From contig JAUTXN010000137.1 of the NCBI GenBank assembly GCA_030838045.1, positions 1 to 52,356 of the forward strand: a stretch of 52,356 nucleotides of DNA. Reading direction: 5' to 3'. Within the stretch, counting starts at the first letter, position 1. Every line of letters begins with the position of its first letter. Below, one piece after another: positions 1 to 52,356 of this stretch. Below the pieces are notes generated by a model that was given only the letters and a program-made list of their open reading frames with translations, did not search any database and had not been told where the DNA came from. The translations under genes were made by a program, and so were the position numbers. Source of the stretch: Acidimicrobiaceae bacterium (GTDB taxonomy: Bacteria; Actinomycetota; Acidimicrobiia; Acidimicrobiales; Palsa-688).

Positions 1-719
1 TGGTCCTGACCGTCGAGCACCACCAGGCGTGCGCCTGGGATAGCGTCGGCCATCATCTGCGCGTCCGCCACGGGGATGAACTCGTCGCGGCGGTGCACGA
101 TGAGGGTGGGGACGTGGACTTCGGCCATCAGGTCGGTGACGTCCACCTTGGCCAAGGAGTCGACCAGGGCCCGGGCCATGGCCGGGCTGGCCGCGGCGCG
201 CTCGAAGGCCGCCCGTTCACTTCGGGCGTGGTCACCTTCGCCCGGGGCGAAGAGGGGGCCGGTGTACCCTTCGCCCCAATGGTCCACCGCCGCCCGTAGC
301 TGCTCGACGGCCCCGGTCGGTGGCCGCCGGGGCGAAGTCCCGTACAGCACGAGGCCGCGCACCATCTTCGGATGGGCCACGGCCATGTGGATGGCGATTG
401 GCCCGCCTTCGGAGAACCCGAACAGAAACGGCCGCCTGCAGCCGGCGGCGTCGATCACCGCCGTCAAATCCCGCATGCGCTCTGTCAAGCCAGGCACGTC
501 GGTGACCGGATCCGACAGCCCCGTCCCTCGCTTGTCGAACCGCACGACCCGCGCCACCCGGGCCAGCGACCGCACAAATCGCCGGAACCCGGCGTCGCGC
601 CACTGCAGTTCCAGGTGCGACACGAAGCCGGGAATCATCACCAGATCACATCCCTCGCCGTGGACCTGGTAGGCGATTTTTACCCCGCCCGCATCGGCAT
701 ACCTGGGGCGGTCTTCCAC
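1..719 (-). CDS. alpha/beta-fold hydrolase (C-terminus runs off the window start)
   Basis: This reverse frame is absent from the ORF track because it has no stop inside the window. My translation from GTG 719..717 reads VEDRPRYADAGGVKIAYQVHGEGCDLVMIPGFVSHLELQW...RRPFLFGFSEGGPIAIHMAVAHP...HVPTLIVHRRDEFIP. It has a GxSxG-type nucleophile elbow (GFSEGG) and overall alpha/beta hydrolase layout. The start is uncertain; TTG 740 is also in frame. Confidence 0.75.
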   Translation of the reverse strand, partial: MEDRPRYADAGGVKIAYQVHGEGCDLVMIPGFVSHLELQWRDAGFRRFVRSLARVARVVRFDKRGTGLSDPVTDVPGLTERMRDLTAVIDAAGCRRPFLFGFSEGGPIAIHMAVAHPKMVRGLVLYGTSPRRPPTGAVEQLRAAVDHWGEGYTGPLFAPGEGDHARSERAAFERAAASPAMARALVDSLAKVDVTDLMAEVHVPTLIVHRRDEFIPVADAQMMADAIPGARLVVLDGQD

Positions 720-1249
720 CCCCGCAACGCTACGCTCCAACCGCCCCAGCGGACGATGCCTCGCCCCCGGGGATGCAGTGCGGGCCGTCAGACGCGCCAC
801 GGCAGCGGTCCCAGGATGTACCCCAGGGGACGCCGATGCCGGCGCGGCGGTTCAGCCGATTCCTCAAGTTTTTCTCAGGAACGGTGGGTAAAACCGCAAC
901 GGGGTCATCCCGGCTCCAAAGACCTTGGCTGGGGGTGCGGGCGAATCTTACGAATTGGTGTCACAACTCAACGGTTGGAACACCATGGGCTCGGCCGCAG
1001 CCTTAGCATCCGATCCTTGCCGTCGCACTCGCCGGGCGGGCGGCCCTAATCATCGGTCCAGCGGGAAGTTCGGGACGTCAGCAACCCGCGAGCCCGCCGT
1101 CGCCCCGAACCGGTGCAGTCTCGGCTACCGAGGCGACGTCGTCGAACCAGGCGCAACCGATCGGACCGGCCGCGCGAGTACGGGCGGTCACCGATCACCC
1201 GGTTGCCGCTGCAGGTATCACGCTGGTTGCAGCGGTCGGATTCGTCGTC

Positions 1250-2332
1250 GTGCGCCTGCTCCTTGCCGGCAAAGGCCAGGCGAGCCGCTTCGTGATGGCC
1301 GAGCGATCCTTTGCCGACCCGGCCCGGGTCCCATCTGGCCTTGCCATCCTCCCGGGGAACGGCTACGACGGCCAGTTCTTCTACCGTCTTGCCCTCAATC
1401 CTTCGAATCTTCACCACACCGCATATGGGATCACGTTCGACGCCCCATTCCGGGTACAGCGCATCGGGTATCCACTTCTGGTCTGGTTGGTCTCCTTCGG
1501 CCATCATCCGTGGGTTCCGTTGGCGCTCGTCGCCGTCAATGTCGCCGCCCTCAGCGCGATTGGCTGGCTGGGAGGATCCTTCGCCCGCCAGGCCGGCCGC
1601 CATGCACTGTGGGGCCTTCTCCTCGCCGGCTACTTCGGGTTCGTGTTCAGCCTGGGTCGCGACACCGCCGAGCCCGTCGCCGCTGCCTGCTGGCTGGCCG
1701 GCCTCTTGGCCTACCGGCGGCGACATCCGTTGCTGGCGGGGCTGCTGCTCGCCTACGGTGCCCTGACTCGAGAGACGGTCATGGTCGTGGTTGCCGCCAT
1801 TGCGGTGATGCGCGTCGTCGGGTTCGTGCGGCGAACCGCCCGGCCGGGCCGCGACGATCTGGCGTGGACACTGCCCATTGTGGGCTTTGCCGGCTGGCAA
1901 TCGGTTGTCTACTCCGTTACCGGTTCCTTTGCCTTGGCCGCGGACACGAAGAGCAACTCTGGCCCCATCTTCGACGCCGCCGTCCACGCCGTCATCCGGA
2001 ACCTGAGCCATGTGTCCATCCATGCGGCGGCCGTCGACGCATGGGTCGTCGAGCTTGCGGTGCTCGTTCTCGTTATCGGTCTGGCCGCGACGGCGCTGCG
2101 TTCCTCGCGTGTGCCGGCGCACGAACGGCTGGTCCTGGTGCTCTTCGTGATCGAACTCTTCATCCTTTCGGCGGGCATCTGGAACGGGTTGGCCGACCTC
2201 CGGTCGCTCGACGACGTTTACCTGGCGTCGGTGCTGGTGCTGATCGGTTCATGGCGCCGCCTCGTGGTGCCGGCCGCCGCCGTCATCCCGGCGCTGTTCA
2301 TCGTCGCGGTCCACCGCACCGTTTCCCTTTGA
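1250..2332 (+). CDS. polytopic integral membrane protein, uncharacterised (possibly GT-C-like / surface glycopolymer assembly)
   Basis: The ORF-track 360-aa ORF has many 20-25 aa hydrophobic stretches (IGYPLLVWLVSF, ALVAVNVAALSAIGWLGG, LWGLLLAGYFGFVF, VMVVVAAIAVMRVV, LVLVLFVIELFILSAG) and an N-terminal DGQFFYRLALNP motif. The overlapping 476-aa (+) and 358-aa (-) ORFs are Arg/Pro/Gly-rich off-frame artefacts. The product family is a guess. Confidence 0.7.
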   Translation: MRLLLAGKGQASRFVMAERSFADPARVPSGLAILPGNGYDGQFFYRLALNPSNLHHTAYGITFDAPFRVQRIGYPLLVWLVSFGHHPWVPLALVAVNVAALSAIGWLGGSFARQAGRHALWGLLLAGYFGFVFSLGRDTAEPVAAACWLAGLLAYRRRHPLLAGLLLAYGALTRETVMVVVAAIAVMRVVGFVRRTARPGRDDLAWTLPIVGFAGWQSVVYSVTGSFALAADTKSNSGPIFDAAVHAVIRNLSHVSIHAAAVDAWVVELAVLVLVIGLAATALRSSRVPAHERLVLVLFVIELFILSAGIWNGLADLRSLDDVYLASVLVLIGSWRRLVVPAAAVIPALFIVAVHRTVSL

Positions 2333-2545
2333 CGGCCGGTGACTCGCCGATCTGACAGAGGCCAGGTGACGTAGACGTGCGCCCTGGTTGCAGTTGTGAA
2401 TTGGCGCGGAGGGACTGGGATGGTCCCCTGCGAACAGCTCGATCCTTCGGCAGGTCCCGAGGGTGCTCGCCGGCACTCGGGCATCAGTTGGTTCGCCATA
2501 CCGCGCCCGGTCGACGGGATGGGTCCATCCCGGCGTCCGCTCGAT

Positions 2546-2749
2546 CTATCGCCCCTCAGCTCCACGGCAGATGTCGGCCAACCATGCGCGAACCAGTGTG
2601 CAGACCTCATCGGCCCGGGAAAACGTCGCCGTTCGCTCGATGCCCGCAGCGACGTCAGTCGTGAGACGAACCTGGGCTCGAAGAGGCTCAGACGATCCTG
2701 GTTCGACCCAGGCCCGGATGATCAACAGCCCGTGATGGTCGTCATCCAT
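2546..2749 (-). CDS. small conserved hypothetical protein (67 aa; could start at 2872, giving 108 aa)
   Basis: It lies in ORF-track 2546..2872 (-). The core HHGLLIIRAWVEPGSSEPLRAQVRLTTDVAAGIERTATFSRADEVCTLVRAWLADI matches a small-protein pattern I recall from actinobacteria (LLRxW.EP....WR..v.....G....F.sl.el..fL). ATG at 2749 checked on the sequence (cat 2747-2749). It sits directly downstream of the SARP regulator on the same strand. Confidence 0.5.
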   Translation of the reverse strand: MDDDHHGLLIIRAWVEPGSSEPLRAQVRLTTDVAAGIERTATFSRADEVCTLVRAWLADICRGAEGR

Positions 2750-2965
2750 ATCTGGTCCCCAGTTCGTGAACTCATTGTCAGGCCCATTCAGCAGGGTTCT
2801 TCGATGCTGTCGGACAGCTGGACGGGATGAGTTGGATCCTATGAAGCGAATCGTTGCAAGGTCAAACACCATGTCACGAGGGTGTCCTCAATGGCGAGAC
2901 ACGTTTCCTACCCAGTTTGGTCCAATCTGAAGACACCTCGAGGCGGTGCGACGACCCTCGGGCGC

Positions 2966-3676
2966 CTACCGTGCTTCCAGGCTGGAGAGCAGATCGAACA
3001 GGCGAGCGGTCGGCTCGATGTTCAGCTCGGCGCGTAGCAGCACGCGGTAGCGCTCGAACTCTCCGACTGCCTCCGACTGGTTCCCCTCAGCCAGGTGTAC
3101 CCGGATGAGCGACGCCCGGGCGGTCTCTCTCAGGGGTTCGGCCCGCACCGCGGCCAGAGCGGCAGCGGCCGCCTCGGCCAAGCGATCGGCTGCGGTCAGT
3201 CGGGCAGCCACCGCTTCGAGCGCGTGCATGCGGAGTTGGTGCCAATCCTCGGCTGCGATCACGGCCCAGTCGTCGTACCAGCCAGGTAGCAGATCATCCG
3301 ACAGAGCCTCCACCGCAGGGGTGCTGATGTCGGTGTCGGACGGAATGGCATCGCGATCTATGAGTCGGCGAGCCAACTCCTGGGAGTAGTGGACGTCGAC
3401 AAGCACACCCTCGTCCAGACCGAGGTCATGGGCGGTCACTCGTACCGCTTGACGGGCCGGACCGCCAAGGCGTGAGACGGCCGAGCGTAGGCTGGCGCTG
3501 GCCTGCTCGTCGGTAACCTCCGGCCAGAGCGTACCCGCCACCTGATGGCGTGTGAGCGGCCGATCACGAACAGCGAGGAAGGCCAGCAGCCGCTGCGACC
3601 CGGCGGACAGCCCGAGCAGGACCTCGCCTCCGACCGAGAAGACGAATCCACCGAGCAATGCCATTTCATTAGTCAT
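2966..3676 (-). CDS. SARP (AfsR/DnrI/RedD-type) transcriptional regulator: OmpR-like winged helix plus BTAD domain
   Basis: The winged-helix part is LLGGFVFSVGGEVLLGLSAGSQRLLAFLAVRDRPLTRHQVAGTLWPEVTDEQASASLRSAVSRL. The BTAD part is LLPGWYDDWAVIAAEDWHQLRMHALEAVAARL...LRETARASLIRVHLAEGNQSEAVGEFERYRVLLRAELNIEPTARL. I prefer the internal ATG at 3676 (or 3664), because the ORF-track extension to 3850 runs through an AT-richer, promoter-like stretch. Confidence 0.8.
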   Translation of the reverse strand: MTNEMALLGGFVFSVGGEVLLGLSAGSQRLLAFLAVRDRPLTRHQVAGTLWPEVTDEQASASLRSAVSRLGGPARQAVRVTAHDLGLDEGVLVDVHYSQELARRLIDRDAIPSDTDISTPAVEALSDDLLPGWYDDWAVIAAEDWHQLRMHALEAVAARLTAADRLAEAAAAALAAVRAEPLRETARASLIRVHLAEGNQSEAVGEFERYRVLLRAELNIEPTARLFDLLSSLEAR

Positions 3677-3935
3677 CAATATGGCCAATACGCTCAATGC
3701 AGCCAAGCGCCAAAAGGCTCTGGCGCGCTCATCAAGAGTGCCACAAATGAGGCATAGCCGCGCGGGCGAGGAGATGAATATCTTCGCCCGGTAGTTACGC
3801 TGAATCGATATTTCTCGACGCCCGGCCCTGGCGACCACCGGGGCCACCACGGTCGACGTCGGCGTTCATGGCGATGGCCTGACCGATCCCCCCCGGGCGC
3901 TGGGGCGCCCGGTGGGTTCGCTCAGAGCCAGGCGG

Positions 3936-4058
3936 CTACAGATCGGTCTCGTATTCCCGCACGACAGTTCGGCGTCCGCGTGAGCGGTAATAGCGGGGCC
4001 CGCCAATGCCGCCGAGAAGTAGGACGACCAGCAACACGATCAACAGGATGGTCAACAT
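3936..4058 (-). CDS. 40-aa single-pass membrane miniprotein (hypothetical)
   Basis: Hand translation gives ATG 4058..4056 to TAG 3938..3936, MLTILLIVLLVVLLLGGIGGPRYYRSRGRRTVVREYETDL. This is one hydrophobic helix followed by a basic tail. It is below the ORF-track size cut-off. An 8-bp-stem hairpin (ccgggcgc tggg gcgcccgg, about 3886-3908) lies downstream. Confidence 0.4.
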   Translation of the reverse strand: MLTILLIVLLVVLLLGGIGGPRYYRSRGRRTVVREYETDL

Positions 4059-4167
4059 GTGGACTTGTTACCCGGTTGGTCCAAAGTCGAATCTCTTCGC
4101 CGCATTCTGTACGGGCGGGTCGTCGGATCACTGAACGACCGGTCGGGAATCGGTAGGGTCGCCATCC

Positions 4168-5004
4168 GTGAGGGGCCGCGAACTTTGGACCGACATCCTG
4201 GCCGAACCGTTCAACCGCCGCGCCAGAGGCGCCACCGCGTATCCCCAAGTGCCGGCCTCCCACGGGTTGCGTGTCGGCCACAAGGCGAGTGGGTTCCGCG
4301 GGACGGTGGCCCGCCAGGAGCGCGATGGGGTTGTTCTCAGGGGCGCGACCGGCCTCGAACGCATCTTTCGGATGACTCCCGGCGCCTTCGAGCTCGCCGG
4401 CGAAGCGGTCACGCTGGTGGTTCCCCCGCAGGCCACGGCGCCGGCAAAGGCGCTGACAGCGTCAGGCTCAGTGGCGGTCGCAGCCGGGGCTGCCCGGGTG
4501 GCCCAGGCGAGCCGGATCTTGGTCGAGGGCATCCACGACGCCGAGCTTGTGGAACGGGTTTGGGGTGACGATCTCCGGATCGAAGGCGTCGTTGTCGAAC
4601 GGCTCGATGGCCTTGACCGCTTGGCGAGATACGTGGGGGCGTTCGGCCCCGGCCCCGGCCGGCGCCTAGGCGTGCTGGTCGATCACCTCGTCCCCGGCAC
4701 CAAAGAGGCACGTATGGCCGCAGAGGTGAAGCATGACCACATCCTGGTCACAGGCACGCCGTTCGTCGATGTATGGCAGGCGGTCAAGCCGGCTGTCGTG
4801 GGAATTTCCGGGTGGCCTGAAGTGCCCCGGGGCAGCGACTGGAAGACTGGCGTCTGTCGACAGTTGGGCGTCACTGATCCGACGCTGATGTGGCGACGGA
4901 TCGTGGGCTCGGTCCGCTCGTATGCCGATCTCGAGCCCGCCCTCGTCGGCGCCGTCGAGCGGCTGATCGACTTTGTCACCGAGCCCGGAGAGATCCAGTC
5001 GTGA
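4168..5004 (+). CDS. DUF3097 family protein
   Basis: The ORF-track 278-aa ORF contains SRILVEGIHDAELVERVWGDDLRIEGVVVERLDGLDRL...VLVDHLVPGTKEARMAAEV...ILVTGTPFVDVWQAVKP. I recognise this as the actinobacterial DUF3097 pattern from memory; confirm with Pfam. Confidence 0.8.
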   Translation: MRGRELWTDILAEPFNRRARGATAYPQVPASHGLRVGHKASGFRGTVARQERDGVVLRGATGLERIFRMTPGAFELAGEAVTLVVPPQATAPAKALTASGSVAVAAGAARVAQASRILVEGIHDAELVERVWGDDLRIEGVVVERLDGLDRLARYVGAFGPGPGRRLGVLVDHLVPGTKEARMAAEVKHDHILVTGTPFVDVWQAVKPAVVGISGWPEVPRGSDWKTGVCRQLGVTDPTLMWRRIVGSVRSYADLEPALVGAVERLIDFVTEPGEIQS

Positions 5005-5034
5005 CGTCGCAGGAGGTCCCGACTGCCTGAGCTG

Positions 5035-5793
5035 TCACGGCCCGTCGACAACCGCCTGACCGAGCTCGACGCGGCCTCGTTGAATCACCCGCGCCAGCAC
5101 GCCCAGATTGGATCCGTGGTGGGCGTTGATGTGGCGAAGAATGTCAAGTTGGCGCTGCACACCACTGGGCTGAGCCCGGGTTGTCATCACACACCGGTTG
5201 CACGGCCTGACAACCTCGATTGCGGCCGTGCCGAATGTCAGTCGCTGGCCGAGCCAGGCTTGTTCGACCATAGACTCGCCCTCGACTTCAATTAGGACAT
5301 TCGGCCGGAATCGGGCCACATCCCATTCCAGGTCCGGTCGCTCAGAGGCCAGCGCCCGAATACTCGCGCTCGTCAAAACGTGTACCGGCCCGCTATCTAC
5401 GAATGATCCGTATGGCCCCTCCCAGCGCACTCGCTCGGACTCGTCATCCTCGAAGTCGGATGGCATTTCGAAGGTCCCTCGACCGGTGGGTCTCACTTCC
5501 ACCAGCCGTACCGGCCGCCCCAGCCAGTCGCTCAGGGCCAGGTCGACGGCGGGTCCGGTGCCCAGCAGGGTCTCGCCCGTGGGGAGTCGAATGGTCAGGG
5601 TCACACCCGCGAGCATCGCCCGGGCCAGCAAGAGGCGCGCATCGTTCTTGGCCGACACGATCGTGCCCGACCTGAGATCGAGCACCCCGAAGCGACGGTC
5701 GCCTTCCACGCCTCCTTGGATCAGTTCGAGGCGGTCTTGCCGTTCACCGATCATCGATTTGACCGGGTAGCGCCACAGACCACTGATCTTCAT
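5035..5793 (-). CDS. MOSC domain-containing protein
   Basis: The N-terminus MKISGLWRYPVKSMIGERQ is a MOSC_N beta-barrel start. Further on come FRPNVLIEVEG and the conserved Cys context VRPCNRCVMTT. ATG at 5793 verified (cat 5791-5793). The ORF-track extension to 5853 adds an Arg-rich leader that overlaps the next gene. Confidence 0.85.
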   Translation of the reverse strand: MKISGLWRYPVKSMIGERQDRLELIQGGVEGDRRFGVLDLRSGTIVSAKNDARLLLARAMLAGVTLTIRLPTGETLLGTGPAVDLALSDWLGRPVRLVEVRPTGRGTFEMPSDFEDDESERVRWEGPYGSFVDSGPVHVLTSASIRALASERPDLEWDVARFRPNVLIEVEGESMVEQAWLGQRLTFGTAAIEVVRPCNRCVMTTRAQPSGVQRQLDILRHINAHHGSNLGVLARVIQRGRVELGQAVVDGP

Positions 5794-5833
5794 GGCATGC
5801 GACCGTAGCGGCGGCCCGCGGAGGGCGGGACTC

Positions 5834-6853
5834 CTACGGGTTGCTCGGCCCATCCCAGGCGGCGGCCAACAGCTCGAGGCTGCGGAGTCTGGCGTCGAGG
5901 CTGTAGGCGATGGTGCTGACCATGATTTCGTCCGCCGCCGAGGCCGCCACCAGATCGTCCAGCTGCGCCACCGCCGTGCCCGGCGCCCCGAGGATGCGAC
6001 GCGAAGGCATGCCCCGCGCCGCCGCCAGAGCGGGATGGCCCGCGGCCTCCTCTGGCGACCGCAAGGGGGAGAAACGACCGGTGCGGATTTCGTACACCAT
6101 CAGCTGCCCTGGGCCCGCTTCCCAGTCGGCGTCGGCGTCGCTCGGCGCGACCAGGACATTCGCAGTCACGATGACGTGCGGCGCGGCCAGGACCGGCGAC
6201 GGCCGGAAGGACTGGCGGTACAAGTCGAGCGCTTCCAGCGTGCCGCCCGTGTCGAAGTGGTGGGCGAAGGCGTAGGGCAGACCAAGCAGGCCCGCCAGCT
6301 GGGCGCTGTACCCGCTCGACCCAAGCAGCAGGATCTGGGGCGTCGATGTGGCTGCCGGAGTGGCGGCGAAGTGTTCCCAGAGGCCACCTTCGCCCCGTAT
6401 GTCGCCGAGGAGACCCATGAGGTCGAGCAGGTCGCGGGGATAGTCCTCCTCGCCGAACACCTGCACCGATCGGCGTATTGCCAGCATGGTTGCCTGGTCG
6501 GAACCTGGAGCGCGACCAAGGCCCAGGTCGATGCGCCCCGGGTGAAGCGCCTCAAGGGCCGCGATGTGCTCGGCCACGATGAGGGGCGTGTGGTTGGGGA
6601 GCATGATGCCGCCTGAACCGATCCTGATGCGTTGGGTGTGAGCCGCCAGGTGCGCCATCAGCACCGGCGGGGTCGTGCTGGCGACCGAGGGCATGTTGTG
6701 GTGCTCGGCCACCCAGAACCGGTGGTAGCCCAGCCTGTCGGCGCCTTGGGCCAGCGCGGTGGTGGCGGCCAGCGCCTCGGAGGTGGTACCGCCGGCATTG
6801 ACGATGGCCAGGTCGAGGACCGAGAGCGGCGGTCTGCCCGAGTTTGAAAGCAC
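5834..6853 (-). CDS. LLM-class (luciferase-like) flavin-dependent oxidoreductase
   Basis: LSVLDLAIVNAGGTTSEALAATTALAQGADRLGYHRFWVAEHHNMPSVASTTPPVLMAHLAAHTQRIRIGSGGIMLPNHTPLIVAEHIAALEALHPGRIDLGLGRAPG is a textbook YhbW/LLM N-terminal half. Confidence 0.9.
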   Translation of the reverse strand: MLSNSGRPPLSVLDLAIVNAGGTTSEALAATTALAQGADRLGYHRFWVAEHHNMPSVASTTPPVLMAHLAAHTQRIRIGSGGIMLPNHTPLIVAEHIAALEALHPGRIDLGLGRAPGSDQATMLAIRRSVQVFGEEDYPRDLLDLMGLLGDIRGEGGLWEHFAATPAATSTPQILLLGSSGYSAQLAGLLGLPYAFAHHFDTGGTLEALDLYRQSFRPSPVLAAPHVIVTANVLVAPSDADADWEAGPGQLMVYEIRTGRFSPLRSPEEAAGHPALAAARGMPSRRILGAPGTAVAQLDDLVAASAADEIMVSTIAYSLDARLRSLELLAAAWDGPSNP

Positions 6854-7115
6854 GAGTCGTTCAACACCACGGCCGGTCGGAGGCTTCCCGTCGACAGTGA
6901 TCGACCCGACGGCGCGGCAAGCCGGAGTTGCCGGGTCAACTCCTACCGGTCGAGATCACGTTGTCTCTCATCGCTGACCCAGCTTTCGGCGGCGGCCAGC
7001 ATCCTCGCGGTCAGTTCTGAGTACGCCCGGTCCTGAGCTCCGCCGTGGCGAGCGCACCATACATATCGACAGGGTTGGGTACACCGCCATACGTGATGCC
7101 GCGGAGACCCAGGCC

Positions 7116-8057
7116 ATGAGCGAGCTTCGCAACGAGGTGCGGCATGCGCTCCACTTCATTCGGCGGTTGGAGAAGGACCAGCCGCAGGAGCCGCTACCGC
7201 CCCCGCTGCCGCCGGGACGGATCGTCGACGTCGAGGGACGAGGGGAGATGTTCGTCCGCCAGCAGGAGGGACGCGCCAGTGAAGCCACTGTCGTCCTGGT
7301 GCACGGATGGGCACTGAGCGCCGACCTCAACTGGTTTCCCGGCAGTTACGAGGTCGCGGCCCGCTACGGCCCGGTCATCGCCCCCGATGTCCGGGGACAC
7401 GGCCGGGGACTGCGCAGCGAGAAGCCGTTCACCTTGGAGGCGGCCGCCGACGACATCGCGGCGCTGATCGACTCCGTCAGCGCCGCGCCCGCGGTGATCG
7501 TCGGCTACTCGATGGGCGGCTCGCTCGCGATGCTGTGCGCCGCCCGCCACCCGGAGCTGATCGGCGGACTGGTCCTGGCGTCGACCGGACTCCAGTGGCG
7601 CGCCACCTGGCGGGAGCGAGTGATGTGGACATCGATGGCGGTCGTCGAGTACGGCCTGCGCTTCGGTGCTCCGAAGGGCCTCACCGAGCGGTACCTGCGA
7701 AGCGCGGTCGAGCTTTCGCCCGACCTCCAGCAATACCGGGGATGGGTCAAGGCCGAGGTGCGGCGGGGCGACCCGTCCGACATAGGCCACGCCGGGAAGG
7801 CGCTCGCCCGCTTCGACGCGCGTGAGCTGGCACGGGATATCGATGTTCCCACCGCGGTCGTCGTGACCTGTCTCGACCGGCTCATCCGCAGCGACCGCCA
7901 ACGAGAACTCGCCGTGGCCATGGGCGCTCAGCTCATCGAGATCGAGGGTGCCCACAACGCGTGGCTGGTTCGCCCTAAGGAATTCTCGGCTGCTGTCGAC
8001 CAAGGACTCGAATACGTGTTTTCGCGCCAGAGCCGGGCGCCGTTGCCGATCGGTTGA
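7116..8057 (+). CDS. alpha/beta-fold hydrolase
   Basis: Motifs are VVLVHGWALSADLNWF, DVRGHGRG, the nucleophile elbow GYSMGGSLAM, and a C-terminal GAHNAW histidine region. Confidence 0.85.
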   Translation: MSELRNEVRHALHFIRRLEKDQPQEPLPPPLPPGRIVDVEGRGEMFVRQQEGRASEATVVLVHGWALSADLNWFPGSYEVAARYGPVIAPDVRGHGRGLRSEKPFTLEAAADDIAALIDSVSAAPAVIVGYSMGGSLAMLCAARHPELIGGLVLASTGLQWRATWRERVMWTSMAVVEYGLRFGAPKGLTERYLRSAVELSPDLQQYRGWVKAEVRRGDPSDIGHAGKALARFDARELARDIDVPTAVVVTCLDRLIRSDRQRELAVAMGAQLIEIEGAHNAWLVRPKEFSAAVDQGLEYVFSRQSRAPLPIG

Positions 8058-8553
8058 CCGTCTCGAGTAGTGCATCCCCGCTGGTGCAGCGCCGACCTCT
8101 GGATTCGGACCCGCGTCACCCCGCCCGTTTCCCCGTCGTCTGAGGCAGAGCATGTTTGCCACACCAATAAGAAGATCGACAAAGCAGTCGCGACCGCCGT
8201 CGTCGTCATTCCGATTGCAAAAATCTAGGCGGCTGTTGTTCATTTCTCCTTTCGATCTGCGCGAGACCTTCTGCTGCTGTCCCGACTGCGCCGGGATCCC
8301 GCGCCGGCGCCGCCCGGCATCTCCCGGACCGGCGGGACGCGCAACCGGCACCATGTCGGTTCCGCTGGATGGTCAAACAATTTCAGGGATAGTGGGCGGG
8401 AGGACGGCGGTACGGCACACGGCCGCGGCCAGCCGGGTCACTGCTGCCAGACTGAGGGTTCTCTGAGGTTTCTCGGAGCCTGAGCGGAGACGGCCAAGGC
8501 AGCGTTATAACGTCGCGCCGAAAAATGGAGGAACAACTCATGGGACGTGCCAG

Positions 8554-9276
8554 GTGAGCAGTTCGAAGCGGATCCGGTGGGCGCTGGCCGCGGTCGCGGC
8601 AGTCGTCGTGGTGGTGGTCGGGGGCCTGTTCGCCATCCACTTGGTGCAAGGGAAATCTGACGCGCCACTCACACTGCCGACTGTGACGACGACCCCGGGC
8701 GTCACCAGCGGTGTCGGCGACGCCCCATCCACCAGTGCCTCGACCGGTCCGGTCGCGATCGACGGCGTCTGGAGCGTGAGCAGTGGCACCACCGCGGGCT
8801 ACCGAGTCAAAGAAACCCTCTTCGGCCAGTCCAACACCGCCACTGGACGTACCTCCGCCGTGACCGGCAGCTTCACGATTGCCTCGACCACTGTGGCGAC
8901 CGGTAGCTTCAGCGTCGACATGACGAAGGTGACTAGTGACCGGTCGCAACGAGACGGCCAGTTCCAGGGTCGCATCATGGATACTGCCAGCTTCCCGACG
9001 GCCAAGTTCACCTTGAGCAAGCCGATCCAACTGAGCACCCTGCCCGCCAACGGAGTACAGGTGACCTCGCAGGCGACAGGCGATTTGACGCTGCACGGCG
9101 TCACCAAGTCAGTGACGTTCCCGCTCACCGCCCAACGCAACGGCTCGGTGATCCAAGTCTTGGGGTCGATCCCGATCACCTTTGCCGACTGGAATATCTC
9201 CAATCCGAGCGGCGGCCCCGCCACGACGGCAGACAACGGGACCCTCGAGTTCCAGATCAACTTCGCGCACGCCTGA
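8554..9276 (+). CDS. YceI-family protein with N-terminal membrane anchor/signal
   Basis: It starts at GTG. The anchor is WALAAVAAVVVVVVGGLFAI, followed by a YceI-like lipocalin core: WSVSSGTTAGYRVKETLFG...TGRTSAVTGSFTI...FSVDMTKVTSDRSQRDGQFQGRIMDTASFPTAKF...ATGDLTLHGVTKSVTFPL. Confidence 0.85.
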   Translation: MSSSKRIRWALAAVAAVVVVVVGGLFAIHLVQGKSDAPLTLPTVTTTPGVTSGVGDAPSTSASTGPVAIDGVWSVSSGTTAGYRVKETLFGQSNTATGRTSAVTGSFTIASTTVATGSFSVDMTKVTSDRSQRDGQFQGRIMDTASFPTAKFTLSKPIQLSTLPANGVQVTSQATGDLTLHGVTKSVTFPLTAQRNGSVIQVLGSIPITFADWNISNPSGGPATTADNGTLEFQINFAHA

Positions 9277-9686
9277 CCCGCGCGGGCCGGCCTCGGCAGC
9301 GGCGCCCCACCCAGTCAAGAGCGAATCATCGCGAGCCCGGCACATGAATTGGTCGCCGCCGAGTCGCGCCGCCTTTCGTCGCCGATTTGTCCCGCTTTGT
9401 CGGGCCACGGCGGTCGACCGCGCTGCCGGACAATCCTCCGGCGGGAGTGTGCCCTGCGGTGCTGTATCTTGTTCACAGGCGCTTGGCGATTTTGTCGCAG
9501 GCCCACTCTTTGTTTCCAAAGGCTGAGCGGTTTCTGCCGAAAGACCCGCAGAATCGCAGAGTTTGGATGACAACCATTTCTCCCGTTTGCCCAAAGCATT
9601 TCGAGGGAACTCCAATATGGAACGGGTGTCCTCGGCGATGTGGGCCCGTTTGGGTGTCAAGTCAACCAAGAGAGGATGTCGGCGAT

Positions 9687-10403
9687 GTGGGCACAACGGT
9701 GGCATCCCGCCCCGACCTTGCGCGCCTTGACGTCCGCCACTTGACCTCGACGCGGACCAGTCGGGTCGTCGCCTTGGCCTTGGGCACGGTCCTAGTCGGC
9801 GCTTGCGCGTCCGCGGCGCCGCGCGCCGCGAGTGTCGATGTCGTCGCGTCGAGGACGTCGCCGGCGGTCGCGGTCGCATCGCCCCTCCGTGCGACAGGTT
9901 CCAACCCGGCACTCGTCGATCGGCGGGTCTTTGTCGAGGGAGACTCGCTCACCGTCGGAGTGACGCCATTCCTACCGGCTCTCCTCTACGACGCCGGATG
10001 GAGCCCGACCATGGACGACCAGATCGGGCGGACCACCGCTACAGGTATCGGCATTCTCGCCGAACGGTCATGGGATGTCGGGGGGACCCTTGTGATGGCG
10101 CTTGGGACCAACGACACCCCCGACCCGATCGAGTTCTCGTCGCTCATAGACGAGGTGATGACCATGGCCGCAGGGCGGCGAGTCATCTGGGTCACCGTTG
10201 CCCGAGCCGGCTGGGACTCGCTCAACCGCGCCCTGTTTGCTGCCGAGGCCAGGTGGTCCGATCTCCATGTCATCGACTGGAGACCGATAATCGCCGCCCG
10301 GCCCGCCATGAGGGCGGCCGACGGCATCCACCTCACGCTCGAAGGCTACGAGTTGCGAGCCCAGTTCATCGCCGCCGCGATCGGGAATGCGACAGCCGGG
10401 TAG
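9687..10403 (+). CDS. SGNH/GDSL-type hydrolase, probable lipoprotein
   Basis: Block I is VFVEGDSLTVG, followed by ALGTNDT and a C-terminal DGIHLT block. The signal peptide has lipobox LVGAC (RTSRVVALALGTVLVGACAS). The start is ambiguous: GTG 9687 after gagagga, or TTG 9741. The ORF-track start at 9387 lies in an AT-richer, non-coding-looking leader. Confidence 0.75.
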   Translation: MGTTVASRPDLARLDVRHLTSTRTSRVVALALGTVLVGACASAAPRAASVDVVASRTSPAVAVASPLRATGSNPALVDRRVFVEGDSLTVGVTPFLPALLYDAGWSPTMDDQIGRTTATGIGILAERSWDVGGTLVMALGTNDTPDPIEFSSLIDEVMTMAAGRRVIWVTVARAGWDSLNRALFAAEARWSDLHVIDWRPIIAARPAMRAADGIHLTLEGYELRAQFIAAAIGNATAG

Positions 10404-10531
10404 CGCACATTTGCCTACCGTCGGGCGCCGCGCCGCGCAGACGGGCGCATCCTTGTCGCGATGGCAATACCGACGCCGACGACCGGTTCGGCGACAAGGG
10501 AGGGCGAACGGCTGGCCTTGCCGTCCGGGAG

Positions 10532-11554
<1,023 letters not shown>

Positions 11555-11587
11555 GGTCCGCTACTCCTTTCGGTTGTATGTGAGAGA

Positions 11588-11818
11588 TCAGGGAGCGCAG
11601 GATCCGCCGCAGACGGCGATCTTGTACTCGATGGCGTTGAGCGCCGCGGTGAGGCGGAGACGGGTGATGAACACCACTTGGCCACTGCTGTGGCGGGCCA
11701 CGTCCAGTAGACCGATCCGCTCGTAGTACCGCAGCGTGTGGGCCGTCACGTCGGTGCGTTCCGCCACCTCGGCGATGGTGTAGGTCCGTTCGTCGATGGC
11801 AAGGGGCACGCGAACCAC
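11588..11818 (-). CDS. MerR-family HTH protein, unusually short (76 aa)
   Basis: YTIAEVAERTDVTAHTLRYYERIGLL is the MerR HTH. The region after ARHSSGQ jumps straight to VVFITRLRLTA and the protein ends in CGGSCAP, with no full dimerisation or effector part. It lies directly upstream of the AKR gene. Confidence 0.65.
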   Translation of the reverse strand: MVRVPLAIDERTYTIAEVAERTDVTAHTLRYYERIGLLDVARHSSGQVVFITRLRLTAALNAIEYKIAVCGGSCAP

Positions 11819-11851
11819 GCTACGGCTTCGAGCGCACTCGAAGTCAAGTGG

Positions 11852-12790
11852 CTACATCGCAGGGTGCGCCTGTTGGTGGTGGGCCCGGAGCACGTCGTCG
11901 CCGAAGTCGGCGGCCGGATCGCGGACGACGGTGTGCACATGGTTGGCGCCGTTCTGCGTGTTGTCGAGCTCGATCAGGAGTCGGGGGCCCGCGATCCGGT
12001 AGTAGTGGCCCTCCCCAGGTTCCGACGCGCCCGCCCAGGCGAACGTGGCGTTGCGGGCATCGGGTCGGAGGACGCCTGGAGGAAAGCGACCCAGGTACAC
12101 GTCCAAGAGGGCTGTGGCGCACGCCGCCGCCGAGGCGCGCAGGACCGAAAGGGGGAGGCCTTCACGCCCCAGTGTCGGCGGCGGGTCGAGCCGGGGGAGG
12201 TTGCGGGTCACGATGTCCTTTGGTGCTTCGTCGGCGACGACCGCCGCAGCGCGCTCGTCGGTCGTCAGGGCGTGGAGCAGTTCGAACCCCAGCTCCTCCT
12301 CGGGCGCCAGGGGGGCGACGACAGGATGTCCGCCGTCATCGATCCGGGCCGGGTTGGCCCCGAGGAACAGCGGCGTCAGCCGGGCATCGCCGCCACAGAA
12401 GGACGCATGGATCGAGACATGGTGGCCTTCGAACCGCACGCCCCACATCTCGGCCCCGGGCTGGCCGAACATGGTCATCCAGTAATCCCCGCTGTGGCGC
12501 CGGTCGCCGGGGTATCCCTCCAACCGGTCGAGGACCTCTTCAAGGCCCATGATGGTGACGACCCGGGCGTAGGCGGGCAGGGGCATCAGGGCCGCCAGCA
12601 GGCGATGGGCGGCCTTTGTCTGGGGGCGGTCGAGGGCGGACAGTGGCACCCCTCGCCGGCTGGTCGGCCAGTAGGCCCACGTGCGCCGTTCCGCCTCGTC
12701 GAATGGGAGCAGGGCCGTCTGCGACTGGTCCTCGTCAAGCGTTCGGACAAACGCCCGCGCCGCGGCGCCGACTGATTCTGAGACTCCCAC
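11852..12790 (-). CDS. DUF3500 domain-containing protein
   Basis: The motifs WAYWP, GDYWMTMFGQPG...WGVRFEGHHVSI and HYYRIAGPRLLIELDNTQNGANHVHTVVRDPAADFGDD match my memory of DUF3500. Confidence 0.85.
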   Translation of the reverse strand: MGVSESVGAAARAFVRTLDEDQSQTALLPFDEAERRTWAYWPTSRRGVPLSALDRPQTKAAHRLLAALMPLPAYARVVTIMGLEEVLDRLEGYPGDRRHSGDYWMTMFGQPGAEMWGVRFEGHHVSIHASFCGGDARLTPLFLGANPARIDDGGHPVVAPLAPEEELGFELLHALTTDERAAAVVADEAPKDIVTRNLPRLDPPPTLGREGLPLSVLRASAAACATALLDVYLGRFPPGVLRPDARNATFAWAGASEPGEGHYYRIAGPRLLIELDNTQNGANHVHTVVRDPAADFGDDVLRAHHQQAHPAM

Positions 12791-12900
12791 GAAATGGAGC
12801 CTACGAGCCGGCGCTCGGCTGGCCGCGGGCGGGCCGCAGCGACCGAACCCCGCCCAGGTGTCGTAGGGTCATCAGAAGGACTCTCACGTGGGAGGCAGCG

Positions 12901-13293
12901 ATGGGTTTCTTCGACAAGGTCAAGGAACAGGCCGAGAAGGCCAAGGTTCAGGCGCAGGATCTCAAGGGCAAGGTCGGCGAAAAGGTCGACGAGGTGCAGA
13001 GCAAGCGCAAGGCCGACGAACTCCTCGATGACCTAGGACGGTTCTTGTACGCCGAGCGGATCGGCCGGCCCCAGCCGGGTGCCGATTCCGAGATCGAGCG
13101 CATCGTCCAGGAGTTGAAAGCCTTGGAGGATGACGGCATAGAGATTCTGCCTGCGGCTCCGACGCCCCCGGTCTCCGAACCGGCGACGGAGGCCCCGTCC
13201 GAGCCTGCCGCCGCCGCCGAACCGGCGTCAGCACCGGCGTCAGCAACAGCGCCAGTGCCACCTCCGACCGCGGCGCCCGATACCCCGGCGTAA
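12901..13293 (+). CDS. hypothetical protein: helical charged N-terminus plus Pro/Ala-rich tail
   Basis: ATG 12901 is preceded by gggaggcagcg (SD). The protein reads MGFFDKVKEQAEKAKVQAQDLKGKVGEKVDEVQSKRKADELLDDLGRFLYAER..., followed by a PAAPTPPVSEPATEAPSEPAAAAEP tail. The ORF-track start at 12616 adds an Arg-rich, non-protein-like leader. Confidence 0.6.
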   Translation: MGFFDKVKEQAEKAKVQAQDLKGKVGEKVDEVQSKRKADELLDDLGRFLYAERIGRPQPGADSEIERIVQELKALEDDGIEILPAAPTPPVSEPATEAPSEPAAAAEPASAPASATAPVPPPTAAPDTPA

Positions 13294-13339
13294 CGACTGG
13301 CCGGCGCTGACCTGAGCCACCCCCGGGCACGGTGCAGCC

Positions 13340-14035
13340 ATGACCAAGCCGAAGCTGCTGCTGACCGGGGCGGCGGGCCGCATTGGGCGGGCGATCAGCC
13401 CGGCGCTGGAAGAACGCTGGGATGTCGCAGCCACCGACCTGCCGGGGACCGGCTTGGCGGAACTCGATGTCACCGACCTGGCCGCCTGCCGGCAGGCGTG
13501 CGCCGGGATGGACGCCGTGGTCCACATGGCGGGCGTTCCCGATCCGAACGCCGACTGGGACGCGCTCCTGCCGGCCAACGTCGTCGGCACCCATCACATC
13601 GCTCGGGCGGCCATGGACCGCGGCGTGCGCCGCTTGGTGCTGGCCAGTAGCGCCCAAGCCGTGGCCGGCTACCCGCCCGGCCGCCAGCTTCGGGCCGAGG
13701 ACCGGGTGCGCCCGCCCAACCTTTATGGCGCGACCAAGGCGTGGGCTGAAGCGATCGGCTCCTGGGCCGCCTCTTCGTCTGACACGACGGTCGTCGTCCT
13801 TCGTATCGGATTCTTCGCCGAGCGACCTCCGAAAGGCGCGGATGCGACACCGCGCAACATGGCGGCGTGGCTGAGCCACCGAGACGCCGCCCGATTGGTG
13901 GTGGCCGCGGTCGAGGCGGACAACGTCCGTTACTTCGTCGCCAACGGGATCTCGGCCAACCGGTACCAGCACCTGGACCTGACGACGACCCGCAACACCA
14001 TCGGTTACGCACCACTCGACGATGCGTGGGCGTAG
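13340..14035 (+). CDS. NAD(P)-dependent oxidoreductase (epimerase/dehydratase family, short form)
   Basis: The Rossmann motif is LLLTGAAGRIGRAI. It also has DAVVHMAG, LVLASSAQAV and the catalytic YGATK. Confidence 0.85.
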   Translation: MTKPKLLLTGAAGRIGRAISPALEERWDVAATDLPGTGLAELDVTDLAACRQACAGMDAVVHMAGVPDPNADWDALLPANVVGTHHIARAAMDRGVRRLVLASSAQAVAGYPPGRQLRAEDRVRPPNLYGATKAWAEAIGSWAASSSDTTVVVLRIGFFAERPPKGADATPRNMAAWLSHRDAARLVVAAVEADNVRYFVANGISANRYQHLDLTTTRNTIGYAPLDDAWA

Positions 14036-14038
14036 CCG

Positions 14039-14647
14039 TTATTCGGAGACGAGTTTCTCGCAGATGGCGTCGATGAACGGAAGGACATTGGCGCCCGAGT
14101 CGCCGGTGACCAAGTCTGCGTCGGTCACAACGGGCGCTGGGTCATAGACGGCACCGGCATTGAGTATGTCGGCGAGCACCACTCGGTGGCAGGTGACACG
14201 CCGGCCTTTGAGCAGATCCGGATTCGGGGTGACGATCCAGAGCCCGTGACAGAGTGCCCCTTTCACGATGGTGGGCGCGGCCATGGCCCGGGCGAAGAAC
14301 TGGACCGCCGGGGCGCTGCGGACAAGCTCCGCCCAGTCGGTGCTCGAATTGTCGGGTGGGACGAAATAGCGCAACCGCACGCTGACGTAGTTGGCGCACA
14401 TGATCACGGCGTCGTAATCCTCGACGTTCACCGAATCCAGATCGATGTTCACCGTTAGGGTCTCCAACGCCTTGCCAAGCTTGTCGACGTCGCTGACGAA
14501 TGTCACTTCGGAGTTCCCCCACAGCCGGGAAACAAGGTCCACGGTTGCGCCCCGCTCCGGAAACACCCGCTGGTAGGCCGCGATCTCCTCGGGGATGTAC
14601 TCACTTTCGACCAATACCGCAACGCGCTTTCCGTCGAGGTCGCTCAT
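14039..14647 (-). CDS. DJ-1/PfpI family protein
   Basis: ATG 14647 follows gggaggg (SD). Motifs are KRVAVLVESEYIPEE, YDAVIM and the nucleophile-elbow Cys context GALCHGLWIV. Confidence 0.85.
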   Translation of the reverse strand: MSDLDGKRVAVLVESEYIPEEIAAYQRVFPERGATVDLVSRLWGNSEVTFVSDVDKLGKALETLTVNIDLDSVNVEDYDAVIMCANYVSVRLRYFVPPDNSSTDWAELVRSAPAVQFFARAMAAPTIVKGALCHGLWIVTPNPDLLKGRRVTCHRVVLADILNAGAVYDPAPVVTDADLVTGDSGANVLPFIDAICEKLVSE

Positions 14648-14723
14648 AGTTGTTCCCTCCCTGCTCGCACCATGAGCATAGGAGGCGGTGGCTGGGCTGA
14701 CCTGCGCCACCTATCCTCGCCCG

Positions 14724-15299
14724 ATGGGCCGCGCCACCCGATCGACGCGGGAGGACTGGGTCGTGGCTGCCTACAAGGCCGCGGGTCGAGGCGGGGTGGA
14801 TGCCATCGCCATCGAGCCCCTCGCGGCCGAACTCGGAGTCAGCAAAGGTGGCTTCTATTACCGCTTCGCGGCTCGCGAGGAACTCATCGCCGCGACCCTT
14901 GATCACTGGAGCGCCGAGGCCCGGCGCCTCATGCAACGATGCGCCACCATCGCCGACCCGGTGGAACAGCTGCGAACGTTCCTGGGCCTGGCCATGCGCG
15001 ACGAGCAACTCCGCCGGGTTGACGCGTGGTTTTTCCTCCACACCTCGACGCACCCGCTGGTACGCCCCGTCGCCCGCCAGGCGGCGGCAGAGAACGTCGC
15101 GTGGTTCGCGTCCGTCCTGGCCAGCACCGGCATCGCGGACCAGAATGCCGCCCGTCGGGCGAGAGTGTGTTGGTCGGCCTATCTCGGGATGGTCGCCGAG
15201 CTGATGGCGTCCGACGACCCGGCGGTCGACTCGGAGGTCACCGAGATGGCCGACCTCCTCGTCGAGTTGATCGTGGCCCGCGGCGAGCCGGCGCCGTAG
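14724..15299 (+). CDS. TetR/AcrR-family transcriptional regulator
   Basis: The HTH is WVVAAYKAAGRGGVDAIAIEPLAAELGVSKGGFYYRFAAREELIAA. ATG 14724 verified on the sequence. It is divergent from the DJ-1 gene, with a 76-bp spacer. Confidence 0.85.
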   Translation: MGRATRSTREDWVVAAYKAAGRGGVDAIAIEPLAAELGVSKGGFYYRFAAREELIAATLDHWSAEARRLMQRCATIADPVEQLRTFLGLAMRDEQLRRVDAWFFLHTSTHPLVRPVARQAAAENVAWFASVLASTGIADQNAARRARVCWSAYLGMVAELMASDDPAVDSEVTEMADLLVELIVARGEPAP

Positions 15300-15310
15300 C
15301 TGCCGCCGCG

Positions 15311-15430
15311 GCAAACCCCGACCCAGACCCCGACGCAAACCCCGACCCAGACCCCGACGCAAACCCCGACCCAGACCCCGACGCAAACCCCGACCCAGAC
15401 CCCGACGCAAACCCCGACGCAAACTCCGAC
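15311..15430. repeat. tandem repeat, 10 x 12 bp (alternating gcaaaccccgac / ccagaccccgac, so about 5 x 24 bp)
   Basis: Read directly. There are four perfect 24-mers at 15311-15406, then gcaaaccccgac and gcaaactccgac. The array is intergenic, between the TetR stop (15299) and the Rieske oxygenase start (15505). Confidence 0.95.
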
Positions 15431-15504
15431 GCCAGACACAAGCAAGATGATCGACCCCCAACCGATACCCGGCGGTCCCTGACCCGACACACCGGTTTTA
15501 TACG

Positions 15505-16632
15505 GTGCCGTATATGCACCCGGGGATCGCCGCCGCGACGGGCTACCTGCTCCCGCCCGAGGCCTACTGGACCGAAGAATGGTTCGAGCGGGAGCAACGC
15601 CTCCTCTTCTCCCGCACCTGGCATCTGGCGGCATCCGAGACGGACCTGGCCAACCCGGGCGACTTCGTGACCCTGGAGGCGGGCTTCGACCCCCTCGTCG
15701 TCGTGCGCGGGCTCGACGGTGAGCTGCGCTGCTTCCACAATCTGTGCCGTCACCGGGGCATGGGGTTGCTCGCCGGGTGCGGCAACACCCGTACCGGCAT
15801 TGTCTGCCCCTACCACTTCTGGAACTTCGGCCTCGACGGCCGGCTGCGAAGGGTCCCCCAACTGGAGGATCAATTCCCCGGCATGGACCTGGCCTCCTGG
15901 GGGCTGCTCCCCGGATCGGTGGGCACCTGGGGCGGCATGGTCTTCGCCCACCCCGACCCGGACGCGGGAACCCTCGACTCGTGGCTCGGCGAGTTGCCGA
16001 AGAACATCGGCAGCTTCCAACCCGCCCTTTTGACCGAGGTCGCCCACGAACACCTTGTTGCCCAGTGCAACTGGAAGCTGTTCGTCGAGAACCACGTGGA
16101 CGTCCTGCACCTGTGGTATCTCCACGCAGGCACCCTCGCCGACTTCGACCATCCGCGCTTCGAGTGGCAGCAACTCGGCCGCAACTGGGTGAGCTTCGAG
16201 CCGCTGAAGCGCGGGGTGGACAATCCCCGCCTCAACGCGGCCACGACGACGATCAAGCACATCGACGAGCGCGATGCCGCGGGCCTCGGAGCCCACGCCG
16301 CCTTCCCGAATGTGTTGATGGCCACGTCGTCGGAGTTCTTCGTCACCTATGTGGCCCGGCCGGTCGCACCCGACCGCACCGTCGTCGACCTGCGCATCCG
16401 CGCCGAGCCCGACGCCGACGCGGCGGCACTCGTTCGCTCGGCCACGTCGTTCATCGTCGAGGACATCGGGGGCTGTGAGCGGGTCCAAGCCAGCGTCCGG
16501 TCCTCCCGCTTCGGAGCCGGCCCCCTCGCACGCGACCACGAGCGCCCGATCACGCTGTTCCACCAGCACCTGTCCGAGGCCCTCGGCGTCACCTCGACCA
16601 ACGGAGCCGCCGCGTGCGCCCCCAACGCCTGA
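15505..16632 (+). CDS. Rieske [2Fe-2S] non-haem-iron oxygenase, alpha-subunit type
   Basis: The Rieske motif is CFHNLCRHRG...CPYHFWNF. The mononuclear-iron region is ENHVDVLHLWYLH. The start is GTG 15505 or ATG 15514. Confidence 0.9.
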   Translation: MPYMHPGIAAATGYLLPPEAYWTEEWFEREQRLLFSRTWHLAASETDLANPGDFVTLEAGFDPLVVVRGLDGELRCFHNLCRHRGMGLLAGCGNTRTGIVCPYHFWNFGLDGRLRRVPQLEDQFPGMDLASWGLLPGSVGTWGGMVFAHPDPDAGTLDSWLGELPKNIGSFQPALLTEVAHEHLVAQCNWKLFVENHVDVLHLWYLHAGTLADFDHPRFEWQQLGRNWVSFEPLKRGVDNPRLNAATTTIKHIDERDAAGLGAHAAFPNVLMATSSEFFVTYVARPVAPDRTVVDLRIRAEPDADAAALVRSATSFIVEDIGGCERVQASVRSSRFGAGPLARDHERPITLFHQHLSEALGVTSTNGAAACAPNA

Positions 16633-16637
16633 TCGCC

Positions 16638-18248
16638 ATGACCAAGCGCATGGTCGGGCCTGCGGTCGTCCTGGCCCTCAGCGCCACGCTCGTGGCCGGG
16701 GGGTGCAGTGCGTCGAAGACCGCGTCGAGCAGCACCGGCACGTCGAATGCCCAAAGCGGCTCGGCGGCCACGGCGAAGGCTCCGGCGACGCTCAACATGG
16801 CGTTCAATGCCGACATGCAGGTCCCCGACCCCGACATCTTTTACGAGGTCGAGGGCAACGCCGTGATGACATCGGCGTACGAGGGGCTGATCCGATACGC
16901 CCCCAACGCCACCGATTTCGAGCCGTCCCTGGCCGAGAGCTACTCCGCCTCGGCCGACGGCCTCACCTATACCTTCAAGCTCCGCTCCGGCGTCACCTTC
17001 CACGACGGCACCGCGATGACGTCGAACGACGCCAAGGCCAGCTTCACCCGCCGGAGCGCCTTGGGCTCGGTGTCGGCCCCTGGCTACATGCTGGCCGATG
17101 TCGCGGGCTACGACACACCCGATCCCACCACGTTCGTGATCCACCTGAAGGAACCGGTCTCGGCGTTCCTCGACTACCTGGCGTCACCATACGGCCCCAA
17201 AGTGCTGAGCTCGGCGACGCTGACAGCGCACGCCGGATCGGATCTGGCCCAGTCCTGGCTGAAGAACCACGACGCCGGCACCGGGCCCTACACCATGAGC
17301 GAGTTCACGCAGGGCGATCATTACACGCTGACCGCGGTGCCCAACTACTGGGGAACCAAGCCCGCCGTGACGACGGTCCACATCGCCATCCTCCCCGACA
17401 TCACGACCCAGCAACTGGAGCTGACCAACGGCCAGCTCCAACTGATCATGCACGGCCTGTCCAAGAACGACATCGCCAGTTACGAGCACAACCCGAAGTT
17501 CCAGGTCCAGCGTTTCCCCGCCAACTTCAAGTCCATGCTCATGGTCAACCAGAACAAGGGGATCTTCAAGAGCCAGGAACTGCGCACCGCCCTGCAGTCG
17601 GCCATCAACCGCCAGCAGATCGTGAGCAGCGTGTATGGCGACGCCAACGCCCAACTGTCGACGCAGACGTACCCGACGACCGAGCTGCCGGGCAACCTGG
17701 CGGTCGACAGCCCCAAGTTCGATCCAGCCCTCCTGGCCAGCGCGGCCAAGTCGCTGGCCAACAAGAAGGTGGACATCGGATACACGAGCGACGACGCCCG
17801 CAATCAGCTGGCTGCCGAGCTCATCCAGACCGAGCTGCAGGCGGCGGGACTCGACGCCACGACGCGCGGCATCACCCTCGCCACGACCTTCGACCTCCCC
17901 AACCATCCTGACCAGGCGCCCGACCTGCTGATGACCGTCCAGAACCCCGACGCCTCGCACCCCGACAACTGGGCCCGCATCTTCCAGAACACCAAGGGAT
18001 CGCTCAACTGGCTCCAGTGCTCGGTGCCCGCGGCCGACACCGAAATGGATCTGGGTCTGCACGCCACGACCATCAACGACGTCCAGGCGCACTACGGCAA
18101 GGCCGGCGACCTGCTCCAGAAGGCGGCGTGCTTCGACAACATCGCCGACGTCAAGGAGATCGTGGTGGCCCAGGCTGGGTACACGGGGTGGTCGCACCAG
18201 TTGTCGGGCCTGTTCACCGTGCGCTTCGCCAGCTTGAAACTCAACTGA
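16638..18248 (+). CDS. ABC-transporter family-5 (peptide/nickel-type) solute-binding lipoprotein
   Basis: ATG 16638 verified. The signal peptide has lipobox LVAGGC. The SBP_bac_5-like body includes LNMAFNAD..., GLIRY..., SYSASADGLTYTFKLRSGVTFHDGT, GTGPYTMSEF and NYWG. Confidence 0.9.
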   Translation: MTKRMVGPAVVLALSATLVAGGCSASKTASSSTGTSNAQSGSAATAKAPATLNMAFNADMQVPDPDIFYEVEGNAVMTSAYEGLIRYAPNATDFEPSLAESYSASADGLTYTFKLRSGVTFHDGTAMTSNDAKASFTRRSALGSVSAPGYMLADVAGYDTPDPTTFVIHLKEPVSAFLDYLASPYGPKVLSSATLTAHAGSDLAQSWLKNHDAGTGPYTMSEFTQGDHYTLTAVPNYWGTKPAVTTVHIAILPDITTQQLELTNGQLQLIMHGLSKNDIASYEHNPKFQVQRFPANFKSMLMVNQNKGIFKSQELRTALQSAINRQQIVSSVYGDANAQLSTQTYPTTELPGNLAVDSPKFDPALLASAAKSLANKKVDIGYTSDDARNQLAAELIQTELQAAGLDATTRGITLATTFDLPNHPDQAPDLLMTVQNPDASHPDNWARIFQNTKGSLNWLQCSVPAADTEMDLGLHATTINDVQAHYGKAGDLLQKAACFDNIADVKEIVVAQAGYTGWSHQLSGLFTVRFASLKLN

Positions 18249-18357
18249 CCGATCCCGGCTGACTCGTCGGGTTTGGCCGTCACCCTGGCGGGTTATCTCC
18301 TTACCGGACGGCTACTTGATGGTTCCCCGAGACGGTGGCCTCCAGGGGGAGGACCCC

Positions 18358-19068
18358 ATGAGCAGCGTTCCGCCGTATCAGCGGCCCGAGCAAACCTATG
18401 GCGCGGCGCCTCCGGACGCCGGGTACCGCGATCCCGCCGCCCCGCCCGGTTGGCGAGGCGACCCCGGTCCCGCCGGGCCGGCACCGGCCACCCCGCCCCC
18501 GCCGGGCGCCTGGGCCCAGCCGCCCTCGGGCTACGCCGACCCCAACTACCCCGATCCCGCCTACCAGCCCCAGGCCGGGTACGGCCCGGGCTACCGCCAG
18601 CCCCGGGTGCGCCGGACCGGCCCCGGCCTGGCGACAGTCGCCCCGGCTCTGTTTGCCTCACTGATCATCAGCATCGGCGTGGTCGTGCTGTTTATCGGCA
18701 ACCTCTTCGTCGCCCTCGGAGCGCCCCACGGGACCGCGGGCCGGGACCGGTTCCTGCAGTTCCTGGCGCCCGCCGACGTGGCCGTTGCCGCGGCCATGGT
18801 CCTGGCGGTGGCGTTGGTCGTGCTCCAGCGCCAGATGCCCGCCGACGCCCCGGTGGTCGGGGCCCGCGGTGGTCGGGTCCGCTCGATCGCCCTCGTAGCG
18901 GGGGGTGTCGCGGCCTTCGTGGCCTTGGCCGCAGTGGTTCGAGGCTTTATGATCCTGACCGTCCCGCATCAGCCGGGAGCGGTCAAGTTCGGCGAACTTG
19001 TGGCGGCACTCGCGGTGGCCGCGATCGCCGCCTCGGCCGCCTGGTGGGCGCTGCGCCACCGCTGGTAA
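18358..19068 (+). CDS. membrane protein with Pro/Tyr-rich cytoplasmic N-terminus (hypothetical)
   Basis: ATG 18358 follows ggggagg. The N-terminal part (about 85 aa) is PPYQRPEQTYGAAPPDAGYRDPAAPPGW...YQPQAGYGPGYRQP, followed by about four hydrophobic helices. Confidence 0.65.
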   Translation: MSSVPPYQRPEQTYGAAPPDAGYRDPAAPPGWRGDPGPAGPAPATPPPPGAWAQPPSGYADPNYPDPAYQPQAGYGPGYRQPRVRRTGPGLATVAPALFASLIISIGVVVLFIGNLFVALGAPHGTAGRDRFLQFLAPADVAVAAAMVLAVALVVLQRQMPADAPVVGARGGRVRSIALVAGGVAAFVALAAVVRGFMILTVPHQPGAVKFGELVAALAVAAIAASAAWWALRHRW

Positions 19069-19073
19069 CGCAG

Positions 19074-21275
19074 CTACTCGCACCGGGCCAGTCGCACGGC
19101 GCACTGCTTGTAGTTGGGCTCACGTGAGATCGGGTCGAACTCGTCGACCGTGAGGAGATTCACGCAGCGCTCGTCGTAATGGAACGGGACGAACACCTCG
19201 CCCTGGCGCACCGTGGCGGTGACCCGCACCGCCAGGTCGTCCACCGCGCCCCGGGCGGAGCTGATGCGCACCCGGTCGCCCGTCGCCAATCGCAGGCGGC
19301 GGGCGTCGGGCGGGCTGACCTCCACCCACGCCGCGGGCGCCATCTCCTCGAGAATCCCCACCCGGCCGGTCTTGGTCCGGGTGTGCCAGTGCTCGACCGT
19401 CCGCCCGGTATTCAAGAGGAGGGGAAAATCCTCGCTGGGTGGCTCCGACAGGGGCTGGGGGGACACGCAGCGGAGTTGGGCTCGCCCCGAGGGGGTACCG
19501 AATCGACCGTCGCCATACAGTCGAGCCGTACCGCCCTCGGGCTGCTCGGCACCCGCCGGACACGGCCATTGCACCCCTCCCGCCTCGTCGATTCGTTGAT
19601 AGGTGATGCCGCTGTAGTCGCACAGCCGTCCGGCCGACACCCGGGCCCACTCGGCAAAGGCGTCCTCCGGTCCGTGCCAACCAGGGAACAACTCATCGCG
19701 CATCCCGAGCCGCTCCGCCACCGTGAGGAAGATGTCCAGGTCCGATCGGGCCTGGCCCGGAGGGTTCACGGCGCGACGCACGAGCGAGACACGACGCTCG
19801 GAGTTGGTATAGGTCCCCGTTTTCTCACCCCATATCGCAGCCGGGAGGACCACATCGCCTTGCTTGGTCGTCGGGGTCTCGAAGCCGTCCTGGACGACGA
19901 GTAGGTCGAGTTGGGCGAGGGCCGCCTCGAGGCGACGGCGGTTGGGGAACGACACGGGCGGATTGGTGGCGATGATCCAGAGGCCCCGGATGGTCCCGTC
20001 GAGGATCCCGTCGATGATGTCGGGATAGGCCCGGCCCCGCTCGGTCGGGATGCGCGCCACCGGCACGCCCCAGAGGCCGGCCAGCTCGGCCCGGTCGTCG
20101 GCGCTGTCGAAGCGCCGGTAGCCGGGCAACGACGAGCTGCCGCCCGCTTCGCGTGTCCCCATGGCGTTGCACTGGCCGGTGATGGAGAATGGCGCTGCTC
20201 CCGGGCGGCCGATGTTGCCGGTGATGAGGCACAGGTCGTTGAGCAGCGTGACGGTGGCGGTGCCCTGCACGGAATGATTGACGCCCATGGTCCACGCCAC
20301 GAAGCCCCGCTCGGCCCGGCCGAACGCTAGGGCGGCCCGGTGGAGCAGCTCCGGAGCGATGCCGCACTCGGCCGCCGCCGCCGCCACGTCGACCGTCGCC
20401 AGGTGCGCCACCAGCTCGGGGTACCCCTCGGTGTGGGCGGACACATAGTCGGTGTCCACCAGGCCCTCGTCGACGATGACCTTCATCAAGGCATTGATGA
20501 GCACCACGTCGGTGCGGGGGCGGATCGCCAGGTGCACGTCGGCGATCATCGCCGTCTTGGTCACGCGGGGGTCGACCACGATCACCGTCGCCGCCTGGTT
20601 GGCCAACACCCGGGGGGCCAGCAGGGGGTGGTTGTCGGCGATGTTGGCGCCGACCAGCAGGATGCAGTCCGCCTGTTCGAGGTCGGCATAGGCGCCCGGC
20701 GGGCCGTCGCTGCCGAAGCTGGACTTGTAGCCCGCCACGGCGGACGACATGCACAACGTGGTATTGCCGTCGTAGTGGCGGATTCCCAGTCCCAGGCGGG
20801 CCAGTTTCCCCAGGGCGTAGAACTCCTCGGTCACCAGTTGGCCGGTGCTCAAGATGGCCACCGCGTCGGGACCGTGCTCGGCCATGAGGGCGCGGAACCC
20901 GCCAGCCACCCGATCCAAGGCGCGGTCCCACGTCGTCGGGGTCAGCGGCTGGGTGCGCTCGGTGCGCATGAGCGGCTGGTGCAACCGGCCTGGCGCCGCG
21001 ATGGTCTGGTGCTCCGAGAGGCCCTTGGGGCAGAGGCGTCCGCAGTTGACCGGGTGGTCGGGATCGCCTCGTACCGCGACCGCGGCGCCGCCTCGCACGC
21101 CGATGAGCATGCCGCAGCCGACCGAGCAGTACCCGCAGGTGGTCTTGACCCAGCGCTCGGGCAACCGCGACTCGGCCACCACCCCGAAGCGCTCGTCGGT
21201 GCCGTAGCGGTACTCGTCGGCATGGGTGCCGAGCCCCAACCAGGAAGCGGGGCTGACCCCGCTGCGCCGGCTCAA
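19074..21275 (-). CDS. molybdopterin (bis-MGD) oxidoreductase, NasA/NarB-type assimilatory nitrate reductase catalytic subunit
   Basis: The N-terminal [4Fe-4S] motif is TTCGYCSVGCG...NCGRLCPKG. It has a long Mo-bisPGD body and a C-terminal tail HWHTRTKTGRV...VFVPFHYDE...NLLT...DPISREPNYKQCAVRL. The first 330 aa of the 1061-aa track ORF are an off-frame read of the upstream gene. The start is tentative: TTG 21275 overlaps the upstream stop, and TTG 21239 or GTG 21182 are alternatives. Confidence 0.85.
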   Translation of the reverse strand: MSRRSGVSPASWLGLGTHADEYRYGTDERFGVVAESRLPERWVKTTCGYCSVGCGMLIGVRGGAAVAVRGDPDHPVNCGRLCPKGLSEHQTIAAPGRLHQPLMRTERTQPLTPTTWDRALDRVAGGFRALMAEHGPDAVAILSTGQLVTEEFYALGKLARLGLGIRHYDGNTTLCMSSAVAGYKSSFGSDGPPGAYADLEQADCILLVGANIADNHPLLAPRVLANQAATVIVVDPRVTKTAMIADVHLAIRPRTDVVLINALMKVIVDEGLVDTDYVSAHTEGYPELVAHLATVDVAAAAAECGIAPELLHRAALAFGRAERGFVAWTMGVNHSVQGTATVTLLNDLCLITGNIGRPGAAPFSITGQCNAMGTREAGGSSSLPGYRRFDSADDRAELAGLWGVPVARIPTERGRAYPDIIDGILDGTIRGLWIIATNPPVSFPNRRRLEAALAQLDLLVVQDGFETPTTKQGDVVLPAAIWGEKTGTYTNSERRVSLVRRAVNPPGQARSDLDIFLTVAERLGMRDELFPGWHGPEDAFAEWARVSAGRLCDYSGITYQRIDEAGGVQWPCPAGAEQPEGGTARLYGDGRFGTPSGRAQLRCVSPQPLSEPPSEDFPLLLNTGRTVEHWHTRTKTGRVGILEEMAPAAWVEVSPPDARRLRLATGDRVRISSARGAVDDLAVRVTATVRQGEVFVPFHYDERCVNLLTVDEFDPISREPNYKQCAVRLARCE

Positions 21276-22867
21276 CGGGTGCCCCCGGAGAACCGCCGGG
21301 CCGCAGTCATCGGGGTGACGGTCACGAAGAACAGGTAGCGACCGATGAGCTCCCCGGCCGCCGCCAGCGCCAGGACGACGAGCGCCAGGAATCCGGCGCC
21401 CGCCCGGGCCGCCGACAGCGACGCCAGCATGCACGCCGCGGTCGTGGCCAGCGTCGCCCCGACCCTGACGACGAACAGCAGGCGGAAGCGACCGAAGAGC
21501 AGTCGGGCGGTGAGGGCGAACTCCCGTTCCCGCCGGGCTGCGATCGATGCCACCAAGTGCTGGATGGTGCCCAGCTGGAACAGGCTGCCGATCGTGGCCA
21601 GGCCGAAGAGGAGGCGTATCCCGGCGGTGCCGGGTCCCGCCGACGGCACTGCCACCAGGGGCCCGGTGACGAGGGCGGTGGCGAAAAAGGCCACCACCGT
21701 GCGCCCTGAGTTCCACACCGGCCGGGCGGGCACCAGGTACAGGCGTCCGCTGGCGTAGGTGCCGGCCGCACCGAGCGCGATGGCGACCAACCCCAGGCCC
21801 AGCAGCTGGCGTGGGCTCCAACCGCCGACGATCGAGGCCGCGGCGTAGGCGAAGGTGGCGAGCGAGAAGGCGCTGAAGAGTGCGACCTCGCGCGACAGCC
21901 AGGAGCGCCGGAGGTTGCGCAGCGCCTTCCACGCCACCGCGGGGCGGCCCAGATGCAGGACCGAGACGGCCAGGGCCAGCGCACCGGCCCCGGCTGCGGC
22001 CCCGGCCCCGGCCGCGCCGGGCGGGCGAGCGGCGAGGGCATGGAGGGCCACCGTGGCCACCAGCGTGCCGAGCGACAGCTGGGTCAGGAGGGTCACGGCG
22101 ATGAGCGGCCAGTGGGGATCGGCGGGCTCGAGGCGCTCGTCGACCACCGAGCGGGTGCTGGCCGGCATCGACTCGGGGACGATGATCCGGGTGGTCGACA
22201 AGGTGATGTCCGACGGCGGCAGGCCCGGCGCGTCGGCTTGGCGGTGGTCGGCGCGCCACTGGGCGATGTTGACCTTTTCCACTGTGATGGCGTGGGTCGG
22301 GCAGGCGTCGACACAGGCCGGCTTGTCACCCGTCGCCAGCCGGGGTTGGCACAGGTCGCACTTGGTGACCACCCGGCGCTGCGGGTTGAAGGCCGGGACC
22401 TCGTAGGGACAGTTCCAGATGCAGTACTGGCAGCCGATGCAATCCTCGGCGTGATGGGCCACGATCCCGTTTTCCAGCTTGACGTAGGCGTTGGTCGGGC
22501 ATCCGCTGAGGCAGGTCGGCTCGACGCAGTGGTTGCACGCCATCGACAGGTTGAACCGCTGGGCTTCGGGGAACGAGCCACCCTCAACCTCGCCCACCCG
22601 GCGCCAGTTGACCCCGACCGGGTTGGCGTTCTGCTCGGCGCAGGCCACCTCGCAGGAGTGGCAGCCGATGCACGCCCCCATCTCGAAGCTGAACCGGTAC
22701 TGCTCGCCTGCGTCGAGCGGCAGGAGCGCCGGTCCGTTGGTGCCGATCCCGGGCCGCGTGCTGGGCCCTGTGGTGGGCCCTGTGCTGGGCCCTCTGCTGG
22801 GCCGGGGGGACTCGGCGGGTGTCGACCTCGTTGGGAGGAAGCTGACCGGCTGGTCGACGACGGTCAA
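21272..22867 (-). CDS. fusion protein: four-cluster 4Fe-4S ferredoxin domain (DmsB/NrfC-like) plus DmsC/NrfD-like polytopic membrane anchor
   Basis: There are four Cys groups: CIGCHSCEVAC, CNHCVEPTCLSGCP, CIGCQYCIWNCP and CDLC..(12)..CVDACP. About 270 aa with roughly eight hydrophobic helices follow (LIAVTLLTQLSLGTLVATVAL, ALALAVSVLHLG, VALFSAFSLATFAYAAA, LGLGLVAIALGAAGTY, VVAFFATALVTGPLV, LLFGLATIGSLF, LLFVVRVGATLATTAACML, FLALVVLALAAAGELIG). The TTG start overlaps the nirD stop. Confidence 0.85.
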   Translation of the reverse strand: MTVVDQPVSFLPTRSTPAESPRPSRGPSTGPTTGPSTRPGIGTNGPALLPLDAGEQYRFSFEMGACIGCHSCEVACAEQNANPVGVNWRRVGEVEGGSFPEAQRFNLSMACNHCVEPTCLSGCPTNAYVKLENGIVAHHAEDCIGCQYCIWNCPYEVPAFNPQRRVVTKCDLCQPRLATGDKPACVDACPTHAITVEKVNIAQWRADHRQADAPGLPPSDITLSTTRIIVPESMPASTRSVVDERLEPADPHWPLIAVTLLTQLSLGTLVATVALHALAARPPGAAGAGAAAGAGALALAVSVLHLGRPAVAWKALRNLRRSWLSREVALFSAFSLATFAYAAASIVGGWSPRQLLGLGLVAIALGAAGTYASGRLYLVPARPVWNSGRTVVAFFATALVTGPLVAVPSAGPGTAGIRLLFGLATIGSLFQLGTIQHLVASIAARREREFALTARLLFGRFRLLFVVRVGATLATTAACMLASLSAARAGAGFLALVVLALAAAGELIGRYLFFVTVTPMTAARRFSGGTR

Positions 22868-23214
22868 GGGCAGGCCACCTGGACCTGACCGTCGGACACC
22901 CGGGCGGCGTAGGTGGCCACCGACACGGTGGCGTCGTCGAGGCAGGCCCCGGTATGCAGGTCGAAGCTCTGCTTGAAGATCGGCGACGCCACCTTGAGGC
23001 GATCACCCCGCGAGCCGGCGATGCCCCGCGACAGCACGAACGACTGGCTGAACGGATCGAAGTTGGACAGGGCGAACAGCTCGTCGTCGACCCGGAAGAC
23101 CGCCACCTGGCGGCCGCCGACGAGGGCACACACGCCCCGGCCAGAAATGAGCCAGTCGAAGGGGCACACGTCCACCCAGGTGGGGGCGAGGGCATGGGTT
23201 TCGGTGATGGTCAT
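22864..23214 (-). CDS. nirD: nitrite reductase [NAD(P)H] small subunit
   Basis: This is a 116-aa Rieske-fold NirD: WVDVCPFDWLISGRGVCALVGGRQVAVFRV..., SNFDPFS..., SPIFKQSFDLHTGACL. ATG 23214 overlaps the nirB TGA (ATGA), verified on the sequence. Confidence 0.9.
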   Translation of the reverse strand: MTITETHALAPTWVDVCPFDWLISGRGVCALVGGRQVAVFRVDDELFALSNFDPFSQSFVLSRGIAGSRGDRLKVASPIFKQSFDLHTGACLDDATVSVATYAARVSDGQVQVACP

Positions 23215-25874
23215 GGGGTTCCTCCGAGGGCCAGCAGTGCAGGGTCGGGTTTCTCGTGGGCGTAGGCCGGCCGGGGTTGGCCCCGCTCGGTGACGAAGAC
23301 CACGTTGTCGTCGGTCCGGTCGGAGTTGACGAAGGTCCGGAAGCGGGCCATGCGCTCCGGGTCTTCGATGGTCGCCTTCCATTCGCAGCGGTAGCCGGCC
23401 ACGTGGCGGGCCATGTCGACCTCGAACTCGGCGCACAGGCCGAGGCAGTCGTCGACGACCACCCGCCGGAGGTAGTCGAGGCCGCCATCGAGCTTGTTGA
23501 GCCAGGTGGCGGTGCGTTCCAGGCGATCGGCGGTGCGGATGTAGAACATCAAGAAGCGGTCGAGATAGCGGATCACCGTCTCGCGGTCGATGTCGCTGGC
23601 CAGGAGCACGCCATGCTGAGGCTTCAGCCCGCCGTTGCCGCACACATACAGGTTCCAGCCCTGCTCGGTGGCGATGACGCCGAAGTCCTTGCTCTGCGCC
23701 TCGGCGCATTCCCGGCTGCACCCCGACACCGCCGCCTTCACCTTGTGGGGCGATCGCAGTCCCCGGTAGCGCAGTTCCAGGTCGATGGCCAGCGCCGTCG
23801 AGTCCTGCACTCCGAAGCGGCACCAGTTCCGGCCCACGCACGACTTCACGGTGCGCAGCGCCTTGCCGTAGGCGTGGCCCGACTCCATCCCCGCGTCGAC
23901 CAGCCGCTGCCAGATGTGGGGGAGCTGGTCGACCCGGGCGCCGAAGAGGTCGATGCGCTGGCCGCCGGTGATCTTGGTGTACAGGCCGAAGTCCTTGGCG
24001 ACGTGGCCGATGGCGATGAGCTGGTCGGGGGTGATCTCGCCTCCCGGCACCCGGGGGACCACCGAGTACGTGCCGTCGCGCTGGAGGTTGGCCAGGAAAT
24101 GGTCGTTGGTGTCCTGGAGCGACGCCTGTTCCCCGTCGAGGATGTAGGCGTCCCCCAGGGTCGCGAGCATCGAGGCCACGGCCGGTTTGCAGATCTCACA
24201 GCCCCGACCCCGGCCATGGGCCGACAGCAGTTCGGAGAACGAGCCGATGCGCTGGGCCCGCACGATGTCGAACAGTTCCTGGCGGGAGAAGGCGAAGTGC
24301 TCGCACAGGTCGTTTCGGACCTCGACGCCCGCGGCCAGGAGTTCGTGACGCACCAGGCCGCTGACCAGGGGGATGCAGCCGCCGCAGCCGGTTCCCGCTC
24401 GGGTGCACGCCTTGACCCCGGCCACATCGGTGCACCCGTCGGCGACCGCAGCGCAGATCTGCTCCTTGGTCACGGTGTTGCAGGAACAGATGAGGGCGTT
24501 GCCGGCCAATGCCCCGACGCCGAGTCCGGCCCCGGCACCTTCGCCGGTGGTGCGTGCGGGGAAGATGAGCAGTTCCAGGCGCTCGGGGGTCGGCATGGCC
24601 CCTCGGCTCATCTGCACCAAGGTGTCGTACATGGTGGCGTCGCCCACGAGGATCCCCCCGAGTACCGGACGAACGCTTGTGGTGCCGCTGGTCCTCCCGC
24701 TGGTCCTCCCGCTGGTTCTCCCGTCGGCGGCGGCGGGGGCGGGACCGACCACCACCCGCTTGTACACCTTGGTCACGGGGTCGTCGAAGGTGATCGCCTC
24801 GGCACCTGGCGTGGTCCCGAAGGCGTCGCCGAAGCTGGCCACGTCCACGCCCATCAGCTTCAACTTGGTCGAGAGGTCGCTGCCCGTGAAGCTGCGGTCG
24901 CCGCCGAGGATCCGGTCCGCCACGACCGCGGCCATCTGGTAGCCCGGCGCCACCAGGCCCCACAGCCGTCCGACCGCCAGGGCGCACTCGCCGATGGCGT
25001 ACACGGCCGGGTCCGAGGTGCGGCACGCCTCGTCGACGACGACCCCGCCCCGTTCACCCATTGCGAGCCCTGCCGAGCGCGCCAGGTCGTCTCTCGGCCG
25101 GATGCCTGCGGAGAACACGACCAGGTCGACACTCAGGTCCTCGGGTGCGGCGCCCTGCGGGCTGGCGGCAGTGAAGCGCATTCCCTTCACCCGGCCGTCG
25201 GAGCCGCGCACGATCTCACTGGTGGCCGTTCCCGTGTGGACCACCACGCCGAGCTCCTCGACCCGCGAGCGCAGGGCGGCCGAGCCTCGGTCGTCGATCT
25301 GGGCCGGCATCAGGCGGGGCGCGAACTCCACCACGTGGGTTTCCAACCCGAGACTCTTCAGGGCATTGGCCGCCTCCAGGCCGAGCAGCCCCCCGCCGAC
25401 CACCGCCCCGACCCGGCAGCCTGTGGCAGTCGCAAAGTCTCGGATCGCCTCGAGGTCGTCGACCGTGCGGTACACGAAGCATCCTCGGGCGTCGCGCCCG
25501 GGTACCGGCGGTACGAACGGCACCGACCCGGTCGCCAGGACCACCGCGTCGTAGTCGACCCGGACACCACGCTGGGAGACCACGCAGCCGCGTTCCCGGT
25601 CGAGGGTGGTGACGGCGTCGCCCACATGCACGCTGAGCCCGACCTGTTCGAAGAAGCCCGGACGCACCAGCTCCAGATCCTCGGGCGATGCGCCCGCGAA
25701 CAGCGAGCTGAGCGCCACCCGGTCGTAGGCGACGCGGGGCTCTTCGCAGAAGGTCACGATGTCCCACTCGGCGGTGGCGCCCCGCTCGACCAGGGTTTCG
25801 AGCAGGCGGTGGCCCACCATGCCGTTGCCGGCCACGACGAGGGTCCGGCGCCGGCCGGACATCTCGAACTCCAT
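23211..25874 (-). CDS. nirB: nitrite reductase [NAD(P)H] large subunit
   Basis: The FAD/NAD Rossmann motifs are RTLVVAGNGMVGHRLLE and VGAVVGGGLLGLEAANAL. A BFD-like [2Fe-2S] segment reads ICSCNTVTKEQICAAV...CTRAGTGCGGC. The sirohaem/4Fe-4S region reads TGGQRIDLFG...SCVG..WCRFG...AVSGCSRECAEAQSKDFG. ATG 25874 verified. The 1282-aa track ORF is nirB plus an off-frame read through narK. Confidence 0.92.
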   Translation of the reverse strand: MEFEMSGRRRTLVVAGNGMVGHRLLETLVERGATAEWDIVTFCEEPRVAYDRVALSSLFAGASPEDLELVRPGFFEQVGLSVHVGDAVTTLDRERGCVVSQRGVRVDYDAVVLATGSVPFVPPVPGRDARGCFVYRTVDDLEAIRDFATATGCRVGAVVGGGLLGLEAANALKSLGLETHVVEFAPRLMPAQIDDRGSAALRSRVEELGVVVHTGTATSEIVRGSDGRVKGMRFTAASPQGAAPEDLSVDLVVFSAGIRPRDDLARSAGLAMGERGGVVVDEACRTSDPAVYAIGECALAVGRLWGLVAPGYQMAAVVADRILGGDRSFTGSDLSTKLKLMGVDVASFGDAFGTTPGAEAITFDDPVTKVYKRVVVGPAPAAADGRTSGRTSGRTSGTTSVRPVLGGILVGDATMYDTLVQMSRGAMPTPERLELLIFPARTTGEGAGAGLGVGALAGNALICSCNTVTKEQICAAVADGCTDVAGVKACTRAGTGCGGCIPLVSGLVRHELLAAGVEVRNDLCEHFAFSRQELFDIVRAQRIGSFSELLSAHGRGRGCEICKPAVASMLATLGDAYILDGEQASLQDTNDHFLANLQRDGTYSVVPRVPGGEITPDQLIAIGHVAKDFGLYTKITGGQRIDLFGARVDQLPHIWQRLVDAGMESGHAYGKALRTVKSCVGRNWCRFGVQDSTALAIDLELRYRGLRSPHKVKAAVSGCSRECAEAQSKDFGVIATEQGWNLYVCGNGGLKPQHGVLLASDIDRETVIRYLDRFLMFYIRTADRLERTATWLNKLDGGLDYLRRVVVDDCLGLCAEFEVDMARHVAGYRCEWKATIEDPERMARFRTFVNSDRTDDNVVFVTERGQPRPAYAHEKPDPALLALGGTP

Positions 25875-27415
25875 CAGACGACCACGTTGGCCGAGCCGGC
25901 CTTCTTGTTCAGGTACACGACCCAGGTGATGGCCGCGAAGCCCAGGTAGCAGACGAAGAACACCCAGAGGGCCGGGACCGACCAGTTGGAATGGGCCGCC
26001 GCCACCGAGACCTTGGCCGCGGGGGTCTTGGCCGCCTTCACCAGCGCCGACACGTTGAGGCTGGCTTGGCGCAGCGCCACTTGGATGAGCACCCCGCCGA
26101 AGGCCCCGATGGCGCCCGCGATGCCGATGACCGCGGCCGCCCGGCGCTTGTACTCGACCGCCGCCGCAGCCGGCTCGGCACCGGTCTCGGCCGCGTGCGT
26201 GCGACCGAGCAGGGCGAAGATCGAAGGGATCATCTTGTAGGTGGACCCGTTGCCCAGGCCGCTCAAGAAGAAGATCACCATGTAGGAGCCGAAGAACAGT
26301 GCGAAGCTGCGGTTCTCGACCCCGACGATCGCCGCTGCGGTGAACACCGCCATGCCAATGAAGACGACCAGGGTGACCCGGGCCCCGCCGACCTGGTCGG
26401 ACAGCCAGCCGCCGACCGGCCGGGACAGCGAACCGATGAGGGCGCCGACGAAGCCCAGCCCCGCCAGGTAGGTGGCGATGAAGGGGTGCCCGGCCAGGAA
26501 CTCCGGAAAGGTGTTCTTGATGACCAGCGGGAGGGCGAACGAGAAGCCGATGAACGACCCGAACGTGCCGATGTACAGCACCGACATGATCCAGGTCTGG
26601 CCATTGCGCAGTGCCATGACGTAGGACTTGGTGTCGGCCTTGGCCTGCGTGAGGCTGTCCATGAAGACCCACGCGCCGATCGATGCGATGGCGATGAGGG
26701 GCAACCACATCAGCCCGGCGTAGGCCAGGTGCACCTGGTGCTTGGGCAGCTTGACGGCCTTGGAGGCGACTCCGATGATGATCACCAAGGGCACGAACAG
26801 CTGGGCCACGGCGACGCCGAGGTTGCCCCCTGCGGCGTTCAGGCCGAGGGCGAAGCCCTTCTTCTTCTCCGGATAGAAGAACGAGATGTTCGCCATCGAC
26901 GACGAGAAGTTGCCGCCGCCGAGCCCGGCGGTGGCGGCGCAGAGGAACAGCACCCAGAACTGACCGCTGTGACTTTGGTGGGCCAGCCAGCCGCTCGGCA
27001 CGACCACCGCCAGCAGTACGGCGGGGATGAACAGCAGCGAGGCACTGATCGTGGTCCACGCCCGGCCGCCGAAGCGGGGCACGGCGAAGGTGTAGGGGAT
27101 CCGCAGGATCGACCCGATGAGGTTGGGCACCAGCGTGAGCATGAACTGCTCTGACAGCGACATCGTGATGCCAATGTTGGCCAGGTTGATGACGATGATC
27201 GTCCAGATGACCCAGACGCTGAATCCGATGTGCTCGGCGAAGATGGAGAGCGCCAGGTTTCGCTTGGCGATCTTCTGTCCTGTCTCACCCCAGAACTGTT
27301 CGTCGTCGGGCTCCCAGCGGTCGATCCAATGACCACGGCGAGGGGGATCGACCGTGGCGATGGTCGGGGAGTCCAAGGCGTCGGCTGTGGTGGGGGCATC
27401 GATGACCGTGCTCAT
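25874..27415 (-). CDS. narK: MFS nitrate/nitrite transporter
   Basis: It has twelve-TM MFS character and NarK signatures (GGGNFSSSMANISFFYPEKKKGFALGLNAGGGNLG-type box: GLGGGNFSSSMANISFFYPEKKKGFALGLNAAGGNLGVAV). ATG 27415 verified. The stop overlaps the nirB ATG by 1 nt (TGATG). Confidence 0.9.
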   Translation of the reverse strand: MSTVIDAPTTADALDSPTIATVDPPRRGHWIDRWEPDDEQFWGETGQKIAKRNLALSIFAEHIGFSVWVIWTIIVINLANIGITMSLSEQFMLTLVPNLIGSILRIPYTFAVPRFGGRAWTTISASLLFIPAVLLAVVVPSGWLAHQSHSGQFWVLFLCAATAGLGGGNFSSSMANISFFYPEKKKGFALGLNAAGGNLGVAVAQLFVPLVIIIGVASKAVKLPKHQVHLAYAGLMWLPLIAIASIGAWVFMDSLTQAKADTKSYVMALRNGQTWIMSVLYIGTFGSFIGFSFALPLVIKNTFPEFLAGHPFIATYLAGLGFVGALIGSLSRPVGGWLSDQVGGARVTLVVFIGMAVFTAAAIVGVENRSFALFFGSYMVIFFLSGLGNGSTYKMIPSIFALLGRTHAAETGAEPAAAAVEYKRRAAAVIGIAGAIGAFGGVLIQVALRQASLNVSALVKAAKTPAAKVSVAAAHSNWSVPALWVFFVCYLGFAAITWVVYLNKKAGSANVVV

Positions 27416-27555
27416 GTCGATCAGGAAAGACGACTTCTGTGTTCCGGCCGTTGCCGCCCGGTGAATCGTCGTGGTCCAGTCCCGCACGCCGGCGCCGCTG
27501 GTGGATGTGAGCTTTCTGACCCCAACCTGTCGGACTCGCGCTCCGGCACCGGCAG

Positions 27556-27621
27556 CCGATCAGGTGCCGATCAGGTGCCGATCAGGTGCCGATCAGGAGT
27601 CGATCAGGTGTCGATCAGGTG
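27556..27621. repeat. six head-to-tail 11-bp direct repeats (ccgatcaggtg x3, ccgatcaggag, tcgatcaggtg x2) in the narK/nnaR divergent promoter
   Basis: Read directly on lines 27541-27660. The array lies 67 bp upstream of the nnaR ATG (27688) and 141 bp upstream of the narK ATG (27415). Confidence 0.95.
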
Positions 27622-27687
27622 GACGTCAGCACCCGTTCTCCAGATGGACATCAAACGGGAACGAGCCGTTCACGGACCCGCCTCAGT

Positions 27688-28818
27688 ATGAATTACCCAA
27701 TGTCCTTACGTCCGCTGGACGGCTTCGTTGTCGGCATCACCGCCGACCGGCGCTGGGAGGAACAAGCCGAATTGCTGTCACGCCGTGGGGCGACGATCGT
27801 CCACGGGCCGACCATCACGACCCTCTACCTGGCCTCCGACGACAACCTGCGACTGGCCACCCGGGCCCTGATCGACCAACCTCCGGACTACCTGGTGGCG
27901 ACCACGGGGATCGGTATGCGGGCCTGGCTCGACACGGCGACGACATGGGGCGTGGTCAACGAGCTCACGGCTGCGCTGGGCCGGGCCCGCATCGTCGCTC
28001 GGGGTCCGAAGGCCGCAGCGGCACTGCAGATCGGCGGGCTCGACGTCTGGCAACGGTCACCCACCGAGCAGATGCAAGCTCTGACTGACATCCTGCTCGC
28101 CGAGCCGTTGAAGGGCCGGCGCGTCGCGGTGCAGGAATACGGGATGGAGAGTCCAGAGCTGGTCGAGGTGCTGACTGGCGCGGGAGCGACCGTCGTCACC
28201 GTGCCGGTGTACCGATGGCGGGTCCCTGCCGACCTCGAACCGGCGCGCCGGCTGGTCAGGGCCGCCTGCTCGGGACAGCTCGACGCCATCACCTTCACCA
28301 GCGCGCCGGCGGTGCACAACCTGTTCGCCATGGCCGAAGCTCCCGGAGACGCCGACCTCCTCCGCCAGGCCCTGAATGGTCCGGTCACCGCGGCCTGTGT
28401 CGGACCGGTCTGCGCCGAAGGTGCCCGCCAGGAAGGCGTGGACGACCCCTTGACGCCGTCGGTGGGCCGTCTCGGGCTCCTGGTCCGGGCGCTGGGGGAT
28501 CACCTCAGCCAACGTCGACGGGTCTACCGCCTGGGGGGCCACGAGGTGGTCGTACAGGGCGGCGCCATCGAACTCGACGGTGCCGTCGACCAGCTGGCGC
28601 CCAAAGAGCGGGCGATCCTGGATCTCTTGGCCCGCAAGCCTGGGGCGGTCGTGGGCCGTGAGACCTTCCTCACCCGGGTGTGGGGATGCCCCGATACCGA
28701 TCCGCACCTGCTCGAAGTGGCCATCGGCCGCCTTCGCCGCCGGCTCGGGCCAGCCGGTGTGGCGCTCCAGGCGATCGCCGGTCGGGGCTACCGCCTCGAA
28801 CCCGACCAACCTTCGTAG
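27688..28818 (+). CDS. nnaR: NnaR-type regulator: uroporphyrinogen-III synthase (HemD)-like domain fused to an OmpR/PhoB winged-helix DNA-binding domain
   Basis: The HemD-like part is LDGFVVGITADRRWEEQAELLSRRGATIVHGPTI...VATTGIGMRAW...RVAVQEYG...AITFTSAPAV. The C-terminal wHTH is LAPKERAILDLLARKPGAVVGRETFLTRVWG...LLEVAIGRLRRRLG...IAGRGYRL. This architecture and its position next to narK/nirBD match the described Streptomyces/Mycobacterium NnaR. The start is ATG 27688 or 27700. Confidence 0.85.
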   Translation: MNYPMSLRPLDGFVVGITADRRWEEQAELLSRRGATIVHGPTITTLYLASDDNLRLATRALIDQPPDYLVATTGIGMRAWLDTATTWGVVNELTAALGRARIVARGPKAAAALQIGGLDVWQRSPTEQMQALTDILLAEPLKGRRVAVQEYGMESPELVEVLTGAGATVVTVPVYRWRVPADLEPARRLVRAACSGQLDAITFTSAPAVHNLFAMAEAPGDADLLRQALNGPVTAACVGPVCAEGARQEGVDDPLTPSVGRLGLLVRALGDHLSQRRRVYRLGGHEVVVQGGAIELDGAVDQLAPKERAILDLLARKPGAVVGRETFLTRVWGCPDTDPHLLEVAIGRLRRRLGPAGVALQAIAGRGYRLEPDQPS

Positions 28819-28866
28819 CGTCGTCGCGTCGTAGCTTCGTCGCTCGTCGCGTCGTAGCTCGTCGCG
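28813..28866. repeat. degenerate 7-8-bp tandem repeat TCGTMGC(G) x7, overlapping the nnaR stop codon
   Basis: The array reads tcgtagcg tcgtcgcg tcgtagct tcgtcgc tcgtcgcg tcgtagc tcgtcgcg. At a larger scale, a 17-mer (gtcgtcgcgtcgtagct / ctcgtcgcgtcgtagct) is repeated with a 23-bp period. Confidence 0.7.
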
Positions 28867-28941
28867 GTGGCTGGTGACGTCAGTGTTCACCGCCCTCGCC
28901 GCATCGGAGCCGTGATCGGCGATGACCGCTAGTTTCGCTGG

Positions 28942-29859
28942 GTGGCCCGAGAGACCGATGAACCCACCGCCAGCACGGGGCTGGGCACCGCCGCGGTCGT
29001 CACTGCGGTCTTCTTCTGGGGCATGGGCAACGTTCTGGTCAAGTACATCCGCCTCCCCGGGCTGGCGTTGGCGTTTTACCGGCTGGTCGTGGGGGCGGTC
29101 GTCTATTCGATCGTGCTGCGCGTGGCCGGAGGCCGTCTGACGAGGCAGATGATCCTGGCCGCCGCCCCGGGCGGTATTGCGTTCGGCTTGGACATGGCGC
29201 TGTTCTTCGTCTCGCTCAAGCACACGTCCGTGGCTGACGCCAGCGTGATCACGGCGCTGCAGCCCGCCTTGGTGTTCCTGGTGGCGGGTCCCCTGTTCGC
29301 CGAGCGGTTGAGTCGCCGGATGGTCGGGTGGACGGCCGTCGCCGTGGTGGGTGTCGTGATCGCGATCGTCGGGTCGTCGGCCGGTGCGGGCCGGACCCTC
29401 TTCGGGGACCTGGCCGCGGCGGTGTCGCTGTTCGCCTGGTCGTACTACTTCGTCGCCTCGAAGCAGGCCCGCCAGAAGCTCAGCGCCCTGGAGTACCAGG
29501 CGGCCATGACGGTCGTGGCGGCGTTCGTGATCGCGCCGCTGGCCCTGGCGCAGCCGTCCGACCTGAGCGTGCCCGACCTGGCCACCGTCGGCTGGATCAT
29601 GGTCATGGTGCTCGTGCCCGGCGGCGGCCACCTCCTCGTCAACTGGGCCCACCGGTACAGCTCGATCGCACTGGCCTCCACGCTTACCCTGGGAATCCCG
29701 GTGGTCGGGGTGATCGGCGCCGCCGTCTTGCTGTCCGAGCCGCTCACCGCGGTCCAGATGTTCGGCATCGGTGTCGCGCTGGTCGCCTTGACTCTGGTCC
29801 TGCGCCGGCCGCCGCCAGCCCGGGCGCCGTCGCGGGCCGAGGCGCCGGAGCTGCTCTGA
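28942..29859 (+). CDS. EamA/DMT-family transporter
   Basis: It has ten hydrophobic helices in two EamA halves (VFFWGMGNVLVKY...; LFAWSYYFVASKQ...). It starts at GTG. Confidence 0.85.
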   Translation: MARETDEPTASTGLGTAAVVTAVFFWGMGNVLVKYIRLPGLALAFYRLVVGAVVYSIVLRVAGGRLTRQMILAAAPGGIAFGLDMALFFVSLKHTSVADASVITALQPALVFLVAGPLFAERLSRRMVGWTAVAVVGVVIAIVGSSAGAGRTLFGDLAAAVSLFAWSYYFVASKQARQKLSALEYQAAMTVVAAFVIAPLALAQPSDLSVPDLATVGWIMVMVLVPGGGHLLVNWAHRYSSIALASTLTLGIPVVGVIGAAVLLSEPLTAVQMFGIGVALVALTLVLRRPPPARAPSRAEAPELL

Positions 29860-29886
29860 GCCGATCGACGGATCCGCTCGGCGGTC

Positions 29887-29998
29887 GGCCGCGTTGACCG
29901 TTTGACCGTCGGCCGGTCTCCCATCGGCCGGTCTGCCGGTCTGCCGGTCTGCCGGTCTGCCCGCCGGCCGCGTTGACCGGTTGGCCGTCGGCCCGTCT
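29887..29998. repeat. composite repeat: two ~33-bp direct repeats flanking (ccggtctg)x4
   Basis: The flanking units are ggccgcgttgaccgtttgaccgtcggccggtct (29887-29919) and ggccgcgttgaccggttggccgtcggcccgtct (29966-29998). Four perfect octamers lie at 29928-29959. The element sits in the convergent spacer between the EamA stop (29859) and the CapA stop (30013). Confidence 0.85.
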
Positions 29999-30012
29999 GC
30001 CGTCGGCTTCGT

Positions 30013-31176
30013 TCAGCTCCCGCTGTCGATCTGGACACCGAGTTGGTCGGTGTGCAGCGAGTTGATCGCAGTCTCGGTGCGCTGACTCGAGTCGAGGAGT
30101 TGCTGGCGCAGACCCGGGTCCAAGCCCGGCATCTTCAGGTCCTCGGGGACGGGAAGGACGGTCATTGTCTGTGGATCGACGAACGTCGGGGTGTACTTGA
30201 TCTGGGTGACCACATAGCGGTCGCCCTCTTTGGCCACCGTGGCTCGCATGATGATGCCGTCTCGGGTCTGGGGCGTATCGCAGCACGGCGCGTGCTTCGA
30301 CAGGAAATTGCCCACGCCGTAGACGACGTATTTGCCGTTGATCCGCTCGATCGGCTGCACCACATGCACGTGGCAGCCGTAGAGGAAGTCGATGTCCGGT
30401 GACGCCAGTAAGGCCTGGGCCAGCGCCTTCTGTTGCGCCGTCGGCGCCGACTGGTACTCCTGGCCCCAGTGCAGCGCCACCATGACGAACTGCGCCCCGG
30501 CCAACCGGGCCTGATGGGCATCGGCCAAGATGCGGCGGGTGTCGATGATGTCGACCAGCCACGGCTTGTCTTTCGGCACCGGAATTCCGTTGAGCCCGTA
30601 CGTGTAATCCAGATGGGCGACGCGGACGCCACGGACGTCATAGATCTGCCACGACCGTTCGGAGGCACTGCGGGCGGTGCCCACGTGGAGCAGGTGCGCC
30701 GCGTCCAGCGCGTCCAGCGTGGCCTGAACCCCCGCCGCGCCCTGGTCGAGCGAGTGGTTGGAAGCCGTGGTGCACGTCTTGAAGCCGGCCCAACTGGCGG
30801 CGGCTGCAATCTCATTGGGTGCGTTGAAGCTCGGGTAATAGCTGATCCTCTTGTCGTCGGGCGACAGTGGCGTCTCCATGTGGCAGACCGCCAGGTCGGC
30901 GGCCGCGAGGATGGGGCGCACCTGGGCCAGGAGGGGTCGGAAGTCGTATCCCTGGCCGCCAGCCAAGGCTCGGGCGGCCTGCGTGACCGGTTCGTGCATG
31001 AGGAGATCGCCGGTCGTGTCGATTGTGAAGGTACCGGGGGGCTCGGTGGTCGGCGCCGCGGTCGGGCTCGGCTTCGATGTCGGGGCCGAGCGCTTGTCGG
31101 AGGTCCCGGGCCCCGCTTGGCGGCCGTGGGTGCAGCCACCGACGGCGACCACGACCGCGCACCCGGCGGCCGCCAT
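30013..31176 (-). CDS. CapA-family (PGA_cap metallophosphatase-like) lipoprotein
   Basis: FTIDTTGDLLMH, AADLAVCHMETPLS, CTTASNHSLDQG, VMVALHWGQEY and FLYGCHVHVVQP are CapA/metallophosphoesterase blocks. The lipobox is VAVGGC. ATG 31176 is preferred because it avoids overlap with the upstream Zn-ribbon ORF. TTG/ATG 31230 is possible and would add a basic n-region. Confidence 0.85.
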   Translation of the reverse strand: MAAAGCAVVVAVGGCTHGRQAGPGTSDKRSAPTSKPSPTAAPTTEPPGTFTIDTTGDLLMHEPVTQAARALAGGQGYDFRPLLAQVRPILAAADLAVCHMETPLSPDDKRISYYPSFNAPNEIAAAASWAGFKTCTTASNHSLDQGAAGVQATLDALDAAHLLHVGTARSASERSWQIYDVRGVRVAHLDYTYGLNGIPVPKDKPWLVDIIDTRRILADAHQARLAGAQFVMVALHWGQEYQSAPTAQQKALAQALLASPDIDFLYGCHVHVVQPIERINGKYVVYGVGNFLSKHAPCCDTPQTRDGIIMRATVAKEGDRYVVTQIKYTPTFVDPQTMTVLPVPEDLKMPGLDPGLRQQLLDSSQRTETAINSLHTDQLGVQIDSGS

Positions 31177-31190
31177 CCGACGTGCCGCCT

Positions 31191-31385
31191 TCAGTCGCAG
31201 CACGAGTCCCGCCAGCCGCAGTGGGGGCACCGGTAGTGCGCATGCTCCGGTCGCATCTGGGCGTCACAGTGCGGGCAGCTCGAGAAGATGCCGTGCGGCG
31301 ACTGGGACAGGGTGCCCGGTGCAGGTGACGCTTCGCGGTCGCGGTCGCGGTGGTGGGTGGCCGAATCCATGACGTGAGTCTGCAC
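31191..31385 (-). CDS. zinc-ribbon miniprotein (hypothetical, 59-64 aa)
   Basis: It has two CPHC knuckles, SSCPHCDAQMRPEHAHYRCPHCGWRDSCCD. Its stop lies 12 nt before the CapA ATG. There is no family assignment. Confidence 0.45.
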   Translation of the reverse strand: MQTHVMDSATHHRDRDREASPAPGTLSQSPHGIFSSCPHCDAQMRPEHAHYRCPHCGWRDSCCD

Positions 31386-31435
31386 TGAGCCGGCGTGCAG
31401 GGCGCGGATTTGCGACGGCGGCCCGGTAGGGTCCG

Positions 31436-33082
31436 GTGGTCGTGTTGGCGGCCAAGAGCGTTTCGGTGAGCCGAGGTAGCCAGGTCATCTTGGATCAGGT
31501 CAACCTGGCGGTCGGCCCGGGGAGTCGGGTCGGACTGGTCGGACCCAACGGCATTGGCAAAACCACCCTCTTGCGTGTGCTGGCCGGCCTCGAATCCGTG
31601 GATTCGGGAATGGTCGAGAGGATGCCGGCGTCGCTGTCGATCGGCTACCTCGAACAGGAGCCCGACGCGGTGGCGGGCGAGACGTTGCTCGACTACCTCT
31701 CGCGCCGTACCGGGGTGACGGCGGCGTCGGCCGACCTCGACCGCTTCACTGCGCTTCTGGAGACCGACCCTTCGGCGGTGGAGGGCTACACCGACGCCCT
31801 CGACGCCTTCTTGGCCCGAGGCGGGGACGACTTCGGGAGCCGGGCGGCGTCGGTGTGCGCCGAGGTCGGCCTGGGCGACCGCTTGGGCGTGGCGGTGACC
31901 GATCTCTCCGGTGGCCAGGCGGCCCGGGCGGGACTGGCGTCGATCTTGTTGTCCCGCTTCGATGTCTTCCTGCTCGACGAGCCCACCAACGATCTCGATT
32001 TCTCGGGTTTGGACCAGTTGGAGCGCTTCCTCGCCGGGGTGACCGGTGGCGTGGCCGTGGTGTCGCACGACCGGGCATTCCTCGATCGGTCGGTGAACCG
32101 GATCGTCGAGATCGCCGAAGAGAGCCATCGGTCGGTCGAATACGCCGGAGGTTGGACGGACTATGTCGAGGCCCGGGCCCTTGGGCGCCGCCAGCAGGAA
32201 GAGGCCTTCCGCCGCTACAGCGAGGAGCGTCGCCGGTTGAACGATCGGATCCGCACGCAGCGCACGTGGTCCGAGCACGGCGTGGCGGCCCGAAAGCGCA
32301 AGCCCCGCGACCATGACAAGGCCCAGCAGGGATTCTTCCAGGACCGCACAGAGAAACAGGCCGCCAAGGTGCGGGCCAGCGAGAAACGTCTCGAGCGACT
32401 CGAGCGCACCGATGCCACTGCCAAACCATGGGAAGGCTGGCAACTCCAGCTTTCGTTGGCGCCCGAGCGGCGTTCGGGCGATGTCGTGGTCCGCCTCGCG
32501 GGAGCGGTGGCCGAGCGGGGATCGTTTTCACTCGGCCCGGTCGACCTGGAGATCGGTTGGGCGGAGCGGGTCGCCATTCTCGGTCCCAACGGGGCAGGCA
32601 AGACCACCCTGCTGCGGGCCATCCTCGGCGAGCTGCCGCTGGCCGCCGGTCAGCGGTGGTCCGGGCCATCGGTGGTGTTCGGGAACCTGGACCAGGGACG
32701 GGCCGGTCTGGCGACACCGGCGGGGATCGTCCTCCCCAGCTTCGTGGCGGCCACCGGGCTGCTGCAGGCCGAAGCCCGCTCCCTGTTGGCCAAATTCGGT
32801 CTCGGGGCAGAGCACACCAGCAGGCCGCTGTCCGCGTTGTCGCCGGGGGAGCGCACCCGGCTGATCCTGGCGGTTCTCGTGGCCGGAGGCATCAACTGTC
32901 TGGTGCTCGACGAACCCACCAACCACCTCGACCTCCCAGCCATCGAGCAGCTGGAGGTGGCCCTCAATGCCTTCGAAGGAACGTTGATCTGTGTGAGCCA
33001 CGATCGTTGGCTTCTCGAGGCCATCGAGTTCGACCGCTCGATCCTCGTCGAGGACGGTCAGATCTCACTTCACTCGGCCTGA
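31436..33082 (+). CDS. ABC-F family ATPase (two NBDs, no TMD)
   Basis: The first NBD has Walker A GPNGIGKTT, signature LSGGQAARAGL and Walker B VFLLDEPTNDLD. A long Arg/Lys-rich linker follows (RRQQEEAFRRYSEERRRLNDRIRTQ...KQAAKVRASEKRLERLE). The second NBD has GPNGAGKTT, LSPGERTRL and CLVLDEPTNHLD. Confidence 0.9.
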   Translation: MVVLAAKSVSVSRGSQVILDQVNLAVGPGSRVGLVGPNGIGKTTLLRVLAGLESVDSGMVERMPASLSIGYLEQEPDAVAGETLLDYLSRRTGVTAASADLDRFTALLETDPSAVEGYTDALDAFLARGGDDFGSRAASVCAEVGLGDRLGVAVTDLSGGQAARAGLASILLSRFDVFLLDEPTNDLDFSGLDQLERFLAGVTGGVAVVSHDRAFLDRSVNRIVEIAEESHRSVEYAGGWTDYVEARALGRRQQEEAFRRYSEERRRLNDRIRTQRTWSEHGVAARKRKPRDHDKAQQGFFQDRTEKQAAKVRASEKRLERLERTDATAKPWEGWQLQLSLAPERRSGDVVVRLAGAVAERGSFSLGPVDLEIGWAERVAILGPNGAGKTTLLRAILGELPLAAGQRWSGPSVVFGNLDQGRAGLATPAGIVLPSFVAATGLLQAEARSLLAKFGLGAEHTSRPLSALSPGERTRLILAVLVAGGINCLVLDEPTNHLDLPAIEQLEVALNAFEGTLICVSHDRWLLEAIEFDRSILVEDGQISLHSA

Positions 33083-33173
33083 GATCACCGCACCGATGAG
33101 TCGGCGTGCCATGGCTCGTCTCATAGACAAATGCACAGCGCCCGGCCCCGGGCAGGCGTAGGGAGGACGAGAA

Positions 33174-33656
33174 ATGCCAAAGCTGACCAAGATCACCCCC
33201 TGTCTGTGGTTCGACACCGAAAGCGAGGCGGCGGCGACGTTCTACACCAGCATCTTCGACAACTCGCGCATCGTTGACGTCACCCGTTACGGGTCCTCGG
33301 GCCCACGCCCCGAGGGGATGGTCATGACCGTGACCTTCGAGCTCGACGGGCAGGAGTTCGTGGCGTTGAACGGCGGTCCGGAGTTCACCTTCGACGAAGC
33401 GATCTCATTCCAGGTGAACTGCGAGTCGCAGGCCGAGGTCGACGAGTTCTGGGCCAAGCTCTCCGAAGGCGGCCAGGAGGGCCCATGCGGCTGGCTCACA
33501 GACAAGTACGGCGTGTCGTGGCAGGTCATCCCCACCGTCTTGGACGAGCTGATTCGCGACCCGGATCCGGAGAAGTCGCAGCGTGTCATGAAGGCGATGC
33601 TCTCAATGACCAAGATCGATTCCGCGGAACTGCAACGCGCAGCCGACCAGGTCTGA
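33174..33656 (+). CDS. VOC-superfamily protein, PhnB/3-demethylubiquinone-methyltransferase-like
   Basis: ITPCLWFDTESEAAATFYTSIF...VMTVTFELDGQEFVALNGGPEFTFDEAISFQV.C..Q.EVD.FW.KL...G....CGWL.DKYGVSWQV is the characteristic motif series. Confidence 0.88.
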   Translation: MPKLTKITPCLWFDTESEAAATFYTSIFDNSRIVDVTRYGSSGPRPEGMVMTVTFELDGQEFVALNGGPEFTFDEAISFQVNCESQAEVDEFWAKLSEGGQEGPCGWLTDKYGVSWQVIPTVLDELIRDPDPEKSQRVMKAMLSMTKIDSAELQRAADQV

Positions 33657-33661
33657 CGAAC

Positions 33662-33979
33662 GTGGCCGACGATGTCTGCGACGCCGGCGACGCACCTTGT
33701 TGGGCCAACCAAGTCTGCGACGGTTGCGGCGGCCTCCTCGAGGTTGGTGCGCCGCATGTCTGTCCCGCTGCGGCACGGCCGTTGAGGCGCATCATTGTGG
33801 GCTTCCACGAAGATGAGCACGGCGACTGGGTCGCCGAGTTGTCGTGCTCGCACGACCAGCACATCCGGCACCGCCCGCCCTTCCAGCTGCGGCCCTGGGT
33901 GCTCATCGAGGAGGAGCGGGTGGCGCACATCGGTAGCGAGATCGAATGCCCGCTGTGCGAGAACACGCCTATCGGCTGA
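33662..33979 (+). CDS. DUF3565 domain-containing protein
   Basis: The core is IVGFHEDEHGDWVAELSCSHDQHIRHRPPFQLRPWV...ECPLC (DUF3565, from memory), preceded by a Cys-rich N-terminus. GTG 33662 is in frame, 5 nt after the VOC stop. The track ORF start at 33485 overlaps the previous gene out of frame. Confidence 0.75.
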   Translation: MADDVCDAGDAPCWANQVCDGCGGLLEVGAPHVCPAAARPLRRIIVGFHEDEHGDWVAELSCSHDQHIRHRPPFQLRPWVLIEEERVAHIGSEIECPLCENTPIG

Positions 33980-34105
33980 TCATGCCGCCGACAACCGATT
34001 TGCGCATTCGGCGGAGAATGTCGTATTGCGGTCCCATTGATTATCCGACGAAGGAAGCGGGTACGCCCTCGTCAATCGAATTACAGGACAAGAACGGAGA
34101 ATCCA

Positions 34106-34345
34106 ATGGGACTCGGGACGAGCATCTTCCTTATTGCAGTTGGCGCTATTTTGAGCTTCGCAGTCGACGTCCAAACGCAGGGTTTCAATCTGCACACGAT
34201 CGGCCTGATCCTTATGGTCGTTGGTGCCATCGGAGCGGTGCTGTCGCTGATCTTCTGGAGCAGCTGGGGCGGCTTCCACAGCACCCGCGAGACGGTCATC
34301 GAGACCGGACCGAGGCGCCGGGTTTATCAGGACGAGATCGTCTAA
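34106..34345 (+). CDS. DUF6458-like small two-TM membrane protein
   Basis: ATG 34106 follows ggaga. The protein reads MGLGTSIFLIAVGAILSFAVDVQTQGFNLHTIGLILMVVGAIGAVLSLIFW. Confidence 0.75.
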   Translation: MGLGTSIFLIAVGAILSFAVDVQTQGFNLHTIGLILMVVGAIGAVLSLIFWSSWGGFHSTRETVIETGPRRRVYQDEIV

Positions 34346-34382
34346 CTGCAAGTTCTTCGACCTCAACCTCGACGACTGGATG

Positions 34383-34417
34383 CGGGGCTCACAGCGTGGT
34401 GAGCCCCGTTTCCGTTG
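34383..34417 (+). terminator. intrinsic terminator-like hairpin
   Basis: A 10-bp perfect stem (cggggctcac / gtgagccccg) has a 6-nt loop and is followed by tttccgttg. It lies 38 nt after the DUF6458 stop. Confidence 0.6.
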
Positions 34418-34445
34418 TCACGAGGTGAGGACGAGTTCATGGCGC

Positions 34446-36398
34446 TCATGCGGGATGGTTGACGGGATTGCTGGTAGCAGTCGGTGCGATGTCGGCGTCG
34501 ACGATTCGGTGGGGTGCCACGACGATGAGACGGTCGTTCGGCTGCAACTCGACCGACGCGGCCTTTGCAGGGTTGAGGATGATGCCCTCGGCCCGCCCGC
34601 CGGCAGCCGCGACCGATTGATAGCCGATCGCCAGGTGGCCGCACCGCTGCGCAGCCGCCACGTAGGAGCCATAGGGCAACGCCGACGAGGCGACGGTGTA
34701 GTCGCTCACCAGCCGGGTGCCGATTTCGGATCCCTGAACGTCGAACAAGTCTTCGAAAACCTTCTCCCGCTCCGGTATCTCGGCCAGCTGGGACAGCATC
34801 AGGGCGGTGAGCCGCTCGCTGACGATCAGGTCGTGGGCCCCGGCAATCCGTGCCAGTTCGACGTTGCGGATGTCCAGCACCTCGCACACGATGCTCATGT
34901 CGGCACCGACGTCGGGGTGGTTGCGCCTGAACTTGCGGAGCTGTAGGAGGGTCATGAGGGTTCTCGCATCGGCGGACTCGGGTGTCACGTCGGTGCGGTA
35001 GCACAGCACTACGACGCGCTCGTAATGCTCGGCGGCCGCCAAGGCCCCGACCTGCATGGGGGCCGATGTTCGCGTCCGTGTGACCAGCAGCTCGAGGTTG
35101 CGCAAACCAGGAACGTCAACGGAGCCGTCCGGGATGAGTGTCTCGTCGACCAGAACCCGGAGCAGGGAACCGGGGGGTACCCAGAGGTCCAGTTCGGAGA
35201 CGATCCGTGGAGCCAGAGGGTTCCAACCGACCATCAGTATCCGTGCCGGCTGACCGATACTGGCGCTGATCGGAGGCGGCGCCACGGGTGGCGGTTCCGC
35301 CTCTCGCCGCAAGCCAAGATGGTCCGTGTCACAGGCCACCACGATGGTCGCGTCACCCGGTCCGAACACGAAGTCGTCGGAGGGATTCAGTCGCACCAGG
35401 CCGGCCGCGGTACGGACCCCGATGGCAGACGCGGTCTCATAGCTGAGCACCAGGTCGCCAAACCGGCGTCCCTCCAGCGCCCGGCTCTCGTCGAACTGAA
35501 TTTCGACGTCTTCGAAGTCGAGCAGCTCCTGAAACACCGCACCAAGGCCGCTGTGCCGACACGCCTGGGCCGTGACTCGGGCGATGACGTCCGACGATGC
35601 GATGGTGATCGCCGCCCCGTCGGTTGCTTCGCGCAGCGCCTCGGCGTTCTCCGGGTACAGGCAGTCGGCCACCACTCGAAGGTTGGCGAAGCGGTCGTCG
35701 TCCATCAGCGCCAGCACGGTGCCGATGGCTTGGGCGTCGCCGTCGTCGTAGTTGCTCGCCAGCACGATGACCGAACGGCTCTCGTAGGGGCTGGTGCGGG
35801 CCAGATCGGCGGGGCTCGAGGGATCGCCGCTGCGGCACACGATGCGCGTTCGACCAAGGTCGGGGATGCGGGCACGGATTTCGCTGTCCATCTCCACCCG
35901 GTCCCGAGGGGCCAGCACGACGATGCAACTCCTTCGCTGGCCCCGGTAGGCGACGACGAGTTCGGAGATGACCGGGAAGATCTTCTCCGACCAACCCAAG
36001 ACCAGGGTGTGGCCCTCCTCCAGCACCTGGCTGCGTCCCTTGCGAAGTTCGGTGACCCGGCGATCGATGCCCGTCGCGACCAAACCGATCAGGGAGCTGG
36101 TCACGAGGATGCCGAACAGCACGACGAAGAGCGACTGCAGACGGAGGGGCCAACCTTCGTCGCTCTGCATGGCCGACGGATCGATCGACCGCAACATGTT
36201 CTCCCAGAGGGCCTCCAGGACGCTGGTCTGCTTGTTGGGGTGCATGGTGATACCGGCCACCGACACGATGACGCCCGTCAGAAGCACCACCGCGGCGGTA
36301 ATGGCCGCCAGCCAGACGATGACTCCGACCGTGCCGGACGCAAGCGTGGTGTCAAAGCGATAGCGGGTCCGAGCCCGGAAGGAATGACGGTTGGACAT
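34446..36398 (-). CDS. CASTOR/POLLUX-related putative ion channel with tandem RCK/TrkA-N-like domains
   Basis: The N-terminal membrane part is GVIVWLAAITAAVVLLTGVIVSV...LFVVLFGILVTSSLIGLVAT. Two repeats of the HTLVLGWSEKIFPVISEL... / RILMVGWNPLAPRIVSEL... type follow. ATG 36398 verified. There is no TVGYG filter. Confidence 0.8.
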   Translation of the reverse strand: MSNRHSFRARTRYRFDTTLASGTVGVIVWLAAITAAVVLLTGVIVSVAGITMHPNKQTSVLEALWENMLRSIDPSAMQSDEGWPLRLQSLFVVLFGILVTSSLIGLVATGIDRRVTELRKGRSQVLEEGHTLVLGWSEKIFPVISELVVAYRGQRRSCIVVLAPRDRVEMDSEIRARIPDLGRTRIVCRSGDPSSPADLARTSPYESRSVIVLASNYDDGDAQAIGTVLALMDDDRFANLRVVADCLYPENAEALREATDGAAITIASSDVIARVTAQACRHSGLGAVFQELLDFEDVEIQFDESRALEGRRFGDLVLSYETASAIGVRTAAGLVRLNPSDDFVFGPGDATIVVACDTDHLGLRREAEPPPVAPPPISASIGQPARILMVGWNPLAPRIVSELDLWVPPGSLLRVLVDETLIPDGSVDVPGLRNLELLVTRTRTSAPMQVGALAAAEHYERVVVLCYRTDVTPESADARTLMTLLQLRKFRRNHPDVGADMSIVCEVLDIRNVELARIAGAHDLIVSERLTALMLSQLAEIPEREKVFEDLFDVQGSEIGTRLVSDYTVASSALPYGSYVAAAQRCGHLAIGYQSVAAAGGRAEGIILNPAKAASVELQPNDRLIVVAPHRIVDADIAPTATSNPVNHPA

Positions 36399-36493
36399 GG
36401 AGGCCCCTTCAGCAGAAGTTGATTGCCGGCGCAGCGGGCGCGCGGGCAAGCGTCGGGATGTTCGCCAGGCGCTTCATGGGGGACCACGCACCG

Positions 36494-37945
36494 TCAATGG
36501 ACTCGCACCAAACGAAGAACATCGGTGGCTGGCTCGAGCTCATCGGGGAATCCGACCAGGACCACCACGATGTCGCCGGGCCGGCAGGCGCCGGCTTCGA
36601 CGGCGGCCTTCACGGAGAACCACACGATGTCGTCGATCGACGACCGTTCCTGGTCGAGGACCGACTGGATGCCCCAGGCGACCGAGAGCTGCCGGGCCGT
36701 TCGCAGAGATGGTGTGACCGCCACGACCGGAACCGGGGGGCGGAACCGGGAGATCGAGCGGGCCGTGGTGCCCGAGCGGGTGGCGCAGATGATCGCCGAT
36801 GCGTCGGCGTCGTAGGCGGCTCGCCACGCCGCGGCGGTGATGGCCGAGACGATCCTCGTCGCGTTCGGCGCCTCGCCGGATGCGCCGTGGCGGCGCCCCA
36901 GCTCGCTACCCCATGCGTAGTAGTCGAATTCCTGTTCCGCGGCCAAGGCGATTCGGGCCATCCACGCCACCGCGGCCACGGGGTCATGGCCGACCGCGGT
37001 CTCGGCCGAGAGCATGAGGGCGCTGCTGCCGTCGAGCACGGCGTTGGCGACGTCGGAGACCTCGGCGCGCGTCGGTGTAGGGGCCTGAATCATCGATTCG
37101 AGCATTTGAGTGGCGGTGATCACCGGCAGCGCCCGGGACACGCCGCTGCGGATGATCCGCTTCTGGATGTGGGGAACTCGCTCGAGGGGGATTCGCACCC
37201 CGAGATCGCCCCGAGCCACCATCACGCCATCGGACGCCTCGATGATGGCGTCGAGATCGTCCACCGCCGCGGGAGTTTCGATCTTGGCGACCAACATGGG
37301 ACCGTCGGGCCCGACGGCGTTTCGCACCGCCCGCACATCGGCCGAGGTGCGGACGAACGAGATCGCGACGGCATCGACGCCCGCTTCGGTGACCGCGTCG
37401 AGCAGCCTCATATCCTCAGGCGTCGGTGTGGGGATGGAGAACTTCTCGGGCGGAAGGTTCACTCCCGGCCGGCCTCGCAACACCCCACCGCTGCGCACCC
37501 GAGCGACGGCACCACTGGGCTCGACCGCTTCGACCAGCAGGGTGACACCGCCGTCACCCAGCGCGATGAGGTCCCCCGGTTCGATGTCCTGCAGGAGTCG
37601 CGGATAGTCGATGCCGATCACGGTCGGGCCGCTGCTGCCACCTTCGGGAACCAGTCCCACCTGAGCGCCCTCGCTCAGTGCCACTCCCTCGGCGGGAAAC
37701 GAGCCGGCCCGTACCTTGGGTCCCGGGAGGTCGGCCAGCACGCCGATGTGGCGGCCGCACACCTCGGCGGCGCCCCGGATCAGCCGCATCTTGGCGATGC
37801 TCGCCTCCACCGGCTCGTGAGCCAGTCCCAAGCGGGCCATGTCCATTCCCGCGTGGATCATCTGGACCAGGAGCGCGGGATCGGCCGACGCCGGGCCGAT
37901 TGTGGCCACGATCTTGGTCCGCCTGGCGGGCGAGGCGCGGGCCAC
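36494..37945 (-). CDS. pyk: pyruvate kinase
   Basis: RRTKIVATIGPAS...GMDMARLGLAH...VLADLPGPKVR...ISFVRTSADV...MLVAKIETPAAV...DGVMVARGDLGV...VITATQMLESM...PTRAEVSDVANAVLDG..ALMLSAETAVG. Confidence 0.93.
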   Translation of the reverse strand: MARASPARRTKIVATIGPASADPALLVQMIHAGMDMARLGLAHEPVEASIAKMRLIRGAAEVCGRHIGVLADLPGPKVRAGSFPAEGVALSEGAQVGLVPEGGSSGPTVIGIDYPRLLQDIEPGDLIALGDGGVTLLVEAVEPSGAVARVRSGGVLRGRPGVNLPPEKFSIPTPTPEDMRLLDAVTEAGVDAVAISFVRTSADVRAVRNAVGPDGPMLVAKIETPAAVDDLDAIIEASDGVMVARGDLGVRIPLERVPHIQKRIIRSGVSRALPVITATQMLESMIQAPTPTRAEVSDVANAVLDGSSALMLSAETAVGHDPVAAVAWMARIALAAEQEFDYYAWGSELGRRHGASGEAPNATRIVSAITAAAWRAAYDADASAIICATRSGTTARSISRFRPPVPVVAVTPSLRTARQLSVAWGIQSVLDQERSSIDDIVWFSVKAAVEAGACRPGDIVVVLVGFPDELEPATDVLRLVRVH

Positions 37946-38058
37946 GACGAGCGGACCTACCCCTGGGCTCTTGTCGTCGGCCGGCTCATGGTGTCGAGGA
38001 TATTGCGGCCGATGCCCCGATGTTCCCGGGCTGCCGGGTTTTGACCGACGTCGTGGCT

Positions 38059-38613
38059 CTAAGGAGACTTGTCGAGGTGGGCTTCAAGCGCCGCCAGGGC
38101 GTCGAGGATCCGGTTCCTGATGGCCGGGTCGGCGATCAGGCCGTCGGTCCCGATGGCATCGCGGGGTACCGGTACGTGGGCGCACGCCTCCTCGACGAGG
38201 ATCGAGCCCACGTAGCCGAGCACGATTCGCAGTGAGTCGTGGGCCTTGGTGGCGCCCGTCGGCGCACCGGAGGCGTTCAGCCAGGCGACCGGCTTCTGGT
38301 AGATCTCGCCCCCGCCGACGGTCCAGTCGAGGAGGTTCTTGAACGACCCAGGGAGGGCACCGGCGTATTCCGGGGTGGAGAACACCACCGCCTCAGTGGA
38401 CGCGATCTGGGCCCGGAGGGCGGCGACGGCGGGGTGAAGCGACTCGACATCGTCGTCGGGGTTGAAATGCGGCAGGTCACCCAGGCCGTGGTACAGCGCC
38501 ACCTCTAGGCTGGCGGGCGCGATCGACTGGATGGTGCTGAGAAGTGCCGTGTTGGTCGAACCCCGCCGCATGCTGCCGGAGATCAGGAGAATCCGGTGGG
38601 CGCCGGGCGCCAT
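38059..38613 (-). CDS. NAD(P)H-dependent FMN reductase-family oxidoreductase
   Basis: The motifs are RILLISGSMRRGSTNTALL, VVFSTPEYAGALPGSFKNLLDW and KPVAWLNASG. ATG 38613 verified; the upstream TGA is 2 nt before it. Confidence 0.88.
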   Translation of the reverse strand: MAPGAHRILLISGSMRRGSTNTALLSTIQSIAPASLEVALYHGLGDLPHFNPDDDVESLHPAVAALRAQIASTEAVVFSTPEYAGALPGSFKNLLDWTVGGGEIYQKPVAWLNASGAPTGATKAHDSLRIVLGYVGSILVEEACAHVPVPRDAIGTDGLIADPAIRNRILDALAALEAHLDKSP

Positions 38614-38615
38614 TA

Positions 38616-38974
38616 TCAGACCTTCGGTGGCGTCGTCGGGGGCCAGTACCGGCTGTCGGCATCGGCCGGACCCATGAGCCCGATCGCGTTGCCGTCGGGA
38701 TCTTCGACGATGGCGTAGCGGGCCCCCCAGAACGCGTCGTAGGGCGCCTGCTGGGCGCGGTATCCCGCGGCCGAGAAGGCGACCGACGCATCGATCTCCC
38801 GGGCGACCAGGTTGATCTGGCGTAACTCTGGCACCGTCACGAATCGCGAAGCTACCGTCGCCGAGCCCGCCAAGCCTCCTCCGCGGGCCAGCGTCGAGCC
38901 CAGTCGGTGGTGACGAACGAGTGGTCGAGGTCCTCGGTTTCGTCGGGAACGCGGATCTCGATGAGTTCCTCCAC
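38616..38974 (-). pseudogene. VOC/glyoxalase-family gene with an apparent 1-nt frameshift (or a 74-aa C-terminal half-domain ORF, 38616..38840)
   Basis: The C-terminal frame reads RFVTVPELRQINLVAREIDASVAFSAAGYRAQQAPYDAFWGARYAIVEDPDGNAIGLMGP, a typical VOC second half. The plausible first half, (M)EELIEIRVPDETEDLDHSFVTT, is in a different frame that stops at 38852. The frames can be joined near the caccacc run (38907-38913), giving ...DLDHSFVTT/RLGSTLARGGG.... Confidence 0.5.
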
Positions 38975-39039
38975 TTCGACGCCTTCGGTGTCGGCGGCGG
39001 GCGGCGCGCAGGCGCTGCGGGGGGGCCAAGCGGATCTCG

Positions 39040-39411
39040 ATGAGTTTTGCCGGCTCTGGTCGTCATAGCGGTGTGCCGCGACGACACGACGACGAGCCGC
39101 ACGCGACGCTGGCGCTGTCGCTGGTGCGCGCCGGCGTCGAGGTGGCCACCTGGCGCTTGCCGGTTGACGAGCCAATCGACCTGTCGGTCGTCGAGCGGGT
39201 GGCGCGACTCCAGTTGGCCGCCCGACGGCTCGGTTACTCGGTGCAGCTGCGCCAGCCGTCGCGGGCGCTGTGCGAGCTACTGCATCTCGTGGGCCTCGCC
39301 GACGTCGTCGGGAGTGCCGACGGGTTAGTCGTCGAGGTGGGTGGGGAGTCCGAAGGCCGGGAACAGGTTCGTGTCGAGGAAGGCGTTGAACGCGGAGATC
39401 CGGTCACCTGA
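39040..39411 (+). CDS. STAS-like small protein (hypothetical)
   Basis: IDLSVVERVARLQLAARRLGYSVQLRQPSRALCELLHLVGLADVV resembles small actinobacterial STAS-domain ORFs that I recall. GC3 is high. Its last 87 nt overlap the convergent sigma-factor gene, so the true stop and extent are uncertain. Confidence 0.4.
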   Translation: MSFAGSGRHSGVPRRHDDEPHATLALSLVRAGVEVATWRLPVDEPIDLSVVERVARLQLAARRLGYSVQLRQPSRALCELLHLVGLADVVGSADGLVVEVGGESEGREQVRVEEGVERGDPVT

Positions 39412-40335
39412 CACTTCGATGACCTGGATCGCCCACGGCGTGTGTCCGCCGTTCGGATCCACCCGGTACTGCCCGAACGCCGGGCAGCCATTCGCCTCCG
39501 TGGCGATCAGGCGAGACCCGGCGCAGCCGATACCAGCACCGAGGAACCAGCGCCCGATCTCGTCACGGCCCCGCATCCACATGGCGTAGGGCGGCATCGA
39601 CTGGACGGCGTCCTCATGCAGCAGGGCCACCAGGCGTTCGATGTCGTAGCGCTCGAAGGCGTCGACATAGCGGGCGAGGAGATCCTGTTGGTCGGCATCC
39701 ATGGATTGCCCGGTCCCGGCACTGAGATCGCGGCTGGCGAGCGTCGCCCGGGCGCGCTGGAGCGCGCTGTTGACCGAGGCGACACTCGTATCCAGCAATT
39801 CCGCCACTTCGGTCGCCTGCCACCGGAGAACCTCCCGGAGGATCAACACCGCTCGCTGACGGGCGGGGAGATGCTGGAGCGCCGTGACGAATGCCAGGCG
39901 GATGGTCTCCTTCGCCTCGGCCAGCTCGGCGGGATCGCCGGTCTCCGGCAGGACGCGCGAATCGGCAATCGGCGTCACCCACAGGTTCTCCGGGAGCAGC
40001 GGCCCCAGGTGGGTCGGATCGGCGGGCGACGAGGGCCCCATCTCCATGGGCCGGGCTCGCCGTTGGCGGCCCCGCAGCATGTCCAGGCACACATTGGTGG
40101 CGATGCGATAGACCCACGAGCGCACCGCCGAACGACCCTCGAAGCTGTCGAAGGAGCGCCAGGCCCGGACCATCGTCTCCTGGACGGCGTCCTCGGCCTC
40201 GAAGCCGGAACCCATCATCCGGTAGCAGTACCCAGTCAGTTCCCGCCGGTACTGCTCGAGATCCTCGGGTCGGAACACACCCTCGAGAGATTCAGATCGA
40301 ACCGCCACGGGGGAACACTCTACGACGGCGGTCAT
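39325..40335 (-). CDS. ECF-type sigma-70 factor with C-terminal SnoaL/NTF2-like extension (SigG/TIGR02960-like)
   Basis: Region 2 is YRRELTGYCYRMMGSGFEAEDAVQETMVRAWRSFDSFEGRSAVRSWVYRIATNVCLD. Region 4 is LPARQRAVLILREVLRWQATEVAELLDTSVASVNSALQRAR. A tail of about 130 aa follows (LLARYVDAFERYDIERLVALLHEDA...). ATG 40335 follows ggagg. Confidence 0.88.
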   Translation of the reverse strand: MTAVVECSPVAVRSESLEGVFRPEDLEQYRRELTGYCYRMMGSGFEAEDAVQETMVRAWRSFDSFEGRSAVRSWVYRIATNVCLDMLRGRQRRARPMEMGPSSPADPTHLGPLLPENLWVTPIADSRVLPETGDPAELAEAKETIRLAFVTALQHLPARQRAVLILREVLRWQATEVAELLDTSVASVNSALQRARATLASRDLSAGTGQSMDADQQDLLARYVDAFERYDIERLVALLHEDAVQSMPPYAMWMRGRDEIGRWFLGAGIGCAGSRLIATEANGCPAFGQYRVDPNGGHTPWAIQVIEVSGDRISAFNAFLDTNLFPAFGLPTHLDD

Positions 40336-40431
40336 CGATATGCCTCCGACTTCAGGGTCTGGCGCGGTCCCGCGGTGGGCGCGCTCGGGGGTAGGACGAC
40401 GGATCGGCCCCGAACTCATCGCGGGTGTCGC

Positions 40432-40908
40432 CTACGGCGCGGCGTCTCCTCGGAGCTCCGCCAACGCCTTGGCGATGCGCCGGAGCCGGGTGTCCTCGGT
40501 CTTGGCGCCGTCGACCGACAGCACGTAGCGCAGCTGGGCGCTGTTGGACAGGCCATCGAAGCGGCTTCGGGCGCGCTCGTCCGCGTCAAGGGCCGCCGCC
40601 AGCTCCGGCGGCACCGTCACCTGGCGGACTTCGAGGTCGACTTCGAGGCCAACATCGACCTCGTCGCCCGCCGCCACGCCGGCCGCGGCCCGGATTTCGG
40701 CGCTCACCGGAAGGAGGAATCGGCCGCCCATCGACGCCACGCTGCTCCGATAGGTGTACCCGTTGATGGTGGCCTGCACCTTGGGGCGCTTGCCGGCCGC
40801 CAGCGCCGTGACCATCGCCTCCGGCACGACGATCCCAGTGGCCGTCTTCCCATTGAGATCGATCGTGGCGCGAAAGGCGATCCTGTTGTTGGAGGTCGGG
40901 GTCGGCAT
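40432..40908 (-). CDS. DUF1905 / YdeI-OmpD-associated family protein
   Basis: FRATIDLNGKTATGIVVPEAMVTAL...RPKVQATINGYTYRSSVASMGGRFLLPVSAEIRAAAGVAAGDEV is the DUF1905 barrel. A C-terminal YdeI-like helix region follows (LSNSAQLRYVLSVDGAKTEDTRLRRI). Confidence 0.85.
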   Translation of the reverse strand: MPTPTSNNRIAFRATIDLNGKTATGIVVPEAMVTALAAGKRPKVQATINGYTYRSSVASMGGRFLLPVSAEIRAAAGVAAGDEVDVGLEVDLEVRQVTVPPELAAALDADERARSRFDGLSNSAQLRYVLSVDGAKTEDTRLRRIAKALAELRGDAAP

Positions 40909-41088
40909 GGGATTCCTCTCGTAGGGCTCGCAGTCCGTCGTTTCAGCAGGTGGGACGACCGAAGGAGCCCGGACTCATCGCAATCGGTTGGCACGGTATA
41001 TCCGTCGGGGTTGGTGGGTGGTGCGCCCGGGGTGAGCGCCACGAGTTGGTCGATGTGGTTTTCGAGGGCATCCAGACGATGAGACAAC

Positions 41089-41123
41089 GCGACGAAGGGC
41101 GGAGGAACTCCGCCCTTCGTCGC
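41089..41123. terminator. 15-bp perfect-stem hairpin (terminator-like, orientation ambiguous)
   Basis: The arms are gcgacgaagggcgga and tccgcccttcgtcgc, with loop ggaac. It lies 16 nt downstream of the 59-aa minus-strand ORF (stop at 41139). The U-tracts are weak on either strand (gtcttgtt on plus, gttgtctc on minus). Confidence 0.5.
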
Positions 41124-41138
41124 GTCTTGTTGGCAATG

Positions 41139-41318
41139 TCATGCCTGGATCGGCGTCCGCTCTGCGGCGGTGCTCCAGATCCGGTGGCTGCGCCACCGGT
41201 GACGATGCGGATGCTTCTCGGGCCGGCTCGATTCGAGCAGCCAGCGGTTGGTGGCGACGTGCTCGGCACGGCCGTTTCGGTCGGCGATGCGGGCGCGCGC
41301 TATCTGGGCGTTCAACAT
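41139..41318 (-). CDS. 59-aa basic/His-rich hypothetical miniprotein
   Basis: Hand translation from ATG 41318 preceded by gaaggag (7-nt spacing) gives MLNAQIARARIADRNGRAEHVATNRWLLESSRPEKHPHRHRWRSHRIWSTAAERTPIQA. It is one residue below the ORF-track cut-off. There is no family assignment. Confidence 0.4.
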   Translation of the reverse strand: MLNAQIARARIADRNGRAEHVATNRWLLESSRPEKHPHRHRWRSHRIWSTAAERTPIQA

Positions 41319-41546
41319 GGTCGTGCTCCTTCGGGGTGGTGATGACCTGGGTCAGGGACGCCGCGTCACTGAGACGCGGCACTGCCTGAACGGCGGAACG
41401 GCCGGCTCAGGGAGTCCGAAGGCCGGCGTCCGATCGGCAGGCAGGAATGGATGCCATCAGAGTGATGTCGAAAACCAACGTGCCTCCTTTCGGTGCCGGG
41501 AAAATGTCGTGCCCTCATTTGTACCTTCTTTCACCCAGCCGGGCGA

Positions 41547-41819
41547 ATGAATTACCGGTGTAGCCTCAGCGCCGAAATGACCGAGGACCCGCCCCGTCGA
41601 ACCGGAGACTTCAGCGCCGAGGAGCGCCAGCGCCTGCGCATCGTGCATCACCGCCTGCGCAACGCCTCCCAAGCGATCGAATCGCTCCTGGCGACCGAGC
41701 AGCTGCCGCGCCGGTGGGCCCCCGAACCCGCCCCGGCCGAGGCCGTCGACGGCGCCAAGCAAGAGTTGGAGCAGGCTTACCAAGCCGTCGTGGAGTGCCA
41801 CCGGGAGCTCGCCCTCTAG
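41547..41819 (+). CDS. hypothetical helical protein (start 41547 or 41577)
   Basis: It has balanced composition and high GC3: MTEDPPRRTGDFSAEERQRLRIVHHRLRNASQAIESLLATEQLP...AKQELEQAYQAVVECHRELAL. Its stop interlocks with the convergent pabBC stop. There is no family assignment. Confidence 0.5.
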   Translation: MNYRCSLSAEMTEDPPRRTGDFSAEERQRLRIVHHRLRNASQAIESLLATEQLPRRWAPEPAPAEAVDGAKQELEQAYQAVVECHRELAL

Positions 41820-43585
41820 CCCTGAGGAAGCAGCACCGCGGGGCGCCAGCCTCGCACCGAGCTGACCAGCGCGATCTGGGCCGCGGCCTGCAGCTCGGCC
41901 ACCGAGATGCTGCGTTCGGCGAGGGTTCCATCTTCGACAAGGAGCGCTCGCTGCACGCCTGGCAGGCAACCGTTGTCGAGGGGCGGGGTGCACCACCGTC
42001 CGCCCAGGCACACCGCCAGGTTGGCCACCGTGGTTTCGGTCACCTGGCCCCGCTCGTTGACCAGCACGACGTCGTCGGCCTCACGGTGACGGGCCCGGCG
42101 TTCCGAATAGGGACGCCTCCGGCTCGTCTTGTGGAAGAGACTGACGTCGGACGAGTCGACCGACAGCTCATCGATCACGAGCCGCACCGGTGCCCTCGAG
42201 GTGGCGACTGGCAGGGTTCCCGTTTCGATCCAGGTCCGGCCCGAGCTTGCGAGAGACAGCCGGACGAGTGTGGGTTCGTCCAACGACTGGGTGCGCGCCT
42301 TCAACCGAGCGCTGATTGTGCCGTGACAGAACGGATATCCGAAATATTCCGCCGACCCTGCCAGGCGTCGGAGGTGACGGTCGTGGTTGCGCACACCTTC
42401 CTCGGGCACGAAGGCCATGGTTTCGATGAGGTCGAACGGCGGCGTAGACGTGAAGAGGATCTCCGCCTTGGTCCGGGCCTCGGCATACTCCTGCTCCGAA
42501 TCGGAGTCCCAAACGATTCCGCCCCCACTGCCGTACAGCCCCTTGCCGGTCGCCTGGTCGACCACGGCTGTACGGATGGCCACGTTGAACCGGGCCTCGC
42601 CGGGCCCGACGAAGCCGATGGCGCCGCAATAGATCCCCCGGCGATCACTCTCGAGTTCGGTGATCAGCGCCATCGTCCGGTGCTTCGGTGCCCCGGTCAC
42701 CGATCCACAAGGAAACAGCGCGCGGAAGACGTCGACGAGGGTGGTGCCGGGTCGAGTTCGGGCCGTGACTTCCGACGTCAGCTGCCACACCGTGGGGTAC
42801 CGCTCCAGCCGGAAGAGGTCGTTGACCGCCACCGTGCCGTACTCCGCCACCCGGCCCAGGTCGTTGCGGACCAGGTCGACGATCATGACGTTCTCGGCCC
42901 GGTTCTTTCCTGAAGACTCGAGCGCGGACCCGATCGCCCGGTCCTCCTCCGTCCAGCGGCCCCGAGGTGCCGTCCCCTTCATGGGCCGGCAGGTCAGAAC
43001 GCCGGCCTGCCAGTGGAAGAACAATTCAGGTGACGCGCTGGCGACCGCCCAACGCCCGGTGTCCACAAAGGCGCCGTACGCCGGTCGTTGGGCCGCCATG
43101 AGGCGGCGGTACAGCATCCAGGGGTCACCGGTGGCCGGCGACCGCCATCGATGGGTCAGGTTCAACTGGTACGCGTCGCCGGAGCCGATGTAGGCGCGGG
43201 TACGTCCCACCCGCTCCCGGTAGGAGTCGGGATCGACATCGACGATCCAGTCGGCCACGAGCGGGCGCTCGTGGGGCGGCTCCGGCGGGTCGACGGCTCG
43301 CCGCCTCCGGAACAAGGCGAACCAGACGAGCGGCGGCTGTTCCACGGCCGGGTCCGGCCGCCTCACGGCCATAGCCGCGTCGAGTCCCGGAGCGGCCTCA
43401 TAGTTCACGAACCCTGCGGCCCAACGACCCTCGCAGGCGGCCGCTTCGACAGCCGCCAGCGCGCCGGCCACCTCCTCGGGGCGGTGCGCCACCACCTCGC
43501 CCAGGCAACCTTCGAGCCGAAACGAACCCCCGGTGCTGCTCAGATCGTCGAACCGGGCGGCCGGCAGCTCGATGCCGCCCATCAT
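41816..43585 (-). CDS. pabB: bifunctional aminodeoxychorismate synthase component I / aminodeoxychorismate lyase (PabB-PabC fusion)
   Basis: The chorismate-binding core is GDAYQLNLTHRW...ASPELFF...CRPMKGTAPRG...KNRAENVMIVDLVRNDLGRV...LFPCGSVTGAPK...RGIYCGAIGF...NVAIRT...GSGGGIVWDSD...EY.E. A class-IV aminotransferase-fold tail of about 200 aa follows (LIETMAF..., HLRRLAGSAEYFG, DDVVLVNERGQVTETTVANL, CLPGVQRALL). ATG 43585 follows gaaggag. Confidence 0.9.
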   Translation of the reverse strand: MMGGIELPAARFDDLSSTGGSFRLEGCLGEVVAHRPEEVAGALAAVEAAACEGRWAAGFVNYEAAPGLDAAMAVRRPDPAVEQPPLVWFALFRRRRAVDPPEPPHERPLVADWIVDVDPDSYRERVGRTRAYIGSGDAYQLNLTHRWRSPATGDPWMLYRRLMAAQRPAYGAFVDTGRWAVASASPELFFHWQAGVLTCRPMKGTAPRGRWTEEDRAIGSALESSGKNRAENVMIVDLVRNDLGRVAEYGTVAVNDLFRLERYPTVWQLTSEVTARTRPGTTLVDVFRALFPCGSVTGAPKHRTMALITELESDRRGIYCGAIGFVGPGEARFNVAIRTAVVDQATGKGLYGSGGGIVWDSDSEQEYAEARTKAEILFTSTPPFDLIETMAFVPEEGVRNHDRHLRRLAGSAEYFGYPFCHGTISARLKARTQSLDEPTLVRLSLASSGRTWIETGTLPVATSRAPVRLVIDELSVDSSDVSLFHKTSRRRPYSERRARHREADDVVLVNERGQVTETTVANLAVCLGGRWCTPPLDNGCLPGVQRALLVEDGTLAERSISVAELQAAAQIALVSSVRGWRPAVLLPQG

Positions 43586-43646
43586 GGCTCCTTCCGCCAC
43601 CCGTCGTCGGGCCTGACCAGGATAACTGTGGTGGCCCCCGAGTTCA

Positions 43647-43721
43647 TTGTGTTCAAAACGCGTAGCTATACCATCGCGTTCTGAACACAACGGTCGCTGA
43701 GCGGCCGGCCGCTGAGCGACC
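43647..43721. promoter_or_regulatory. two adjacent near-perfect palindromes in the pabBC / hemolysin-III divergent spacer
   Basis: The first has arms ttgtgttcaaaacgcg (43647-62) and cgcgttctgaacacaa (43675-90), 15/16 complementary, with a 12-nt spacer. The second is ggtcgctgagcggcc|ggccgctgagcgacc (43692-43721), 14/15 complementary. The function (operator or leader hairpin) is unknown. Confidence 0.45.
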
Positions 43722-43884
43722 TGCTTGGAGTTGGTCCGAACTCGCGGTGTACCGTTGACATCGGCACGGCCGGGAGCTCCCGGACGTGCTCGGTGGCTGT
43801 CCCGTTGGGCGGACACCGGAGCGCTACCCCAGACCCTGGTGGCGCCCCATTTCGTGGGGTCAGCCAAACCATCAGGAGTCACGA

Positions 43885-44571
43885 ATGCCGCAGAAAGCTG
43901 GCACTTCGTCCGTGAGCATCACGGACCCGACGAAGTACCCGGTGCCGCGCCCGGTTCTGCGCGGCCGGCTGCATGCCGTGGCGGCGGCGGTCTCGGTGGG
44001 GGCGTTGGTGTGGTTGGTGCGCTCCGCCACTTCCGTGGAGGCGACCGTCGCGGCGTGGGTCTATGGCGTCGCCGCCATCCTCTGCTACCTCACCAGCTCG
44101 ATCTACCACGTGGTGGCGCGATCCGATCGCGCCCGGACGTTCATGCGGCGAGCCGATCACTCGATGATCTATGTCCTGATCGCGGGCACATTCACACCCA
44201 TGTGCCTCTTGGCGATGAGCGGATCCTGGCGCTGGGTCTACATCGGTGTCGTTTGGGCGGGTGCGCTGGTCGGTGTCGCGCTGACGATCGTGCCGAGCAC
44301 ACCGCTGCCCAGATTCAGCGTGGCGCTGTACCTCATTCTTGGTTGGACCGGCCTGGCCGTCCTCCCTTCGCTGGCGAGGAACCCCATCCGGATCGTCCTC
44401 GTGCTGGTGGCGGGCCTGCTCTACACCGTGGGTGCGGTGCTCTTCGGTCGCCAGCGACCGAGGCTGCGTCCGAACTACTTCGGGTTCCACGAGTTCTGGC
44501 ACTGCATGGGTGTCAGCGCGGGCGCCCTACTGTTCGTCGTCAACCTGAGTCTCATCACGACCCGGGCGTAG
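43885..44571 (+). CDS. hemolysin-III / PAQR-family membrane protein
   Basis: ATG 43885 follows caggag. It has seven TM helices and the motifs RGRLHAV..., SSIYH..., RRADHSMIYVLIAGTFTP and HEFWHCMV-like (FHEFWHCMGV). Confidence 0.9.
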   Translation: MPQKAGTSSVSITDPTKYPVPRPVLRGRLHAVAAAVSVGALVWLVRSATSVEATVAAWVYGVAAILCYLTSSIYHVVARSDRARTFMRRADHSMIYVLIAGTFTPMCLLAMSGSWRWVYIGVVWAGALVGVALTIVPSTPLPRFSVALYLILGWTGLAVLPSLARNPIRIVLVLVAGLLYTVGAVLFGRQRPRLRPNYFGFHEFWHCMGVSAGALLFVVNLSLITTRA

Positions 44572-44651
44572 CCCCCGTAGCCGGGCCGATGAGTTCCGCG
44601 CCCCTGCCAGGTCGTACCTATGAAACCCAAGAGGACCTGGAGGAGAGACAA

Positions 44652-45398
44652 ATGAGCCTTCCCGACGTGGTGTCGCGCGATGAATGGCTCGCCGCCCGCA
44701 AGGAGCTACTGGCCAAGGAGAAGGCGTTCACCAGGCAACGTGACGCCCTGAGCGCCGACCGGCGCCGGCTGCCGATGGTGCGGATCGAAAAGGAGTACGC
44801 ATTCACCGGTCCTGACGGCCCGGCCACCCTGGTCGACCTGTTCGCGGGCCGCCGGCAGCTCATCGTCGGTCACTTCATGTTCGACCCGAGTTGGGAAGAC
44901 GGGTGCCCGAGTTGCTCGGCGGGTGCCGACGAACTCTCGAGCGGGCACCTGGCCCATCTGCACGCCCGCGACACGACGTTCGTGTATGTCTCGCGAGCTC
45001 CGATCGAAAAGATCGAGCGCTACAAGGCGAGGAAGGGATGGTCGTTTCCCTGGTATTCGTCGTACGGCAGCGCCTTCAACTACGACTTCCACGTCACACT
45101 CGACGAATCGGTCACGCCGGTCGAGTACAACTTCCGGACCAAGGCCGAGCACGAGCAGGCGGGCACGGGCGGCTACGTCGAGGGCGAACAGCCAATCGAA
45201 GGACCGGGGCGGAGTTGCTTCCTGCGCGACGGCGACCTGATCTTCCATACCTATTCCGTCTACGCCCGAGGGCTGGAGACGATCGGCGGTTCGTACTACC
45301 TGCTCGACGAGACGGCGCTTGGGCGCCAGGAGGAGTGGGAGGAGCCAGCGGGCCGGGCCACCGACGCCCGGGGCGCGGTCCCCGACTTCTCAGCCTGA
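44652..45398 (+). CDS. DUF899 (thioredoxin-like) domain-containing protein
   Basis: ATG 44652 follows ggaggagag. The protein reads VVSRDEWLAARKELLAKEKAFTRQRDALSADRRRLPMVRIEKEYAF.GP.G...L.DLF.GR.QLIV.HFMF.P.W..GCPSCS...D.... HL..RD..FV.VSRAP...I..YK.R.GW.FPW.SS. The 557-aa track ORF is this gene plus an off-frame upstream read. Confidence 0.9.
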   Translation: MSLPDVVSRDEWLAARKELLAKEKAFTRQRDALSADRRRLPMVRIEKEYAFTGPDGPATLVDLFAGRRQLIVGHFMFDPSWEDGCPSCSAGADELSSGHLAHLHARDTTFVYVSRAPIEKIERYKARKGWSFPWYSSYGSAFNYDFHVTLDESVTPVEYNFRTKAEHEQAGTGGYVEGEQPIEGPGRSCFLRDGDLIFHTYSVYARGLETIGGSYYLLDETALGRQEEWEEPAGRATDARGAVPDFSA

Positions 45399-45872
45399 CA
45401 ACGGTCTCCGGAACCATCCGCCGCAGACGTTTGCCGAGGACGTCGAGGGGCGCATTTCTGGGTGGCGCTGCGGCGCCGGACCTCCCAGGCGACGAGCCGG
45501 TTCGCCGCCCGGGCAGCACCGGCATGTCCCTTTTTCGGTCGGGCGACGGGCGCCGAGTGCCAGGTCCGCCTCGGCCCGCAGGATCGGATCGGCAACCAAC
45601 GGCAGGTCGCCAGGATCGAGCGAGCCGTCGCCGTCCATGAAACACACGACGCCGTCGAGTGGTGCTGCGGCCACCATCCCGGCCCAGCACGCGGCACCGA
45701 AGCCGCGCTGCGGCTCGTGAACGACCTGCGCCCCGAAGGTCGCGGCCACGTCGGCGGAGCCGTCCCTCGACCCGTTGTCGACCACGATCGGCCGGTATCC
45801 GAGCGGCATACCGAGCAGGAGCGCGGGCAGCGCCGCGGCCTCGTCGAGGACCGGGATGATGACGTCGGGCAT
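45390..45872 (-). pseudogene. family-2 glycosyltransferase remnant (N-terminal ~115 aa intact, then frameshifted and truncated)
   Basis: The intact part is VIIPVLDEAAALPALL...RPIVVDNGSRDGSADVAATFGAQVVHEPQRGFGAACWAG...VCFMDGDGSLDP..LP...DPILRAEADLALGARRPTEKG. The expected continuation (HAGAARAANRLVAWEVRRR...) is in another frame, starting right at a T5/A5 run (45531-45535). A further piece (APLDVLGKRLRR) is in the third frame. The remnant ends against the convergent DUF899 gene. Confidence 0.6.
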
Positions 45873-45975
45873 GAGGGAGTTCTAGCGACGAACGCCTTAC
45901 AGATCGCCGCCGAGATGCTCACGATTCAATGAACTCGTGCTCCGCAACTACCGGATGCGGCCTCGGCTGGCGAAG

Positions 45976-46734
45976 ATGGACGCCATGTTGGATGCTCCCC
46001 CCGTGACCGCCCGGGTCCTGATCATCGAGGACGACCCGAATGTGGCCGAGGTGGTCGCCCGGTATCTGGAGCGCGAGGGGTACCGGGTGCAGGTCGCGAC
46101 CGATGGGCGGGCCGGGCTCGAGGCGGCCCTCGCGGAACTTCCCGACCTGGTGGTGCTGGACCTCATGCTGCCGTCGATGGGCGGCCTGGAGATCTGCCGG
46201 CGATTGCGGTCCGTGGCGCCGGTTGCGGTCATCATGCTGACGGCGCGCGGCGAGGAGGCGGACCGCATCGCGGGCCTGGAGCTGGGGGCCGACGATTACA
46301 TCGCCAAGCCGTTTTCACCCCGGGAGCTGACGGCCCGGGTGAAGGCGGTGCTGCGCCGGGCGACGGCCCCGCTGGCGGCGCCCGAACCGGGGGTCCTGCG
46401 CGCGGGCGCCCCCAAGGCGGGCGGACCCGAGGCGGGCGGGCCGGACGTCGGGCCGGTGCTAGAAGTGGACACGGTCGCCCACGAGGCCCGCCTCGATGGC
46501 CAACTGGTCGCCCTGACCGCCAAGGAGTTCGACCTGCTGGCGCATCTCATGCGCAACCCTCGCCGGGCGATGCGGCGCGAGCAACTGCTGCAGGAGGTCT
46601 GGGGATTCAGTTACGGCGACACCTCGACGGTGACGGTCCACATTCGCCGGCTGCGCGAGAAGATCGAGGCCGACCCGTCCGCACCCCGCTTCGTGTGCAC
46701 GGTGTGGGGTGTGGGCTACCGGTTCGAGCCGTGA
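45976..46734 (+). CDS. OmpR/PhoB-family response regulator
   Basis: The receiver domain is RVLIIEDDPNVAEVVARYLEREGY...PDLVVLDLMLPSMGGLEICRRLR...VIMLTARGEE.DR..GLELGADDYI.KPF. A Gly/Pro/Ala-rich linker follows, then the wHTH LTAKEFDLLAHLMRNPRRAMRREQLLQEVWG...TVTVHIRRLREKIE...VWGVGYRF. The start is ambiguous (45955, 45976 or 45985). Confidence 0.9.
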   Translation: MDAMLDAPPVTARVLIIEDDPNVAEVVARYLEREGYRVQVATDGRAGLEAALAELPDLVVLDLMLPSMGGLEICRRLRSVAPVAVIMLTARGEEADRIAGLELGADDYIAKPFSPRELTARVKAVLRRATAPLAAPEPGVLRAGAPKAGGPEAGGPDVGPVLEVDTVAHEARLDGQLVALTAKEFDLLAHLMRNPRRAMRREQLLQEVWGFSYGDTSTVTVHIRRLREKIEADPSAPRFVCTVWGVGYRFEP

Positions 46735-47966
46735 CGGTGCGCCCTCCGCTTCGGTGGGGACAGCCGGTCGCGGTGGCATGCGGTGGCCTGGCGGCGGGGG
46801 CCCTGGTGGCGGCGCTCGGTGGCATCCCCGCGGGCGATGCTGTTCGGCTGCTCATCTACTCCACGCTCGGTGCGGCCGTCGCGGGCGCCGCGGCGGCGCT
46901 GGTCCTGCAGGCGCTGCGCCGAACGACCGTCGGCGTCCAAACCGTGGTGGCCGCCTTGGCGCCGGTGCTCGCCGTCGCGATCGGCGTGGCGGGGGCGACC
47001 TCCCACATGTTCCTCATGTCGCATGACCTGTGGGTCCTCTGGGTGGTCCTCTGCAGCGCCGGGGGAGTTGGCATCCTCGTGTCCATCCTCCTCGGCCGGC
47101 GAGTGGCGGGCGCGGTCCGCTCGGTCGGCGACATGGCGCGCCGGCTCGGCGAGACCGGCCCCGGGACCGAGTTGGCGGGCCGCCGGGCGGTGCCGGGCGA
47201 GCTGGCGGCGCTGGCCAACGAGCTGCAGCAGACCTCCGCCCGTTTGGCCGCGGCCCAGGAGCAGGCCGCGACCCTCGAGCGCAGCCGGCGAGAACTGGTG
47301 GCCTGGGTGTCGCACGACCTGCGCACCCCGCTGGCCGGTATCCGGGCCATGGTCGAGGCGCTCGAGGACGGCGTCGTCGACGATCCCGAGACCGTGGCCC
47401 GTTACCACCGGACCATGCGCCGCGAGGCCGACCGCCTGGCCGGGCTGGTCAACGACCTGTTCGAGCTGTCCCGCATCCAGGCCGGTTCGGTGTCGCTCAC
47501 CTACGAGGCCGTCCCCCTCGATGAGCTGGTCGCCGATGCCATCTCGGCGACGGCCCTGGCAGCCGCCGCCAAGGAGATCGAGGTCCGCAGCCAGGTGCGC
47601 CAGCCCTCGACCGTCGAGCTGTCGACGCCCGAGATGGCCCGGGTGGTCCGCAACCTCCTCGACAACGCCATCCGCCACACCGCGGCCGGCGGCACGGTCA
47701 TTGTCGACGCCGGAGTCGACGACGACGGCGCCTCGGCGGTCGTGTCGGTGCTCGACGCCTGTGGGGGCATCCCTGAGGACGACATCGACCAGGTTTTCGA
47801 AATGGCCTACCGGGGCGATGCCGCCCGCACTCCCGGCGACGGGGGCGGCGGCCTGGGCCTCGCCGTGGCACGGGGCCTGGTCGAGGCGCATCACGGCCAG
47901 ATCAGCGTCCACAACGAAGGTCCGGGCTGCCGCTTCCTCGTCCGGCTGCCGCTGCAGCGCCCATGA
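46731..47966 (+). CDS. sensor histidine kinase (2 TM, HAMP, HisKA, HATPase_c)
   Basis: The H-box is ELVAWVSHDLRTPLAGIRAMVEAL. The N-box is RVVRNLLDNAIRHT, the G1 box is SVLDACGGI, and the G2 box is GGGGLGLAVARGLVEAHHG. GTG 46731 overlaps the regulator stop (GTGA). Confidence 0.9.
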   Translation: MTVRPPLRWGQPVAVACGGLAAGALVAALGGIPAGDAVRLLIYSTLGAAVAGAAAALVLQALRRTTVGVQTVVAALAPVLAVAIGVAGATSHMFLMSHDLWVLWVVLCSAGGVGILVSILLGRRVAGAVRSVGDMARRLGETGPGTELAGRRAVPGELAALANELQQTSARLAAAQEQAATLERSRRELVAWVSHDLRTPLAGIRAMVEALEDGVVDDPETVARYHRTMRREADRLAGLVNDLFELSRIQAGSVSLTYEAVPLDELVADAISATALAAAAKEIEVRSQVRQPSTVELSTPEMARVVRNLLDNAIRHTAAGGTVIVDAGVDDDGASAVVSVLDACGGIPEDDIDQVFEMAYRGDAARTPGDGGGGLGLAVARGLVEAHHGQISVHNEGPGCRFLVRLPLQRP

Positions 47967-48232
47967 AGGTCCTGGTCACGGGGGGAGCGGGGTTCATCCG
48001 CTCGCACATGGTGGATCTCCTGCTGGCCGGAGGGGCCGAGGTGCGGGTGCTCGACTCGCTCGATCCGGGGGCCCATGGCGGGTCCGATTCGAATCTGTCG
48101 GACCTCGACTCGCGTGCGGAGTTGATGGTGGGAAATGTGAGCGACGTGGCTGTGGCCGCGGCGGCCACTGACGCCGTCGATGCTGCGAGGGCGGCCCGGC
48201 CCGGCCCGGCATGGCCGCACCCGCCGGACTGA
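47963..48232 (+). pseudogene. N-terminal stub of an NAD-dependent epimerase/dehydratase (89-aa ORF)
   Basis: MKVLVTGGAGFIRSHMVDLLLAGGAEVRVLDSLDPG...ELMVGNVSD is a canonical Rossmann start, and the ATG overlaps the kinase stop (ATGA). Sense is lost at a (ggccc)3 run (48194-48210). Only about 445 bp exist before the convergent cobT stop, whereas such enzymes need about 950-1000 bp. Confidence 0.6.
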
Positions 48233-48406
48233 CGGAACTTGGCCTGGCTGTCGGGCACCCGAACACCGTGGGCTTCCAGCCGCGCCTTTCGCGGACATCG
48301 GCCCCACGGCCGACCCGACCAGCCCACGTGGCGTGCGACTGGCATCGCTGCCGATCGATCGAGTCATCGCCGCCCGAGCGCGCCCGAACAACCTTGTCGT
48401 GGACCC

Positions 48407-49486
48407 CTAGTTCTTCTCCGTCACCCCGGCGGAATCGAACGCCGCCATCTCGCCCAGGATGCGGGCGCTGGCTTCGATGATCGGCAGGGCGAGGCAGGCG
48501 CCGCTTCCCTCGCCCAGGCGCATTCCGAGGTCGAGGACGGCTTGGAGTCCCAGGTGGTCCAGGGCGGTGGCCGCCCCCGGCTCGGCCGACTGATGGCCGG
48601 CGATGCAGAACCCCACTACGTCCGGTACCAGCGACGCGGCGACCAGAAGTGCGGCGTCGGCGATCACCCCGTCGACGACAACAGGCACCCGGGCCGCCGC
48701 CCCACCGATGATGAAACCCACCAGGGCCGCGATCTCCAAGCCTCCGACGGCCGCCAGGACGGCCAGCGGTCCATCGGCGAGCGCCGCCGCATGGAGGACG
48801 AGAGCCCGCTCGATCACCGTCACCTTGCGGGCCAGCGTGGAGTCGTCGATCCCCGTGCCGCGGCCGGTGACCTCGGCCGGAGGTTTGCCGGTCAACGCGG
48901 CGATGAGCGCCGCCGCGGGTGTGGTGTTTCCGATCCCCATCTCGCCGGTCACCAGGCACCGGGCGCCGCCGGCCACCAGCTCGGATGCGGTCTCGGTCCC
49001 TACGTCGAGTGCCTGGCGTGCCTCCTCTTCGGTCATGGCGGATGCGACCGCCAAGTTGCCGGTACCCGCCCGTACCCGCCGCCGCCGCAGGCCCGGCGCA
49101 CCGTCGAGTCCGAGCACCGAGAGGTCGGTCGCAATGCCCACGTCGACCACGGTGAGGCTGGCACCGGCTTGGCGGGCCAGGACGCTGATGGCGGCGCCGC
49201 CGGCCACGAAGTTGGCCACCATCTGCCCCGTCACCTCCTGAGGCCAGGGAGTAACCCCTTCGGCGAGGACGCCGTGGTCGCCGGCGAAGACCGCCACCGC
49301 GGCCGGCACGGGCCGCGGCGGCGGGCAGCAGCCGGCGATCCCGCACAGCTGAATCCCTACTGACTCGAGCCGGCCGAGCGCGCCGGCCGGTTTGGTGAGG
49401 CGGCTTTGCCGGGCCACGGCGTCAGCCAAGGCGGCGCTGTCGGGGGGGCCGACGGCGGCTGCGGCGATGTCAAACGATCGGGTCAT
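48407..49486 (-). CDS. cobT: nicotinate-nucleotide--dimethylbenzimidazole phosphoribosyltransferase
   Basis: LTKPAGALGRLE...VAVFAGDHGV...VTPWPQEVTGQMVANF..GGAAI.VLA...GA.L.VVDVG...MTEEEA..AL..G......G.....TGEMGIGNTT.AAAL.AALTG...........G.D. ATG 49486 follows gaaggagg, verified. Confidence 0.92.
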   Translation of the reverse strand: MTRSFDIAAAAVGPPDSAALADAVARQSRLTKPAGALGRLESVGIQLCGIAGCCPPPRPVPAAVAVFAGDHGVLAEGVTPWPQEVTGQMVANFVAGGAAISVLARQAGASLTVVDVGIATDLSVLGLDGAPGLRRRRVRAGTGNLAVASAMTEEEARQALDVGTETASELVAGGARCLVTGEMGIGNTTPAAALIAALTGKPPAEVTGRGTGIDDSTLARKVTVIERALVLHAAALADGPLAVLAAVGGLEIAALVGFIIGGAAARVPVVVDGVIADAALLVAASLVPDVVGFCIAGHQSAEPGAATALDHLGLQAVLDLGMRLGEGSGACLALPIIEASARILGEMAAFDSAGVTEKN

Positions 49487-49565
49487 GTGGTCCTCCTTCT
49501 TCGGAGGCCGCCAGACATGGTGGGACCGATCACGGGCAGGGCCTCCGCAGCCTGCGACCACTTGG

Positions 49566-49724
49566 TGAGGCCGGTCTCCTGACTTCCGGATCAGCACCTC
49601 CGCCCGCCTTCCCAGGTCCGATGGACCCAGTGGCTTCGTTCGACGGCGGCTCCCCGGTCACAGTGGCGGGACCCGTGCCGGAATCGCACCGGCTTCCCAG
49701 ATTGTCCCCCGGAGGGGCACCTCA
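49566..49724 (-). promoter_or_regulatory. cobalamin (B12) riboswitch aptamer upstream of cobT
   Basis: The minus-strand sequence is ugAGGUGcc...cuGGGAAgCCGGUGcGAuUCCGGcaCGGuCCCGCCACUGUgaccgggg...GCCACUGGguc...ccuGGGAAGGcg...gauccggaAGUCAGGAGACCGGCCUCAcc. It has the core GGGAA/GGUG/CCCGCCACUGU blocks and the B12 box (AGUCAGGAGACCGGCC), and P1 is tgagg/cctca. An 8-bp helix (cggaggcc/ggcctccg) lies in the expression platform just before the SD. Confidence 0.87.
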
Positions 49725-49802
49725 TATGTCTGTCCAACCGGGGAGAGTAGCAGCGCCGTGTAGGCGCGGAGCAGCGCCTCGCAACCGCCCGAACAGCGTG
49801 CT

Positions 49803-50603
49803 TCAGCCGACGATGTATCTGGTCGGCACCATGCGCTGCTCGTCCTTCGGAGGGCGTTGGTAGGCCCGCTTCTGGCGCGGGGGCAGTTCGATCGCCACGT
49901 CGGTCGTGTGTTCATGAGGCACCATCGTGAGCAAGTGGCTGATCAGGTTCAGCCGGGCCGACCGCTTGTCGTCCGCCTCGACGACCCACCACGGCGACTC
50001 CTTGGTGTCGGTGTAGGCGAACATTTCGTCCTTGGCCTCGGAGTAGTCGACCCAGTGGGCACGCGCCTGGAGGTCATTGGTGCTCAGTTTCCACCGCTTG
50101 TGCGGATTGGCAATCCTCTGCTGAAACCTGCGCTCTTGTTCCTCATCGCTGACCGACAGCCAGTATTTGACGAGCACAATGCCGGAACGAATGAGCGACC
50201 GCTCGATCTGGGGACAGTCACGCATGAACTGTCCGTACTCCTCCTCCGTGCAGTAACCCATTACTCGCTCGACGCCGGCCCGGTTGTACCAACTCCGGTC
50301 GAAAAGGACAATCTCTCCGGCGGCGGGCAGATGCGCCAGATATCGCTGGAAGTACCACTGGGTCCGTTCTCGCTCGGTCGGAGCGGGGAGGGCCACCACT
50401 CGGCAAAACCGGGGGTTGAGGAATTCGGTCACCCGTTTGATCGTCCCGCCCTTGCCGGCGGTATCGCGCCCTTCGAAGAGCACGAGCATCCGCACCCCGT
50501 GACGCTGGATCCACTCCTGCATGTACAGCAATTCGATCTGGAGGCGCTCGAGTTCCTTTTCCGACTCCTTGCCGGAGAGGCGTTTCGGTGTGTCGGTGTC
50601 CAC
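49803..50603 (-). CDS. ppk2: polyphosphate kinase 2
   Basis: The P-loop is LVLFEGRDTAGKGGTIKR. Other motifs are FQRYLAHLP..GEIVLFDRSWYNRAGVERVMG, the lid region KYWLSVSDEEQERRFQQRI.NP.KRWKLS..D, and SPWWVVEADDKRSARLN. Confidence 0.92.
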   Translation of the reverse strand: MDTDTPKRLSGKESEKELERLQIELLYMQEWIQRHGVRMLVLFEGRDTAGKGGTIKRVTEFLNPRFCRVVALPAPTERERTQWYFQRYLAHLPAAGEIVLFDRSWYNRAGVERVMGYCTEEEYGQFMRDCPQIERSLIRSGIVLVKYWLSVSDEEQERRFQQRIANPHKRWKLSTNDLQARAHWVDYSEAKDEMFAYTDTKESPWWVVEADDKRSARLNLISHLLTMVPHEHTTDVAIELPPRQKRAYQRPPKDEQRMVPTRYIVG

Positions 50604-50613
50604 CCGACTCAGG

Positions 50614-50937
50614 TTACGCGGCGGTGCATTTCGGTGTCGTGAGAACCTTCACGCATTCGTCTCTGGCCACGGCTCCGAGCCAGGTCCCGACTCGGTCGGG
50701 CTGGCGGATCTTGCCCAGGTTGCGACCTAGCCGTATCCAAACCGTCGACTGGACTCGAGCCGCGTCTTCGACATTCAGCCGGTGGGCGGCGGTTATCGAC
50801 GAAACGAGATCGGAATAGCTGGCTACGAGCTCGTCCCACGCCTGGCAGTCGCCGTCGGCGGCTCCGATTACAAGTTCACCGATGTCGGTTCTCGGAGCCC
50901 CGTTTTTGGTCACAGTCGTTTGGTCCGGCGATCTCAT
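50614..50937 (-). pseudogene. ECF sigma factor truncated after region 2 (107 aa; no region 4)
   Basis: GDCQAWDELVASYSDLVSSITAAHRLNVEDAARVQSTVWIRLGRNLGKIRQPDRVGTWLGAVARDECVKVL is a complete sigma70_r2. The ORF then stops (TTPKCTAA*) 8 nt before the ppk2 ATG (50603), so there is no room for region 4 in any frame. Confidence 0.6.
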
Positions 50938-51100
50938 TTCGAGCCTCCAATCGTTGCCAATAGTGTTCGAGCGACGCCGGGTCGAGCCGGTTCATGTAAC
51001 AGAGCGTCGACGGCCCGGCTCTGATACATGCCGTCGCGGCCTCCGGTTCGCTCCTTTACTCCTGCCGCGTCCCCTTCACCGGTGAGGAATAATCGGCGCA

Positions 51101-52356
51101 GTGGCAACGTCCGCGGGGGACCGACCGTTCATCGGCCGGGCAGAGGAGATGGACCGCCTGGACGGTGCCCTCACCGGCACCGTGGCCGGTCAGGCCGCGA
51201 TCGTCGTCGTCGGCGGCGAGAGCGGGGTGGGCAAGACCCGCCTCGTGACCGAGTTCGTCAGCCACGCGCAAGCCCAAGGGGCAATCGTGCTCCTGGGTGG
51301 GTGCACCGACTTCGGGGAAAAGGGTCCGTCGTACTGGGCGGTCCTCGAGGCGCTGCGTCCGGCCTGGGGCCAAGTGGGGCTGGCCGAACCGGAGTCAGTC
51401 CTCCCGGCGATGCCGAGCGTCGGGCCGAGCGGGGGCCGGGCTCGGGCGGCCGAGCAGCCGTCAGCCGGCGCCATCCCACTGTTCGAGCTCATCCTGCGGG
51501 TGCTGCGCCGGCTGGCGGAGCGGGCACCGGTCGTGCTCGTCATCGAGGATGTCCATTGGGCCGATCGGTCGACGCGCGACCTCACGGCCTTCCTCCTGGC
51601 CAACCTCCACCAAGACCAGGTCATGACGATCTTGACCTACCGCAGCGAGGCGCTCGGACGGCGCCATTCGCTGCAGCCGCTACTGGCTGAGCTGCGCCGC
51701 AGCAGGCGGGCCGACTTCATCGATCTCCAGCCGTTCACGCGGACGGAGATGGTGGCTCAACTGCACGGAATCCTTGGTCGCCCGCCTGAAGAGGAACTGG
51801 TGAAGCTGACGTGGGACCGGTCGGACGGAAACGCCTTCTTCGCCGAGGAACTGGTGGCGGCGGTCGGGGAAGGCTACGGCCATGAACTCCCACCAACGCT
51901 GCGCCACATCCTGCTGTGCCGGATCGACGTGCTGCCCGAAACCGCCCGTCGGGTGCTGCGGTTCGCCGCGGTGGCGAGTGACGTCGTCACCTACCCTCTG
52001 TTGGCCGAGATCGCGGGCGTGCCCGACAGCGACCTGGTCGCGGCACTGCGCGACTGCGTCGAACATCAACTGCTGGCCGTCGACAGCGACGGAGGTACCT
52101 ACCGGTTCCGCCACAGCCTGCTCCAGGAGGTTCTCTACGAGGAACTGCTCCCGGGGGAGCGACAGATGCTCCATGCGGCCTATGGGCGGGCGCTGAGCAG
52201 GGGGCTGAACCGCCTCGACAGCGTGGCCGCGGCCAAGCTCGCGTACCACTGGTATGCCGCCGGCGATCCGGAGCGAGCGCTGGCGGCGGCAATCGAAGCG
52301 GCGGTGGCCGCGTCCGCCATGTACGGCTTCGCCGAGGCCCAGCGCCACTACGAGCG
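51101..52356 (+). CDS. large ATP-binding LuxR-family-type regulator, N-terminal AAA/STAND part (3' end beyond the window)
   Basis: This frame has no stop in the window, so it is absent from the track. From GTG 51101 it reads VATSAGDRPFIGRAEEMDRLDGAL...AAIVVVGGESGVGKTRLVTEF (Walker A), then PVVLVIEDVHWADRSTRDL (Walker B), LTYRSEAL and DGNAFFAEEL. TPR-like helices follow (AAKLAYHWYAAGDPERAL). Confidence 0.8.
   Translation, partial: MATSAGDRPFIGRAEEMDRLDGALTGTVAGQAAIVVVGGESGVGKTRLVTEFVSHAQAQGAIVLLGGCTDFGEKGPSYWAVLEALRPAWGQVGLAEPESVLPAMPSVGPSGGRARAAEQPSAGAIPLFELILRVLRRLAERAPVVLVIEDVHWADRSTRDLTAFLLANLHQDQVMTILTYRSEALGRRHSLQPLLAELRRSRRADFIDLQPFTRTEMVAQLHGILGRPPEEELVKLTWDRSDGNAFFAEELVAAVGEGYGHELPPTLRHILLCRIDVLPETARRVLRFAAVASDVVTYPLLAEIAGVPDSDLVAALRDCVEHQLLAVDSDGGTYRFRHSLLQEVLYEELLPGERQMLHAAYGRALSRGLNRLDSVAAAKLAYHWYAAGDPERALAAAIEAAVAASAMYGFAEAQRHYE

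Follow-up and report, generated by a model that had tools for sequence, protein, structure and literature searches.

What supplies the electrons to an assimilatory-type nitrate reductase when the gene next to its own encodes a fused iron–sulfur and membrane-anchor protein? This question is raised by the 52,356-nucleotide stretch of Acidimicrobiaceae DNA analysed here (the window). Known Nas-type nitrate reductases have one of three kinds of electron source: ferredoxin or flavodoxin; a BFD-type [2Fe-2S] domain at the C-terminus, which is supplied by NasB or NirB (with NasG as intermediary in Paracoccus); or a flavin reductase fused to the enzyme (NasN; Hymenobacter). A sequence-only reading of the locus had set such soluble donors against DmsBC-type modules and had proposed a cytoplasm-facing, quinol-linked nitrate reductase. 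Its background was incomplete, omitting Paracoccus NasB-NasG, the NarGHI of M. tuberculosis and SoeABC. In our analysis, the product of the two genes is probably a quinol:nitrate oxidoreductase that is bound to the membrane, faces the cytoplasm and would give nitrite for assimilation. All parts of the earlier reading open to an in silico test were supported by the comparisons described below.

Organization of the operon

A single operon on the minus strand comprises narK, nirB, nirD, the gene of a 531-aa fusion and that of a 733-aa Nas-type molybdoenzyme; upstream of it lies a divergently transcribed NnaR-type regulator gene.

19074..21275, minus strand: predicted catalytic subunit of a Nas-type Mo-bisPGD nitrate reductase, 733 aa (Pfam, motifs, tree)
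21272..22867, minus strand: predicted fused electron-transfer and anchor protein, 531 aa (Pfam Fer4_11 and DmsC)
22864..23214, minus strand: nirD, small subunit of NAD(P)H nitrite reductase (Pfam Rieske_2, 1.6e-37; NCBIfam NirD above cut-off)
23211..25874, minus strand: nirB, large subunit of sirohaem NAD(P)H nitrite reductase (NCBIfam nirB, 1040-1141 bits, above cut-off)
25874..27415, minus strand: first gene of the operon, NarK-family MFS nitrate/nitrite transporter (NCBIfam TIGR00886, 286 bits, and NarU, 303 bits; Pfam MFS_1)
27688..28818, plus strand: NnaR-type regulator with HemD-like and OmpR-type DNA-binding domains (Pfam HEM4 and Trans_reg_C)

The genes overlap at all four junctions from narK to the reductase (TGATG, ATGA, TTGA and TTGA), which implies co-translation and bears out the earlier placement of the fusion and the reductase inside a narK-nirB-nirD operon. 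The stop codon of narK is overlapped by the nirB start ATG, and that of the fusion by the TTG start of the catalytic-subunit gene, from which its 733 residues are counted. In an alignment, the Rieske Cys/His ligands are absent from the window's NirD (NFDPFS and ASPIFK versus CPH and CPLH in relatives), and a NasG-type relay via NirD would therefore be unavailable here; linked NirD homologues outside Acidimicrobiia keep these ligands.

The fused iron–sulfur and anchor protein

In a single polypeptide, Pfam detects both Fer4_11 (residues 107-196, E 1.2e-19) and DmsC (residues 252-514, E 1.1e-16). A variable tail (residues 1-45) is followed by a DmsB-like domain (~55-200) that carries four [4Fe-4S] motifs, a linker (~200-250) and an eight-helix DmsC/NrfD-like domain (253-516). 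The N-terminal domain shares 37% identity with E. coli DmsB (E 6e-35), and its 16 Cys, arranged in four groups (C66/69/72/76, C111/114/119/123, C143/146/149/153 and C170/173/185/189), are all invariant across 65 homologues. Alignment-averaged hydropathy indicates eight helices in the anchor, and the AlphaFold model concurs, with pLDDT > 90 in the membrane part. No part of the fusion is better conserved, or modelled with more confidence, than the membrane domain. These results confirm the earlier description of the ORF as an iron–sulfur part with four Cys groups joined to an eight-helix anchor. Foldseek matches the N-terminal domain to PsrB, ArrB and FdnH and the C-terminal domain to ActC and PsrC. 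The identical fused architecture is found in 1702 database homologues and its synteny is kept in dozens of species, which places it well above chance.

The catalytic subunit is of the nitrate type

As anticipated for a Mo-bisPGD enzyme with NasA/NarB hallmarks, the 733-aa subunit carries the Molybdop_Fe4S4, Molybdopterin and Molydop_binding domains (Pfam) together with the motifs CGYCSVGCG...CGRLCPKG and DPISREPNYKQCAVRL. An extension of ~45 aa precedes its FS0 [4Fe-4S] motif. Among relatives of solved structure, D. desulfuricans NapA is the best match (496 bits), and its Cys140-Met141, Met308 and Arg354 align with identical residues. The family motifs LCM(A/S)SA and GT-RE differ from the VC(U)H and GA-CD of FdhF, and the window protein (LCMSSA, TMGVN, GT-RE) is like Nas and Nap. 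Identity to Halobaculum NasA, Ensifer NasA and Paracoccus NasC is 40-44%, and the best plasmid-borne relatives are all annotated as nitrate reductase or NasA. Judged by these residues and relatives, the active site is of the nitrate type and not of the formate-dehydrogenase type.

In neighbour-joining trees, whose deep nodes have weak support (29-58), the fusion-linked reductases form a single clade within Nas (bootstrap 95), a nitrate-type position distinct from formate dehydrogenase and in line with the earlier assignment. In NCBIfam searches, the nitrate-reductase equivalog cut-offs are all missed (NasA_Halo 574 versus 1000; NasC 535 versus 1100), the Fdh-alpha model scores 537 bits, near the NasA model, and narG and NarH reach 32.7 and 57 bits at the locus. 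The subunit has no extra redox domain, neither the C-terminal Fer2_BFD of proteobacterial NasA/NasC nor the NADH module of the Hymenobacter enzyme. By these domain searches and the NirD alignment, another donor module is not encoded.

Orientation and the putative quinol site

A Tat signal was not found on the catalytic subunit: the "SRR" of the window protein is unconserved and is not followed by a hydrophobic region, and some homologues begin only ~15 residues ahead of the Fe4S4 motif. Similarly, the Fe-S domain of the fusion carries no signal peptide. The anchor loops of 65 homologues have a K+R count of 14.0 on the Fe-S side versus 3.0 on the opposite side, and six homologues from Spirochaetia, Planctomycetota, Fibrobacterales and unassigned metagenomes show the same bias (9-17 versus 0-4), the reverse of E. 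coli DmsC (2 versus 5). By the positive-inside rule, this suggests that the anchor is inverted relative to E. coli DmsC, with its Fe-S side cytoplasmic.

In the fusion homologues, including those of distant phyla, the residues equivalent to His65 and Glu87 of the DmsC menaquinol site do not vary and lie within the pattern HLG(R/Q)P...SW(L/M)SRE. In the window fusion, they are His305 and Glu327, which would form a putative quinol site at the cytoplasmic face. Both the cytoplasm-facing and the quinol-linked parts of the sequence-only reading thus find support, of an indirect kind, in the charge bias and the conserved motif.

Distribution and gene context

The reductase gene follows the fusion gene in 71/71 Acidimicrobiia loci in which the contig continues past the fusion, and in each of the 8 distant loci that were examined (L090-L098). 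This gene pair is the invariant core of the cluster and, given its order in Acidimicrobiia and its recurrence in other phyla, not a peculiarity of one genome. Adjacency of nirBD is frequent, not universal: nirB-nirD lies directly upstream in ~70/80 Acidimicrobiia loci, while L092, L093 and several Acidimicrobiia loci have the pair without an adjacent NirB-like gene. A homologue of the NnaR-type regulator is linked in 53/80 Acidimicrobiia loci.

The pair recurs in Planctomycetota, Fibrobacterales and Spirochaetia, adjoining nitrate-uptake and nitrite-reductase genes, and fusion matches alone extend to Verrucomicrobiales and Sorangium. Its link to nitrate transporters and nitrite reductases is kept in at least four phyla; the surrounding genes include those for NrtABCD-like high-affinity uptake, narK, nirBD, gltB and MoCo synthesis. 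At the Bremerella locus, a NasB-like flavoprotein (Pyr_redox_2 and Fer2_BFD) is encoded just after the pair. Together with the Rieske ligands of NirD outside Acidimicrobiia, this makes it possible that NAD(P)H supplies the enzyme in those lineages. A survey had been envisaged for Actinobacteria; the expected synteny holds, but the family spans several phyla beyond that group.

We note that a paper describing the fusion-reductase system was not found in open-access full text, and that two family reviews omit it. The earlier claim of an undescribed system stands as regards biochemistry, but a JGI-derived annotation already names one homologue "nitrate reductase (quinol-dependent), transmembrane subunit". 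The partnership, shared by several phyla, has apparently never been studied experimentally.

A proposed route for electrons

From the computational evidence above, which is all that bears on function, we infer that the two proteins form a complex, that quinol is the donor, that electrons run towards nitrate and that the role is assimilatory; whether energy is conserved is likewise a matter of inference. Two electrons would pass from quinol through the fused DmsB-like domain, along its four [4Fe-4S] clusters, to FS0 of the Nas-type subunit and then to the Mo-bisPGD centre (Cys ligand) of that subunit, where nitrate imported by NarK would be reduced. NirBD would then use NAD(P)H to turn the nitrite into ammonium. 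Docking of the catalytic subunit onto the Fe-S domain probably involves its conserved N-terminal extension. Structures 7z0s and 7qv7, in which FdhF is docked on DmsB-like HycB proteins, provide a precedent for such an enzyme, and ForCE (below) provides another. The accompanying genes (NnaR, narK or nrtABCD-like, nirBD and MoCo synthesis) suggest an assimilatory context.

Alternative explanations

The electrons could instead originate from NAD(P)H and reach the four-cluster domain, and then the catalytic subunit, by way of NirB (its flavin/[2Fe-2S] module) or a NasB-like protein, with the DmsC-like domain merely tethering the complex near NarK. Paracoccus offers an analogue, as NADH electrons reach NasC there via NasB and the Rieske protein NasG, and the frequent position of nirB-nirD directly upstream, the Bremerella flavoprotein and the retained NirD ligands of non-actinobacterial loci fit such a scheme. 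However, the membrane domain is the best-conserved part of the protein and keeps its His65/Glu87 equivalents across phyla, the window NirD has no cluster, and the pair also occurs without a neighbouring NirB-like gene; we consider this route unlikely. A different question is whether a quinol-linked enzyme would serve mainly dissimilation or redox balancing under oxygen limitation, as a counterpart of NarGHI assembled from different parts, with NirBD detoxifying nitrite. Its architecture is that of a respiratory complex iron–sulfur molybdoenzyme, and NarK, cytoplasmic nitrate reduction and NirBD make up the respiratory or detoxification layout of E. coli and M. tuberculosis. Such a role appears improbable in view of the linked NnaR-type assimilation regulator, the NrtABCD-like, gltB and MoCo genes that adjoin the pair elsewhere and the position of the catalytic subunit inside the Nas radiation; moreover, a cytoplasmic-side quinol site without haems would give no redox loop.

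The Fdh-alpha score and the missed equivalog cut-offs would fit a catalytic subunit acting on formate, chlorate or selenate, its link to nitrate genes being incidental. This is very unlikely, since the formate-dehydrogenase signature (Sec/Cys-His and its Arg) is missing, the Nap/Nas residues are complete and the linkage to nitrate-transporter and nitrite-reductase genes persists across phyla. Export of the Fe-S domain and the catalytic subunit by an unrecognised route, giving a periplasm-facing complex as in canonical DmsABC, is scarcely credible: the N-terminus MSRRSG... loosely resembles a twin-arginine motif, but its RR is neither conserved nor followed by a hydrophobic region, the N-terminal extension is almost nil in several homologues, the charge bias is opposite to that of DmsC, and NirBD needs nitrite in the cytoplasm, into which NarK imports the substrate.

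Relation to known systems

The window's quinol:nitrate oxidoreductase, as proposed, combines parts of two families. With NasA, NasC and NarB it shares the three-domain architecture, the FS0 motif, the Cys-Met molybdenum-ligand motif, the conserved Arg and Met, a cytoplasmic location and clustering with a nitrate transporter and nirBD. In contrast to these enzymes, it has none of their donor modules, its partner is a membrane-integral four-cluster and NrfD-like fusion, and the fusion-linked enzymes form their own clade with an N-terminal extension. According to Wells et al. (2020), no member of the Nap/Nas/FdhF lineage is associated with canonical four-cluster or anchor subunits. DmsABC and PsrABC likewise consist of three modules, namely an FS0-bearing Mo-bisPGD subunit, a protein with four [4Fe-4S] clusters and an NrfD/DmsC anchor of eight helices without haem, and the quinol-site residues of DmsC are kept in the window fusion. 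However, the B and C modules of the window are fused and, by charge bias, inverted, there is no Tat signal, and the catalytic subunit comes from the Nas and not the DmsA/PsrA lineage.

The closest topological precedent is the sulfite:quinone oxidoreductase SoeABC, the sole NrfD-family complex proposed to face the cytoplasm (N side), for whose inverted anchor SoeC the His65/Glu87 quinone-site pair is listed (2021 NrfD family review). SoeB and SoeC are separate proteins, whereas their window counterparts are fused, and SoeA, a sulfite dehydrogenase, reduces quinone, whereas the window's Nas-type subunit would oxidise quinol and reduce nitrate. NarGHI is a functional analogue, being quinol-oxidising and membrane-bound, with a cytoplasmic active site and NarK and NirBD as partners, but the Asp ligand and separate lineage of NarG, the [3Fe-4S] cluster of NarH and the di-haem cytochrome b redox loop of NarI have no counterpart in the window. 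In M. tuberculosis, quinol-dependent NarGHI serves assimilation with NirBD. ForCE of Bacillus subtilis, a cytoplasmic FdhF-like formate dehydrogenase linked to menaquinone, belongs to the same FdhF/Nas super-lineage and also couples to the menaquinone pool through a non-canonical partner; that partner, however, is a small, loosely membrane-bound DUF1641 protein, the substrate is formate and electrons flow towards quinone (PMC8808070).

If the proposed enzyme is real, its host bacteria would feed nitrate reduction for growth from the respiratory quinone pool, and not from NADH or ferredoxin.

Operon organization

The fusion gene, which encodes a DmsB-like Fe-S domain and a DmsC/NrfD-like anchor in one polypeptide, and the gene for its molybdoenzyme partner (together, the pair) are the last two of five minus-strand genes arranged head to tail in the order narK-nirB-nirD-fusion-reductase, as the sequence-only reading had placed them.

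27415 to 25874, minus strand, NarK-family transporter gene
25874 to 23211, minus strand, nirB
23214 to 22864, minus strand, nirD
22867 to 21272, minus strand, fusion gene, 531 aa
21275 to 19074, minus strand, molybdoenzyme gene, 733 aa
27688-28818, divergent from narK across a 272-bp intergenic region, regulator of NnaR architecture (HemD-like plus OmpR-type DNA-binding domain)

Neighboring genes overlap at all four junctions (TGATG, ATGA, TTGA and TTGA), and both the fusion and the reductase gene start with TTG, which together suggests tight translational coupling of the five genes. Convergent genes bound the operon at its downstream end. The window has a G+C content of ~68%, and its remainder is ordinary chromosomal context that includes the following genes.

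41816-43882, minus strand, fusion of chorismate-binding and class-IV aminotransferase parts with PabB-PabC-like architecture
34446-36449, minus strand, Castor/Pollux-like RCK channel protein
39325-40419, minus strand, sigma-70 factor with C-terminal SnoaL-like domain

The interval from a solute-binding protein gene to the reductase 3′ end contains two mutually overlapping plus-strand ORFs without Pfam match (18273-19127, 284 aa; 18316-19068, 250 aa), which may represent a genuine unknown gene or a high-G+C artefact.

A nitrate-type active site is predicted for the catalytic subunit

The catalytic subunit carries the motif of a [4Fe-4S] cluster (FS0), C-x2-C-x3-C-x(~27)-C, as CGYCSVGCG...CGRLCPKG, and Pfam returns the expected Molybdop_Fe4S4, Molybdopterin and Molydop_binding, corresponding to three Mo-bisPGD domains. 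Among solved structures it matches monomeric D. desulfuricans NapA best (496 bits), with every formate dehydrogenase scoring lower. Residue-by-residue alignment (2jio/2nap) reveals that NapA Cys140-Met141, Met308 and Arg354 are identical in the catalytic subunit. In a multiple alignment, LCM(A/S)SA, TMG(V/I)N and GT-RE are common to the fusion-linked reductases, NasA, NasC and NapA, while E. coli FdhF has VC(U)H and GA-CD at those columns. By these residues the active site is nitrate-type, with a Cys Mo ligand followed by Met, and the enzyme is predicted to reduce nitrate. A formate dehydrogenase identity is ruled out by the active-site motifs together with the gene context.

The best plasmid-borne relatives among 72,556 records are all labelled nitrate reductase or NasA (40-43% identity). 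In neighbour-joining trees with DmsA as outgroup, the catalytic subunit falls within the Nas radiation, which excludes E. coli NapA, FdhF and DmsA, and the deep nodes are weak; the nitrate-type assignment of the sequence-only reading is supported by motifs and trees alike. The NCBIfam nitrate-reductase equivalogs do not reach their cut-offs (NasA_Halo, 574 bits vs 1000; NasC, 535 vs 1100), which places the subunit within the Nas lineage yet outside every curated subfamily. Pfam detects neither a Fer2_BFD nor a flavin domain as a donor module in the protein, and its adjacent conserved partner is the DmsBC-like fusion.

A sister clade of the fusion-linked reductases comprises 783-829-aa "nitrate reductases" on Streptomyces, Curtobacterium and Deinococcus plasmids (the comparison loci L084:5878-8855, L085:5887-8367 and L100:5899-8774). 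Here Cys-Thr replaces Cys-Met, and the FS0 cysteines are missing from the Streptomyces copy. A 163-173-aa ORF without Pfam domain follows the reductase in two of the three loci.

The fusion protein combines a four-cluster Fe-S domain with a putative quinol site

Pfam assigns Fer4_11 to residues 107-196 of the fusion and DmsC to residues 252-514 (E 1.1e-16). The top NCBIfam model for the N-terminal part is DMSO_dmsB, whose score of 155 bits lies below the cut-off of 214, and this domain shares 37% identity with E. coli DmsB. It contains 16 invariant Cys in four classical groups, and alignment-averaged hydropathy (65 homologues) indicates eight helices in the anchor, confirming the two-part ORF originally proposed. 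An AlphaFold model built from the homologue alignment has a pTM of 0.73, with pLDDT >90 in the membrane part; by Foldseek, the N-domain resembles PsrB, ArrB and FdnH, and the C-domain ActC and PsrC.

In pairwise alignment with E. coli DmsC, His305 (LHLGRP) corresponds to His65 and Glu327 (SWLSRE) to Glu87. Both are invariant in the 65 fusion homologues, are kept in distant phyla, and are located at the cytoplasmic ends of helix 2 and helix 3. Mutagenesis of DmsC reportedly established that His65 and Glu87 are required for menaquinol binding and oxidation. His305/Glu327 constitute a putative quinol site, and the quinol link that had been proposed gains computational support from their invariance. 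A 2021 NrfD-family review also lists SoeC, the one family member thought to be inverted, with His65/Glu87. No haem-ligand pairs were found in the fusion anchor, since just two His are invariant, and these lie on the same face.

Fe-S domain and catalytic subunit are predicted to face the cytoplasm

The first ~45 residues of the fusion form a variable Pro/Ser/Thr-rich tail, with neither a signal peptide nor a twin-arginine motif; the Fe-S domain is thus N-terminal and has no export signal, as previously read. The catalytic subunit begins MSRRSG... in the window. Across ~70 homologous N-termini no RR is conserved and no hydrophobic region lies behind it, and some homologues begin just ~15 residues ahead of the Fe4S4 motif, while E. 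coli NapA shows a textbook Tat signal in the same comparison. A Tat signal built on the window's "SRR" is thereby ruled out. The fusion-linked subunits do share a conserved N-terminal extension of 25-50 residues, LGLG...Y.Y..D..FG....SR.PD.WV.TTCGYC, which stand-alone Nas enzymes lack and which may be a docking element.

Across the 65 homologues, the anchor loops carry a mean of 14.0 Lys+Arg on the Fe-S side (minimum 11) vs 3.0 on the opposite side (maximum 5), and in six distant homologues 9-17 vs 0-4. In E. coli DmsC, which works with periplasmic partners, the bias is reversed (2 vs 5). By the positive-inside rule, this charge bias would place the Fe-S domain, and consequently the catalytic subunit, on the cytoplasmic side, in agreement with the orientation first suggested.

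The pair is widespread and appears to be co-inherited

The window fusion has 1702 homologues in a 90%-clustered database, and the best 120 all share its architecture (120/120). A scan of species-representative genomes recovered relatives in 523 stretches, the best 80 of which all belong to Acidimicrobiia or unclassified Actinomycetota MAGs, including Ilumatobacter, Aquihabitans and Microthrixaceae. Among these 80, the reductase gene follows the fusion gene in 71 of the 71 loci where the contig continues; nirD (72/80) and nirB (~62/80) lie upstream, narK is nearby in ~35/80, and an NnaR homologue is linked in 53/80.

Among 1.84 billion 50%-identity representatives, searched exhaustively, 741 clusters match at E ≤ 1e-30, the best 150 being mostly full-length fusions at 33-50% identity. 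Gene context was compared at eight loci from seven distant representatives. In a Spirochaetia MAG (40% G+C), MFS-nirD-nirB diverge from the pair; in a Fibrobacterales MAG, the order is a full operon for molybdenum cofactor synthesis, nirD, the pair and then nirB. Two metagenomic contigs carry nrtABCD-like or nirB-nirD-MFS genes ahead of the pair, and the pair stands alone on both contigs (L093 and L094) of one NCBI-assembly representative. In the complete genome of Bremerella volcania (Planctomycetota), nrtABCD-like genes and a GAF protein gene precede the pair, and genes for a NasB-like flavoprotein and a multihaem cytochrome come after it. All catalytic subunits of the distant loci have nitrate-type motifs and no Tat signal. 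The pair thus stands beside nitrate/nitrite genes in Acidimicrobiia, Planctomycetota (Bremerella), Fibrobacterales and Spirochaetia, and the anticipated synteny extends to distant phyla. An Acidimicrobiia-only curiosity is ruled out by the representative search and the gene-context comparison.

Side features of the distant loci include the Bremerella genes directly after the pair and a gene on a metagenomic contig.

L098:12080-16118 (Bremerella volcania, CP036289.1), three genes directly after the pair: a 666-aa NirB-N-terminal-like flavoprotein (Pyr_redox_2, Rubredoxin_C and Fer2_BFD, without sirohaem domain), then a 451-aa multihaem cytochrome and a Tll0287-like protein
L092:4495-5904 (metagenomic contig), 469-aa gene without Pfam match between nrtABCD-like genes and the fusion gene

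The Bremerella set may be an unusual nitrite-reducing module.

Among the matches listed, a Bremerella-seeded homologue search returned Blastopirellula marina, Bythopirellula, Singulisphaera acidiphila, Symmachiella, Pirellulimonas, Isosphaeraceae, a Verrucomicrobiales MAG and Sorangium cellulosum; membership of Blastopirellula, Singulisphaera, Verrucomicrobiales and Sorangium refers to the fusion homologue alone. In the plasmid collection, no full-length fusion was found and DmsB-like parts alone match.

In a tree including distant phyla, all fusion-linked catalytic subunits fall into a single clade (bootstrap 95), apart from stand-alone NasA, NasC, NasN-like and NADH-fused forms, with two subclades: Acidimicrobiia plus Spirochaetia (97) and a Planctomycetota-type group (100). 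This single clade points to the pair as an old, co-inherited unit.

Electron route and alternative readings

The best-supported reading of these comparisons is that fusion and reductase would form a cytoplasm-facing quinol:nitrate oxidoreductase; we infer the A-BC complex, its electron donor and its physiological role. Nitrate would be imported via NarK and menaquinol oxidized at the His305/Glu327 site of the anchor. Electrons would pass from the four [4Fe-4S] clusters of the fusion to FS0 and on to Mo-bisPGD, where nitrate would be reduced, and NirBD would convert nitrite to ammonium. With couples of ~ -74 mV for menaquinone and ~ +420 mV for nitrate/nitrite, electron transfer from menaquinol to nitrate is strongly exergonic.

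NirD was compared at the following loci.

22864-23214, window
L088:5640-5975, comparison locus
L090:2414-2770, comparison locus
L096:6406-6738, comparison locus
L097:7335-7661, comparison locus

The window NirD lacks the Rieske Cys/His ligands, which Paracoccus NasG-like and Ensifer proteins keep. The NirD homologues beside the pair in Spirochaetia, Fibrobacterales and one metagenomic contig retain the CPH...CP(L)H seen in the Paracoccus NasG-like protein, so that lineages may differ in electron routing. With its NirD ligands absent, the window offers no obvious carrier for a relay of the NasB-NasG-NasC style, and a NasG-type relay through NirD is ruled out for the window genome alone, an exclusion that does not extend to other phyla. 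Several loci also have the pair without an adjacent NirB-like gene. Ligand loss in NirD and these loci together favour the fusion as the probable dedicated donor to the reductase.

The anchor could instead be a mere tether, with electrons arriving from NAD(P)H by way of a NasB-like flavoprotein or of NirB; this route is plausible mainly outside Acidimicrobiia, and conservation of the quinol site speaks against it. The remaining alternatives concern role, substrate and orientation. The reductase could be mainly dissimilatory or redox-balancing, yet NnaR, nrtABCD-like genes and gltB in its surroundings speak against this, and a redox-loop design is absent. A substrate other than nitrate would have to be reconciled with the active site and gene context, and a periplasmic orientation with the N-termini and charge bias; in both cases these observations point the other way. 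The quinol-linked, cytoplasm-facing nitrate reductase of the sequence-only reading is, in sum, supported across all available computational tests.

Comparison with known systems

With Nas/NarB enzymes, the catalytic subunit shares FS0, three Mo-bisPGD domains, nitrate-type residues, lack of a Tat signal, and clustering with genes for nitrate uptake and assimilatory nitrite reductase. Nas/NarB enzymes draw electrons from ferredoxin/flavodoxin or from a subunit or domain linked to NAD(P)H, whereas the window enzyme lacks Fer2_BFD and flavin domains; it has neither the C-terminal BFD-type [2Fe-2S] domain of proteobacterial NasA/NasC nor the fused NADH-reductase module of the Hymenobacter enzyme. 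The latter (L099:6995-12041, Hymenobacter volaticus plasmid) is a 1171-aa NasA fusion followed by a 496-aa protein with a NIR_SIR ferredoxin-like half-domain and C-terminal rubredoxin, another donor solution. A DUF4202 gene adjoins the clusters in L099 and in L096.

DmsABC and PsrABC share the four-cluster 16-Cys protein and the haem-free, eight-helix NrfD/DmsC anchor with His65/Glu87. However, their catalytic and Fe-S subunits are Tat-exported and periplasmic, whereas the window system lacks a Tat signal and its charge bias is inverted; their three subunits are separate, whereas B and C are one polypeptide here; and their catalytic subunits belong to the DmsA/PsrA/NarG lineages, whereas the window's groups with Nas. 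Cytoplasm-facing, SoeABC-like members of the complex iron-sulfur molybdoenzymes (CISM) share the absent export signal, the inverted NrfD-like anchor and the His65/Glu87 site, but SoeA is of sulfite-oxidising type and the window subunit of Nas/Nap type. NarGHI (NarG, NarH, di-haem NarI) is distant: the narG and narH models score 32.7 and 57 bits in the window, far under their cut-offs, and in contrast to di-haem NarI the fusion anchor has two invariant His only, on one face. Precedents exist in FdhF-HycB, a same-lineage enzyme docked on a DmsB-like protein, and in ForCE, a menaquinone-linked cytoplasmic FdhF-like enzyme.

Annotation and significance

In textbook schemes, prokaryotic nitrate reductases fall into three kinds, Nar, Nap and soluble Nas, the last fed by NAD(P)H or ferredoxin. 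The pair suggests a fourth architecture, in which a fused, inward-facing DmsBC-type module links a Nas-lineage subunit to the quinone pool. All modules and the reaction are known; the class itself is widespread and coherent, and it is apparently uncharacterised. We found no description of the system in the open-access full-text literature, in line with the earlier suggestion that it had not been described biochemically. According to Wells et al. 2020, canonical four-cluster/anchor subunits are associated with no member of the Nas/Nap/AioA/cytoplasmic-FDH clade, and the 2021 review covers thirteen to fourteen complexes, with no nitrate reductase, no B-C fusion, and SoeABC as the only N-side case.

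In pipeline annotations the fusion is named "DMSO reductase anchor", "formate dehydrogenase iron-sulfur subunit" or "anaerobic DMSO reductase chain B". The sole exception is SIO24747.1 (GenBank, Singulisphaera sp. GP187, JGI submission), "nitrate reductase (quinol-dependent), transmembrane subunit". A quinol-dependent function had therefore already been conceived, by one curator or rule set at least; no publication behind this name was found in the open-access literature.

A further idea, which we regard as improbable, is that the NrfD-like domain is more than a passive quinol site and, like other NrfD-family subunits for which this has been proposed, pumps protons, driven by the ~0.5 V drop between menaquinol and nitrate; this would make nitrate assimilation a respiratory coupling site and the system a widespread, unrecognised fourth prokaryotic nitrate reductase class beside Nar, Nap and soluble Nas.

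If the quinol-linked reading is true, the complex would be a second inverted NrfD-family complex beside SoeABC and would contradict the published rule that the Nas/Nap/FdhF lineage never occurs with four-cluster and anchor subunits. Fusion annotations would need correction, and their present labels can mislead metagenomic nitrogen- and sulfur-cycle inventories. Many of the carrier groups abound in soils, oceans and wastewater, and in these organisms the energy cost of nitrate assimilation would be altered, because complex I could come first for NADH electrons.

What the first reader, a model, noticed from the sequence alone, without database searches (positions are those of the whole stretch)
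27556..27621. Six phased 11-bp direct repeats in the narK / nnaR divergent promoter
Seen in the sequence: ccgatcaggtg x3, ccgatcaggag and tcgatcaggtg x2 lie head to tail (66 bp). They sit 67 bp upstream of the nnaR ATG and 141 bp upstream of the narK operon ATG. Established knowledge: OmpR/PhoB-type winged-helix proteins bind direct repeats spaced about one helical turn (10-11 bp). NnaR carries such a domain and, together with GlnR, is reported to control narK/nirB/nasA genes in Streptomyces and Mycobacterium. Inference: the array may be a multimerisation platform (operator) for NnaR or another wHTH protein, placing up to six protomers on one DNA face. Alternatively it is a contraction/expansion-prone VNTR that changes promoter spacing in whole helical turns. 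I could not match the unit to the GlnR box (gTnAc-n6-GaAAc), and I do not remember the published NnaR motif well enough to compare.
Basis: partly seen in the sequence, partly recalled or inferred. Interest (0 to 1): 0.6.

Follow-up and report, generated by a model that had tools for sequence, protein, structure and literature searches.

The report
Young tandem repeat in nnaR promoter
The six 11-base repeats between the nitrate-uptake operon and its regulator gene are real. They are a recent, species-specific duplication of the outermost element of a conserved regulator-binding region, not a conserved operator, so the finding is a modest curiosity.

Summary
Six head-to-tail 11-bp units occupy 27556-27621 between narK-nirBD-nasA (minus strand) and nnaR (plus strand).

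The NnaR-operator reading is not supported:
- The published NnaR motif is an inverted repeat (CTCAC-N18-GTGAG). A conserved candidate lies outside the array at 27483-27511, next to GlnR-type boxes.
- Three related genomes lack the array, and the two closest carry only two degenerate units. The expansion is therefore young and lineage-specific.
- The genome holds 53 comparable short-period, non-3n-period arrays, nearly all non-coding and found in every type of spacer.

The unit is not random filler. Thirteen nnaR upstream regions share six phased 11-bp direct repeats. Four are GlnR-like, and two outer ones carry a conserved CAG core (typically TCAG). The array is the outermost repeat, amplified in exact phase.

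An unrelated metagenomic lineage (L090) independently amplified the same outer elements as a 15-bp unit in four copies.

My verdict is a slippage-generated promoter VNTR sitting in the one insertion-tolerant spot between two back-to-back control modules. Binding by a GlnR-type winged-helix protein remains possible but untested.

This scan has reported similar promoter VNTRs before, on other DNA.

The parts
27556..27621 (.). Tandem array, 6 x 11 bp (CCGATCAGGTG x3, CCGATCAGGAG, TCGATCAGGTG x2). It is an amplified copy of the outermost direct repeat (DR6) of the nnaR control region.
   Evidence: It is absent or reduced in relatives.
27622..27632 (+). DR5, GACGTCAGCAC. The core CAG is invariant in 13 of 13 nnaR upstream regions and lies in 11-bp phase with the array and with the GlnR-type boxes.
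27633..27676 (+). Four phased 11-mers, DR4 to DR1, with pentamers TTCTC, GACAT, GGAAC and TTCAC. This is the inferred GlnR-type operator of nnaR.
   Evidence: Conserved blocks in A1 and the register table. GlnR box definition: gTnAc-n6-GaAAc (PMC3561978). nnaR is a strong GlnR ChIP target in M. smegmatis (PMC3662644).
27483..27511 (.). Candidate NnaR palindrome CGCAC-N19-GTGAG serving the narK operon.
   Evidence: CGCAC and TGAG are invariant columns in A1. The site matches the published motif in architecture and in its position next to GlnR boxes. The degenerate pattern alone is not rare in the genome.
27439..27465 (-). narK-side GlnR-type boxes, read on the minus strand as TTCAC-n6-GCAAC-n6-AACAC.
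   Evidence: minus-strand read. The boxes are conserved in A1.
27516..27520 (-). GTCAG pentamer (CTGAC on the plus strand) at the distal edge of the narK module, facing the nnaR-side GTCAG across the variable spacer.
   Evidence: It is conserved in five of six genomes in A1. Its function is unknown.
27521..27555 (.). Spacer between the narK module and the array. CCCAACCTGTCG (27521-27532) is conserved. GACTCGCGCTCCGGCACCGGCAG (27533-27555) is non-repetitive lineage-specific filler.
   Evidence: In A1 this stretch aligns only loosely with G001 and G004 and is a gap in G003, G020 and G002.
25874..27415 (-). narK, a NarK-family nitrate/nitrite MFS transporter and the first gene of the narK-nirB-nirD-nas operon.
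27700..28818 (+). nnaR, a HemD + OmpR-type winged-helix fusion. The conserved start is ATG 27700. The ATG at 27688 is in frame but is not conserved outside the close clade.

Best explanation
The array is a young, lineage-specific tandem amplification of one 11-bp element, most likely produced by replication slippage.

That element is DR6, the outermost of six phased 11-bp direct repeats that make up the conserved control region of nnaR. DR1-DR4 are GlnR-type boxes. DR5 and DR6 carry a conserved CAG core (typically TCAG).

DR5 and DR6 already formed an imperfect direct repeat 11 bp apart in the ancestor, and that is the substrate slippage needs. Because the unit length equals the repeat period, the new copies stay in phase automatically.

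The insertion sits at the only position in the 272-bp divergent region where extra DNA leaves both promoters' internal geometry intact:
- narK side: GlnR boxes plus the NnaR palindrome.
- nnaR side: DR1-DR6.

The array therefore behaves as a promoter VNTR. It is not required for nitrate/nitrite regulation. Its effect on expression is most likely nil or a modest modulation.

Shown: the array, its absence or reduction in relatives, the conserved flanking elements and the phase. Inferred: the slippage origin, the GlnR and NnaR site assignments, and neutrality.
For: 1. Alignment A1 of six orthologous narK-nnaR spacers. The array falls entirely in an insert. That insert is absent from G003, G020 and G002. 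In G001 and G004 (NnaR 93% and 90% identical) it carries only GATCAGCTGGG and GATCAGGCnGG. Every flanking regulatory block is conserved.
2. The units differ at 3 of 66 positions, which points to a recent expansion.
3. The 11-mer register table for 13 nnaR upstream regions, plus the L090 clade, shows the DR1-DR6 architecture. The window's units have the same register and core as DR6.
4. Genome context. The 4.0-Mb genome has 1204 TRF arrays scoring at least 50. Of these, 53 have a non-3n period, at least 3.5 copies and at least 80% match. They are nearly all non-coding and occur in co-directional (26), convergent (11) and divergent (5, plus this one) spacers, with 9 at contig ends. Eight have period 11, with unrelated units. 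The next two intergenic spacers in the window also hold arrays.
5. No dispersed copies of the unit pair exist in the genome. The dimer has 39 matches in one genome each of 185,579 species, and none lies beside narK or nnaR.
6. In a second clade the same spacer is hypervariable in length and sequence between conserved modules (A2). The spot is therefore insertion-tolerant.
7. No RNA family, sigma-70 consensus or significant fold lies in the array.
Against: - The amplified unit is a conserved, phased element rather than filler.
- An independent lineage, L090, amplified the same outer elements as CCAGATGTCCGTCAG in 4.1 perfect copies. Two hits at one site could reflect selection for more binding sites.
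- Units keep the T and A of the GlnR a-site (gTnAc versus aTcAg). The adenines 11 bp apart are the residues shown to be critical for GlnR binding (PMC3662644).
- PhoP-type operators with up to seven 11-nt repeats are known at nitrogen promoters (PMC3561978).
- Copy-number variation within the species could not be checked.
Confidence: 0.68

Rival explanations
1. The array is a copy-number-tunable operator extension. The winged-helix response regulator that reads DR5 and DR6 (GlnR itself or another OmpR-family protein) also binds the six extra in-phase units. This would extend an oligomer upstream, or titrate regulator locally, and so set nnaR and perhaps narK expression. Gain and loss of units would act like a promoter tandem repeat (PTR) switch.
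For: - The units are copies of a conserved phased element and keep exact 11-bp register with GlnR-type boxes.
- The same elements were amplified independently in L090.
- GlnR and PhoP operators are built of two to seven 11-nt direct repeats, with weakly conserved extension units (PMC3561978 and PMC2691820).
- Promoter tandem repeats change expression and vary in copy number in M. tuberculosis (PMC12817950).
Against: - The amplification is absent from the nearest species.
- The units lack the AC of GlnR pentamers and match the PHO core GTTCACC at only 4 of 7 positions.
- The L090 unit is 15 bp, so its copies are not helically phased. That argues against one-face stacking as the selected property.
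- No other 11-bp-spaced pairs of the core exist in the genome.
- Arrays of every period fill this genome's spacers.
Confidence: 0.2
2. The array is an NnaR operator, with six NnaR protomers stacked on one DNA face.
For: NnaR carries an OmpR-type winged-helix domain, and the array lies in its own divergent promoter.
Against: - Published NnaR sites are inverted repeats, CTCAC-N18-GTGAG.
- Such a site, conserved in all relatives, lies 45 bp outside the array.
- The unit contains neither half-site.
- Relatives with 81-93% identical NnaR lack the array.
Confidence: 0.04
3. The array is an assembly artefact or has a mis-estimated copy number. The genome is a fragmented draft of 380 contigs.
For: The genome is a fragmented draft, 89.7% complete. 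Tandem repeats are error-prone in short-read assembly.
Against: - The array is only 66 bp, shorter than a typical read.
- It carries three internal variant positions that anchor its order.
- It lies in the middle of a 52-kb contig.
- Sister species show homologous proto-units at the same place.
Confidence: 0.04
4. The array is an epigenetic GATC cluster. Six GATC sites 11 bp apart would act as a methylation-sensitive switch.
For: - The genome encodes one D12-class N6-adenine methyltransferase on contig C267.
- Only five other places in the genome have at least 6 GATC within 80 bp.
Against: - The methyltransferase hits no NCBIfam model, including the Dam equivalog, and overlaps an unknown 448-aa gene as in a restriction-modification pair. 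Its specificity is unknown.
- GATC observed/expected is 1.01.
- Relatives lack the cluster.
Confidence: 0.02

Closest known systems
Promoter tandem repeats (PTRs) / VNTRs of actinobacteria, e.g. the dop, lpdA-glpD2 and cysG-efpA PTRs of Mycobacterium tuberculosis (PMC12817950)
   Same: Both are head-to-tail, near-identical non-coding units just upstream of a promoter. Copy number differs between close relatives. A slippage-type origin is likely.
   Different: The Mtb units are 54-57 bp and duplicate whole promoter elements, and their variation within populations and effect on expression are documented. Here the unit is 11 bp and copies a single repeat of an operator-like region. Neither variation within the species nor any expression effect could be tested.
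GlnR boxes and PHO-box direct repeat units of Streptomyces and Mycobacterium (gTnAc-n6-GaAAc; GTTCACC; PMC3561978, PMC2691820, PMC3662644)
   Same: The period is 11 bp, the repeats are direct, and the location is a nitrogen-gene promoter. The array is in register with adjacent GlnR-type boxes. Known operators can hold up to seven units, with weakly conserved extension units.
   Different: The unit pentamer is ATCAG, not nTnAC or GaAAC, and it matches GTTCACC at only 4 of 7 positions. The six copies are nearly identical and species-specific, whereas real operators are conserved but degenerate.
NnaR binding site (CTCAC[A/C]-N16-[T/G]GTGAG; PMC6277429, PMC11162112)
   Same: Same regulon and the same intergenic region.
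   Different: The known site is an inverted repeat with a long spacer. A conserved candidate is present elsewhere in the region (27483-27511). The array has no such half-sites.

Membership tests
Promoter VNTR / tandem repeat | Head-to-tail near-identical units, non-coding | tested here: met
   TRF gives period 11, 6.1 copies and 94% match. The period is not a multiple of 3, and the in-frame N-terminal extension is not conserved.
Promoter VNTR / tandem repeat | Copy number differs between related genomes at the orthologous site | tested here: met
   A1 shows 6 units plus DR5 here, 2 degenerate units plus DR5 in G001 and G004, and 1 plus DR5 in G003 (unpublished), G020 and G002.
Promoter VNTR / tandem repeat | Copy number varies within the species or population | not testable with these tools
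Metagenome scans returned no same-species contig.
Promoter VNTR / tandem repeat | Copy number alters expression | not testable with these tools
   This needs reporter fusions.
NnaR operator | Inverted half-sites CTCAC / GTGAG separated by about 18 nt | tested here: not met
   The unit CCGATCAGGTG holds neither half-site. A candidate site lies at 27483-27511, outside the array.
NnaR operator | Conserved in orthologous promoters | tested here: not met
   The array is missing in G003, G020 and G002 and reduced in G001 and G004.
GlnR-type / OmpR-family direct-repeat operator | Direct repeats with 11-nt period, in register with core boxes | tested here: met
   The register table shows ATCAG x6, GTCAG, TTCTC, GACAT, GGAAC and TTCAC at positions 4-8 of consecutive 11-mers.
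GlnR-type / OmpR-family direct-repeat operator | Pentamers gTnAc / GaAAc with the conserved AC | tested here: not met
   The units read aTcAg, so T and A are kept and C is replaced by G.
GlnR-type / OmpR-family direct-repeat operator | Protein binding | not testable with these tools
   This needs EMSA or footprinting.
PHO box (PhoP DRu) | Core GTTCACC in 11-nt units | tested here: not met
   GATCAGG matches 4 of 7 positions.

The most novel reading that the evidence does not exclude
The nnaR control region of these actinobacteria is a six-unit phased operator. Its two outer CAG-core units are read by an OmpR-family regulator. Lineages would then repeatedly tune nnaR and narK expression by amplifying those outer units: 11 bp x 6 here and 15 bp x 4 in L090. 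This would be a copy-number-adjustable operator built by slippage.
Probability: 0.15. Interest if true: 0.6.

Novelty: new member of a known kind. Interest (0 to 1): 0.3.

Why it matters
If the array is neutral, it is one more intergenic VNTR in a repeat-rich, uncultured actinobacterial genome. It would be useful mainly as a strain marker, and as a caution that helical-turn periodicity alone does not indicate an operator.

Two by-products may interest people who study nitrogen control in actinobacteria:
- The nnaR upstream region has a conserved six-repeat phased architecture, with two uncharacterised outer repeats carrying a conserved CAG core (typically TCAG).
- Those outer repeats have been amplified independently in two lineages. 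This offers a natural copy-number series for testing how far GlnR-type oligomers extend.

Tried and rejected
- **Metagenome scan with the conserved left flank.** The pattern GATGTGAGCTTTCTGAMCCCARCCTGTCG gave 0 hits.
- **NnaR-based metagenome scan.** It gave 72 loci, the best 81% identical, and no same-species contig.
- **Genome-collection scan for the unit dimer.** It gave 39 scattered hits of 2-5 copies in unrelated phyla, none next to narK or nnaR. This does not support a conserved operator. I had no control unit, so I make no claim that this unit is unusually prone to amplification.
- **Dispersed 11-bp-spaced core pairs in the own genome.** None were found. The peaks at 3n spacings reflect coding periodicity.
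- **Rfam, sigma-70/terminator scan and DNA fold.** All were negative.
- **L030 array (15 bp x 6.3).** It sits upstream of a HemD-like gene with no Trans_reg_C domain and no narK neighbour, so I dropped it from the recurrence argument.
- **amtB promoters of the genome, as a check for CAG-core repeats beside GlnR boxes.** One GlnR-like box (CTAAC-n6-GACAC) was found, with no phased TCAG units. The check was inconclusive.
- **GATC methylation idea.** A D12-class methyltransferase exists but its specificity is unknown, and GATC is neither avoided nor enriched.
- **Genome-wide count of the degenerate NnaR pattern.** It gives 8-20 hits per spacer length. The site assignment therefore rests on positional conservation, not on the pattern alone.
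- **My crude gene caller.** It over-extends starts and covers only 73% of the genome. The spacer-type tallies are rough.

Full report
**1. Observation**

The sequence at 27556-27621 reads CCGATCAGGTG x3, CCGATCAGGAG and TCGATCAGGTG x2. Tandem Repeats Finder reports period 11, 6.1 copies, 94% matches and score 113.

- On the minus strand lies a NarK-family MFS transporter (27415..25874), followed without gaps by nirB, nirD and a Nas-type molybdoenzyme.
- On the plus strand lies a HemD + Trans_reg_C fusion that passes the NCBIfam equivalog NF005568.

The quoted distances of 141 bp and 67 bp are correct. However, the ATG conserved across relatives is the one at 27700, not 27688.

**2. Where the known regulatory sites are**

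The published NnaR motif is a partially degenerate palindrome, c-t-C-A-C-a/c-(16N)-t/g-G-T-G-a-g. It lies beside a GlnR box, with the start site downstream of the GlnR box (PMC6277429). The same motif was used for M. abscessus (PMC11162112).

In the window, CGCAC-N19-GTGAG sits at 27483-27511. Between it and the narK ATG the minus strand reads TTCAC-n6-GCAAC-n6-AACAC, which fits the GlnR box gTnAc-n6-GaAAc (consensus from PMC3561978).

The degenerate palindrome pattern occurs 8-20 times per spacer length in the genome. The assignment therefore rests on conservation. In alignment A1 of six orthologous spacers, CGCAC, TGAG and the GlnR-type pentamers are invariant columns. The array contains none of these motifs.

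**3. Comparison with relatives**

NnaR orthologues were found in all four other species of the genus (81-93% identity) and in a sister genus (G020, 82%). All six spacers are narK-nnaR divergent.

Alignment A1 shows the following:
- The array lies wholly inside an insert.
- G003, G020 and G002 lack that insert. There, CTGTCG is followed almost directly by (T)CAGGTTGACGTCAG.
- G001 and G004 have a 57-bp insert holding only two degenerate units, GATCAGCTGGG and GATCAGGCnGG.

G003 is an unpublished genome. The conclusion stands on G020 and G002 alone.

The six-copy array therefore arose after this species split from its nearest sampled relatives. The units differ at only 3 of 66 positions, which fits a recent origin.

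**4. The unit is a copy of a conserved phased element**

I anchored 13 nnaR upstream regions on the proximal TTCAC and cut them into 11-mers. G003 and G008 in that set are unpublished. Six phased direct repeats appear:
- DR1: ccGTTCACgga
- DR2: nnGGgAACnnn
- DR3: atnGAcAnnnn
- DR4: ccGTTCTTCAG (TTCAC in two loci)
- DR5: nnnGTCAGnnn (CAG in 13 of 13)
- DR6: nnnnTCAGGnn (CAG in 9 of 13, with AAG or TAG in three)

The same architecture holds in a more distant clade with NnaR about 61% identical.

DR1-DR4 fit GlnR boxes. nnaR is a strong GlnR ChIP-seq target in M. smegmatis (PMC3662644). DR5 and DR6 are uncharacterised.

The window's units have the DR6 core and continue the register exactly. The pentamers at positions 4-8 read ATCAG x6, GTCAG, TTCTC, GACAT, GGAAC and TTCAC. 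DR5 and DR6 were already an imperfect 11-bp-spaced direct repeat in the ancestor, which is the substrate that slippage needs.

**5. A second, independent amplification**

Metagenomic contig Ga0136617_10001671 (L090) also has a HemD + Trans_reg_C gene divergent from an MFS transporter. It carries CCAGATGTCCGTCAG x4.1 (100% match) between its NnaR palindrome and its GlnR-type boxes. Its relatives L089, L104, L091 and L092 have one copy, and a non-homologous filler of variable length.

The L090 unit spans the cores of DR6 and DR5. Its 15-bp period does not keep helical phase.

**6. Genome context**

The 4.0-Mb draft has 1204 TRF arrays scoring at least 50. Of these, 53 have a non-3n period, at least 3.5 copies and at least 80% match.

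| Period (bp) | 7 | 8 | 10 | 11 | 13 | 14 | longer |
|---|---|---|---|---|---|---|---|
| Arrays | 7 | 12 | 3 | 8 | 4 | 5 | 14 |

Their units are unrelated. They are nearly all non-coding and occur in every type of spacer (the gene calls are crude). The two spacers after nnaR also hold arrays.

The unit pair occurs nowhere else in the genome. The dimer has only 39 scattered, unrelated matches across one genome for each of 185,579 species, and none lies next to narK or nnaR.

**7. Mechanism**

I commit to the following. The array is a slippage-generated promoter VNTR that amplified DR6. It sits at the junction between two back-to-back control modules, which is the only place where extra DNA leaves each promoter's internal geometry intact. 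A1 and A2 both show this junction to be hypervariable.

It moves the narK module (GlnR boxes plus NnaR palindrome) and the nnaR module (DR1-DR6) about 33 bp further apart than in G001 and G004, and about 83 bp further apart than in the other three relatives.

It is probably untranscribed, because both sets of activator sites lie between it and the genes. This point is inferred.

My estimates:
- About 0.68 that its effect is nil or modest.
- About 0.2 that the in-phase copies are bound by the regulator that reads DR5 and DR6, and so tune expression.

In favour of the second reading:
- The amplified element is conserved.
- The amplification has recurred in an independent lineage.
- The T and A of the GlnR a-site are retained, and the adenines are the critical contacts.
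- Known PhoP and GlnR operators run to two to seven 11-nt units with weak extension units.

Against it:
- The amplification is not conserved.
- The units lack the AC dinucleotide.
- The second case is out of phase.
- The genome is generally rich in such arrays.

**8. Other checks**

There is no Rfam match, no sigma-70 consensus and no significant fold.

A D12-class methyltransferase exists, but its specificity is unknown and GATC is not biased. I rate the GATC-switch idea at about 2%.

**9. Verdict**

The NnaR-operator idea is rejected. The VNTR alternative is supported. A generic winged-helix platform idea survives as a minority reading with a concrete test.

This is a new member of a known kind (a promoter tandem repeat). 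Earlier follow-ups in this scan reached similar conclusions on other genomes.

Noticed in passing
L090:1382-1442 (contig Ga0136617_10001671): A perfect 15-bp x 4.1 array, CCAGATGTCCGTCAG, sits at the homologous position of another narK-nnaR divergent promoter (NnaR about 61% identical). Its relatives L089, L104, L091 and L092 have a single copy.
   Followed up: yes
window 27622-27676 and 12 related loci: The nnaR upstream regions share six phased 11-bp direct repeats. The two outer ones, with a conserved CAG core (typically TCAG), match no motif I know and are conserved across several genera.
   Followed up: partly
whole genome G000: Short tandem repeats are very dense: 1204 TRF arrays scoring at least 50 in 4.0 Mb. 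Of these, 53 are non-3n arrays with at least 3.5 copies, nearly all intergenic. Many contig ends fall in arrays.
   Followed up: partly
window 28813-28866 and 29908-30007: Two further short-period arrays lie in the next two intergenic spacers, at the nnaR stop and in the convergent EamA/PGA_cap spacer. G001 and G004 carry different arrays in the convergent spacer (L007:3638-3803, L008:3613-3640), which suggests fast turnover.
   Followed up: partly
window 27688 vs 27700: The first in-frame ATG of nnaR (27688) is replaced by ATC in L082, L085 and L086. The ATG at 27700 (MSLRP...) is conserved, so 27700 is the likelier start.
   Followed up: partly
L067:7254-7300, L055, L061, L056, L066: The same CGATCAGGTG unit forms 3-5-copy tandem arrays in unrelated genomes (a Kineosporiaceae MAG, Acidobacteria, Streptosporangium, Binatia and Acidimicrobiaceae). 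No control unit was scanned, so I cannot say whether this unit is unusually prone to amplification.
   Followed up: no
window 27417-27425: TCGATCAGG, the first nine bases of the T-type unit, lies directly next to the narK start codon. G001 has TCGACCAGG there. This is probably chance or ancestral similarity.
   Followed up: no
G000:C267:689-3129 (L154): The genome has a single D12-class N6-adenine DNA methyltransferase that hits no NCBIfam model, including the Dam equivalog. Its start overlaps the end of an unannotated 448-aa gene, so it may be a restriction-modification pair. CTAG is strongly avoided in the genome (O/E 0.38).
   Followed up: partly
L030:1396-1489 (G021:C69): A 15-bp x 6.3 array, CGCCGGTTAGCGTGG, lies immediately upstream of a HemD-only gene that has no winged-helix domain and no narK neighbour.
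   Followed up: partly
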